Part shown: positions 1-64,000 of the stretch, one piece after another
Numbering within the stretch: the first letter of the stretch is position 1
Layout of the letters: the number at the start of each line of letters is the position of its first letter
Assembly (NCBI GenBank): GCA_950097015.1
Contig: CATNEN010000025.1
Location: forward strand, 620,001 to 684,000
Direction of reading: 5' to 3'
DNA: 64,000 nt
Source: Macrostomum hystrix
Lineage: Eukaryota > Animalia > Platyhelminthes
Position numbers and translations under genes: made by a program
Notes under the pieces: model-generated
Database searches by the model: none
What the model saw: the letters and a program-made list of their open reading frames with translations, nothing else
What the model was told of the DNA's origin: nothing

Positions 1-751
1 ATAGAATTCAAGATGATGAGTATAAGAAGCGTCAGGTATGGCTCTTTAGCAAATAAAAAGCTATAGACTAGAGTGACGTTAGCCGTATTTCAAATTGACT
101 AAAAATCTAAAAGGTTTGAGCTTCTGGTGCTGTGCTAAACCTCAAATGAAAAATAAAATCAGTGCGAAAATCTGCTGTTTAAATAAAATGGTGGGGTCAT
201 AAGTATCCAAGCAAAAAGCAATTGTCGTTTTCTTTTCTATTCTATGCCGTAAAGAACGATACACCTATTATAGCACCGCACAACAGCACGAGACTGGGGG
301 AAAGTGTCTTTTTTTATGCTCACGCAAATACTGTAATTCGTTTTACCAAAAAAGTAAACATGTAACCTAGCGGAAGAGCTCTGGCTTAGAGCTGACCCGC
401 GGGACTTGTCCCATAACTACTGAAAAAAGAACGATACACGACGGATTTCTCAGAAAAACACTAATTTGAAACATTTCTTCCTCTCTGGCTTATGTGTTAA
501 CAAAAGAGTATTTCTCGTAGCTCATAAGAAATCGCAAATCGAGACTTCCCGAAAACTTTCTGCTTAGTTTTTTTAAACACAATTGTACAACTAGTAATTG
601 CTTTATCATGCATGATTGGCTTAGATAACGTACCAGAAGTCCGTTGTACTTTAGTTGTCCTTCGTTTTTATATCAGTGTTACACATAGCTCGTAGATCCG
701 TTAGACTATCATTTTCATCAGTTAAGTCACACCAAATAGCATAAATATATT

Positions 752-2075
752 GCGGGGTCATTCTCAAAATTATGTACCGAGAAGGCATTAACAAAAAATA
801 TTTTTTTCACTATTTTTATCGTTTTAAAGTGTGCTGCGAGGATTCAATGCTTTTGAAAGTTTTCTAAACATTTGAAAAAATGAAAAAATAGCGTTTTTAC
901 TGCATTCTTACGTTGTTTAAAATCACAAATAAATTTTTTGCGAAGTTTTAAATTTTCCGCGCATGCGCATTTGCCATAAAAGTTCACGACTGCAAGCTTA
1001 ATTATGATAAAATATTAAGTACTACTCCCATCTAATGAATTTAAAAGTAATCTAAGCTAAAATGACTATTAAATTTATGCCACTAAGTGCTGTGACTCAG
1101 CTTTTTTCGAAGTATTTCATTTGAAAACTAAAAGGTAAATAAATTCTGTGAGGTATTGAAGCTTCATTTTTGAAAGCGAATAAAATAAAAAGACAGAAGC
1201 AATTCGCATTCTCTTATAAATATTTATCTCACGATACTGTATCTGAATTAATTCGTAATTAATTCCAATATACTAATTGTATTTAAAAACAGCAAACATA
1301 AAAAATATAAAAATCGACTCGAATGCTTATGCACAACAACACTGTCAAGAAAAAAGATTTCTCGCATATACTGGTACCTTAATACATGGAAATATTACAG
1401 ATATGATGCCACCTTCCTAAGGAATAAATCTACGTGTTTTGAATATTTCTAATTATTATAGAAAATAAAAGATACACCATAATTTGCTTATTGTATCATT
1501 TTTTGTGTCTGGAAAGGAGATTTCATGACATAAGAAATGCCAAAATAGTGTAAAAATGTGAATTTTTATTGACAAGACACGCACCTCTGAATTTCATATC
1601 ATCATTGCTTCATTTTATTACAAGAATTTCCTTGACGGCCAATTAAATAAAAATTGTGCTATATGTATACATTCCAATTGTTCGAAGCTTCTGGACCTTG
1701 GAAAATTTTGAATTTTTTCAGAAAAAATGTACATTAATATGTTAATTTTATTAGATATAACAAAAAACAATAATAAAAGATTTTTCTAAAATAAGACAAC
1801 TATGTTTAATATACGAAAACTAAAAAAAAATATGCACTTTTTGTATGACCTTATCTAATAGCAAAATGTACGTCAGAAAGCAAAATAATTTACGGTGTTT
1901 TTGAAGGCAATAAACAAATGTAAATGCTGGTCCATATTAATGTTATTTTGTGGTTCTGGTTTCTATTTTGCACTCTACTAGAGACACAGATTAGAATAAA
2001 TAAAGTTTTTTGCAATTGTCAAAAACTTTTTTTACAACACACTATTTCCGAGCATTAATTTGAGAATGACCCTGC
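752..2075. mobile_element. Putative non-autonomous TIR DNA transposon, AT-rich, about 1.3 kb
   Basis: GCGGGGTCATTCTCAAAATTATG at 752 is an imperfect inverted repeat of CATTAATTTGAGAATGACCCTGC ending at 2075. No coding capacity inside; TSD ambiguous. Confidence 0.45.
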
Positions 2076-2940
2076 GAATCGAGTGTTAATTATTGATTTG
2101 AATTTCGCATCGCTTGCTTATAACCAAACTTCCTCCACTTTCTCGAACGAAGTCATTTTTTCATTGATTTTTTTAATACTTAAGTATGTAAATAGTAAAA
2201 ATGAATCCAATACCATAAAAAAATAAACAATATAAAAAAAGTACTAATGACACTCCTTTTTGTTGCTGCTGTAAAATTCTGAACTATTAAGAGGAATTTA
2301 AGCACTTAAAAATTATTTATATTTAGCACCATTTGTCAGGCATTTAAATGCACATAGAAGCAGAAAAGTTGTATTAAAAAATATAGCGTCACTTCTTAGC
2401 AAGTTTGACCTGGAAGTTAAAATTGAAATGCACAAATTCGAGTTGTGTAGTTGAATATATTGTTAAATTAAAACTTGCTTTTACAAATGTCCATTACACG
2501 TGAAATACTCGTAAGTACACAAAATTTAAGGAGATAATATGGGAACTACATTACTTATAGTACTCATATATAGCATATGGCTACCAAGGCCCAAATATAA
2601 AAATGGAGTACGACAGAAAAAAAAGTTTCTTAAAAAAGTTAAGGAGACTGACTGTAAAGCTCTTCTTTTTTTATAAATTTTATAACTATAACATTTTATA
2701 AAATATTTACAAATTTTACAAAGCTTCATTCGTGAAAACTTGATCTTCAAACTTTTCTTAATAAGCCCATAATATAAGCCTATACAGGGCAGGGCAATGA
2801 AACACAATTAAATATTTTTCTTTACAACGTCTTTTTCCGCCCTTTTACCCCAAGTGGTCCTTGGTAGTCGCAATGCTAGATTTAAATATTACGACCGTGT
2901 TTGTCTGGCAATGAGCAGATTAGGAAAAGAAGCGCAGGCT

Positions 2941-5674
2941 TCATTCGCACTGCACATAGGCGGCCAGGCTAAACTCACACAGTTTGGCCAGCCGCAGGGC
3001 CGCCTCCTCGGCTAGCAGGCAGCGGAAGCGGGGCGCGGCCAGACGATCGCGAACAGGTGCGCCCGACGCCAGGAAGCCCAGACGGATGAGATCCGCCAGG
3101 CAGGGCAGGGCTGCGCTGGAGTCGTAGGCGCCCGAATCGCGCGAGATCACCCGGCAGATGTTGAGTAGTCGTTCCAGTGGCACGGGACGCGATGCTAAAG
3201 CCTCCATGGCGGCGGCAGACGAAGCGGCTGATGCTTTCTTCGGCTTGCGTCGATGCTGACGACGCCCAGCGTTGAAGGCGAACAGGCGCCGATCGTTGGA
3301 CGGGTGGACGCGTGTGCAGAGGTGCGCGGCTAGCAGTAGGAATCGGCTCAGTAGAGGCAGATCCGCAAAGTGCTGGTCCTTAACCGAGTTAAGCGAACAA
3401 TCGTTGACGAGACAGTGGACTTACAGCTTTAATGTGAATCACTTTTGATGTCAGTACGGCTGATACCACCATAATGATGTCAGTACGGCTGATCCCAACT
3501 GATTCTACCATAATGATGTCAGTACGGCTGATCCCACCATAATGATGTCAGTAGGGCTGATCCCAACTGATTCTACCATAATGATGTCAGTACGGCTGAT
3601 CCCACCATAATGATGTCAGTAGGGCTGATCCCAACTGATTCTACCATAATGATGTCAGTACGGCTGATCCCACCATAATGATGTCAGTACGGCTGATCCC
3701 ACCATAATGATGTCAGTACGGCTGATCCCACCATAATGATGTCAGTACGGCTGATCCCACCATAATGATGTCAGTACGGCTGATCCCAACTGATTCTACC
3801 ATAATGATGTCAGTACGGCTGATCCCAACTGATTCTACCATAACGATGTCAGTACGGCTGATCCCACCATAATGATGTCAATACGGCTGATTCTCACAGC
3901 CCTCCGGCAATTACTATTATGAATATGAATAGAGATTGAAGCCATTTACTAAACAATTTTACAGAAATTCACCTGCTGCACCGCATCGCCAGACGAAGTA
4001 GTTGGCGACGTCAGCGGTGTCAGGAGGCCGCGCAGGCAAGCGCCCAGGATTGGCCGAGCAGAGCTCCAGCCGCCTTTCGAGTAGGCAGCCCGACAGGCCG
4101 CGGCGGCCTCGGCGATGTGGGCCGGCTGTCGCGTGACTGAATAGGCTGTGTCAGCGGCCAGCTGGGCCAGGCTGTAGTCGCAGCCGGGCACAACCCTGGC
4201 CACAATGCTCGCTAGCTGAGACTTGTCGTAGGCAGGCAGGTGGATGCTGCAATTTCCAGGTAAGAATTAATTAGAGATTATATATGCAGCGGGCAGCACA
4301 GCCGGAGCTATTGGGCGCTGCATATGAAGACTGCGTATGGCAGTTCAGTCCATGGACTGGAATTTCTGCAACCACCCTCAATTAATCTCCTAGGCCCAGC
4401 GAAAGCCGGTCTCCACTTAACGATTGAGTGAACTGAAGCAAGTTATAGTCGAATGTCTTGTCAAAGTAAACCAATTGTCCTAGTGAAGTCTGGAATCGAA
4501 CCCTCGACCTTTAAGTCGTGAGTCCAACGCTTTAATTGCTAGGCTTCAACTCTGCCGCAATTTTTGAAAAATAAAACAACAGACATGACGGGAGGAAAAC
4601 CCGAATGACGGGAAGAAAACCTGAATGACGGGAGGAAACCCGAATGACGGGAAGAAAACCTGAATGACGGGAGGAAAACACGAATGATGGGAGGAAAACC
4701 CGAATGATGGGAGGAAAACACGAATGATGGGAGGAAAACACGAATGACGGGAGGAAAACCCGAATGACGGGATGAAAACCCGAATGACGGGAGGAAGAAA
4801 AATTGAATGACGGGAAGAAAACCCGAATGACGGGAGGAAAACCCGAATGACGGGAGGAAGACAACCTGAATGACGGGAGGAAAACACGAATGACGGGAGG
4901 AAAACCCGAATGACGGGATGAAAACCCGAATGACGGGAGGAAGAAAAATTGAATGACGGGAAGAAAACCCGAATGACGGGAGGAAAACCCGAATGACGGG
5001 AGGAAGACAACCTGAATGACGGGAGGAAAACATCCTGAATGACGGGAGGAAAACATCCTGAATGACGGGAGGAAGACAACCTGAATGACGGGAGGAAGAC
5101 AACCTGAATGACGGGAGGAAGACAACCTAAATTAGAAATGTCAGACATCAAGCTGAAGGACCGCAGAAATATAAACTGAAAAAAGCAGTGAGCATAATAC
5201 TCACCAATAGGCGGAGGAGGCGGCAGCGCCAGCAAGGCCCCTGGCGTAGCTGGTCCACGGCAGGCGGCCAATCAGCAGCAGTCTAGAGCCAGTCAGCTGC
5301 CGGATGCGCAACAGGGCAGCTAGAGTCCGGCCGTCGGCCGCTTCAGTTAGCCTCTCGGCGTCGTCCAAAGCCAGCCAATGGCCGGGTCGCAGGCAGGCGC
5401 TGAAAGATTCGGCCCAGTCAGTAGCTGACAAGCCTTTGTTCTCCGCATTGCCGGATAGATGAAAAATGAAATCAATTAACTGGCGAATGCTGCCAGCCTC
5501 GGTGCAGGTTAGCCACAGGTGGGGCAGGCCATTCAGGGCCGCCCTGGCTAATAGGGTCTTACCGCAGCCAGGCGGACCCCATAGGTGAGCAAAGTTCAAG
5601 GTAGACTCTGATGGTTGCAACAGAAGGTGGCGCAGTTTAGCCAGCTCAGCATCGCGACACACTATTTGAGACGC
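2941..5674 (-). CDS. ORC5: Origin recognition complex subunit 5
   Basis: Exons 5674-5205, 4246-3973 and 3378-2941 are GT-AG and phase-consistent. N-terminus (A)SQIVCRDAEL, Walker A GPPGCGKT, LALDDAERL, HLPAYDKSQL, and ORC5 C-terminal motifs LPLLSRFLLLAAHL and RPVPLERLL. The start ATG is not in the first coding exon (see findings). Confidence 0.88.
3447..3890. repeat. Minisatellite of 29-bp units mixed with 41-bp variants, in an ORC5 intron
   Basis: GATGTCAGTACGGCTGATCCCACCATAAT repeated; the long variant contains CCCAACTGATTCTACC. Confidence 0.95.
4283..4525 (-). mobile_element. tRNA-derived SINE, family 1 (CORE-like body)
   Basis: Reverse-complement tRNA-like head (GGAATCGAACC B-box) plus shared CAGTCCATGGACTG body. 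Homologous copies at about 10265, 15912, 39078 and 52620. Confidence 0.7.
4590..5128. repeat. Minisatellite, 20-23-bp unit, in an ORC5 intron
   Basis: GAATGACGGGAGGAAAACCC repeated with variants; explains the spurious ORFs at 4532-5271. Confidence 0.95.
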
Positions 5675-5854
5675 CTGTAAAAGATTGAAGTCATGGTCAG
5701 TTAAGGTGTGAAGTTGGATACCATTGAAATGTTATAATATATTTAATAATTATAATTGATTAAAACTTCCTAGGTAAGGGTTTGGCACATCCAACTATGC
5801 CTAGTAGGTCTAGAGAGAAGAGAGAAATCATTAAACCTAAGGAATCCATTAGAC

Positions 5855-6740
5855 CAGGGGTCGGCAAACTCCGGCCTGCGGGCCAGATCCGGCCCTCGAA
5901 GCTCCCAAATCCGGCCCGTTGCCCCTTCCGACACTTATAGTATCTTGTTTCATCTCTCCTGTGTCTCATCTCTCCTGTGTCGCATCTCTCCTGTGTCGCA
6001 TCTCTCCTGTGTCGCATCTCTCCTGTGTCGCATCTCTCCTGTGTCTCATCTCTCCTGTGTCGCATCTCTCCTGTGTCGCATCTCTCCTGTGTCTCTTCTT
6101 TCCGAGTGTCTCATCTCTCCTGTGTCGCATCTCTCCTGTGTCGCATCTCTCCTGTGTCTCTTCTTTCCGAGTGTCTCATCTCTCCTGTGTCGCATCTCTC
6201 CTGTGTCTCTTCTTTCCGAGTGTCTCATCTCTCCTGTGTCTCATCTCTCCTGTGTCGCATCTCTCCTGTGTCGCATCTCTTCTGTGTCTCTTCTTTCCGA
6301 GTGTCTCATCTCTCCTGTGTCTCATCTCTCCTGTGCCTCTTCTCTCCTGTGTCTCTTCTCTCCTGTGTCTCATCTCTCCTGTGTCTCTTCTCTCCTGTGT
6401 CTCATCTCTCCTGTGTCTCTTCTCTCCTGTGTCTCATCTCTCCTGTGTCTCTTCTCTCCTGTGTCTCATCTCTCCTGTGCCTCTTCTCTCCTGTGTCTCA
6501 TCTCTCCTGTGTCTCTTCTTTCCGAGTGTCTCATCTCTCCTGTGTCTCATCTCTCCTGTCTCATCTCTCCTGTGTCTCATCTCTCCTGTGTCTCTTCTCT
6601 TCTGTGTCTCATCTCTCCTGTGTCTCTTCTCTCCTGTGTCTCATCTCTCCCCTATCTCACATTTCTACAATCAATGCGGCCCGCTGTAGTATTTTACGTT
6701 TTCTCTTTGGCCCACTAGCTAATAAGTTTGCCGAACCCTG
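5855..6740. mobile_element. hAT (Charlie/Buster-type) non-autonomous element
   Basis: TIRs CAGGGGTCGGCAAACT and AGTTTGCCGAACCCTG. Perfect 8-bp TSD CATTAGAC at 5847-5854 and 6741-6748, with a central TA. Confidence 0.9.
5950..6650. repeat. 16-bp minisatellite inside the hAT element
   Basis: TGTCTCATCTCTCCTG and variants repeated. Confidence 0.95.
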
Positions 6741-7329
6741 CATTAGACACATTAGATTATGAGACAGGGAAAATATGAGACTAGGGGGGGGGAGATCTAG
6801 CCAGTTCTGATTTTGGCCTCTTGAGAGGAAATGCTACAGCATGTCACTAAAGAGTTAAATTTGTCAAAGTTGCTAGTTAACAACAGCCAAACCTTGGATA
6901 CTATCATGTATTAACTCCTCTTAAAAATTGAAGGTCTTTTGTCCTTTATGTTTCTTACAGAAAACTAGAAATGTACTGCATAGCTAGCTAGCTAGTTTTA
7001 TTAGGCTTTTATTAGTTTCACATAAATTTTTATCAGCTTATATTTTTCAAATAATAGTTTATTGGAACCTTAAGCTACTATTCATATTTATATTTGAAAA
7101 ATTTTACCCTGAAATACCTTGTAAGGATAAGGTTCAACCTGAATGGTTATCATAAATAGTTTTAAAACCTTTTGAAGTATATAGCACAAAAAATAGAACT
7201 AAATTAGTTACACTAGCTGATGTTATGAAGGTGGCCTTTGCCATGGAAAATTCCAGCATATATCAGGGGTCCCTGGTATACTTGGCATACAATCATGGAC
7301 ATAGTGGCCCTTGATTTACACTGAAATTG

Positions 7330-8405
7330 GCTACCATATGTGTTAAAACACCGAGACAGATTAGCACAAAAGTATTTAATTACCAAGATGGGCTACCATA
7401 TGTGTTTAATTACCAAGATGGGCTACCATATGTGTTTAATTACCAAGATGGGCTACCACATGTGTTTAAACACCAAGACAGATTAGCAAAAAAAGTGTTT
7501 AATTACCAAGATGGGCTACCACATGTGTTTAAACACCGAGACAGATTAGCAAAAAAGTGTTTAATTACCAAGATGGGCTACCACATGTGTTTAAACACCG
7601 AGACAGATTAGTAAAAAAAGTGTTTAATTACCAAGATGGGCTAGCTACCATATGTGTTTAATTACAAAGATAGGCTACTGTCCATCTGTTTCTTCCTCAT
7701 TTTAGGCTAGCCATTTCAGCCCAAAGAGTATTGTTGTGATCTGCCCCTTGAGTACCTTGAAAACCTTGAAAACCTTGAGTACAGCTTGGCTGGGGGGGAG
7801 CCAGACAGCCAGCAAGTCCTGTGGACTATAACTGTTTATGCTGCCTCTCTCCAGGAGCCAGCCTACCTCTGAATACTCCTGGGCCTTCCATTCCCAATTG
7901 GGCCAGCCCTGTGGTAGCTAGATTAGGTGGCAATTGGCCAAGGACCTGCAGCAGCAAGGTGGTTGCTATGCAGGCACAGCAGGGGAGATGCAAAGTGGGA
8001 AGAGCCAAGCATGTGCTGGTCCATTTTGATATAGGGGCCTACAGTATTTAAGCATGAATGTACATGCATGCGCTAGACGCTGGTCTGTCTCAGTACTCAA
8101 GCACGTTATACTTATACACATATGTGTGTCATATGCTATATGTTAGCCTGTCTCGGCAATTGAACATGTATGGTAGGCCTAGCCTGTCTCGGTAATTGAA
8201 CATCATGGTAGCCCATCTTGGTAATTAAACACATATGGTAGCATGTCTCGGCAATTAAACACTTGCACTAATCCGTCTTAGTGTTTAAACACATGGGTTA
8301 GGCCTAGCCCATTTTGGTGTTTAAATATAAGGTAAGGGGCAGTCTGTCTTGGTCTGTCTCAGCCTATCTTGGCCCATTATGGTCTGTCTTGGTAATTAAA
8401 CAAAC
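7330..8405. repeat. 30-bp tandem array with an inverted degenerate partner array (foldback-like)
   Basis: TAATTACCAAGATGGGCTACCATATGTGTT units at 7330-7680. Reverse-complement units (GGTAGCCCATCTTGGTAATTAAACACATATGG) at about 8150-8405. Confidence 0.7.
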
Positions 8406-9941
8406 CAGCTGCAGCCCAAATAAATGTGGCCTTGCCACAACCAAACTTAGGGACTTGTCCTTGGTGTGAAAGGCGCCATTACACAATTTTGTAGTGTGTA
8501 AAATACTAAATTTCTATTAATTCTGTAACAGAATTAAAAATTTAATCCTGTAGGAGTAGGCCTAGCAGAATTTGTAAATTATTATATAATTAGTTATCAT
8601 ATTGTCTTAAAAAGCTTTAGACACTTATTTTTTTTAATTAATATGTGATAAGAAAGTTTCATTAAAAAAGTGAAATAAGTTTAGATTTTAAGCATATAAG
8701 GTCGCACCATGACTCTAGGGATTCAGCTAGGGTAAGACGATGAGTTGATTTTGAGTTAGCTAATTTAACACGTGATTGGTCTTTAACTTTGAAGGCTTAC
8801 ATGTAATGTCTTGATAAAATTCACAAGCTGTGATTTAATGACAAAAATGTGGCATAGTTGACATGTAGCTATAAATTGATATATTTTATCAGCCAAAAAA
8901 CTAAAAAGTCAATATACTGTTTGTTATTCTTGGGTATCAACAATGGCCGCCGCACGAACCGATCGCCGCGCGGTTGCTTTCGGCAGCAAATTAATTGTTC
9001 TCGTTTTCTGAGAAAACTTACAACACATTGATAAGTGTAATGACACGCCGCGATAGCATTTGTTCTTTAACCGTCTCTATTCTTAAGTAGGGTAGCAGGG
9101 CCTATATTCAGAGTTATACTTGTCTTTAATGGTTAAAATATTCATTTTCTAATAGCAGGGTGTGTTATTCTTGCAGAATACCAATATCATTAGTAAAAAA
9201 TAAAAAGACTGAATAGAATATAGGGATAGTGTTAACAACCATGAGATATATAAAGTGTTAGAATTTAGCGCAAAAATAGTAGGTTACATCTGTATTATAA
9301 ACGTATGCAAGTAAAAAAAGAATAAAACGACCAACTGAAGCAAAATTTCACATGTTTGACTATCCCCTTTAAAGTTTTAGCCTAATTTAGCTGTAATAAA
9401 ATGTGATTATTGCCTAGCATAAGAAAAAACCAAAATGAAAGGCAAGTAATAAATATATGAATTTTTAATATAAAACTACTATTTCATTTTTACATATACA
9501 GTTACTAGGTTTTCTTTTTTGTTAGTCACTTAAAACTTCTTAGTGTTTTCAATTAAATCATAATTATTATTTAAGTATATTAAAAATGTATGCATATGTT
9601 TTTTCATATCTGTATCAAGTAATCATGCCAGTTTGTTTCATTTATTATAAGAAGGTATTAATTGAAAATACCTTCAGTAGTAAAGTATGAAAAATAGCAT
9701 ATATAGGTATTCATAAGTAAAGTTATTTTTTGTTTTACCAAATCAAATTTAAGTGACTACCCTTTCTACACAATTTTTTGTATGACTTTAACAGTTGTGA
9801 TGACACAGCAAAATTATTATAGACTGTGCAGACCTGTACACATTGTCGATCTATTTTCTTTTAATATTGTGCAGCTGCTGTTGTTTGGCTAAAAGTCTAA
9901 ATTGTGTCCAATAATAGTAATTACTATCTAGATTTTCAGCG

Positions 9942-11578
9942 ATGCCATTTTCGGGTGCGCCAGTACTGATGCGCCTGTTGGCCTGCTCAGCCTCTGCTGC
10001 GCTGCGCGCCGGCTCATACATCCGCGAGGTCATGCGCAGTGGCGAGCTCGGCATTGTTGTCAAGGGTCAGAATGATCTGCAGACGCAGGCGGATCGCGGC
10101 GCCCAGCGCATCATCACTGCCAACCTGCGGGCCGCCTTCCCCGGCCTGACCGTCATTGGCGAAGAAGAGGAGGACCCTACTGCTACACCTCTAGCGTCTG
10201 ACGAAATTGTTGAGCCGCTGAATGAAGTGCTGCAGCATTGCGATCGGTGAGTATCGCATATACTTGTACGTCGAGGGTTGGTTTCCCGTCTTCACTGGAA
10301 CAATTTGTGTCCTTTAGCAAGAAAATCAACTCTGCATTGCTTCAGTTCATCCAGCTGTTAAATTTGTACCTGCATCAGTTGGGATAATTGAGGGTGGGTG
10401 TGGTGTCCCCTCAGTCCATGGACTGGACAGCCGTACGCAGCCTTCAGATGCACCACACAATAGCTGTAAGGACAGGACAGGTGTAATTAAATTTATCCAA
10501 ACTAGCATTGATTGCTGGTCAGTTGATGTGGAATGCACTTATAGAATCATCAATTAGTTAAAAGCATCACTATTTATCTGTCATCTTGCCGTTCCCTATC
10601 AGTTGCCCGCCCAGAATGTCCAACGTTCGCACCGAAGACCTGACGGTGTGGGTGGACCCGCTGGATGGCACCTCAGAGTTCGCCGACAACCTTTTGGACA
10701 ATGTGACGGTGCTGATTGGGGTTGCCCTGGCCGGCCAGGCAGTGGCAGGGGTTGTGTACCAGCCCTATTATCGGCACCTCATCGATCCGAGGCAGAATGG
10801 CCGCCTGGTGTGGGGCCTGGACGGCCTTGGCGTCTTCGGCTTGGGTGTCGACTTTCGGCGAACGTTGCCGCCCGGTTGCATTGTTGTCACGACGCGTAGT
10901 CATGCCAACCCGAATGTTATGGAGGCTGTTAGAGCGTGTGGACCGACGCAGGTAATTAAAATTTATTGCAGAAGTCGGACTTGATGTGCGGTATCGAGTA
11001 TTGGGTATTGGTACGCTCCTAATATTTCTATAGTCTATCCAATCAAATCTTACCTAATTATAAAATTAAGAAAACTATATTAATAAAATGTAATGAGTAA
11101 AAAATATTAAAATAAAAAACTTGCTTTTTCTGTTTCATTATTTGTATTTGTATTTCTGTTCAGCCTAAGCCAAGCTTATACTAGCTAATATTTTACTTTT
11201 CTGTCTACTTAATATTGTACGTCTCTTCTCTACAACAATATGGATATACGATTCACGATCCCCCTGACCCTTGCCGAGCAGATCCTTCAAGTCGGTGGCT
11301 GCGGTAACAAGGTACTGCTACTGCTGGAGCGCAGGGCGCACGTCTATGCGTTCGCTTCGAATGGCTGCAAGAAGTGGGACACTTGCGCACCGGAGGCCCT
11401 ACTCCGCGCAGCCGGCGGGTGCCTCACTGACATCCATGGCGAGCCGTTGCGTTATGATGCCGGAGTCTCGCGCAGGAATTCTCAGGGTGTTCTGGCAGCT
11501 CTGCGATTAGCTGAGCATCAGCGCTGCGTTCGCGCCATGCCGGATAAGGTACGCCAGGACTTGGCCCCGACTGAGTGA
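9942..11578 (+). CDS. BPNT1: 3'(2'),5'-bisphosphate nucleotidase 1 (inositol monophosphatase family)
   Basis: Exons 9942-10246, 10603-10951 and 11282-11578, 316 aa. Motifs DLQTQADR, IGEE, VWVDPLDGT, VGGCGNK and KKWDTCAPEA. Confidence 0.92.
10265..10470 (+). mobile_element. SINE family 1 copy in BPNT1 intron 1
   Basis: Shares TCCAGCTG and CAGTCCATGGACTG...CTTCAGATGC with the other copies. Confidence 0.65.
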
Positions 11579-11701
11579 CCTCGACTGTTATACGCGTCTT
11601 CTGGCCATTAGCCCGACTGCTTTTCAAACTATTTAAGCGAATTTGACCGAGTTATTTTTAACGGACAGTTTCTTGTTGGACCAGTTGTGTTAGTTGTGTT
11701 T

Positions 11702-12150
11702 ACGCAGTGATTAGAGGTTTTAGTTGACACCTCCGGGTGGTCTGGGTGATATGGAGTGTGAGGTGACACCTCCGGGTGGTCTGGGTGATATGGAGTGTGA
11801 GGTGACACCTCCGGGTGGTCTGGGTGATATGGAGTGGGATATGACACCTCCGGGTGGTATGGAGTGTGATGTGACACCTCCGGAAGGTCTGGATGATATG
11901 GAGTGGGATATGACACCTCCGGGTGGTCTGGGTGGTATGGAGTGTGATGTATCACCTGTGGAAGGTCTGGATGATATGGAGTGTGATATGACACCTCCGG
12001 GTGGTCTGGGTGGTATGGAGTGTGATGTGACACCTCCGGAAGGTCTGGGTGGTATGGAGTGTGATGTGACACCTCCGGAAGGTCTGGGTGGTATGGAGTG
12101 TGATGTGACACTTCCGGAAGGTCTGGGTGATATGGAGTGTAGAGAGTGTA
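11702..12150. repeat. 39-bp minisatellite just downstream of BPNT1
   Basis: GACACCTCCGGGTGGTCTGGGTGATATGGAGTGTGAGGT repeated. Confidence 0.95.
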
Positions 12151-12504
12151 GAGAATACGATAAGATCTGTACATTTGAACTGGCTATACAAATGAAAATT
12201 TGATGTTTGTTAATTTTGCGTATCCTATACAGACATACAAGAATATTTAACTTCGAAACAAGCTTTCCTGACTCTATGTAGATTGATTTTCTAGCTGCCC
12301 TCCAGAGGAAATTATCTATAGTTACTTTTTTAAGTAACAATTTTTGATACCGGTTTTTTGTTTTGTTGCTTGCTAACGCCTCGAATTGTAGAAAATATAC
12401 ATTAAACAGAACGTATTCTATCGATTGTAAAGCTCGCCTGAGCTTTTTTATAATTCGAGCCTATTTGTAGAAGGATCACGCTATTTTTCCCCCTGCATGG
12501 GGGA

Positions 12505-13586
12505 TCCCGCTGGGACTCAACTCTGACATTTTGCAGACTGTTGGTTCGATTTCGGACCGAAATTCACACGAAATGTAATTTCGACCCGATTTTGAACCGT
12601 TTTAGAGCCGAATTTCATCTGCACTGTGTCGGGTCAAAATCGGCGGGCTGACTGTCGGGAAAGTTTTGGACCGATTTTTCCACGACTCTCACCCGAATTT
12701 TATCTGTTCTGTGTCGGATCAAAATCGGCTGACTGTCGGGAAAGTTTTGGATCGATTCTTCCACGACTCTCACCCGAATTTCATTCCTCGTTTGATGCTT
12801 AAACAGTTTTTTACCTTGCTTTGGCTACCATTTGCTGCGCATTTAATCAACAGGAATGCAGATTATATTTTCCGATGGTTCTTAGTATTTATTGTAAACA
12901 AGTGCCATTATAATTACACTAACAAAATAACCGTGAGCAGTGCAAAAATCTGAAAGGTGTCCTGATCGCGACATGATCTTGTCTACAGTGTAGTCTTTTA
13001 ACTTTTTTGCCGTTGCGTACGCAGATCGTATTAGGCAATTTTCTATGTTTTCTATTTCCACACGAGTTTCGTACTACTCTTCAGATTCCCTCCTAGTTAA
13101 AACGCCAACTAGAGTCTCTATTTCATAAGCATGTACATGTACAGATGAATATCGATGAAAGTCGGGTCTTCAGTGTCCGGCGAAAGTCGTGTAGCAGTTG
13201 GTCCGACATGTGCAGATGAATATCGATGAAAATCGGACGGATATACATCGTCATATTTCTACATTGGTGAAAGTCGGAGTTATTTTGGGTGAAAGTCGGA
13301 GTTGTCGTTACGGTTTTTTGAAAAATCGATGAGTCGTCGATTTTCTCGGGCCGATTTTTTACTTTTGGTCCGACAAAAACCGATGAAAATCGTACGAAGA
13401 TGAATGTCGATCCGTTTTTCATCTTTTGTTTGCGACTTTCGTCTGCCCAAAATCGACCCGACGGCACCGACGCCCCAACAAGATGAAAATCGGGAATAAA
13501 TCGGCCCGATTTTCCCTTTCTTTGTGTCGGGCCGTTTAAAGTTGAATGTCGGAGTTAGCTGGCAGTTAGCGGGTCTCCCAGCGGGA
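12505..13586. mobile_element. Non-autonomous TIR element inserted into a dispersed repeat
   Basis: Termini TCCCGCTGGG and CCCAGCGGGA with subterminal AACTC(T/C)GACATT symmetry, and an apparent GA duplication. An uninterrupted host site lies at about 19134-19240. Confidence 0.75.
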
Positions 13587-13994
13587 GACCACGTTGTGGT
13601 ATTTCAAATACCCCCTGCCTACTTCACGATAGCCACAAACCGATGACCGATTTTCGTTAAAGTCTTGCATATGAATCATAATTTTCCGCCATTTACGATG
13701 AACATACTTCAACGATGATGAACCTCAACGATGATGAAACTTTGTGAGCAGAACAAGTACGAACATATTAGGTTGTTTTTGCCACCAGACACCCGGACGA
13801 GAATCGTTGAATATCTCAACGATGCAGATGTTTTGTGGTTCTGAAAGTTGTTTCATCGAAAAGAGCGGAAAAATTAGGCCGTGTTCTGGATTTTCATGAT
13901 GATTGTTTGAATATTTTGGGATATACTGAAATATTGTGGATATTTTAAATACCCCCGTGTTCTCTCAGCTGCTAACTGACTCCTGAGGACACAC

Positions 13995-14125
13995 GGACGC
14001 AGTGGTGTAAATCTGTTCTGACTTTCTCATTGTCAGTGTACACTCTCACTGTGCCTTGGAGGTTGGCCCTAAAGGGTGTAAATTGCACGAAAAGCCCCAA
14101 GCCTTCTCTCTGCGACTGCGCCACC
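13995..14125 (-). mobile_element. SINE family 2 fragment
   Basis: Reverse complement of GTGCAATTTAC...AGGGCCAACCTCCAAGGCACAGTGAGAGTGTACACTG, which is seen at about 27775. Confidence 0.7.
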
Positions 14126-14963
14126 AGATGAGAATTATGGAATTATGGTAGACTTGCTACTCTGCTTACTCAACTCCTATTGGGTTCGGTTAGTGCATGG
14201 ATGGGTGACCAAATGCTTTTGTCTTTTTCTCTTCTTCTGCTACGGGCATTAATTACTATTCAAATCTATTAAATCTTGCAGCTATAATTGCCCCACTCTA
14301 CACAACTACCTGCCCCTGTATGCACTTTTAACTGATTTTATCATAGCAATGAGCAACTCGGCCACCTGCATAGCTACCTAAGGTGACATTGTTGGCGTTT
14401 TATTTCCAAATACGAGTAGCATTAATATTTCACGCCAAGCTCTGTGGTTGATGTTGAGCACAAACACTAAAAAGTACATGTACGCGCGACTACTTGCAGT
14501 AGAGTAAATTGGACGAAATATACAATTCACATGGTCTGGTCCGGTTTACATAGACCAATGGTTTAAATACCAGTTGGTGTTATATTTATCGACAAAACGG
14601 TTTAAGCCCCCTTAAAGCCCGTATCCTTGGCAACAACAGCGCATCTAAGCTCATAAAAAAATATGTATACTATTCACTGCTGTGACTGATTGACTATTGA
14701 CTATTGGCATCTAACAAGACGCCAGATGACAAAGTAAAACAAAACCATGTCATGCCATCGCTCCCTGTTGTGTATTGGGTTTCGTCATAAATAATGTTTG
14801 CCGATAGAGGAATCTGACTTGCCAGGAAATTTGAGGATCATTTCGTGCCGTGGAATGATTTTTTTATTCCAACAGGGAAAACTTACTAGGATATAAACTC
14901 TGTAAAACCCTTTGTCTCTTTATTCGTTTGCATGAATCAGGAGTCTGTGTTATACTCAAAACT

Positions 14964-17900
14964 ATGAAGATCCCAATGCTTTTTTGGTTTCTAGTGCCAC
15001 AATTAATTGATTGCATTCCTAGAATTTTAATAGACGCCATTTACGATGCCAGGGTACCGCTGACTGACAAGAACACGCGCGTCAGGGTCTCCATGACCTA
15101 CAGAGGCTCGCGTCTTGATATCAGCAATGACACTATTGGTAAGAGAGACAATTACTTTCTGTGAATATGATAGTACCTGTTTGTTTGTTAACAGGTGATT
15201 GTGTGTCTAACATGTGCTTGTGTGTCTAACTGGTGCTTGTGTGTCTAACAGGTGCTTGTGTGTCTAACAGGTGCTTGTGTGTCTAACAGGTGCTTGGGTG
15301 TCTAACAGGTGCTTGTGTGTCTAACAGGTGCTTGTGTGTCTAACATGTGCTTGTGTGTCTAACAGGTGTCTGTGTGTCTAACAGGTGCTTGTGTGTCTAA
15401 CTGGTGCTTGTGTGTCTAACATGTGCTTGTGTGTCTAACAGGTGCTTGTGTGTCTACTTTAACTGTTACAGTTAGCTATTTACCTAAAATATCCTGAATC
15501 TTAGATTTTTTCCCCGTAAAATAGAGGTGTGTAATAGGATTTTTCAGTTCATACCTAACCGTCCACTTCCCAATGACGTCACTGCAACACCCGCACGCAG
15601 GCGGTGGCGCTGTGTACTTTCAGTTTGCCAGTCAGAAGGCACCTTACAAATTCGGCGAATCGATCAGGCTGGCAATTTTACAGTCGACAACATCCGCAAA
15701 CTACGCCGGCGGCTTCTTTGAAGTCGGTGGCTGTTGGGCTACGCTGAGCATGGGAAACTGGAACTGCTCCGTTGTCAATGCTTCATCTGCGGCATTCGGC
15801 CTGCTAATGTACAAGGTTCAAGGTGCGGCTTTTAGGAGGGCTAATTTACTATTGTTAGCAAGTCCCTAATAATTAACTGATAATTTATTAATTACACCTT
15901 CCCCGATTGGGTCAGATGTGCAGCCGACAGCACAGCCGCAGCTATTGCTCGGCGCATCTGAAGGCTGCGCACGGCAGTTCAGTCCATGGACTGGGGAGAC
16001 CCTCAATTACCCCAACTGATGCTGGTACCCATTTATCAGCTGGGTAAACTGAAGGAATGCAGACTTAAGTATCTTGCTAAAGAATACAAATTGTTCCAAT
16101 GGGTATGGGAATCGAACCTCCGACCTTCAAGTCTTGAGTCCGACGCTCTAACCACAAGACTACAACCTCCCTTTCGAATTTCGCATTAAAGTCCCCGAGC
16201 TCGAATCCGCGGCGAGGCTACATTAAATTGGGGCGCAGCAGCGGAGAGAAGGTTCAGATGTCAGCTGAATGGTCCCGGGTGAAAATTGATATTAATTAGT
16301 AATGTCTGGAATTCTTTCTGATTATCAGCTTCTAAATTTGTTATTCTGGAATTATTTATAAGCCGCTAAGTTTCGCTTTTCATCCAAAAATAGACGCCAA
16401 ATACGAACTGACCGCGGTAAAGACGGTGGACTTTTGCAGCAACAGCAGCAGCGCCAACTTAACATTTCAATTGTTGGTGTTTCACCACCTCTCAGGTGTT
16501 TTGCATTCAAGTCTGACGGTGAAAAGCTCGAGTAAGTTGCGCAACAGACGATAATTTGATTCAAATTTATTCAATTCAGTTGTGGCACATGGCGCTAAGG
16601 CCCAAGTCATATAGCCCAACGAAAACCCTGCTTTCCCGTCTCACAGTCCTTTCCGCGGTATCGTCGCGAGAGCAGGTGTTCGGCATGCAGCTGCCGTTCC
16701 TTGTAGCTGCTGGTGACTTACTCCTAGCAATGGCGGTGCCAGCGACAGTCAGCTTCGGATGCAGCCCCGTCTACAATGAGACCTGGAATCCGCAGTTGGG
16801 AAATAATTCGTGCGACCTGGTGACGTCACCGCTTTCCACCTTAATGACGCCACAGCCGAAACTAGTGTACAGCCTGACAGGTGCGAACGGCAAATGGTGA
16901 AAGGACCTAAAGTTTCAAAGAGTGCCCCAAAGTGTGAATTGTATGTTGTCTGTTACCTGCTGCCCAGAACTGCAGTGTGTTACCTGCTGCCCAGAACTGC
17001 AGTGTGTTACCTGCTGCCCAGAACTGCAGTGTGTTACCTGCTGCCCAGAACTGCAGTGTGTTACCTGCTGCCCAGAACTGCAGTGTGTTACCTGCTGCCC
17101 AGAACTGCAGTGTGTTACCTGGTGCCCCCTAAAATGGAGCTTTTTACCTGCATTTTTATTGTCTATCGATACCCCCTAAGCGATTCCTAATGAGTATTCA
17201 AAGCAGTAATTGTGGTACAAACGTTGATTTTCGAACTAAATCTTACAGAGCGCAATCCGGACAGAATGTACTTTATTACGATTCGATCGGCCGAGCTACT
17301 TGTCACCAGTAACATGTCGCTCACTGATCCATTTGTTACTGTACAACCTGTCACCGCGGAGGGTGTTTTAGGGGCCGAGTTAGACAGTTCACCTGTGGTG
17401 CATGGTGAGTTTGTTTTAGCCAACTGCTGACAATGGCTGGGGCTACACTATAGGCAAATGTCAACAAACACATTCAGACCGCTTGAACGCCACTCTGAAC
17501 TACACATTCCGGGCAGCTTTCACCAACGGCAGTCGACTCCGCCTAGTTGTGTGGGATGACGATACTGGCCTCCTGCCCGAGCGTCAGCAGCTGCTGGCCT
17601 GCAGCCTCACTGTCCGCCCAATGATCAGCGGCTCGTGCGGCTCCTCGGCTGCTGGGGGAGTGCTCAAAGTGTCGGTTGGGGAACTGGGTGAGATGTCACT
17701 GCTCAATAAGCAACCGTTTGATTAACTAAAAACCCCTGGTCGGGCTCGTAGCTGTTCCTGTCATCAGGAATGTATTGGCGATGTGTTCATGTCGTCAGGA
17801 TGTGTTCCTGTCAGCAAGGTTTTGACGATGTGGGTTGTGTGACAAAAAGTCACGGCAGATGTGATTGAGTGTGTACCTGTGAGCATACTCATGGGCTTAT

Positions 17901-18921
17901 GTTGTGCTCAGAGTCTCCTGGAAGGGGCAAAGTAGCAATATAATTGCAATTAGCATTGTTACGAGCGTAGAATTGCCACGACGAATGTACCTGAACTCAC
18001 AAATTTCCAAGCAGAATCAGGCCTACTCAGCGTTACGGTACTGTCGCTGTCGTCGCTGAAGCAGGCAGACTCGGGTGAGCCACCGCTCTTATTGGTTGCT
18101 GCCAGGTACCCGACATGCAGCAGTCTCGAGTTGTCACCCTCGCAGCCAATCGGTATGTTGGGGTGGGGTAATAGCCAAAATCTGCGGCAGGGCCTCGTTC
18201 ATTTGGGCTGCAGCCACGGAGAGAAAGAGAGAAGGCTTGGGGGTCAAACCCCAAGTCAAGAGGGTCAAACCCCAAGTCAAGAGGGTCGAACCCCAAGTCA
18301 AAAGGGTCAACTCCCAAGTCAAGAGGGTCAAACCCCAAGTCAAGAGGGTCAACTCCCAAGTCAAGAGGGTCAAACCCCAAGTCAAAAGGGTCAACTCCCT
18401 AGTCAAGAGGGTCAAACCTCAAATCAATGGGGCCAACTCCCAAGTCAAAAGGATCGAACCCCAAGTCGAGGGCCAACTCCCGAGTCAAAAGGGTCTACTT
18501 TTCCCTCTTTTTTTCCTACGCTGCCTAAAAATGAAAACATTCAGGCAGGTGTACGCACATGTATCCGTGTTCATTTGTGTACTTATGCGTCAGCGGAATG
18601 GGCAGCATTGCCTCCTCACTGGTTTCTTCGCACGAACATTCTTCCCTCAATAACCAAGACTCAGTTCAACGCCTCGCCCGCTGGGATCACCCGCTCAGCA
18701 ACCTCGTTCGGGCTGGCACCGCCGTGCAGCTGGTGGTGCAGACGGCCAGCGGTAGCAGCGGCGTGCAGCTGGGATCGCTGAGCCACCCGGTGGCCTCCGT
18801 TGGCAGCTTCGCCTACGCACTGGGCGGCACCTTCGGCGGCCGGCTCTGCATCAGTGTGACGAGTAAGCTTTTCCTTTCTTCTTTTTCGTCGGTTTTTTTC
18901 AATCTTCTCTACTATCAGTAG
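14964..18921 (+). CDS. Predicted secreted protein with tandem C2-like domains, uncharacterised, about 484 aa
   Basis: Exons 14964-15138, 15538-15822, 16647-16880, 17249-17404, 17478-17687, 18021-18152 and 18659-18921 (or a donor at 18863). All introns are phase 1 with an open frame. Signal-like MKIPMLFWFLVPQLIDC; C2 motifs FITIRSAEL, TDPFVTV and LRLVVWDDD. Confidence 0.62.
15186..15457. repeat. 19-bp minisatellite in intron 1 of the C2-like gene
   Basis: GTGCTTGTGTGTCTAACAG repeated about 14 times. Confidence 0.95.
15912..16162 (-). mobile_element. SINE family 1 copy, near full length
   Basis: The reverse complement reads TGGTTAGAGCG (A-box) then GGTTCGATTCC (B-box), followed by a CORE-like CAGTTTACCCAGCTGATAAATGGGTACC segment. 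Confidence 0.8.
16947..17122. repeat. 27-bp minisatellite, intronic
   Basis: TGTTACCTGCTGCCCAGAACTGCAGTG repeated about 6 times. Confidence 0.95.
18190..18640 (+). mobile_element. SINE family 2 copy carrying an internal 21-bp minisatellite (18238-18490)
   Basis: Flanks GCAGCCACGGAGAGAA and GGGCAGCATTGCCTCC match the SINE at 27655. Unit ACCCCAAGTCAAGAGGGTCAA. Confidence 0.7.
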
Positions 18922-19099
18922 GCTATTTAGTCTAAAACAGTTTACAAATTTAAGTATTACAAAGGCTTTATTGCATCGCGGACTCCGGGCGAATCTCAAA
19001 GCCCGGATTTGCTCGCACAGATCTTGTCTAGAAAGATACGGGATACTACTTTATTGGACTTTACAAATCACGGACTCGCACAGATAAAATACTTTAATC

Positions 19100-19490
19100 A
19101 GCTTTCGATTTTCAGCATTTAAACAGTAGAAAGACCACGCTATCCCCCGCTGCATGGGAACGACCACGGTGTGGTATTTCAAATACCCCCCTGCCTACTT
19201 CACGATAGCCACAAACCGATGACCGATTTTCGTTAAAATCTAGTGACAAGGACAACTAGCATTACTTTGTATTAACCTCAATGGCGAATTCATATTGGTT
19301 CAATAATACAAACATTAAAAATATAATCAATACAATATAAGAAGCAATTCTCATGTGATTCTGGAAGTTGTTTCATCGGATGGATTGGAAAATTTTAGGC
19401 CGTGTTCTGGATTTTCATGGCGATTGGTTCAATATTTTAGGAGATGCAGAAAAAAGTATTGGAAAAATACCAGCGTGGTCTCTCTGCTGT
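19100..19490. repeat. Dispersed repeat, second copy of the sequence flanking 12505-13586
   Basis: GTGGTATTTCAAATACCCCCTGCCTACTTCACGATAGCCACAAACCGATGACCGATTTTCGTTAAA is shared with 13596-13660. TTAGGCCGTGTTCTGGATTTTCATG is shared with about 13876. Confidence 0.8.
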
Positions 19491-20014
19491 CAATAAATAA
19501 ATTAACTATTTTAACTTTTTCGGGAGAAAATTACTACTCGTTAGCTGCACAATTTCCATATTCGCTCGCAGGCTTGGATAATGCGGCAGATTTCATGAGC
19601 GAGTTCAACTGCAGTTCAGCCGAACTGGGTAAGAAAAATGCAATGAAAGAATGCACACAACTGCTTGTGTGCGCGCATGGCACAATGCTTTTATAAGAAA
19701 TACTTTGGAGACAATCAGAGCAGCGAAGGTAAACTGAATAGGTGAGTGGATGGGGACAGTGGGTTGAGACCGAACACTGGCCTCGGCTAGCGCGTGCTCA
19801 CCGCTCAGCACGTGTTGAGAGCGCAGCAGAAACCCCCGCCCGCCCATTGTCAACTGCGCGCCTCCATCCAGTTTCTATTTCGGAGGAAAAACACGCAGGA
19901 AAGGCTGCAATACAATACAGAGACAGAGAGACTGCGGCAACTGTGAAACTACAAAACTAAACTCTCTCGCCAGTGAGAGACAGTGATACAGTGCTCAAGT
20001 AAGCGAGCTCCCAT

Positions 20015-22595
20015 ATGCAGCAGGAGCCGAACGAGAAGCTCCGCGACCGTCTGGCAGCGGAATCCTACAATGGCAACCAGTCGGAGGGAGGCGACAGCGG
20101 CCAGCGGGCGGGCAAATGGAACCGGCTGACAGGCCAGGACGATGGTGAAGGCAGGGACAAGTCGTGCACACTGTGCGGCCTGGGAACTTCAGGGCTGGTG
20201 CTGCTGCTGCTGCTGATTCTAGCTCTGGCAGCTGTGGCCATTCTGGCCAGCCTGTTCATCATCAACGTGTACAGGAATGGCTTGGAGTGCGCCACGGACA
20301 ACTGCGTGCTGCAGTCGGCGTCCATGCTGCGCTCAGTTGACCGGTCGACGAAGCCGTGCGAAAATTTTCACCAGTTCGCCTGCGGCAACTGGGATCACAC
20401 AAACCCGACCCAACCTGGCATCGGCAAGTACTCCAACTTCTACAAGGCCACTCGGGATAACTTCCTCAGGCTCTACTCGCTGCTGAGTCACGGCTACAGC
20501 TCCAGGCTGCTGATCCGGGGCCGGCGGAGTCTCGCAGCCGAGAAGGCGCTGAGCTATTTCGACGCTTGCAGCAACACAACGGCTAGGGAGGCCCTGGGTC
20601 AAAAGTCTGCTCAGTCACTGATCAGCCGTCTGGGCGGCTGGTCGCTCACCAGCGACTTGGCCGACACTCGTTCAGCCAGCGACGATCCCGGAGACATTGG
20701 AATTTTCGAGCGCATCGCCAAGGCCAACGCTCTGATGGCGCAGCCGTTTTTTCTTGTTCAGCCATCGATCAGTGAGTTCAACCATCGCCGACGAGCGATA
20801 CACATCAACCAGGTGAGTCCTGACTGTCAAATTTTCTAAATCAATATTTATTATACGAGCGTAGATTGTTATAGATTGTTTGTTGATTGACTTGCTTTAA
20901 TATCAGTTTGGCCTCACTTAAGCGAGTGCTCAAGAAATTACTGTACAGTTTTATCTTTGCTAAAAAATCCGTCAAACATTGCAGGGATTTGCTCCCTACC
21001 AGCGCAGCGCACTGCTCACTTCGGGCGAGAAGTTTCATCAGGCCTACCTGGCCTACGGTGAGCAGGTTCTCAAGGCCACCGGTTCAACTGTCGGCGATGC
21101 GGCAAGGAAGCGCCTCGAGCAGCTGTGGGAGCTGGAGGTGCAGCTCGAGCGGTTGCGCAACTCATACGTCGAGCGAAGACGCGTCGCGCCAAAGATTGCG
21201 AACCCGAACCGCTTCGAGATGATCCTGGCTGAGCTGTGCGAGCGAATCAGCGCCAAGCTGCGGCACCTGTCAATCAGCGCCGAGACGATAATGTCGGAGG
21301 CAATTCGCCTGTCGCCGCAGTTTCTCGGCGTACGCATTCGATCAACGACTCTGATACGGTTGGACAACTTGGACTACATCCTCGGCCTGGCCGAGCTGTT
21401 CGCGCCCGCCATGGCCGCCAAGTCTCCGGCGTCGACGCTGCTTAGCGACTACGTCGTCCTGACCACCCTGCGCTCGTTTGTGCACGCCCTATCGGATCCG
21501 TTCCAGGAGGCCAGGCGTCAAGAGAAACAGAAGATCTACGGGAACAATGTGTTGGACAATCTGTGGCTGTACTGCACGGGCAAGACCGACCTGGCCTTCA
21601 AGTTCCTGACTGGCGCACTGGTTCTGCAGCGAACAATAACGCCAAAAACGCTGGCTAAAGTCAACTCGCTGGTGAACAGCATCCGCAGTGAGCTGAGAAT
21701 GGTTGTCAACGAAGCGCCCTGGATGGACACCGAGACTAAGACCAGAGCCCTGGCCAAGGTGGACCGCATCAAGCAGACAGTTGGCTATCCGCACATTGTG
21801 CTTAGCGCCTATAAGCTGGACAAGTTCTACGCTGACATCGCGGTAGAAAAGGACGACTATTTTAAATCCTATTTGAATGTGCGCGCCACCAAGAGAAAAT
21901 GGTCTATCAACCACCTGAGCTCCAGGGTGCCGCATCACAGCTTCGAATGGAGCCACAGTCCGCTCACGGCCAATGCGTTCTACGCCCAGACCGCCCTGCG
22001 CATGACCATCATCGCCGGCATACTGCAGCCGCCGTTCTTCGAAGAAAGTTTCCAAGAAGCATTCCTGTACGGAGCTCTTGGCTCCATTGTCGGGCACGAG
22101 TTGAACCATGCATTCGATGCTCGCGGACGATACTACAATGCCACCGGCTGCCTGCAGCAGTGGTGGAGCAACGCCACTAGCGATGAGTACCGCAAGAGGC
22201 GCGACTGCTTCGTGCAGCAGTACAACAACTACACAGCCTACGGCATGCACAATCGCGGAGAGCACACTGTCGAGGAGAACATGGCTGACAATGGCGGCCT
22301 GTTCGTGGCCTACAGGGCGTTTCGAAGGTACCAAGATGGCGCCAGTGACGCTGGCTCGCTGCTTCCCGGACTCCGCTATTCGCCGGATCAGGTGTTCTTC
22401 CTGGCCTTCGCCCAGCTCTGGTGCGGCCATGTCACCCGGCAGTTTGGTCGCAAACTCATGGAGACGGATGTTCACTCGGTCTACCAGCACCGGGTCCTGG
22501 GGACCCTGTCCAACATGCCGCAGTTCGCCAATGCATTCGGCTGCAGCTCCGGTTCTCCGCTCAATCCAGCAAAACGCTGCTCATTGTGGACCTGA
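20015..22595 (+). CDS. Neprilysin/ECE-like M13 zinc metallopeptidase, type II membrane protein
   Basis: Exons 20015-20812 and 20985-22595, 802 aa. TM segment, PCENFHQFACGNW, NAFY, HELNH zinc motif, EENMAD and C-terminal RCSLW. Confidence 0.92.
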
Positions 22596-23126
22596 AAATC
22601 TCATTGTGCTGACTGTGTCCCTGCCCCCCTCAAGGCCTCCCTGCTGCCTAGCGATAGTGCGCAAGTATTTTCCTCAGATAAGATTAGCCGATGATAATTG
22701 CACAGGAAAGTCTAAAAAATGTGATACAGAGGATGTTTACTAATGCTTTCGATAAATAATGTACGCACTCGTACGCCTAATAATAACACTGCGGCAGTTG
22801 CGGCCTCTGGCGCGCTCCTCGCCCTTAAATAAGAGTTTATTTAAAATTCTCTATTCTTCGGTCATTTTCTACAGAAAACGTCTAAACGTGTTGCAATATC
22901 AAAGAAATTAGTACTCGTACAAGAAGTAGAAGAAAAACTTATTACGACAAGCTGTAAAAAATTACACAATGTTCCATAGCTCATAAGCTCATTGCAGTTG
23001 ATCGATTGAAACAGTCTAAAATATTATTGGTACGAGCGCACTACTGCCAGCATTAAGTAGTACAGCTTGAACTAGTTTTTTAATAGTTTAATTAATTTAT
23101 TACATTTTTGGCGACTAGATTTACAA

Positions 23127-26100
23127 CTAGACAGGCCAGACCCAGTGCACAGCGCGCAGTCCCAGGAACAGGCTCGACGGACATCCAGCCGCTGACGGCA
23201 CCCGGCCCGAAGCGTTGACAAATACGGCTGTGTCTGTTGAATAGGCCACCGCCAGAGAGCCGAAGTCTGACACCGCCATGCGCTGCAGACCGCGGAGGCG
23301 GGAATCTACGATAATTTTGGTTGGGTGGAGTTGATTGGATAGTTTTGATGGGATGGGTTTGATGGGGTGGGTTTGATTGGATGGGTTTGATTGGATGGGT
23401 TTGATGGGGTGGGTTTGATTGGATGGGTTTGATGGGGTGGGTTTGATTGGATGGGTTTGATTGGATGGGTTTGATGGGATGGGTTTGATGGGGTGGGTTT
23501 GATTGGATGGGTTTGATTGGATGGGTTTGATGGGATGGGTTTGATGGGGTGGGTTTGATTGGATGGGTTTGATGGGGTGGGTTTGATGGGTTGGGTTTTT
23601 TGGGGTGGGTTTTGATGGGTTTGATGGGTTTGATTTGATTTGATGGCTTTGATAGGATGGGTTTGATTGGATGGGTTTGATTGGATGGGTTTGATTGGAT
23701 GGGTCTGATGGGATGGGTTTGATTGGATGGGTTTGATTTGATCGGTTTGATGGGATGGGTCTGATGGGATGGGTTTGATTGGATGGGTTTGATTGGATGG
23801 GTTTGATTGGATGGGTTTGATTGGATGGGTTTGATTGGATGGGTTTGATGGGATGGGTTTGATGGGGTGGGTTTGATGGGTTGGGTTTTTTGGGGTGGGT
23901 TTTGATGGGTTTGATGGGTTTGATTTGATTTGATGGCTTTGATAGGATGGGTTTGTTTGGATGGGTTTGATTGGATGGGTTTGATTGGATGGGTTTGATT
24001 GGATGGGTTTGATTGGATGGGTTTGATTGGGGTGGGTTTGATGGGCTGGGTTTCTGGGGTGGGTTTTGATGGGTTTGATTTGATTTGATGGCTTTGATAG
24101 GATGGGTTTGATTTGATGGGTCTGATGAGATGGGTTTGATAGGATGGGTTTGATTGGATGGGTTTGATTGGATGGGTTTGATTGGATGGGTTTGATTGGA
24201 TGGGTTTGATTGGATGGGTTTGATTGGGGTGGGTTTGATGGGCTGGGTTTCTGGGGTGGGTTTTGATGGGTTTGATGGGTTTGATTTGATTTGATGGCTT
24301 TGATAGGATGGGTCTGATTGAGATGGGTTTGATTGGATGGGTTTGATGGGATGGGTTTGCTGGCATTGTCAGCTGGTGTATTTGAAGCCAGTGAGTCAGG
24401 TGACCAACCGAACACAAGTCTCATGGTGGATTCGCCCGGAGTGACAGTCAACAGACCGCCGTTAGGCCAATCGGCCAAGGCTAGCAGCCGTTCCGTGCCG
24501 TCTGGTCCGGTTTGAAAACTCGGGTGAAGCGGATTGGCGTCCAGGCCGCTGTGCATGCTCAGGGCCAGCTGGCCTGAGAGTGGCGGTGAATGGCGATTCT
24601 AGCTTCGATACCGGCTGCGATACTAGCTCTAATGCTATTTCAATACTAGCTTCGATACTAGCACTGATACTAGCTTCGATACTAGCACTGATACTAGCTT
24701 CGATACTAGCTCTGATACTAGCTTCGATACTAGCTCTGATACTAGCTTCGATACTAGCTCTGATACTAGCTTCGATACTAGCACTGATACTAGCTTCGAT
24801 ACTAACTTTGATACTGTAGAGGCTTTAGTTAGTAGTCGAAAGTAATGATCAACTGAGCGCTGCCCAGCGGGCGACACTATATATTTGATGGATCGATATT
24901 TTGGGGTGGGGGTACGGCAGGTGAGAGTTGATAGCTGAGCGCGTGTAAGGCGCTGATTGGCTGGAGCGATCAGACACAAAGGGAGGCGAAGTAAACAGTA
25001 CGCAAGCCTTACGTACAGATACCAGCTTCGATACTTGCTCTGATACTAGCTTCGATACTAGCACTAATACTAGCTCTGATACTAGCTTCGATACTTACTT
25101 TCATTACTAGACTCAATTTTTTCCACTACCGCTTTGCATAAAATCCAATTAAAAATGCTATGAAAACATTCGCTTCCTCTGAAGCCATCCAGATAGCCCC
25201 GGCAAGACACTGTTGCCAGCCACGCACCGCTGGGCAGCACCCTGAACAGTCGCATGGTGTCCCCGGCCACATGCAGGACTCGATCGCGCCTCTCGGACAC
25301 CGCCAGCCGGCCAGTCGGGTTTGACGAGAAGAAGCGGGAGAAAAAAGGGATTCGGCGCCCTGTGACCAGATCCACGGCAATCAGCGGCGCCGAGGCGTTG
25401 CTAGACGAGTGGAGAAGCAGGGTGCCGCCTGGAATGGAAAATAGGGGATAATTTATTAGCGAAATGCATTCGAATAATCATTCTGGCAAGCAGCTCTGAC
25501 CTTGAGGCAGAACAACCGCCCTATCGATAGCGTTCGGCACTAGCAGCCTGGCCCGCTCAACGCCGACACCTTCGCCGAAGTCGTCAACGCTGACGGCCAC
25601 CATGAGGACTAGGCCGAAAGTTCCTTCCGTCAGCGCAACTAGCAAGTCCGAGCTCGAGTCCGGCAGGCATAGGATGCGGCTGCCGACATTTTCGGCGCCG
25701 AATCGCGAGACTGCCGGTCGATGAGCGGTCCCGACTGCCGAAGCACGGTTAATCCGCAGTACTCGGCCATTGTCACAGGCAGTCCAAACTGTGTCAGCCG
25801 GACGTCGGTAGGCCAGCAGCCTCGGCCGACAGCCCACCAGCAGCGACTCCGGCGCGAACCAGGACTTCGTTGAGCCAGTCGGATGCAGAATCAACAGCCG
25901 CTGCTGGCTGGGCTGAGCTGCGTACAGAAGGCGCCCAGCCGCTGCCAGCTGACTTTGACTGCCTCCGTCGCCGCCGCTGCCCCAGTTGCATTCGCCCAGT
26001 CCGTTTGAATCGACGCAGCCGCACAGCTTGGCGGAGACAGGACGCTTCACTGAGCAATCGGTGACGTCTAAGATGGAGTAGCCGTCAGAGTGGAAGGCGA

Positions 26101-29100
26101 CAGCCTTGGTAGGCGTTGGACCGGCCGCAGTCCAGATTTGCGGGCTCAGAGGATAGCTGCTGTAGTCTGAAAATTATATTAAACTTGCGAGAGCTTACGG
26201 TTTGGCTTGCTTTTGCGTTCCCTATGATTGTAAATTGATGACTCATCTATTTGACCAGTTTTTTCTTCCCTAGCAATGTACATTGATTACTCATCAACGT
26301 GGCCAGTTTTTTCTTCTACCCCATAGATGTACATTGATGACTCATCAGATTGATCAGCTCTTTCTTTGCCCTTTTGATGTACATTTGTGGCCCGAAATAC
26401 ATCACGCTTAGTAATAAATTTACAAACTACGTAGAAAACGAAGCTTTATGCGAGCACCCTCATACTAAACACACTACTCACCAGTTTCAGTAGCATCCCT
26501 GACATAGATTGAGCCAGCAGACTCGGCCATGCCTGCCCTGTTGCTAGCGCTGCAGGTGTAGAGGCCTGTGTGATGCTTGCCGAGCTTAGCTATTGAAAGG
26601 CTGGAGCCCGAGTCTGAAATCAAAGTGCAATTTCCTTTTGTCAACGAGGCAGTTTGTTTGGATGGTCTTTGATGGAAATTCTGATGCATTGATATTTCGA
26701 GAAAAACGCTAATAACTTCCGTATCGTGCAAGATATTTTCAAAAAAGTTTTTTAAATCAGAAAGCTGAATAAACTCTGTGCGTTTTAGCTGAAGCCTGTG
26801 CGTCTACCTATTTTAACTAATGAGCTGTGCTTAAATAAAGTTTAAGAAAGAAATAAGTCTTCCAGACATTTGCTCTAAACGTCGTGATGCATACAATTTT
26901 AGGAAATTAGAGATTAGGAACTAGTTGGACCGCAACTATTTGGGATGCTAATCTTATTCCCAAATATCCCATTTTTTACAATCGCGTCCCAACGCACCTG
27001 TGGTCGCGCCAATAAATGCCAAGTCAGGTCGGTCCTCAAGCGGCTGCGAGTTCAGCAGCCAGCGCAGCTGATCCACCGGGGCGCCGTCAATGCGGCAGTG
27101 AAGCATGGCCGGTTCGCCTACGCGACGCACCTGCATCGGCGGTTGGACTCGGACTCGAGGCTGGTCTGGCGGGGGTTGGTTATAAACGGTTTAGGCTGGG
27201 AAATGAAAGGACAGACAGACAGGCGTGTTGTTAAACGCACCGATTACGCTCAAAGCCATTGTGACGCACAGGCGACGCCACACGGAGCTGCAGCACTGGT
27301 AGATTCCCGCATCTGCAGGCGCCAGATCCTTCAGCACCAGCGTGTCCGCGGCTGCCCCGTTGAATCTACTCAGGACTCTGAGCTTCGATGCGAGAGAGAT
27401 TCCATGCCGCCTCCATTGAATGCTTTCAGCTTTGCCAACTGTTGGCAGAGGGCAGTGTATGTTTAAGTCCACACCGACTGGAGCGCTGAGCTGAATCTCA
27501 GAGCCCTCCTCTAAAGATGCTGTGACGTCATCAGACCGACTGCCGTCTCTATCGATGATAATTCCTGGAAATAATATAACGAATTATGATGCAACAGTGA
27601 GACTCGGCTAACTGAGCTCTTGTACTACTCAAGCATGAGAACTCAGGGTGGGGGGTTGAGCGGCAGAGCGGTCTAACGCGTTTGCCTCTTGCACCAAGGT
27701 CCGTGAGCTCGATTCCGCGGCGAGATCACATTAATTACTGGCGCAGCCGCGGAGAGAAGGCTTTGAGGCATGAGGTGCAATTTACGCCATTAAGGGCCAA
27801 CCTCCAAGGCACAGTGAGAGTGTACACTGCCTGACGATGAGAAAGTCAGGGCACACCTGTGTACACACCTGTGTGAGCGTGTGCCTGCGTACGGTATCTG
27901 TGTGCGTGTGTGCTCAGGATTCAGCGAAACGGGCAGAATTGCCTCCACGCTGGCTGCGGGTCGACTGTCGTTAAACAATGTATTAATGCCCACAGTCTGT
28001 GCAACTGTTTCTATCAATATGACAACTGACAGTCTGTGTTCTACTAAGGGTTTCAAGCATGAGAACACGGCATATGACACATGACTCTCACAGAATACTT
28101 GTGAGCGACTGTCGGTCATACTCTCGTAGATTAATGCCCAGGTTAGTGATTTCTTACTCAACTCCAATGACAATGGGAGCGCCAAGCCATGTCCCCAGTC
28201 GACCTGAGTTGCTCTCGCATTCAAATCGGAAGCCGTCACAATGGGAGCCTCGTTTCCCGCTCTCTCCTGTACCACACATTTTTTCGTCGCCATCCATCGC
28301 AAGCCCAAAGTTGAGAGACTCAAACTAAAAGCTAGTTCGATTTCTGGATTTGAGTCCGTCATTCATAAATCCTTCCTCCCGTGTCCGTGAACTTTTGTAA
28401 GTGGAAACGAAGGTGCTAAAGGCATCACAATCTTCCAATAATCTCCCACAGGGAATCAGTGAGTTAGGACTGGCATAACATATTTCTCTGTCTGTTTGTG
28501 GCGCGAAATTGGGCAAATTTGGCAATTTTCCCCTGTAAACATGGACGCACTGGTCAGACACAGAATTTCTGCTTTCGCGCTGGGACGCAATGTCCAAGCT
28601 GTCCATGTTCAGCCGATGGAAGTTCCTGGTTGTCTTACCGGAAAAAACGAATTCACAATTTTTTCAGGCAGCAAACAGCATTTTCGCATTGCGCCTGCAA
28701 CTTAGTCGGATTTTTCCTATTTCTCTCCGAGGTACCGATTCCGCATTGGCGAGAATTCCATTTCCCAAAGCGAGACGGCCCGGACTCCCGGCGACATTCT
28801 CCTCAACTAAACTCAAGCTACCACTTTGCTGTTCTGGTAGTCAAATATTATTATTCATTTTCGTGTCCTTCCAATATTTCCCCTTTTTTATTTCCCTTAG
28901 TATCCTTCTCTCCTTTCCCAATCAATCTAGCCCATCATTCTACTCAACCAACTCTTCTCGATTTGCTCTACTGACCCTAACCATCTCTCTGCATCCTCTA
29001 CTTGCCCTACTCATCTCTCTACCTCCCCTACTCACCGTACTCATCTCTCTGCATCCTCTACTCACCCTACTCATCTGTCTGCCTCCTCTACTCACCCTTT

Positions 29101-30326
29101 AAAGTCAGCATGTTAAACTCACCAAGCATGGCAGCGAAGCGCCTCTTGCCGACCCCAGAAATTTCGTCGCCACGGATCGCACCTGCACCTTCTTCTCCTC
29201 TCAACAAGAGATCGGCGCAGACGGCGGCAGAACCAGGCGACGACAGAGACACCAGAGCTGCCAGAAGCTCCGACTGGGTTGCTAAACCATCGCCATTGGT
29301 GTCCACATAGGCAAACAGGCGTTGCAGCATTGCGGCGCTGGCTGTGAGTGTTAAGATTTCATTTAGATGAATTCAAGCTCATTAAAACAACTTTAACAAA
29401 CTTTGACTGGCAACATACCTCATTCCGGAGTGTGCAGTGGCTAAATATAACTCTCCCATCCTTTCTTTCCGACGTCACTCACCTCAACCCAGAGAGTACA
29501 GTGACTATAAATAACTCATCCATCCTTTCTTTCCGACGTCACTCACCTCAACCCAGAGAGTACAGTGACTATAAATAACTCATCCATCCTTTCTTTCCAA
29601 CGACACCCACCTCAATCTGGAGTGTACAGTGGCTATAAATAACTCTTCCATCCTTTCTTTCCAACGACACCCACCTCAATCTGGAGTGTACAGTGGCTAT
29701 AAATAACTCTTCCATCCTTTCTTTCCAACGACACCCACCTCAATCTGGAGTGTACAGTGGCTATAAATAACTCTTCCATCCTTTCTTTCCAACGACACCC
29801 ACCTCAATCTGGAGTGTACAGTGGCTATAAATAACTCTTCCATCCTTTCTTTCCAACGACACCCACCTCAATCTGGAGTGTACAGTGGCTATAAATAACT
29901 CTTCCATCCTTTCTTGGCACACGGAGTAGTTTTTTCTCACCCTTGGGAATCCCGTCAGCGGTGACTGACGATGATTCACAGTCGGCAAGCCTGCACTGCT
30001 TCTTGAGCAGTGCGACAGCGACTTCTTTGGCGCTCCAACAAGTTGACTTTGGTTTGCAATAGCCATCGGAGCAAAGCGTAATTTCTGCGAATCGGAAAAG
30101 TATGCAACCGCGATTCTAATCAATGAGAATGATAATGATCAAAGATCACCGGGAAGGAAAAATAGTTACTAAAATATTGCATCAAGATGAATGAGGGAAT
30201 ACAAATCAAGGGATAAATCTATATTGAGTTACTGAGTTTGATGAGCTTACCAGGCAGTTGACTTTGTGTCGAATGCAACGGAAGCGAAAACAATGCCACA
30301 GCGACAAACAGGTGCCCGTAAGCCAT
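23127..30326 (-). CDS. Follistatin-related protein 4/5-like (signal, Kazal-like, EF-hand, two Ig domains, beta-propeller)
   Basis: Exons 30326-30251, 30084-29941, 29341-29096, 27564-27241, 27165-26998, 26634-26482, 26166-25501, 25428-25228, 24573-24409 and 23305-23127. All introns are phase 1; about 773 aa. DTNGDGLATQSE EF-hand, DAGIYQC and HTGLYTC Ig motifs, AFHSDGYSILDVTDC, PLHPSFQT and terminal VHWV match the FSTL4/5 order. Confidence 0.8.
23322..24358. repeat. 14-bp G/T-rich minisatellite in the last FSTL intron
   Basis: GATTGGATGGGTTT repeated, with higher-order blocks. Confidence 0.95.
24600..24815. repeat. 12-bp minisatellite, with more units at 25015-25095
   Basis: GATACTAGCTTC and GATACTAGCTCT alternate. 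Confidence 0.95.
27655..28000 (+). mobile_element. tRNA-derived SINE family 2, full head
   Basis: GGCAGAGCGGTCTAACGCG A-box-like and GAGCTCGATTCC B-box-like. Body is homologous to 13995, 16185, 18190 and 49780. Confidence 0.75.
28965..29097. repeat. 30-bp tandem repeat overlapping an FSTL splice donor
   Basis: CTACTCACCCTACTCATCTCTCTGCATCCT repeated about 4 times. Confidence 0.85.
29455..29912. repeat. 64-bp minisatellite, FSTL intron
   Basis: AACTCTTCCA recurs at 29641 and 29705, giving period 64. Confidence 0.95.
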
Positions 30327-31254
30327 GCCGAAATCGCTTCCCGCAACTATCCGATGCACCGATCATTCCTTGGGGAGAAGTTCCGGCTAGTTGACAAAGG
30401 GTTTTTTATCACGGCCCATACGCCCATCCCCCATCCAGATAGAGCCAATGGGGGCAGCTCACGCAGCGGCGGAGTGGGGTGGGTTGCTGGCTAGGCTGAG
30501 GGAGTCAAGCTTGTCCCGTGTGATACAGTCTATCTGAGCAAAATCAATTGATTCTATATAGCCCAGCTGGCATAGCAACTGCGCCCCGGCCAAATGCATG
30601 ATTGATGATGGCCGGTGCAGCATCTGCGCGCTTATTATCTATCTGGAAGCCCGCCGTGTTTATCCTGGCCACAGATGAGAAGACAGGAAAGAAATTAGCT
30701 GGCTGGTTCGCGTGTAGCATTATAAAGCCAGCTAGCAGGCAGGTGAGCACAGGGTTTGAGCACAGGCAAAATCGATTTGCAGGTAAGGATAATAGGTAAA
30801 CAAATTGATGAAGCACATCTGGGTCCCATTAGCTAGAATTAAACCGGCCGAAACAAAATGAAACGATAGAGAGCCATCGAAGCAATATAGTATAATAATG
30901 TGAATGCACTTTACTGTAAGCGAAGACTAGAAACCTACATGTGTGCGATACTGACATGCATAGGTTTGGAAAGCTCAAATGCAATTTGGGAGATTTGAGG
31001 ATCTAGGGAATTTGGGGACCCGGAAGATTAAACGATCTAAAATATTTTGACGATCTGGGATGTTTGTAAGATCTGTGAGACTTGAGGATCTGGGGGATTT
31101 CAGGATCTCGGAGTTTGAGGATCTGCAATGGTAACCGAGGAATCCCCGATGATCTGTGAGATTTGAGGATCTGGGGATCTGAAGATCTGGGAAATTTTTG
31201 AGGATCTGCGATGGTAACCAAGGAATCCCTGAGGAACTAGGAGGGTAAGAGATT

Positions 31255-31805
31255 AATTCGTGAGGATCTGGGACGGTGAGACATGAATTCCTGAGGATCT
31301 GGGAGGGTGAGAGAAGAATTCGTGAGGATCTGGGAGGGTGGGAGAAGAATTCGTGAGGATCTGGGAGGGTGGGAGAAGAATTCGTGAGGATCTGGGAGGG
31401 TGGGAGAAGAATTCGTGAGGATCTGGGAGGGTGGGAGAAGAATTCGTGAGGATCTGGGAGGGTGGGAGAATTCGTGAGGATCTGGGAGGGTGGGAGAGTT
31501 CGTGAGGATCTGGGAGGGTGGGAGAGTTCGTGAGGATCTGGGAGGGTGGGAGAGTTCGTGAAGATCTGGGAGGGTGGGAGAGTTCGTGAAGATCTGGGAG
31601 GGTGGGAGAGTTCGTGAAGATCTGGGAGGGTGGGAGAGTTCGTGAGGATCTGGGAGGGTGGGAGAAGAATTCGTGAGGATCTGGGAGGGTGGGAGAAGAA
31701 TTCGTGAGGATCTGGGAGGGTGGGAGAGTTCGTGAGGATCTGGGAGGGTGGGAGAGTTCGTGAGGATCTGGGAGGGTGGGAGAAGAATTGGTGAGGATCT
31801 GGGAG
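31255..31805. repeat. 27-31-bp G-rich minisatellite, degenerate from about 30995
   Basis: GAGGATCTGGGAGGGTGGGAGAAGAATTCGT repeated. Confidence 0.95.
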
Positions 31806-32562
31806 GTATTCCTCGAAATATGATAAGTATCACAAGCCTTCTATATTTCAGTCTTGAATACATATCCGATTTGCAAACCATACGAGATGTACTGCATTTT
31901 CATAGAAAACGGATTGCAATTTATTTGCTTTTAAGATATCAAAAGAGACGTCGTATAAAGTAAGAGGCTAGATAAAACCGCATTCAAAATTAGATAAGAA
32001 ATGAGTTGGGCTACACTCAGAAGTACAAAATGTTAAAGCAAGCATGTATCTAGACATCAGCTAATAAGCGATTAACAAGCGGTGAGGCATTCAAGAATAT
32101 TGTGATATATTGAAATAAGCTACAGTAAAAAATCGTCAATATAATCAGTTGCCTAGATAAGTTGGCGACAGCCACAGAGCTATAAATAAAGCTGACCTGT
32201 ATATGACAGCCTTGACAATAAATACAGACAAATAAACATGCTGCACTACTATGCAGAACTTGACAGTAGTGCAAAAAGCTAATTGGCATCGCTTTTTGGA
32301 TAATTAAGCTAAAATTGGTCCGACAAAGAATTTTAGGATAAACAAATTGACAGTTTTTGAGTCTTAATTAAAATTACCCCGATTACTTTTTGTAAATAAC
32401 AAAGTTAGGGAACAACGTTGAAAGTTGCCTGCTAATTATAACCTTGTGGATCTTCTGTGACAAATAAGCAAAACAAACACTTAATTTCGGAGGCACAAAA
32501 ACTATTATACATTTTTCAAACTATTGACACACCTTGGAAGCTACTTGATAAAGCTAGGGAAA

Positions 32563-33530
32563 TCTGAGGATGGGAACTACAAGAAATCTGAGGATGGGAA
32601 CTACAAGAAATCTGAGGATGGGAACTAGGAAAATCTGAGGATGGGTACTACAAGAAATCTGAGGATGGGAACTACAAGAAATCTGAGGATGGGAACTAGG
32701 GAAATCTGAGGATGGGAACTACGGGAATTCTGAGGATGGGAACTACGGGAATCTGAGGATGGGAACTACGGGAATCTGAGGATGGGAACTACGGGAATCT
32801 GAGGATGGGAACTAGGGAAATCTGAGGATGGGAACTAGGGAAATCTGAGGATGGGAACTACGGGAAATCTGAGGATGGGAACTACGGGAAATCTGAGGAT
32901 GGGAACTATGGGAATCTGAGGATGGGAACTACGGGAATCTGAGGATGGGAACTACGGGAATCTGAGGATGGGAACTAGGGAAATCTGAGGATGGGAACTA
33001 CGGGAATCTGAGGATGGGAACTAGGGAAATCTGAGGATGGGAACTACGGGAATCTGAGGATGGGAACTAGGGAAATCTGAGGATGGGAACTAGGGAAATC
33101 TGAGGATGGGAACTACGGGAAATCTGAGGATGGGAACTACGGGAAATCTGAGGATGGGAACTATGGGAATCTGAGGATGGGAACTACGGGAATCTGAGGA
33201 TGGGAACTAGGAAATCTGAGGATGGGAACTAGGGAAATCTGAGGATGGGAACTACGGGAATCTGAGGATGGGAACTACGGGAAATCTGAGGATGGGAACT
33301 ACGGGAATCTGAGGATGGGAACTAGGGAAATCTGAGGATGGGAACTAGGAAAATCTGAGGATGGGAACTACGGGAATCTGAGGATGGGAACTAGGGAAAT
33401 CTGAGGATGGGAACTACGGGAATCTGAGGATGGGAACTACGGGAATCTGAGGATGGGAACTAAGGGAATCTGAGGATAGGAACTACGGGAATCTGAGGAT
33501 GGGAACTAGGGGAAGAGAAACTGGAACTAT
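32563..33530. repeat. 23-24-bp minisatellite just past the KLHDC8 stop
   Basis: CTGAGGATGGGAACTACGGGAAT repeated. Confidence 0.95.
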
Positions 33531-33597
33531 GGGAACCTAAATAGTAACTATGGGAATCAAAGCGAGCACTGCAGTCTCCCAGACAGACTAGTTGCAG

Positions 33598-36500
33598 TTA
33601 GTCGATGGCGGCAAAGTCTAGGTAGTCCACGGCCAGGTTGAGGCCGGCCTCCGCAATGCCGCCGGCCAGGTACAGTCGGGAGCCGTGCGCCAGGTGGGCG
33701 CAGCTCATGTGGCCAGACGGCAGGGTTGAGTGCTCAATCCAGGAGTTCGAATCCGGCCTGTACATATGGCAGGAGGTGCTGGGCCGGCCCGTGTTGTCTG
33801 TGGGAAATGCATATTAGGTCTAGGGTCAAGCTACAGGTGGCAGAATACACAAGACAGGCTATTTAGTTGACGTGAGGATATCAAGAGAATTCGAGGTGGT
33901 AAAAATCACAGAGCTTGAATTTGAAAATATTGGAGCAGCCACTTACCGAAGCCGGCAGCCAGTACGACTCGACCATCGTCCAGGGTGCACTGGGCAGCGT
34001 CCGCTCGGCCGATGAGCATAGGTGAGCACTCCGACCATTGCTCTGCGAGGGGCGGATAAGAGGAAGATGGAATCATAACCTGTGATATGAGCCCATCAGG
34101 ATCAGTGTCTATCACACATTATATCATACCTAATGACCCTAGCGGGATCATACCGCATGACCCTAGCGGGATCATACCGCATGACCCTAGCGGGATCATA
34201 CCCCATGACCCTAGCGGGATCATACCCCATGACCCTAGCGGGATCGTACCACATGACCCTAGCGGGATCATACTCCATGACCCTAGCGGGATCATACAGC
34301 ATGACCCTAGCGGGATCATACCCCATGACCCTAGCGGGAACATACTCAATGACCCTAGCGGAATCACACCCAATGACCCTAGCGGGATCATACCCCATGA
34401 CCCTAGCGGGATCATACCGCATGACCCTAGCGGGATCATAGCCAATGACCTCATTAGGTTTACAGCCCATGACCCCCAGCAGAGTCATATCCATGACCGT
34501 CAGCGTTCTCTGCAGCCGCCCTCACCAGTGTCCAAGTCGAAGCTGTGACATAGGCAGGAGAAGCCGTTCGCCAGGTTGGCGGGGTCCAGGCCGCCCATGC
34601 AGAGCACACGCCGGCCGGTGCGGGAGTAGATTGGAAACACGCGGCCGTGACTGGGCAGATCCGGCAGCTGGCGCCATTTGCAGGCGCGAAAGTCGAACAC
34701 TTCACAGCCGGCCACCGGGGTGCGGCCCTCGCGACCGCCTGTTTTGTGGCATTTAACGATGGAACAACTACGAGTAATAAACTGGTACAATAGGACTTAA
34801 GAAAAAATTATATTATTATCAGGATTTGTGCTCAATTGGGATCTCGGATCATCTGGACTGAGCTCATTTGGGATCTCGGATCATCTGGACTGTGCGTATT
34901 TGGGATCTCGGAGCATCTGGACTGTGCTCAATTGGGATCTCGGAGCATCTGGACTGTGCTCAATTGGGATCTCGGAGCATCTGGACTGTGCTCATTTGGG
35001 ATCTCGGATCATCTGGACTGTGCGTATTTGGGATCTCGGAGCATCTGGACTGTGCTCAATTGGGATCTCGGAGCATCTGGACTGTGCTCAATTGGGATCT
35101 CGGATCATCTGGACTGTGCTCATTTGGGATCTCGGATCATCTGGACTGTGCGTATTTGGGATCTCGGAGCATCTGGACTGTGCTCAATTGGGATCTCGGA
35201 GCATCTGGACTGTGCTCATTTGGGATCTCGGAGCATCTGGACTGTGCTCAATTGGGATCTCGGAGCATCTGGACTGTGCTCATTTGGGATCTCGGAGCAT
35301 CTGGACTGTGCTTATATGGGATCTCAGAGCATCAGAGCATCTGAGTATCTGAGCATCTGAGCTCGGAGCAATCGAATGGAGAACTCAGCATGAGGAGATG
35401 AGGAGAACCTCATGCATTACGGCTGTAAATCACGGCAAGGAGTTGCTTCAACGCAAAGAACACTTAAAATACCATTGAAAGCAGTTGCATTTTAAACAGT
35501 TGTTCAAAATGAAGCCTCCATCCCGGCTTTACAGTTGTCTTGGCATTGTTATCATTGTTTTGCCAGCCCTGCCTATTGAAGCAGCAAAAAAGTTACACGT
35601 CATTGCTCACTAATTGCGCTACGACTGAGAGAATTAAATAAAGCAAATACGAGGAAAGCAGAATAGTCAATAAAGAAAGCGAACAATGAGCTAACGCGAT
35701 TCGTCAAAAACAATGGGTAGAATAATCAATCTGATACACAACACACGAATATAGTGAGATAGTTGCTGGGCGGATGTTGGAGAGGTGAGATGGGACTCAT
35801 TTTGGAGAAGCCAATTAGACTATTGGACCAATCCTAGCCTCACATTAGGGACAGGGGAGGCGTAGAGATGGAGAAAAATGCTGAGGGACCAGCATAGCAG
35901 GTCCCTACTTTTCCTATAAATGGAGCCGCGACGGCGACAGATTCCAGACTTCGCTGAATCACGCAACGAAGCCTAATCCAGGTTCCAGGACACGTTTGAA
36001 GCGTTAAGCAGAAGACTGCAAGGGCGCCCCGAAAAAAAGCAAGAGGTAAGTCAAATGCTCTTTGGCTTGTAGATATGCCTTCATTAATTTTCGTTCTGGG
36101 AACCTTGTGTCGCCTTGTCTTCTAACGCGTTCTAGTGCAAGATATCGGGACAAGATAACTTTCCGCAGTGTTTCAACCATCCTCTGTCGCAGCGTTAAAT
36201 ATTTGAAGTCAGTGAGGTGTGTCGGTGAGGCCTCTAAGAAAACGAACAAGAACCACGTCTCAAACGTGGTAAGGGGCACGCAACGATGAAGAAGTGAGTC
36301 TGAAGTAGCACTCACAAGCATACTTAAGATTGGCTAGCGAGAATTGCAATATGACAAATTAATGAGGATAGGACAATTTTAAGGCAAGTTCAGGCTACTG
36401 CTAAAGGCGGTTTCAATTCTGTGATCTTTGGTCCGATTGATCAACACGACAGATAATAACTTTTGCCGTTATACAAAAGCGGAACACCCCCTTATGCCCG

Positions 36501-39500
36501 CAGATGCTGTCTAATAGTATCGCCAAACTGCTAGTGCTGGCAGTTGCTTCTTCTTTGCTTCTGCTGACAATCGGCGAGGTTGCCAACGCAGCTGCCATTG
36601 CCGCTGCTTCCGAGCCACCTCGAGACGTCGTGGGTTCGTTTCACCTCGCGGAACAGCTGGCTGCCTCCGAGCTGCTCAACGAAGAGGAGGCGCAGCATCG
36701 GCAACAGCTGCGTCTGATGCTAGAGGCTCTGGAAGAGGAATACCCTGCCTTCGAAGAGTATTTTAACAAGCAACGACTGGAGCGGCAGAACAGTGGCCGA
36801 CACCGACAGGCGCAGAAGAAGTGGTACGAGTGGGGCAAGTGAAACGAGAGCTCCATTGTCGCGCGCAACAAACACTAAGCCTGGTCTGCCACAGTCGAGA
36901 CGGTGAAGCAAAGACTAATAGGAACAGAGAAAGAATCAAAATGTGTGAAAGAATGCTTCAAAACTGCTCTACAGCTTCTATTGCGCTTTGTCTTTTGTTT
37001 CTCTTTAACATATCCAACTGAAAAATAAATAAATTGAAGAAAGGTATTCAGCAATTTTTTGAAAAACTTAAGAGTAAAAAATACTTCTGGAGGATGGACA
37101 GAATGCTAATTAACAAGAAACCATCAGGTTTAACTTGTGCTTGAGTGTTCAGGTTGTTTGTCTTTTTTACTGAGACGCTACTCACTCACAATCGGTACAT
37201 GATGAAGTACGAGCGTTTTGGTTGTTGGGTTTATTAATAGTAAATAAGTAGAAACAAGAACTCATATAATTAGACTGTTTAGAACTATTTTTAGTGCAAT
37301 GCTTTAGATCGCAACTTTTTCAACTGAAAATGACATGCTCAAAACTGTATTAAAAATAATTCATTCAGTTTAAACTGAAATTTTACGGAAGCGACATGCT
37401 CGGCAATGAGCTGGTTTTTTATTTCTGCTTAACTTATCTTGCACATGCTATGTCCCTCACAGGCAGAGAGAGAACTATTATAACTACGAGCTAGTTGCAA
37501 ACAGCGTACAAAGAAAGACACAGGCCGAAAGATACTCTGTGCCACACGGAGCAGAACCAAAAATCAGCAAGAATAATACTTGGATTTGCTCACTAGCGAC
37601 AGCGAGACGCAATTCTAACTTCATTTCGGTGTTCTTCGCCGCAGTCCAACTTAAGCTAGGGATGAGCAATTGCAGACGTGATTGCCTATCGGAGGGCTGG
37701 CAGAGTGAGGGCGGGCACTGGCAAGTTGATGCCGCCCACATGGCATTGAAGCGTTGGAGGAAAAGGCTCCGATTTCATCATTTCGCTTCCACGCCCTCGA
37801 GAGTACTGACAGCATGAAGCTGAATGATACGCATCGTAGTCCACTCCAATGGCTTTGGAGAAGCGAACCGACCCCACCCAGGAAGGTAACTTTGAAGCTA
37901 TTATTCTCGCCCACAAAAGTTCTAGTGTTCTTTCCGAAAAGCTAGAGGATCTGTTGAGGTGAGGTGAGCATTTTTTCGAGCGTATTGCTAATGGGAATAA
38001 ACTAGAAAAAGCAGAAAAAAATTATAAAACCATGCAGACGTAAGAGCAGTTTGACGGTAAATTGAGAAAGCAGACTCAATGTCTACAAAGAACCATGAAT
38101 AGTCTATCTAAAACAGTTTTTGTGGGGGTTTTAAATACTTTTTTCTGTCTCGCATATTCATTAACGTTCAAATGCGCTTGCCCGCAATTGAGAAAGACAA
38201 TAACATTGTTTCAATTCAACAGTTGACTACGCCTGGTAAAGATGCATGGAAACTTGTCGGGAATAATAATTGTCTATAATTAGAGCATTCCACAGTCATG
38301 AGCAGTTATTGTTTACGGTGAACAATAGGCTGTTTGCGTAGCAGCAGCGGCGTAACAGCATTAGCAGCAGCAGCTTAAATTAGATAAGCGAAAGCGCATC
38401 CCAGCAGCCAGCTGGCTCCCAACAAGTGAAATGATGCTTAAAATTAAAACAAAACTCTTTAGGGATGGCACCAATATCAAAATCGACATCTCGGCAATAC
38501 AGTTTCTAAACCCGCACATTTTCAGCTAACAATGGAAACGGCTTTCATGTGTTTTGGGCCGCGCTCATCAAAGCAATAACCACGGCGATGCACGTGTTAT
38601 CCCAGCTCTTGATCAAATCCCCTCCGCTGACTGCCTAGCAACTCTCAGCTGCGCGCCCACCAGCCATATTCTCCCCCATAGAAGGCATTCGAAATTGTTG
38701 CTTTGGAAAAACAATGACGAGCTATTTTAGTTGTGCTCGATGAATTTACGTTTGGATTATCGCATTCGCCTGATCAGCTAGCTGGCTATTGCTCCATTTT
38801 GCTCGATTCCTCTCAATGCAATTACAACGTACAAAGGGCTACAATCGAAGTATGTATGCTAAATCAATGTGTTTTTTCCATATTCAGCAACGAAAAGCTA
38901 AAATGAATAGGCAAGTTTTATGTAAGACTATGTTTTTCTTTTTATTCAAATCCAAACCCAAAAAGAGCCTTCATTAATATATTTACTTTTATAAAGTGAA
39001 TACAGTACTGGAATGAACAGTAGTCGAAGGGTGTAACAGAATAAAATAATAATAATTGAGTACACCTTTCCCGATGAAGCTAGATATGCAGCCGACAGCA
39101 CACATGCGTCTATTGCGCGGCGGATATGAAGGCTGCGTACGGCTGTTCAGTCTATGGACTGGAGGGGACGCCACATCCACCGTGAATTACCCTAGCCGAT
39201 GCTAGTATCCATTTAACAGCTGGGTAAAGTGTCTTGCTAAGTGACACAAATTATTCCAGTGGAGTCAGGAATCGAACCTGGATCTTTAAGTCGTTAGTCC
39301 GACGCTCTAACGACTATATGGGCTATACCCCTTTTATTCATGGTAATAAAATCTACTATAATGTTCTTAAAATATCGCATAGACAATCATAGAGCCTAGC
39401 AATTCTGGTCTAATGTAGAAGTGCTATTCAAACTATGAAGCAAAAGCAAAAGGTTCAAAGCAATTAGGCTACAGATTTAACACCACTCCATAGTTGTATT

Positions 39501-42500
39501 CATAAAAAAGGTTAAAAGTGCAGACAGAAGCGGCTCCCTTACTAGCGCAATGCGAGCATAACACGCAAGCTAATTGGATCTAGCAAATGATTCCTTCTAT
39601 TATAAGCAACTTCCAACACTTCACCGATGCGCGAGCTTCCTTCTCCTTCAACGCCCAACACGCTCTAAGCACAGTTTGTCTATCGCAAACAATCGAGAGT
39701 CTCCGGTGCTACAGCATAGCAGCGTGAGCACAGTCCTGAGAAGCATTTCAAAGCGAAGGAAATGTTGAAAGAGGGACAAAAAATCCTGGAAGCTATTTAT
39801 GCTGAAGACAAGCCCATTAAGCGTCGCATAGCTAAGATGCCTAAAAAAGTCATTTAAAGTGTTTCTCTGTACTGCAAAGAAGAATTTAATTTATATTTTA
39901 CCGAATAAAATTTATCTAGGACTTGAGATGCGACATATGTAGGACACAAGTCCTACATAGAGTAAAGTCCTTAACCCAAGTCCTACAAGTCCTACAAGTG
40001 CGACAGAAGTCCCGTAGCGACAAATGAGTCCGACAAAAAGCATTAAAATGAAAAATACACCAAGGGAAGCAATCCTGTATCTGTGTCGATGCCAGATAGA
40101 CTAGAAAATTTAAGGGCACTCAACTGAACCAACAGCAGTGTCAAATAACTTGCAAACGCTATCCGATTCTCACCGAAGTCAGAAGTAACTAAATGCTGTA
40201 GCATAGGTCGAAATAAATGTAATGTGAATTGCACGACACCTTTTAAGTTGGATAGGGGTCATTTGAGTTCAACTTATCAACTCAAATGAGCTGGAGTTTT
40301 AAAACGGCGAAAAATAGATATATATTTTCAGTTTCCTGCTAACGTTGCGAAACTCAAGAGGTGGTGCACTTTGACGCCAATTAAAAACATTGTTTTTTAA
40401 TTATATTATTATGCACAATTAGGCACGCCAGTGCCTCTATTTTGACTTTGACCTCAGTGATTTTTATAATATACGTTGCAAGTGATTTTGTTACCTCGTT
40501 ATTGTCTGGCACCATACGCTTGTATAAGTAGATTGCTTTGTCATCGGCTAGAAGAATTTAGAAGCTCAGGACCATTTTCACGATTTATATAAAAAAATTA
40601 TCTGCAATGTGGCAGTACAATATCGAATTGCATTTGAAAAAGAAATATATATTAGTTCTAATACTTCTAGATAATACTTCTAACTAATAATAGTTCTCTA
40701 CTTCTGTTTTACGCCTTAGACAAATTTTGTTTTCCTATTTTGTAAGGCCTTAAAAGTCTAGCATGTTAGTTTGTGATTTTCGAATCGGAAGGTTGAGAGG
40801 GTTCTTCGGAACTCAGGGTCTGTGGTTTCAATAAGGTACCTTTCTGGTCAGTAAAATCTAAAAAAAGCATAGTGAAATTAATGATTTTCCTAGTTTTATC
40901 TTTTTTGTTTCCAGTTGAAAAAAAATGCAGAATTGTCTGCTGATTTCGGCTCGGCAGGTAAACATGATAGTCATACGATAAAACTATAGATACTAGTAGT
41001 TCCAAGGTCAAACTATGCTTGTCCTTCCTTAACAGTTTGTAGGGCGGGGAGAAGACTGGCTTTTATGTTTCGTAAAAAATCTGTACATTGAAGTAGACAT
41101 ACAGGTCTGCACAAAAGGTAAATACGTGTATCAGCGCTGACATTTTCACATGTGCACAAAGTCAGTACGCCAGATAATGCGAACCGACCTGTTGACAATC
41201 CTGGTGATAAAAAAGGAAGTTTAAAAGAAGTTTCATATAAAATGAGCGTCCAATGCTCTCGTGCTTAAACGGCAGAAGCAACTAGACACAGCTAATTCTT
41301 TGCTTTATGCAAGACTTTTTAGTTGAATAATGCGCTGTAATAGAAGGTGAGACGGAACGTGTATTTCTCATTTTAACAAATGTCTAATCAGACAAAACTT
41401 TAGTCAGACGTGACTTATTTCCATATAAAGCCATTAATCATGGACTAAATTGGTTCGAGTTACATGGAAATTTATCACAGTGCATCCGATGGCTATTGAT
41501 TTCATCTCGTCTGAATGAGACTAAATTTTCCAAATTTATAAATATTACAAGTAGAAATATTTATTAACTACTTGTAGGTGATTTTCATAATCGGGCTTTA
41601 GAGTGCTATAGAACAAGAATAGGGTTATGGCCAGCAGGCCACAAGCGTTCTCTCAGCGTCTGCGCTCCAAATTCACGTGGCCACGACGAACATACGAAAA
41701 CAGAACACAGTGCGAGTCGCAACACTCATCCTATTTCTGCGCCATCATGCATATCAGCTATCGTAGAGGTTCAGTTTATTTGCCCAGGTCCCACATCAAA
41801 ACCCAATGAATTCTTTGAAAAATTGTGTTACATTGCTGCAAGAAAATTGCTTTCGCTTGGGCCAGAAATTTGTTCATGCAGAAAGAATTACCCGTGGTTG
41901 TCAAGTTTTCTGAGAGAGATGACATCTACAAGAATGTCTCATATGGCGCTCTGGCAAGCACCAGGCAGGCCTGCTAAGCGTCTCGCATCTTTTAACTTGA
42001 ACGCCTGAGCAATATTAGCTGCAGCTTCAGACGGAGCTCACATGACAACGGTGCATGCCAAGCGGGGAGAATTTGCCTTGTCTTAAAATATAGAACAAAG
42101 GAGCTGACTTGTTCTCCCACTCTGCCATGGATATGACACTGACTAAACCCTTCAAAGCACAAGAAAGACTGACATCTCTCGTGAGCATTTTTAGGCAGAG
42201 GCATATTCAGAAAACTGTGTGATAACAAGGAGACTAGCACTCGATACATGGCCTTCATTCCACTTCATTCTGGACAAGAATACAGAAGCAGACTGAAATA
42301 AGAAAAAAATACTTTTAAGCAATCAACCAGCAATCAATCAATCTCGCACTGTTAAGTCGCAGACAATATTTCAAGCACTTTAATTCGTAGCTACTTCTTA
42401 CTGTATAGACAAAAGAGAAGACACATTTTTCATTTCATTGCAATTTTCACTGCGCTTTTCTAAAATTGTAAATCTGGTGCTACAAAAACAATACAAATGA

Positions 42501-45500
42501 AAAGTGTTTATGGTTAACCAAAACAAGTAGTTTCCTTTAAATATCAACCGCAACGTTGTGATGCATTATTATTACAACTGACTTTAATATCCATCTTTCT
42601 TCAATAACGACACTTAATAAATCATGATCACAAAATACATAACTTTCAGATTTTCAATTACACTCCTACGACTTTTTCTGTTGTGCTACAACTCATGGAA
42701 AATCGTTGCCGCACCATTGCAAAAAGATCAAGCCAGAGCTACTCCGCTGATGCTGATTTCCCTGGACGGCTTCCGACACGACTATCTGGCATTGTTTGCC
42801 AATTCAACACCGGTGCTGAACCGCCTAGCAGCCGGCGAAGGTGCTTACGCGCCGCGATTGCAGCCGGCTTACATGACTAAGACGGCCGCCAATCACTGGA
42901 CCATGGTCACCGGATTGCATCAAGAAGTGCACGGAATTGTTAACAACCAAATGTTTGATCCGGAATTCAATGAGACCGTTGATATGTTCGATACTGATGA
43001 CGAAAAATGGTGGAATACTTCGGAGCCAATCTGGCTAACAGCTGAAGCAAATGGACAGCGAGCCGGCGTGTACAGATGGCCGGGCGGTCATGTGGCTATC
43101 GGGGGCCGTCTGCCAACCTTCCTGACGCCGAGGACGGAAAGTGACATACCGCTCAGGGTCGGTTTAGACAGCGCACTCGACTGGCTAACAAACGGCCAAG
43201 CCAGTTTGGCTGTTTTGTATCACCACGAGCCAGACCTCACCGCTCACTACGAGGGACCCGGAGCGGTTGGTCCAGTGCTGGCTAGCATTGACGCAGATAT
43301 TGGTAGATTTTTTCGACAGTTAGAAGAACGTGGAATCCGAAATAGCGTTAATGTTATTATTACGTCTGATCATGGTAAGCCAAGTGCGACTGCATTGTTT
43401 CTATTTTTTGGACTGCATCGAATAATTCTGAAAACGGACGTTAATGGCTTGAATTCAAGTATCTTGGAGTGCAGCAATTAATCCAAGGAAGAGCAATCCA
43501 TTCTATCTAGATGAAATAGACCAGCAATTCATTCTTTCTTGATGAATTAGATCAGCAATCCATTCTTCATCGATGAAATAGATCAGCAATCCATTCTTCA
43601 TTGATGTCATTGACAAGCAATATACTATTCTTCGATGAAATGGAGTAGCAACTCAAGACTACTAGTCCTCGTTGGAATAGACAAGCAATCCATTCTGCCT
43701 CGATAGAATGGACCAGCAATCCAGTTTTATTCGATGAAAGACATTATTAATAGGTGCAATCTTCGATGCGGTAGATTAGCAAATGCAATATTTCTCGCCT
43801 ATTATCCGCAGGCATGCTGCCAGTGAACCACAGTCGCACTGTGTGGGTAAACGCCCGCAACCACTCGGCCACCAGAGCAGTGCTGCAGATGGGCGTCGCT
43901 CTGGGCTTATTCGCACAGCCTGGCAGAGCAGAAGAGCTTCGATCTGCAATGTTGCGCGACATCGCCGACAGGCCGGTGCGGGCTCTGCTACGCCAGGAGC
44001 TGCCAGACCGACTGCATTTCAGAGGGCACAGACGCATCCCGGATGTGATGCTAATGCCGTCAAGAGGCTATCACGTTGCGGACACTGACGACAGAGTCTG
44101 GAAGCTTGGCATGCACGGCGGGGACTCGGACTGGGATGAGATGATGGTGCCGCTGCTAGCGACGGGACCGGCGTTTGCCAGGGGCGCGCGAGTCGACTCC
44201 GTGGCTCAACAGACAGATGTCTATGGCCTGGCCTGCAGGCTTATCGGCCTGACGCCGAGGCCGCACAATGGCAGCGAACGGCCCCTGGTTGAATTGCTAT
44301 TTAGCGGCGCCGAAAACTGTCGGCAGTCGTGGCCAGTGCTTTCGGTGCTACTATTTGGATTTTATGCTCGCCACTGTGACCAGCTTTTTATCAAATGAGA
44401 TACCGAATATAAATATGCACGAACTCCAACTACTTTATTGCTTTATCCTAAAACATGAAATATGAGTAAACCTGTATTCATGGCACATCAGGCTTTTTTT
44501 ATTATAAATTATCCGATTCATTCATCCGATGAAGCACTCGACTTGGAACAGATTACTTAAACTGCCTTACAGGTAGGACATCCCGTTCCAAATTATGAAG
44601 CAGGTGACTACACTATCATACAGGTAGGACATCCTGCTTAAAACACGTGACTATACTATCCAACAGGTATAGGACATCCGGCTTAAAACAGGTGACTATA
44701 CTATCCAACAGGTATAGGACATCCGGCTTAAAACACGTGACTATACTATCCAACAGGTATAGGACATCCTGCTTAAAACAGGTGACTACACTATCCAACA
44801 GGTATAGGACATCCTGCTTAAAACAGGTGACTACACTATCCAACAGGTATAGGACATCCTGCTTAAAACAGGTGACTACACTATCCAACAGGTATAGGAC
44901 ATCCTGCTTAAAACAGGTTGACTACACTATCCAACAGGTATAGGACATCCTGCTTAAAACAGGTGACTACACTATCCAACAGGTATAGGACATCCTGCTT
45001 GAGCAGGTGACTGCCAGAGCCAAAAACAGCACAATGTGCCCAGCCTCACCGAAAAGGTAGAGCGAGTCCTCAACAAGGAAGCAGCCAGGTGAATACCGCT
45101 TATTAGTCATTGGTGGCAGGTTGCCAACCTTCTTTTTCTCCGGATCGAAGCAGTAGAACTCGTTCCGCGTTGAGCTCGCTGACTCCATGCCGCCGGCAAT
45201 GAAAAATTTGCCGCCTCGAGCTGCCACGGAGCAGCTCTTGACTGACATCGGCAGGCGACCGGCCTCCGACCACTGCTGCGATTCCGCGTCAAATGCGTCC
45301 AGCGTGGCCACGCCCGACTGGCCGGGACCGGAGCCGCCGAAAGAGTAGATGCACTTGCCTGCGGCCGTGCGTGCGGATGCGCGAACATGCTGCCAAACAT
45401 ATCGTCTCCCCCTGCCAAATATCTAGTCTCCCTCTGCCTAACATTTAGTCTCCCCCCTGCCGAACATCTAGTCTCCCCATGCCCAACATCTAATCTCCCA

Positions 45501-45882
45501 TCTTTATAAAGTCCAATCCCTCTCTCTCCAACATCTAATCTTTTATCCGTCCAATATCTTATCTACGCTCTCGCTTTTAACGAAGGCAACTGAACGCTAA
45601 GACACGCGTATCCTCACCCATGGTGAGCAGCTGTACGCCAGCTCTCGGCGTCGGCAGGCCTGGCACGGCGCTCCAGGCGTTGGCAGTGTCGCCGCAGCTA
45701 CCACCGTCGCCGTCGCCCAATCGTAGACTTTCGCAGGCGTCAATGGGCTGGCCGTTCTGCATACAGCCGCCAATCACAAACAGGGTGTTATCCAGCACAG
45801 TCATGGCTGGGAACACGTGCTGCTGCCGCATTGTTGGCAGGCTGCGCCAGCAGCTGCTGCCGGTTGGTGCCGATGCCGACAT
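33598..45882 (-). CDS. KLHDC8: Kelch domain-containing protein 8-like (six kelch repeats), about 360 aa
   Basis: Exons 45882-45618, 45358-45050, 34738-34526, 34042-33947 and 33797-33598, all phase 1. The long splice rebuilds SLYLF-GG-REGRTPVAGCEVFD. The sequence tracks KLHDC8B from memory (LFVIGGC..G.PID, LPTPRAG). Confidence 0.82.
34130..34450. repeat. 27-bp minisatellite, KLHDC8 intron
   Basis: ATGACCCTAGCGGGATCATACCCC-type unit. Confidence 0.95.
34825..35345. repeat. 32-bp minisatellite, KLHDC8 long intron
   Basis: TGGGATCTCGGAGCATCTGGACTGTGCTCAAT repeated. Confidence 0.95.
35811..35945 (+). promoter_or_regulatory. Candidate core promoter of the neuropeptide gene
   Basis: CCAAT at 35811 and 35828, TATAAA at 35915-35920, and a strong donor AG/GTAAGT at 36045/46 consistent with a non-coding exon 1. 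Confidence 0.55.
36504..36842 (+). CDS. Candidate neuropeptide precursor (C-terminal WYEW-amide), 112 aa
   Basis: Hydrophobic signal peptide, acidic spacer and KK-WYEW-G-K-stop. The ATG follows an acceptor CAG directly; AATAAA at 37023. Confidence 0.78.
   Translation: MLSNSIAKLLVLAVASSLLLLTIGEVANAAAIAAASEPPRDVVGSFHLAEQLAASELLNEEEAQHRQQLRLMLEALEEEYPAFEEYFNKQRLERQNSGRHRQAQKKWYEWGK
39078..39315 (-). mobile_element. SINE family 1 copy
   Basis: CAGTCTATGGACTG body, TTTAACAGCTGGGTAAAGTGTCTTGC and GGAATCGAACC...GACGCTCTAAC head. Confidence 0.75.
42624..44398 (+). CDS. Ectonucleotide pyrophosphatase/phosphodiesterase, ENPP4/5-like, about 445 aa
   Basis: Exons 42624-43374 and 43812-44398. Motifs LISLDGFR, TKTAANH, HEPDLTAH, SDHGM across the splice and GMHGG. 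Hydrophobic N- and C-termini. Confidence 0.9.
43480..43745. repeat. Degenerate minisatellite of about 39 bp in the ENPP intron
   Basis: GATGAAATAGATCAGCAATCCATTCTTCAT recurs. Confidence 0.8.
44565..45012. repeat. 45-bp minisatellite next to a KLHDC8 donor
   Basis: ACAGGTATAGGACATCCTGCTTAAAACAGGTGACTACACTATCCA repeated. Confidence 0.95.
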
Positions 45883-46994
45883 AATCGAATGCTGATCAAA
45901 GAAGGCGGAAACACTAGTAAAACAATCTTTTGATTCTGATCTGGTCTTCTCGTCTTGGATATTGTCTGAAAGAGGTGTTCGTTTTTTATATGAGCAGGGA
46001 CCAAAATTTTCCGCCCGTTACGATGAGCTAACTTTATAAACCATCCGAGTAAGCATCGTCGAGATAATAAGATATTCTTGTCAAAGACCCTGATGACAAG
46101 GACAACTAACATTGTTCTGAATCCATGCCGCCTGTACATTGTTTGAACCTTAGAAATTATGAGCTATTTAATCCAATAGATCGGAAAAATTGAAAGATTT
46201 GACAGAAAAAGAAGTTATGTGAAATTCTTAGCTGTTTTTTAAGTGTTTTCTAAATGCGATAAAAGAATTACTCTGGTGAAAGCCCACCCCCTACCGTTGA
46301 GATTATGGATGAATGAACAATGATAAGACAAACAGACTAACAAATACAATGGGGAAACGAAAAACAACAGGTGTCAATTTTCGCATCTTTGACTGACAAT
46401 GGCTGAAATGAGGAATTATAGACAAGGCTTATAAAACTCGTCAAAGATAGGAGAATTCACATGCGTGGCTCATTAACGAGCGAATGCCTCATTTCTCGCA
46501 GCATTCTTATTTGTATTTTCTAAACCAAATCTTTGATCTGAAAGTAAAAAAACTGACATTATTAACGCAAGAAATGCTGCGATCCATCCACTCGTCTGCC
46601 CTACCCCATCCACGCGATAAAAAACTAGCAATCTTTTTTAACAGAAACTGTTCCTGTGGAAAATAGACTGGCGGTAAAGGAGGAGCAGGAGACATTGCTG
46701 CTGAATGTCGAAGCTATGAAAGCAAAATAGTTAAGTTTTCTTAAAATCCTACCTTAAAGCAGCTGAAGAAGTTTCTGTTGCTTTTATTTTAAACTTGCCT
46801 TGAACTTGTTTTCAACTGATTGGCACGTTAAAACAATACAGAAAAAATATGAATTTAACTATGCGCTTGTGAACTTGTTAAAATGTTTTCATTTCTAAGG
46901 ATGTAAAGGAAATTTGATGTCGAATATTCAGGGACCAGGCCAAACGAATATGGGAATCTATAAGGGTCGTGATTCGACCCGCTAGCATTTTGGA

Positions 46995-47582
46995 AGGTTG
47001 GCGATCCCATCCGAAAGGATTCTGAGAGAGTTGGCGATCCCATCCCGAAGGATTCTGAGAGAGTTGGCGATCCCATCCCGAAGGATTCTGAGAGAGTTGG
47101 CGATCCCATCCCGAAGGATTCTGAGAGAGTTGGCGATCCCATCCCGAAGGATTCTGAGAGAGTTGGCGATCCCATCCCGAAGGATTCTGAGAGAGTTGGC
47201 GATCCCATCCCGAAGGATTCTGAGAGAGTTGGCGATCCCATCCCGAAGGATTCTGAGAGTTGGCGATCCCATTCCGAAGGATTCTGGGAGAGTTGGCGAT
47301 CCCATCTCGAAGGATTCTGCGAGAGTTGGCGATCCCATCCGAAAGGATTCTGAGAGAGTTGGCGATCCCATCCCGAAGGATTCTGAGAGAGTTGGCGATC
47401 CCATCCGAAAGGATTCTGAGAGAGTTGGCGATCCCATCCCGAAGGATTCTGAGAGAGTTGGCGATCCCATCCCGAAGGATTCTGAGAGTTGGCGATCCCA
47501 TCCCGAAGGATTCTGGGAGACTTGGCGATCCCATCCCGAAGGATTCTGAGAGAGTTGGCGATCCCATCCCGAAGGATTCTGG
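46995..47582. repeat. 33-bp minisatellite
   Basis: GTTGGCGATCCCATCCCGAAGGATTCTGAGAGA repeated. Confidence 0.95.
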
Positions 47583-48134
47583 GAGTGTTGTTGATTTGTA
47601 CCTTAAAACGCAAAGTAAAAACGCACCATCTATCTGAACATATAGAAGTGCCGACATCAAAGTGAAGCACCGCACGTTATGGCTATTTAGCCAGTTAATA
47701 AAAACCTTATTTCTTTACTTCCTGAATCAATACTCGAAAAGCTGTTGAGAAGCAAAACTATAAAATACGTGTAGCATTTTGTTGCATGGCATAATTTCGT
47801 GTAAATTATGAATTATGCGAAGAAAAATCAACCTGTTCTTGCCAGCGATTCTAGCAATCAATTAGCGGTATGAATTATACTAATTACTAAACTATTTATA
47901 ATTGATTTTAATCCGAAGCTTAACGTAATTTTAGAGGCAAAAAACAACTCCGAAGAAGATTTTTAAGATGGAAATTGGCTCTAACTCGCCAATTATATAT
48001 TTCTGCGATTCTTTTAAAAGAACAAATTGCACATTTCACCATTACTTTGATTTGGAAAAAGATCTAACGGCCGAACATTATTGTTGCTACTGGAAAGCTA
48101 CCTTTTTTAATTAACTTCTACTGCTTAATAAAAA

Positions 48135-48882
48135 ACTGAAGATCCGGAGGTGGGGAAATGGCTGCCCACTGAAGATCCGGAGGTGGGGAAATGGCTGCCC
48201 ACTGAAGATCCGGAGGTGGGGAAATGGCTACCCACTGAAGATCCGGAGGTGGGGAAATGGCTGCCCACTGAAGATCCGGAGGTGGGGAAATGGCTGCCCA
48301 CTGAAGATCCGGAGGTGGGGAAATGGCTACCCACTGAAGATCCGGAGGTGGGGAAATGGCTACCCACTGAAGATCCGGAGGTGGGGAAATGGCTACCCAC
48401 TGAAGATCCGGAGGTGGGGAAATGGCTACCCACTGAAGATCCGGAGGTGGGGAAATGGCTGCCCACTGAAGATCCGGAGGTGGGGAAATGGCTACCCACT
48501 GAAGATCCGGAGGTGGGGAAATGGCTACCCACTGAAGATCCGGAGGTGGGGAAATGGCTACCCACTGAAGATCCGGAGGTGGGGAAATGGCTACCCACTG
48601 AAGATCCGGAGGTGGGGAAATGGCTACCCACTGAAGATCCGGAGGTGGGGAAATGGCTACCCACTGAAGATCCGGAGGTGGGGAAATGGCTACCCACTGA
48701 AGATCCGGAGGTGGGGAAATGGCTACCCACTGAAGATCCGGAGGTGGGGAAATGGCTACCCACTGAAGATCCGGAGGTGGGGAAATGGCTGCCCACTGAA
48801 GATCCGGAGGTGGGGAAATGGCTGCCCACTGAAGATCCGGAGGTGGGGAAATGGCTGCCCACTGAAGATCCGGAGGTGGGGG
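48135..48882. repeat. 33-bp highly homogeneous minisatellite
   Basis: CTGAAGATCCGGAGGTGGGGAAATGGCT(A/G)CCCA repeated about 22 times. Confidence 0.97.
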
Positions 48883-49003
48883 ATGTGTATTTTCACTGAA
48901 AATACATGACTCAAAAGTAGAAGTTTAACGCCAAAAAACAAAGAAAATATTCATTAAGCTGAAAAATCGGCCCCAAAATTGTCTTTGAAGCATTTCGGAG
49001 CAC

Positions 49004-52000
49004 TCAGGTGAGCAATGCACGGTCTAAATTATAGCCGCCTAGTCCGCCTCCGCTGACGGAACTGCCGCCGCCTAAATTAGTCGGCAGTCGTTTATCTTTG
49101 ACTTTAAACGGCAGCTTGAGTCTGGCCAAAGACTTTGGCGGCTCGCTAGCAACCGGTTCTAACCGACTGGGTCGGCTAGTACCACGACTGCGCCGACGCT
49201 GCGGTTGGCTGCTGTCAGACTGCTGCTGCTGCTGATGATGATGATGATTGTCAGATTTCTTCTGCGAATCAGACGGGTCAGGATGCTGTTTCTGTTTAGT
49301 GCCCGATGGCTTGCCCTGTTTCTGCTGCTTAGACTTTGACTGAGTTTGAGCCTGACCAAATCTATCGGCGTACTGAGAAGTGAGTAGGGTGCGCTGAGCT
49401 GCCTGTTCAACCCTGGCCAGGTGGCGCATCTGCGATTCGCCCGGACGGCGGCGCAAATTAGCCTGTTTAGCCGGGGCGCGGCGCATTCCGGCGACGTCGC
49501 CAGCCTCCGGGTTGGTGCGCCGGCGAGATTTTAGATAGCGCCGGCGCTCCTTCGGCGACAGCTCTGAAGCGGGTAAGCAAGGAAGCGGGTGTTGATGGCG
49601 ATGGATAAAATTAAACTCGCAACCAAAATCGGAAAATAATCCGTGGACAACGCAGGAACCAGTATTACTTTATCATTTGAGCAGACGCAGATTTTTCTCT
49701 TCGGTTGAACGATTCGAACTCCCGACGTCTCAGTCAAAAGTCTAAAGGTAGGCTACAAACTCCGACATAATTCCATATTTCTCATTTCATTACAAGTCAA
49801 AAGACAAGAGTCTGTATAACGTTCTTTTACTATGGCGCACCATTTGGTGCCACTGGACCCGCAGCCAACGAGGAGGCAATTCTGCCCATTTCGCTGACTC
49901 CTGAGCACACACGCACACAGATTCTGTACGTAGGCAGGCACAGGTGTATACATCTGCCCAGACTTTCTCAGGCAGTGTACACTCTCATATTACCTTGAAG
50001 GTTGGCCCTAAAGGGCGTAAATTGCACGACCCCAAGTCCCCAAGTCCCCAAGCTTTCTCACCGCGGCTTGCCCCAAACTGAATGCGGCCTCGCAGCAGAA
50101 TCGAGCTCACGGACTTTGGCGCGAGAGGCGAATGCATCGCCAACTGACTCCCATTTACTATACTTAGCAGTCCTATAAGCCACTAATGAGCATATTAAAT
50201 TTGCAATCTTTCAAGCTCCATTAGATTCGCTGTAGGAGAACGAGCTAGGAAAACTGAAAAATCTAGGATTAGACTGATAGGATAACATACTCAAAATTTC
50301 GTCATTAACGGAATCAGAAGAAAATTCGTACATATCTTAGGCAAGGACTCGAATATGCGTTAACTGCTTTGATGCGAGCTCGAAGCAAGAAATTTCATCT
50401 ATCTGAGCTGCATTTAACACACGATAATGCAAGCAGAAATATGAGAGCAGTTCCTGTTTGTGTCTGACACTGGTTATTTCGATCAGCATGAGAATCGTGA
50501 GCCTGGTGAGGATAAACAAGGAAAATGCTAGAAACACACTCCCACAGTACACCAAGAATCGACAAGAAAAAATAACTTACAGGAAATGCGACTGAACGTG
50601 ACAACCAATGCGAGAATAGGAAAATAAGTAATTTTTTAATTCATTGATAGACGCTGACAATATGCTAAACAGTCGCTTACAATCCATGAAATTATAGTGC
50701 CTTATAATGAACTCCACTAATTACACATTACCGGGGATTTTAAAGGCTTATATTTCCAACCCATTGAACAACGGAACTCAAACATTATGAACTTTGTGCT
50801 ATAAGACAAAGCTTTATGGTTAAAATAAGAAAGACTAATGATTTTGAAATACTCAATTGACCACCTGAATTGAAAATAATGATATAGCCTAGCAGCCTTG
50901 CACAATTATTGCCCCAGAAAAGAAGACAAGAAATAATCTGTCTAAAAAATCCGATAATAAAATTCTAAGGCGCTAATGATATGAAAGAGGCAATAAAAAC
51001 TTTTCTTTCTAAATTTCTACTTTCTTAGCGCATTATATATTGACAAAAATATACAACTACAACATTAGTGATTCACTCGTAAACTCACCTTTTATATATG
51101 CTTAGAATGATTTGGAACAACTGACAATTATACGCCGTATATTAACCAACAATACTACTTACAAAAAGTATAAAAGTAGTATGCTACGCAACTAACACGA
51201 AATTAGATTAAAAAAGGAAATAATTTTTCTTTTTATTAAGCCACATTTCTTTCAGTTAATCAAACGAAAATGATTAGTAACAAGTAACCAAATATTATAA
51301 TTATAAATTATAAAGGGTATTTATAATATTTGCAAGTAACTACTAAATAAAAAGAAGCTGATAAAAACGTACTTTCTATATTCTAGGGAAAAACCACCAG
51401 ACCATCAGTCCACTGGTGGCACTAAAGAACTTTAGTGCACTGACCAATACCCTAGAACTTTAGTGCACTGACCACTACCCTAGAACTTTAGTGCACTGAC
51501 CACTACCCTAGAACTTTAGTGCACTGACCAATACCCTAGAACTTTAGTGCACTGACCACTACCCTAGAACTTTAGTGCACTGACCAATACCCTAGAACTT
51601 TAGTGCACTGACCAATACCCTAGAACTCTAGTGCACTGACCAATATCCTAGAACTTTAGTGCACTGACCAATACCCTAGAACTTTAGTGCACTGACCAAT
51701 ACCCTAGAACTTTAGTGCACTGATCATTGTTGACCAATTACCAAAGAATTTTACCATAGAAAGCACAGGCCAATGCCCTAGAACTTAAGTGCACTGAGCA
51801 TTGTTGACCAATACCAAAGAATTTTACCATAGAAAGCACAGGCCAGTGCCCTAGAACTTAAGTGCACTGACAAATACGCACCCGAACAAACAATCTATAA
51901 GCTTATCAAAGCATGATTTAAGCAATTACAAGGCGCAACAAACTAACCTGCCACTTTTTTCAGCCACATAAACTCGCGTAACGACCTCGGCAGGAAGCGA

Positions 52001-52242
52001 TCCTCTTTATCTCCAGGCGCCAAATCCCCACCAACTGGAGCTGTGGCCGGCGACCAGCCGACATCAGCAACATCTGGCTCCGAGTAGGGTCTAACCTTTT
52101 TGTGTCTGCGTGACTTCTGGCGCTTATTGTACACTGGACGCTGTTGCAGTAGCTGCTGATTTTCTTGCTTCCTTTTCTGCTTTAACTTCTGCCAATACTG
52201 CGGCTTTTTCTGTGCATCCGCGTGCTTACTCGCTGGCTTCAT
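49004..52242 (-). CDS. CCDC137: Coiled-coil domain-containing protein 137-like, about 284 aa
   Basis: Exons 52242-51948 and 49563-49004, phase 1. LPRSLREFMWLK and RRRPGESQMRHLARVEQAAQRTLLTSQ resemble the CCDC137 IPFRLREIM and KQRKGES motifs; basic, low-complexity protein. Confidence 0.72.
49780..50150 (-). mobile_element. SINE family 2 copy in the CCDC137 intron
   Basis: The reverse complement matches 27680-27950 (GTCCGTGAGCTCGATTC, GTGTGCTCAGGA, GGGCAGAATTGCCTCC). Confidence 0.8.
51420..51870. repeat. 28-bp minisatellite in the CCDC137 intron
   Basis: CCCTAGAACTTTAGTGCACTGACCAATA repeated. Confidence 0.95.
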
Positions 52243-53120
52243 TATCTGAATTGATTTATTTGCTTATAATTTAGCGAACAGACTAGCATAGATTTATCAT
52301 ACCATAGAAAATGTAATGCATGCAAGTAGTAAATACAGTATATAACTGTAGGTCATTTCAGATGGGCAAGAATAGTCACTATAGTTCAAAATTCTTATGG
52401 CATACTACAAGTTATTAGTTATTAGGTTCCACTTAGATTTCAGCACTAAAGGCTCATAAGGCAAATAAAGCTGGTTGCTGATACTATTATAAAGGTTTGT
52501 GATAAACACAAAGAAATTGAACAAATTCAGATATACTCAAACATTGCTAGGCAAATAGGCTAAAAATAGCAGCTCAATGAAATGGTTAGGTTATGGTTAC
52601 ACCTTTGATATACCATCAAATGTGGCGCATCTGAAGACTGCTTATGGCTGTTCAGTCTATGGACTAGGGGGACAACACACCCACCCTCAATTATAATGTA
52701 TTTGTGCCATAAAATAAATGATTCTTAACTGAAGTGGATATATAGGGTCCTTTTCGTAGAATAGTTCTGGACTATTAATTAAAACACTAAACACACCGTT
52801 TTGTTTTGTTTTTATTTGAGTTTGCATGTGATAATTAGAATAAGATGATAAATTAATAAAAATGAATGGCTTGATGTTTGACTGCTGGTTTTAGAAAACA
52901 CTTTTCACTCATTTTTATCTTTCCTGTATCTCGCCGTTTATTCCCCAGTTGGATTGGCCCATAGACCAATTAAATTTATTTTTTGGCCATTGAAATTTAT
53001 CTGGCCGGGACAGATAAACATTTATCTGGTCCGGTGACAATTATCTGGCTTCAACTGTGGAATAAATACATTATCAACCACTTGTTTGACTTATCTATGG
53101 CCGAAAACGTCTTCGGACAT

Positions 53121-53157
53121 CGTTTCTTGGCCGAGGCGAAGCCTCGGCCAATAAACG
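53121..53157 (+). other. 17-bp-stem hairpin with a GCGAAGC core
   Basis: CGTTTCTTGGCCGAGGC-GAA-GCCTCGGCCAATAAACG, one mismatch. Confidence 0.9.
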
Positions 53158-53408
53158 AGTCCTCAGCCGTTCCCGGCCAAAATAAATAAAAAAAGTGGGT
53201 GATAACTTATACTTAATTCACATTCTGTGATTAGAAAGTCCGAGGCAGCATTTAATGGTCTCGAGGCGAGCAAAGCCTGAGTTATTGTTATTTTTATTTG
53301 AACCATAGACAAATGTTCATTACGAAAGCAAAGAAGAAAGCGGATGAAGTCTTTAATGCCGAAAGCCACAAAATCCAGTCTTGGATGCAGCAAAAGCAAT
53401 GTAACGAT

Positions 53409-53512
53409 ATATACCCGATTTTTTTCGGCAGCAATTGCGTAAGCTGAAGCCGCGTAGCGGCCGCGTAGCGGCTTCAGCTTACGCAATTGCTGCCGAAAAA
53501 AATCGGGTATAT
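53409..53512 (+). other. Perfect 104-nt T-shaped palindrome
   Basis: A 41-bp perfect stem (53409-53449 with 53472-53512) is capped by two identical CCGC-GTA-GCGG hairpins. Confidence 0.95.
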
Positions 53513-53516
53513 GTCA

Positions 53517-55393
53517 TTATTGTACCCTTTTGACTTCCCTTGTCTATGGCCCAGACATAGTGCGGATGCTGAGTATGAAATGCGATTGTTGCCGGAATGT
53601 TGCCGGAGAGCAAATTTAGTCGCTCTCTAAATGAAAGGGTTGTAGAGATAATTAATCGTTTATGGCAAATTTAAAGGACAGTGAAGACAGCTAGCCTGGC
53701 TGCCATGAGTTAATTCTCAAGTTGATTTTGAGCTTGAATTAATTCTCCTATTCGGAGTGCAAATAGGAAAAGTAGCTATGATTCGCTACGCAAACATTCC
53801 TGGCGGAGAAATATGTGGACTCTCCACGGACGAGTTGGCTTTTGTCACCCGAGAGTCGAGCACGCGCTACGTTCTGGAGATGGACAACCTGGATGCGTCG
53901 TCCAGTTCCAACGGGCTGCCTGAGCTACGTAGCGAAGATCTGGAAATGTTGGACCGACTTGAGAGTGACTCAGTGCCGAAATCGACCGAGACGCAACGGA
54001 AGCTTCACGTGGCAAGGTTCCGACAGTTCCTCAACGAGAAGGGGCTCTGCCAGGAGTTTGAGCGTGTTCCGGATCGATTTTTGAACGATTATCTGAGGCT
54101 TTTCTATTCATCCCTTCGAAAGCAGGATGGAACTTACTATGCGCCAAAGTCTCTCATCTGTTTTCGTGCGGCTATTCAACGCCACCTGCAATCCCCGTCC
54201 GTTAATCGCCAGGTGAACATCGTTACCGGAGAAGCCTTCAAGCGTTGCAATTGCGTTCTTGTCGCCATGGTGAAAATGTACATGGAAGGACACGTCGAGA
54301 AGGTAGACAAATACGAAGCTATTTCCGAGGACGACATGCAAACAATTCGCGCATACTTTGACCGAACGTCCCTTCGTAAACTGCAGGACGAAAACATTTT
54401 CAACGTTCTGCTCCATTTCGCACTGCGAGGCCGAGAAAATCTGAGAGAGTTGACACCTGGATGTTTTGAGATAGTGTCAGAAGGAGGTACGGAGTTTGTA
54501 CGCGTCGCTGTCGCCATGCTGTCGAAAAATGTTAAAGCGTCGTTGAACGAGAAGGCATTCAAGGATCTCAAGTTAGCTCGGATGTACAGCGTGCAAGACA
54601 AAACTGTTTGTCCCGTCGAAGCCTTTAAAATGTACGTCTCTTAACTACCGAATGGATGTGAGGTGTTGTTCCCAAGGCTCAATAAGTCTGGCTTCTCAGC
54701 CTGCCAACGACTCGGCAAAGATTCACTTGGAGACTTCATGAAGAATCTGAGTGCGTGTCTGGCTCTGCAGCGGAAGTACACCAACCATTGTGTGCGAGTA
54801 ACCACGGTGAGTAAAGATCGCATGGCCTACTCACTTCAGTAAAACTGTAAGAATACTGTCTTACCCAACTGCTGAAACTTAGGTGAACTGTTTGGCCAAG
54901 GCCGGTTTCGATAATCAAGCGATTACACTAATGACGGGACACAAGAATTCGAGCTCAGTGGATGTATACAAGCGGCGAGACATGGACTGTGTGGCCCGAA
55001 TGAGCGCTTGTCTGGCTGCCTATGGGTCCAAAGTCACCAAGATTGACGACGATGCGGAATCCACCATCGAAAGTGTGACAACTGGGTCTGATAGAGGCGA
55101 GCTGATGAAAGCACCCGAGGGCGGCCAAGACCTGCCGAGAAGCCTCTGTGGTGGTCAGTTCCACAACTGCACATTCAACTTTTACGGAAAGTAAAACAAT
55201 TGATTCGATCGGTTTGTTCTTAAGAACTTTTTGTGACTATGAAACACTTTCGCCGTGTTGCTATTGTTGTTCCTTGTTTTGATAGCCAAATACATTCGTC
55301 TGAAATCCGGCAACAATCGAAAAAAGCCGACAAACAATTAAATTGTTACCGCAAGTATGAATGCCGGAAACCATAGACAAAAGGGTACAATAA
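53517..55393 (+). mobile_element. Crypton-like tyrosine recombinase transposon cassette with inverted repeats
   Basis: TTATTGTACCCTTTTG..TCTATGG (53517-53549) is inverted to CCATAGACAAAAGGGTACAATAA (55371-55393). A perfect 14-bp subterminal IR CGATTGTTGCCGGA lies at 53583-53596 and 55306-55319. Confidence 0.7.
53778..55194 (+). pseudogene. DUF3504/KCTD1-type tyrosine recombinase with one nonsense codon and one intron
   Basis: ALRGRE (R), in-frame TAA at 54642-54644 (YVS*LP), YTNHCVR (H-x-x-R), intron 54807-54882 (GTGAGT..TTAG), then TGHKNSSSVDVYKR (H, Y). Start position uncertain (53778 or 53880). Confidence 0.82.
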
Positions 55394-55396
55394 AAC

Positions 55397-55830
55397 ATGG
55401 ACAGCATTGACGAGGACTTCAACTTTGATGCCTTTTTGGTGTCCCTTAGAAAACTCAGCTTTTCACTGTAATTTTTCTAATTGGAAAGGTGTACGGACTG
55501 CGAGGAGGGCGCGAACTACATGAGCTGGAGTTTAACAAGCAAATCCAGTTGACTACTGAAGGCTCCGAAGAGTTGCTGGTGTATACGGAGAATACAGTTT
55601 CAAAAGTGAGATCATGTGGTTTGAAGACTTTCAAGCGGCCAATTAAGCGTAATGTCGCATACCATACTGTTGACCATAATCGCTGCCTGGTCTGTCTGTA
55701 CAAGCGATACATCAGTCTCCGGCCCAACCAGTGTACCAAGCCGCAACTCTTTCTGTCCTGGTTTAGAAACGATGCCACAGTTCGTGCAGGGAAGTTTCAA
55801 AACCAAGCACTCGGGCATAGTCCGACATAG
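55397..55830 (+). pseudogene. Second, divergent DUF3504-type recombinase fragment, internally deleted
   Basis: Short MDSIDEDFNFDAFL start, then after an acceptor-like site GLRGGRELHEL..LVYTENTVSK..RCLVCLYKRYISLRP..QALG. The catalytic C-terminus is missing. Confidence 0.7.
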
Positions 55831-56046
55831 TCCGACATATGCTTGCTTCTTGTCAGTTAATCGCCATTGATCTACATCCTGGCCAGACACATGGGTACTA
55901 TGTGGAATTCTATGGGATTCTATGGTCGATCTTCTAAATTAGCCATTTATGCACATGCACTGCATGCAATCACAAGGTTAACCATAATTAATTTAAAATA
56001 AATTGTGGCTTTGTGTGTCTGGTTTGCCCTTTAAATTAAAATTAAA

Positions 56047-56990
56047 GTGCGATCTGACACCGGCAGAATGTTTTTTCGGCTTGCAGCCGCCTTCCCTAAC
56101 GAGTCTCCATCTCAAGCAACTGTTTACAACTGGTATCGCGAGTTTCGTTTGAAGCGCACCAGCCTGAGTGATGAAGATCGCAGCGGCCGGCCCTCGACAG
56201 TTGTAACCCAGCACAACATAAATGAAGTAGAGCGACTGGTAAATGAGAACAGGCACATAACCTATGATGAGTTACAGTCGCAACTGGGCATTGGATTGGG
56301 GCAGGTGAATGCAATCCTACACCAACACCTTGGCCTTCGGAAGCTGTGCACCCGATGGGTACCCCATTCGCTGTCACTTGAGCAGAGACGTGCAAGGGTG
56401 ACTGGTGCGAGAAGCATTAAGAAAGCTTTTTGATATTGTTAATGGTGATGAGACTTGGGTGTACCTGTATGACTCAGAGACAAAGCGTCAGTCCACAGTC
56501 TGGTGCTTTTCCAGTGATGATCATCCAACCAAGTTGCAGAGACCCCAGAGTGTTGGAAAGAAGATGGTGGCCTCCTTCATCACTGTCTCTGGCCATCTGG
56601 TGTTGGTGCCCCTTGAGGACCATCGCAAAGTGACGGCAGCATGGTAGACCAGCCACTGCCTTCCTTAAGTCATCAGCGCTTGGTGCCAAAGGTGGCCAAA
56701 CACAGGCCTCCAGCTGCACCAGGACAATGCGAGCGCTCACACTGCATCACTGATTTCGCGTTCCAGGAGCAAAATTGAGTGAAACTGGTCTCCCACCCAC
56801 CATACTTGCCTGACTTAGCCCCCTGCTACTTTTTTCTTTTCTTAACAGTCAAGCAGCAAATTAAGGGCCAGAGATTTGAGTCTCCAGGCATAGCCTTGTA
56901 ATCCTAAATGCATGTGATGGACACCCTGCCAAGTTCGGCCTTCTCACAAGCTTTTGAGCAGTGGTTTTGCAGAATGGAGAAGTGCATCGT
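56047..56990 (+). mobile_element. Decayed mariner transposase
   Basis: N-terminal HTH (VYNWYREF, EDRSGRPST), WVPH, IVNGDETW, LHQDNA and HPPYLPDLAP. Frameshifts and stops present; third catalytic Asp lost; TIRs not found. Confidence 0.88.
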
Positions 56991-59900
56991 TGGGAGCTGG
57001 AGGGAGTTGGAAGCATTATTTTGCAGTTGTACTTGAATAGGAATGTTACATATTGTCATTTGCTATTAATCTAATAGCCCAGACAATAAAGACACTTGGC
57101 TAACCCATAGAAAAAAAATTGTTTTTTTTCTGTTAATCTATATTTATTTCTTTTCTTATTCTTTATTTTGAGCTGTAACAAAAACTATGCCTTAAAATAT
57201 ATGTTAAACTTTCACCTTATGCTGTTCCACACACTATTCCACATGCTAGTTTTTCTAGTTTAGCAAGACTACTAGCTTTAGACAATTAAATACTACCTTA
57301 AAATGGTCTTAAAAATCGCACTCTGAAATTTGACTTGCTGCGAAAAGCGCAACAGAATTTTTTGCAAGGATGTGATGCGGATTTCATAGGATCATCATTA
57401 GATGGTTTGGATAGACAGAAACTTTGAAACACACTCTTAGTATTAGACCAGCTTTTGTCTGCAGCAGTGCAGCACACCCTGGTCTTAAAAATCATACCCT
57501 GAAATCTACCATAGGGTGCGAAATCGTACCCAAGTTATAGACAAAAAAACCCAGTCCTTGGCCCATACATAATGTGCAGAATAGCATAGGGAATAGGGTG
57601 CGGTGAAAGTTTAACACATTTCAAAATATGAATAAATTGAATAGAAACAGTAAGAATGATAAAACATTCAATTATACAAATATATAAGAGAAAAAATTAT
57701 CAAAACATGCTAAGCCATTAGAAAAAATATCTAGAGTTTAATCATCTAACCTAATGTGTAAAAAGATCGATATTAACCAATGCCAATAGAACTAAGTACA
57801 TAAGGTCAACAAATGTTTACAAAGCTAGGCCCTACTGTAACATTTTTTAAAACTTAATAGTGTAAAATAGTGAGAATTCAGTTGGTTATATTTTTTGGAC
57901 ATGGGGGTCCATGCTCTTACATAAAAAATTACTCGCTTTTTTTACTTAATTTCAAAGCTAGAGGCCAACAAAGTGACGCAAAAAGCTCCGGATATGTAAG
58001 ACAAGAGCCAACGCAACGCCCAACTTAATTAAAAGATACTCTACATACCTACCAGTACACTGCTTTGTTAGGCATACAAACAATGAGGTTACATTACCAT
58101 GGAAACAATGATGGCAATGCAGTCAGATAGTCCATGGCGATTGACCATCTGACTGCAGGTCCTATGCGTTGGTGAGTTTCTCCGCATGTGCTGTTTGATT
58201 GGTTCTACAACATTTCGACATTTCGACTTTCGTAGTGTTTCTTAGAAACTCTAGAACATGTTCATGGAAAGAATTTTTCGATATTTGTTAGTTGTTACAT
58301 ATAGAAATTACATTGGCTGCCAAAATATTCATATATATAGAAGTATAAATTCTGTCAGACCGACACAAAGTTATAGCATACCTAAAAGCACATGGGTCCT
58401 TACTTTTTGTCTCTTCTTACCTTAAACAACACCGCAAAAAAAGATTATTTGGAATTCTAACAAGAAATTTTTAAGGAATTTAAAATAGACATACCCAAAT
58501 TTCATTACTTTTTTTTTATTTAATCGCAGTGTAAATAAAAAATTAAAATAAAGCATAATATATTTACTTTTTGTTTTACTTTTTGTACGTTAAGCATAGC
58601 AATTTTCAAAATATGTAAATATTTTGTTTCAACTTCCTTGTACAGTAAAGTTAGTAAAGCGGCAATACCAATACGTAAAAGTTGGAGGATTTTTTTAAGA
58701 AGCAATTTTTTAACTCCAAGTGCTAGTATATATTTATTACGATTTGCTAATTTTTTACTACTTTAATGAAAGCTTTCGATAGATTTTATTTCTTGCCGTT
58801 TTTAATAATGGCTTGCACACTTACATTAAGTGCGAATGGCCAAGACTATTATACAAGTAAGTTTTCAGTGACAATCCTTTTCTTTATTATTTTATTTTAT
58901 CAATTCTGTACGTGACTGTAGCTAAAAAATATCGATGTATTGTAGGCCCTAATATCCAGTATTTCAGTCTGCCAGGCCTAGGCTAGTGTCAAACTTCTTA
59001 ATATATTAGGCCTAGTTAATTTTTTATCCTTAACTTATTTTTTGTGAGTTATTGGCTATGTATATATGTATTTTGTCTCAAATACATGTTGCTGATGCTT
59101 GCTTTAAAGCTGGCCACATGGCTGCTTCAAAGGCCAAAGGGCATAGTACCAAGACTGCCACACACCCCAGTGTTTGGATTGTGTATTGGTGAATGCGGGA
59201 ACAAAATTCGCATCCCTATCTCCTGTACGCCAATGTATGCCAACAGACTTCTATTGCACATGAAAATATGCCAAGAAAAGAATAATCATGTATAACAAAA
59301 ACATATTTATTACAATAAATGTTAGTATAGGCCTAAACATAACTGACATGATTTTCATTTAAGTTTTCTGTTCATTTTTAGGAGCTTTTCTTTGATCAAC
59401 ATTTAGCAACTCCATTTTAATTTATGCACACAGATACTATGCTATGCCAAAATAGAACTTGGTCATTTTTTTGTTCTGGTTAGCTTTTGGAACTTGGTCA
59501 TCTGCCTCCACCTGCTATCTTGGTGGTATATGCCAATCTATACTAAGGGGTATACCAGGCCCCTCTGTACGCCAATGTGTTGTGCTAAATCCCTTTTGTA
59601 CTCCAGATTCAGGTGTATATGTATACCATCCTGAGTCTGGCAGACACCTAGACCACCATAGCTCTGACTATAACCATGGATGAGAGATTGCCATTTTACC
59701 CCCTTTCTTATTGGCCAAGATTAAGGTTGAGAATGAGATATTGCTCTCTAGAGGATAGAGATAGGTCATGGGCTATTATTTCATGGTATGTTTAACTTTC
59801 ATGCCTAAAAATGTGCTAATTTAGACAAAATGACAATTTTTACTAGTGCAAAGGCTTCACCAGCTACTATAGTAATTATTGCACAAAGTTGTATAGAGTT

Positions 59901-61759
59901 AGATATGTTTAAATAATATGAAAGTGTTTTGAGCCCTGAGTATAACAGAGCTCTTAAAAGCAAATGGCAATATTTATATTAGTTTGCTAAAAAATAGCAA
60001 TAATCCATTAAAATGATGACTTAAGATATAATGTATTTTGGTATATATTTCATTGAGTAAAATGCATATAAATGTGCTCTTTGGCCAATTGCTCACATTC
60101 TTTTTCTCTATGTATTGATGCATTCTCTTAGTTTGTTTCTATAGTATTCTAGTCTTATAGTTGGGATCGTGGCATGTGTGTCCCAGAATTAATTTAAGCC
60201 TTTAATCTAGCTAATCTAGCTTTAAAATCTGCCTAATGCTCTAGAAAAAGTTTTAATTTATGCCTTAATGCTCTGAAAAACTTCTTTCTATGAATAAATT
60301 TCCATAGCATTCATTTCTGTCACAATGCTATGGAAAAGTTGAAGATTTTCCCTTAAACACTATGGAAAAAATCTGTTAATCAGTCATTTAATCATTATTG
60401 TTGATGCCCCAGTAATGGCCAACAAATGAGAAATGTTGCTCTGGAATCTCATTGAACACTTTGTTGACATTATAGGGATTGACTATGGTTTTAGTCTTCT
60501 TCTCAATCTAGGCTATTGCAGATCTATTTTGAACTTATATTTACTCCGACTATTCATTCCTTTTCTGCATCGAACTGTTTGCTTTTACTCACTGTCTCCT
60601 TCCCCCTATTTCCCTCTAATCCCCCTCCCTCTCTCCTTCACTCTCTGTCTCCCTCTCTTTTTCCCTCTCTCTATTTGTAACCCATTTCACACAGTGATCT
60701 CCCTAGGGTATCTTTTTAGTCAGTTTGTATTTAAAACTGATCTACAGGTTGTATTTGTTTTATACAAAGGATTTAATTATCTACTCTTCTTGCTTTTCTT
60801 GACTTTTCTTGCTGTTCTTTATTTGAAACTGATCTTGGTTCTATACCAAGGATATAAGCATGTAATTATCAATGCCTCCACATATATGAAGACATAATGG
60901 CTACTTTGCCTGGAAAAGAAGCTTTAAAGCAAATCGCAACTTTAGACATCTAACTAAGCAATGCATACAAACATCTGCCTGTATTTGTAAGTACTTTTAT
61001 TCATAATTTTATTATGAGTACACATAATACATGTAGATAGAAACTGATACTACTACACTCATACAAATACTTGTATAGATAAATAAATTATGTACAATTT
61101 TGAAAGCAAGATGTCTTCCTTCTTTTTACTACAGTAGTGACCACCTATGCTTTTGCCACAATCTATAGTTATCCAAACATACCTACTGCTTGACCCAGCC
61201 TGTCAATAAAAAACATTCTTGTCAATTTTTTTGGATTGTATTATATACAATTGTTAATGATTCATAATGGAAGCTTAGCAACAGTCAAGGGACTTGATTT
61301 TTTGTGTCTTAACATAAAACTTGGCACAAGTTTAAATTAAATTTGCTGATCAGTGGTAAAAACAGCACCCAGCAACAAGAAGGCTGCTTGTAAATAGTTG
61401 AGGTGTAAGCAGTATAGGTGAGTGTATCAGTAATTCAAGTAAATTTTACAATTTACTTCATGTCAAAAAAATAAAGAGCCTCAAGCTCCTAACACCCGGC
61501 TGCTACATACATGCCAGATTGGATTTGTGTGGACATGCATGGCTGCAATGCAATAGATAGGTGTTGTTTTGTTTACATCCACATGTATAAGTTTTATAAT
61601 TTATAATATGTATAATTTGGAATTCGAATAAGTTTTTTTATACACAGTGCATGGTTATGTCTTTTGCCAAAAGCAAAGAGAAAGAAAGAAAAGAAGTGTG
61701 AAATTATGAGTTCTAAGACGAGTAAGTTAGGAGTAAAAAACAAGCACGCGTTTGTTAGC

Positions 61760-64000
61760 ATCCGTGCAGTCATATTTGTTATACTCATACGACTCAATTG
61801 ATGACTTAGCATTTGTTAGAGGGAGATTAGGGGTGGGTGCTACAGCGCCTTGCATCAGTGATAAGTAAGCATTGAAAATCTTAAAGACAGTACAGTGGGG
61901 TGACATGGGTGCAAGTGCAATTAGTAATAGCGAGTATTGAAATGACAAATAAACTAACTGCTATAGAGTGGCGCACAAATGGTACTTTTGCTAAGCTATC
62001 TGACATCTCCCCCCTAAAGTTCTGAGCATCCCCAAAGTTCGTTATGCCATCAGAGTCAGAGTCCAGTCAATCATCAAAGCTTCAGACGTTCAGGCGGCTG
62101 CCTCCGACGATGAGGGTAGCGCCTGGTCGTGCTGGCCGATCTGTCAGCGGCTTCAGCGACCGCGGCATCCGGCGGCGCATCATTGCTGCCGTTGCATCCG
62201 CTTAGCTCGGTGGGCGGCAGTGGCGGCTAATCAGCGATTCTGGCCGGTGGCTCAAGGGTAGCATCCGGCCTAGGAGAGCGTCCGAGCGAGTGTTCCGGGC
62301 CACCGCCTCAGTCGTGATGGCGGATCCAGTCTCCTTGTCCAGAAGCAGAGCGTTGACGGCTGGCTCCTCTTCAAACTGCCTGGCCAGCGGCAAGCGGAAC
62401 AGCGAGTCGCAGTTGGCGTGCTTGCTGGTGGGCTTGAACTCCAGCGAGTAGTCATAGCTGGCTAGGCGAATCGCTTAGCGCTGCATGCGCCTCCGCGTGC
62501 TCCGGAATGCCCTTGTGCTCGCCGAGGAGACCCAGGAGCGGCTTGTGGTCGGTGACGATGACGAACTTTCGGCCTTGCAGAAACTGATGCAAGCGTGCAA
62601 CCCAAACATGATCGCGAGCGCCTCCTTGTCCAGCTGCGAATAGCCCTTTTGAGTCGTCGTTAGGCTGCGGCTGGCGAAGGCTCTGTCCTCGCCGTCCACT
62701 CGATGAGTCAGCACCACACCTAGTCCGTACGGGCTGGCGTCGCATTACAGACGCAAGGGCAGCTTGGCGTCGTAGTGCATGAGCACAGGAGACTCTAGTA
62801 GAAGTCGCTTGGACCGTTTGAAGGCCTGCTGCTGAGGCTCAGCCCACGTCCAGCGCGCATTCTTCATCAGCAGCTGATTCAGCGGAGCGACCACCGTCGA
62901 AGGTGTGGCAAGAACTTGGGTCAGCAAGGGTCAACAAGGATGCTCAACAAGGGTCAGCATCCCTAGGTAGGCTCGCAGCTGACTGCAGTCTGGGTGGCGG
63001 CGCATCCTGCACTGCCGTCACCTTCTCCGCTAGTGGCCGGAGACCGTTGCTGTCGATACGATAGCCAAGATATTCAACTGAGTCGCGGAAGAACTCACAC
63101 TTGTCTTTGTTCAGCCGCAGACCCGCCTGCTGCAGCGTCTTGCCCGTCACCAGAATGTCATCGACAAAGACCTGCACAGACTCCAGATCGCCGAGCAGAG
63201 AATCCAGCGTGCGCTGAAACACGGCGCTGGCGCAGTTGATTCCGAACGGCATTCGGATCAGTTGGTATAGACCGCGCTGCGTGTTGATGGTCAACTAGGG
63301 CTTGCTGTCCTAGGACAACGGCAGCTGCAGGAACGCGTTTGACATGTCTAGTTTCGACCACTTGCAGCCGCCGCCCAGTTTGGTGAACATATCCTCGATA
63401 CGCGGCAGCGGGTACAGCTCCGGCCTGGCCTCGGCGTTGTAGGTCAGCTTGTAGTCGCCGCAGATCCTGACAGCACCATTCTTCTTGACGACCGGCACGA
63501 TTGGCGCCGCCCAGTCGGAATATTTGACAGGCTTGATGATGCCGTCAGCCTCAATCCGCCGAAGCTCCTGGTCCACGCGTCCCTGAGCGCGTAAGGAAAT
63601 GGCCGTGCCTTGAAGAAGCGCGGCTTGGCTTCCGCCAGCATGTGCAGCTTCACTTCGCCATGCCGATATGTGCCCAGGCCGCCTTGAAATACGTCGGGAA
63701 ACTGCGCCTGCACGTCTTCTGCCTCTCCAGCCACCGCGTTGACCTGCTCGAAGATCTTCGGCCAGTCGAGTCTCAGCTGCGTCAGCCAGTCCCGGCCCAG
63801 CAGCGCGACGTCACCTTGATCGACCACCAGCAGCGCTAGCCACCGAGCCTAGCCATTGTACTGAACGGCGACATCCGCCTGTCCGACAAGTCTGAAGCTC
63901 TCTCCGGTGTAGGTCCGTAGCATCGTAGAAGTCGGCGATAGCCTTAGACCTGGCAGGACCTCTCGCTGAATGCCCTTCGGGATGACGGTCAGGGCGGACC
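61760..64000 (-). mobile_element. Decayed Gypsy/Ty3 LTR retrotransposon (protease, RT, RNase H, PPT, 3' LTR)
   Basis: LLGRDWL, WAAPIVPV, RICGDYK, LDMSNAFLQ, FVDDILV, YSQLDKEALA and TDHKPL. PPT TTAGGGGGGAGA at 62017-62006 is followed by TGTCA at 62005. The LTR outer end is approximate, and the element runs off the window. Confidence 0.9.

Follow-up and report, generated by a model that had tools for sequence, protein, structure and literature searches.

The question that this locus raises is what a long, perfect palindrome is doing next to a tyrosine-recombinase gene in a flatworm genome. The window, by which we mean the whole stretch of 64,000 nt that was analysed, contains such a palindrome at 53409–53512. 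The first-pass annotation saw it as a T-shaped, "rabbit-ear" structure, likened it to the ends of parvoviruses, and proposed that a neighbouring Crypton-like element moves through a single-stranded or hairpin intermediate. The reading that we favour, at a probability of roughly 60%, is that the palindrome is the left-terminal and major part of an att-like recombination site of a Crypton-type transposon of 1991 bp. All features are given on the forward strand unless stated otherwise.

The sequence is as it was first described, with a stem of 41 bp, free of mismatches, that carries CCGC-GTA-GCGG in two identical copies. The left inner arm (53409–53449; ATATACCCGATTTTTTTCGGCAGCAATTGCGTAAGCTGAAG) is followed by the 11-mer CCGCGTAGCGG twice in tandem (53450–53460 and 53461–53471), which makes up the two "ears" at 53450–53471, and then by the right inner arm (53472–53512), which is complementary to the left one at 41/41 positions. 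Each ear holds one GCGTAGC, at 53452 and 53463, an instance of the mini-hairpin motif GCGNAGC, and the left arm carries a box, TTTCGGCAGCAAT, that is common to relatives of the element. A scan of the whole window returned this palindrome alone at a score of 16 or more, and its arm and tip words have no further occurrence in the 64 kb. Outward of the 41-bp stem, weaker and imperfect pairing reaches 53402–53519. Folded as single-stranded DNA, 53409–53512 gives −61.4 kcal/mol, compared with −17.6 ± 2.5 kcal/mol for 200 shuffles (z = −17). The predicted optimum for the centre is a linear hairpin and not a T shape, since a linear hairpin with a GTA/GTA bubble comes to −59.8 kcal/mol and the T-shaped conformer, with two 4-bp ears and GTA loops, to −56.1 kcal/mol. 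The nearest-neighbour parameters give no credit for the special stability of GCGNAGC mini-hairpins (PMC13037366), and for this reason a T-shaped conformer of the window palindrome stays plausible as a modelled structure.

The extent of the element was mapped over 53000–55800 using the contigs (assembled, not raw reads) of four public runs, referred to as X1, X2, X5 and X10. The public runs that contain the stretch carry three organism labels and come from seven studies. In one X1 contig, 53396 is followed directly by 55388, so that exactly 1991 bp are missing, and four letters, CAAT, fit on either side of the joint. The X1 contigs of the flanks stop at 53400 on the left and start at 55388 on the right. 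The mobile unit is therefore 53401–55391, with the palindrome as its left terminus. In X1, X10 and X5 there are contigs that meet the element at 53397/8 and at 55391 with different flanks, which points to other copies, and in X2 the depth over the element is about 5–7 times that of the unique flank. At this locus the 1991-bp unit is an insertion polymorphism or has been precisely excised; it has copies at other loci, and it has been active recently. There is no target-site duplication, as the empty site has a single CAAT that is shared by the left flank (53397–53400, the crossover region, unstranded) and by the last four bases of the element (55388–55391). These results bear out the earlier view that the palindrome belongs to a tyrosine-recombinase element of Crypton-like type, as do the boundaries of the other copies. 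They also move its limits: the palindrome had been placed beside a cassette beginning at 53517, but it lies inside the element, whose true left end is 53401, and the cassette as drawn was the element minus its left 116 nt. An unrelated MITE is ruled out by the empty site. Insertion into an older Crypton gene was also considered and rejected; a tblastn search of 60 homologues against the reconstructed empty site gave no match across the junction, the sole match being a downstream remnant at about 55468–55752.

A perfect stem of 41 bp is hard for assemblers, and the X1 contig that is anchored in the left flank and spans the palindrome differs at three positions of the right arm (T>C at 53487, 53488 and 53491), so that in that individual 38 of the 41 stem positions may pair at this locus. 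The notion of an assembly foldback, or of a chance local inverted duplication unrelated to the element, nevertheless deserves almost no weight. Contigs of both X1 and X2 cross the palindrome with the tip ungapped, the palindrome is inside the polymorphic 1991-bp unit, and homologous palindromes are present in independent assemblies from several samples. Foldback and MITE had been named at the outset among the ways in which the structure might prove trivial; the palindrome was instead recovered in contigs of several runs and organisms, and about 16 relatives are alike.

The two ends of the element are complementary. The 16 nt at the right terminus (GACAAAAGGGTACAAT, 55376–55391, outer arm L) pair with the 16 nt after the palindrome (ATTGTACCCTTTTGAC, 53519–53534, outer arm R). 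The latter had been annotated as a left inverted repeat lying 5 bp from the palindrome; the spacing was correct, and the repeat is the outer part of the same structure. Once the ends are joined, as would be the case in a head-to-tail tandem or in the circle that Cryptons are proposed to form on excision, the right terminus abuts 53401 and extends the palindrome, and the result is a single hairpin-shaped palindrome of about 180 nt. The joined-end fold has a predicted energy of −81.4 kcal/mol and is paired from CCATAGAC (55371) to GTCTATGG (53549). Near its base, the strand-exchange point between ACAAT and GT sits at an asymmetric bulge, which consists of the left-terminal GTAACGAT (53401–53408), unpaired directly after the crossover, opposite GTCATT (53513–53518). 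Two sub-terminal repeats accompany the outer arms. The motif GTCTATGG (53542–53549; 7 matches, 1.5 expected) has its inverted partner CCATAGAC at 55371–55378, with which it pairs in the joined-end fold, and CGATTGTTGCCGGA (53583–53596) is 100% complementary over 14 nt to its partner at 55306–55319. The crossover at the joint is flanked by the outer arm (AAAAGGGTA) and by the first part of the inner arm (TACCCGATTTT), which together make a local inverted pair; core sites of tyrosine recombinases usually have this format (PMC3212892). Across the hairpin, the same inverted arrangement is found again with another spacer. The circle junction from 55391 to 53401 was absent from the contigs of the four runs, a search to be read with the tendency of assembled contigs to drop rare forms.

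The single gene of the element lies at 53778–55194 and starts 265 nt downstream of the palindrome. The model has 446 codons in two exons (53778–54806 and 54883–55194) that are separated by a GT..AG intron of 76 nt (54807–54882). The catalytic residues are all present, namely R (LRGRE), HxxR (NHCVR), H (GHKN) and Y (VDVY), and these motifs align with invariant columns of 24 homologues. An in-frame TAA at 54642–54644 occurs in this copy only; X2, X10 and X5 have CAA (Gln) at full depth, so intact genes exist under other organism labels. Neither a reverse transcriptase nor any other gene was found in the unit. The window protein matches PF25561 with E = 1.8e-5, below the gathering score, while among the 24 homologues Phage_integrase (PF00589) was matched by 22, QRICH1 by 18 and DUF3504 by 14. 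Domains of the Phage_integrase/QRICH1/DUF3504 type were traced to animal Cryptons by Kojima and Jurka (PMC3212892). The best solved relative is XerA. About 60 homologues, with 37–51% identity and 440–490 aa, are intronless and come from contigs of about 2 kb in aquatic metagenomes and Logan assemblies. These motifs and profile matches identify the protein as a Crypton/DUF3504-type tyrosine recombinase.

The homologues made it possible to ask whether the palindrome goes with the gene, a co-occurrence that had been suggested as a check. In about 16 independent relatives (metagenome contigs, 37–51% protein identity), all with the same layout, the homologous gene is preceded by a homologous palindrome. 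These approximately 16 distinct palindromes are 60–120 nt long and lie 200–350 nt upstream of the gene, on the coding-strand side. One set of contigs (L004–L009) encodes an identical protein in different flanks, that is, at different insertion sites, and its boundaries are analogous to those of the window element. The homology starts after ...AAT with GTAACAATATT, at the outer base of an 89-nt palindrome, and ends with ...GATATTACAAT. In 12 of 13 relatives, the 10–20 nt after the palindrome (ATTGT...) are complementary to the right end (...ACAAT), which is 1.75–1.85 kb downstream, and the inverted outer arms of the clade are 16–19 nt long. The left flank ends in AAT in 13/13 relatives and in CAAT in nine of these. 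The relatives also have a bulge of 2–5 nt on the 5' side, in the same place as that of the window element, and head-to-tail pairs of elements in L004 and L020 are examples of the completed site in nature.

To a large extent it is pairing that is preserved. In 10 alignable relatives the consensus hairpin has 33 pairs, and 86% of the cells are paired, compared with 64% in shuffled sets and about 40% with slid partners. Both sides have changed in 26 of the 33 pairs, and the observed values were reached by none of 500 shuffles. The arm sequences are divergent, with a median ungapped identity of 33%. Short boxes (GGGCAG-N-AAT and AAATT) are common to the arms, so a part of the conservation is of sequence and not of structure. 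Among distant Cryptons (20–31% identity, L032–L089), most had no comparable palindrome in the stretch examined, and the palindrome is therefore not claimed for all Cryptons. Two of about 25% identity (L055 and L048) have the same module, C-GA-stem-G(N)NA-stem-GA-G.

The most constant part of the palindrome is its tip, a G+C stem of 4–7 bp closing a loop G-(N)N-A. The window has GCGTAGC twice, and the relatives have GCGTTAGC, GCGTAAGC or GCGTCAGC. All of these are exact instances of the mini-hairpin motif GCGNAGC/GCGNNAGC and may fold accordingly in vivo. The motif is known for a sheared G·A pair that closes on two G-C pairs, and its melting point is near 76 °C; it has been reported at the replication, priming and transcription origins or promoters of single-stranded DNA phages and plasmids, and it has synthetic uses as well (PMC13037366). 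The coding strand gives C-G(N)NA-G for all 16 distinct tips. Among internal loops, tandem GA/GA is the most frequent and often flanks the tip; it was counted 11 times in 15 palindromes and on the coding strand only, and the palindrome of the window has no GA bubbles. Tandem GA/GA is regarded as the most stable tandem mismatch in DNA.

These data bear directly on the parvovirus comparison, according to which the palindrome would be a T-shaped terminal hairpin that primes rolling-hairpin replication. The window copy can indeed form two 4-bp ears on a 41-bp stem, much as a parvovirus or AAV inverted terminal repeat has a long stem that carries two small hairpins, and the unpaired bubbles near the tips of the palindromes are reminiscent of the latter. 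An opposite tip orientation was also seen in two contigs, L002 (compared with L001) and L005 (compared with L004). These could be real inversions or assembly ambiguities. As flip/flop forms they were rejected, because the L002 contig (k=31) starts within an arm whose length exceeds k, and the tip of L005 is truncated and rearranged; both exceptions thus sit where de Bruijn assemblies cannot orient the tip. The search for flip/flop ear variants therefore ended with none accepted, and the single orientation in 16/16 tips is at odds with the 1:1 mixture that rolling-hairpin replication predicts.

The ears themselves point the same way. The surveyed relatives have a single tip throughout, and the double tip is restricted to the window lineage, so the T shape is not a conserved feature. 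The double tip is present in organisms A and B, the copies in organism C are 7 nt shorter in the tip region, and at least one paralogue from the same organism is single-tipped: an X1 contig has a loose end at 53463, with the break between ...GCTGAAGCA and GCGTAGCGGCTTCAG. From this comparison the two ears are a lineage-specific tandem duplication of an 11-nt tip, and neither the ancestral nor the required form. The element carries no HUH/Rep or NS1 gene, the window copy has a hairpin at one end only, and integration is precise, with a 4-nt microhomology; the element uses site-specific recombination at the hairpin base both to integrate and to leave. A scan of IMG/VR with the recombinase protein profile returned no relatives, which weakens a viral reading further. 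A parvovirus-like terminus is thus very improbable. What stands of the earlier hairpin proposal is an att-like, possibly folded, site, which fits the features found; the T-shaped end as the key feature does not.

It may also be asked whether the palindrome takes part in transposition at all. It could be structural or regulatory baggage, such as a promoter or insulator or a trigger of small-RNA silencing, that is kept palindromic by intra-strand repair. Its constant position, 200–350 nt upstream of the gene on the coding-strand side, would suit such a role, and Rfam gave a match to a miRNA-precursor model (MIR898). This match is generic and sub-threshold (48.9 bits, gathering score 75) and shows no more than likeness to a long hairpin. 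An RNA hairpin is not what the alignment suggests either. G-T pairs are rare in the consensus hairpin of the 10 relatives, which argues for complementarity of DNA rather than for an RNA hairpin, the loops are mostly not of the RNA type GNRA, and no confirmed RNA run was among the public runs containing the stretch. It also speaks against baggage that the element boundary is the hairpin base at several insertion sites and that the sequence which follows the hairpin has its complement at the right end. We consider this explanation quite unlikely.

The att-like reading is preferred because the crossover is at the base of the palindrome, the joined ends complete the palindrome, the tip is fixed on one strand and the stems covary. 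The recombinase would bind the inverted arm sequences that flank the crossover and exchange strands at CAAT, and the bulge together with the one-stranded features of the tip would give the site its polarity. The long inner hairpin may be used extruded or single-stranded, as the coding strand, in the way that integron integrases use folded attC. This is suggested by inner arms that far exceed a recombinase footprint and by the fact that the least variable features are those that stabilise a hairpin of one strand. The GCGNAGC mini-hairpin and the tandem G·A mismatches would then act as signals for strand choice and nucleation, and the tendency to head-to-tail trains of elements would be a consequence of the same use of the site. 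On the other hand, a duplex site that is bound by a symmetric protein complex would also be expected to have dyad symmetry and covariation, so the folded-strand part rests on indirect features, namely the motif at the tip, the G·A mismatches, a bulge on one side only and 40-bp arms beyond any need of a protein footprint. That the folded form is the substrate of the recombinase is the reading that we prefer, but it is put forward tentatively, with the odds against it. The wider proposal, that the Cryptons of this clade recombine through a folded coding-strand hairpin (single strand or extruded cruciform) as a eukaryotic counterpart of attC and of the CTX attP, is possible but doubtful to a like degree.

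Some of the same features can be read in another way. The hairpin might be a replication or priming origin for an extrachromosomal circular or single-stranded intermediate, in which case CAAT and the short outer arms would suffice for recombination. The occurrence of the mini-hairpin motif at phage and plasmid origins, the fixed strand of the tip and the length of the inner arms (40 bp, beyond the usual recombinase footprint) are all compatible with this. The element has no replication gene, however, its 1991 bp amounting to one recombinase gene, and an origin would leave unexplained why the crossover falls exactly at the hairpin base and why joining of the ends completes the structure. An origin in place of a recombination site is therefore unlikely, although a role in origin function, priming or regulation could coexist with recombination.

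With respect to known systems, the element is closest to Cryptons, which were described by Goodwin et al. (2003, as cited in Kojima and Jurka 2011, PMC3212892), and among these to the animal CryptonA or DUF3504-related group. The likeness consists of a single tyrosine-recombinase gene (R..HxxR..H..Y) with Phage_integrase, DUF3504 and QRICH1 matches and no reverse transcriptase, a 4-nt direct repeat with one copy contributed by the target, the lack of a target-site duplication and the high-copy, probably non-autonomous derivatives nearby. Crypton termini are reported as short direct repeats of 4–6 bp that serve as the recombination substrate, without target-site duplication, and animal Cryptons as having no terminal repeats, direct or inverted; a palindrome or hairpin is not mentioned (PMC3212892). 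Unlike the published animal Cryptons, this clade has inverted outer arms of 16–19 nt and a terminal palindrome of 60–120 nt, with a conserved mini-hairpin tip, that is completed by joining of the ends. The terminal repeats are a difference from the published description and no ground for exclusion from the Cryptons.

Integron attC sites resemble the palindrome in several respects. They are imperfect palindromes of about 60–140 nt in which structure is conserved more than sequence and in which unpaired bases on one side give polarity (PMC5027507, PMC3053210). In both, the crossover is in an outer box, integration splits the site and leaves a few nt at the other end of the cassette, and there is a tendency to head-to-tail arrays, here seen in L004 and L020. 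In contrast to integrons, the host is a eukaryote, the "cassette" itself encodes the recombinase, most of the palindrome is 5' of the gene and the enzyme has only the tyrosine-recombinase fold in common with IntI; that a folded strand is used is here a proposal. The palindrome is not classed as an attC, nor does the protein look IntI-like by sequence. The attP of CTX phage and the sites of protelomerases are likewise hairpin or palindromic DNA acted upon by enzymes of the tyrosine-recombinase family. CTX phage, however, uses the host's XerCD on the phage single strand, and protelomerases cut the centre of the palindrome to make hairpin ends. A protelomerase-type site was rejected since the cut is here at the base of the palindrome, with an ordinary insertion product.

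A full-text literature search for Cryptons with a palindrome or hairpin, or in Macrostomum, found no description, and in the literature searched there was no report of the mini-hairpin as the tip of a transposon recombination site. The two window tips, the tips of the relatives and a GCGAAGC in a neighbouring repeat are exact instances of the motif. To our knowledge, the mechanism by which Cryptons move has never been worked out. Because animal Cryptons were described without recognisable termini, they have been hard to delimit and to test. The present analysis supplies an empty-site proof for this copy, a census of the architecture across relatives, a covariation test and the signature of a fixed-strand mini-hairpin with GA/GA, and it reassigns the T shape to a local duplication. 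The ends, the crossover (CAAT at the bulge) and a conserved structured site are thereby defined for an element that was active recently. With a natural empty site visible and intact copies in related samples, recognition by a Crypton recombinase is open to direct experiment. Should the folded form be the substrate, tyrosine recombination on structured single strands would no longer be purely bacterial. The combination of ACAAT ends, a palindrome with a GCGNAGC tip and GA/GA bubbles can also help to find the boundaries of such elements and of their non-autonomous derivatives.

A separate, imperfect palindrome of about 135 nt lies outside the 1991-bp element at 53071–53205, with a GCGAAGC tip at 53136–53142. 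It belongs to a short repeat of high copy number, with a depth in X2 of 6000–8650 compared with about 70–90 for unique flank, and this repeat is probably a non-autonomous relative of the element.

Related elements were found head to tail on two of the contigs that carry relatives of the 1991-bp Crypton-type element (L004, positions 2053-2160; L020, positions 2100-2266). In both arrays, the ACAAT end of one element abuts the palindrome of the next, and the full joined-end site is therefore present in chromosomal arrays. Paired elements on a single contig were seen in several relatives (L001, L004, L011 and L020).

One relative, on contig L014, has an additional palindrome at positions 1935-2034, which is about 100 nt long, is closed by a TTTT loop and lacks the mini-hairpin tip. 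Its right arm finishes in the right terminus of the element (...AGATGTAACAAT), so some family members have large hairpins at both ends. The tip loop is reversed (TTAC, TAAC) in L002 (positions 1-44) and L005 (positions 43-131) relative to L001 and L004, which represent the same elements, and the L005 tip is also rearranged. The reversed tips reflect either a real inversion or an assembly ambiguity at the palindrome.

In the public run X1, one contig joins window positions 53376-53450 to 53819-53880, with the 368 nt between them missing. It carries a near-copy of the left arm and of the start (approximately the first 60 nt) of the region that encodes the conserved N-terminus. Its depth is about 1026, compared with 10-18 for single-copy sequence, which suggests that organism A has either a sister subfamily or a deletion derivative in abundance. 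The contig from X1 whose anchor lies in the left flank carries T>C changes at 53487, 53488 and 53491, in the right arm only. These introduce three A·C mismatches into the palindrome stem and may represent an allele, a chimeric contig or gene conversion by a paralogue. The mismatches, if real, would explain why an assembly at k=31 was able to cross the palindrome.

To the left of the element, 53000-53281 is part of a very high-copy short repeat, with a depth in run X2 of 2000-8650 versus about 70-90 in the unique flank. This stretch contains CCGAGG/CCTCGG words and an imperfect palindrome, about 135 nt long, whose GCGAAGC tip lies at 53136-53142. It probably derives from a related Crypton and is non-autonomous. 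On the right, the remnant of another Crypton-type recombinase, distinct from that of the element (55468-55830; DUF3504 match, E = 1.2e-5), begins 77 nt beyond the element on the same strand, with 31% identity to residues 198-293 of the protein P0009. A matching N-terminal part was sought upstream of the insertion, and none was found there. Mariner/Tc1-like transposase fragments, broken across two frames and with weak HTH_32 and HTH_Tnp_Tc3_2 matches, lie at 56047-56647.

Elsewhere in the window, copies of a repeat that is about 60-80 nt long and includes the word CAGTCCATGGACTG are dispersed in both orientations (4306-4359, 10384-10466, 15939-16000, 39110-39166 and 52621-52694). This repeat explains two of the seven matches to the motif GTCTATGG and has no relation to the ends of the Crypton. 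Minisatellite arrays are unusually abundant. Their periods range from 12 to 64 nt, the longest arrays reach about 1 kb, and they lie at many places within 3400-51800, for example at 23190-24200, 32550-33600, 34050-35430 and 48000-49030.
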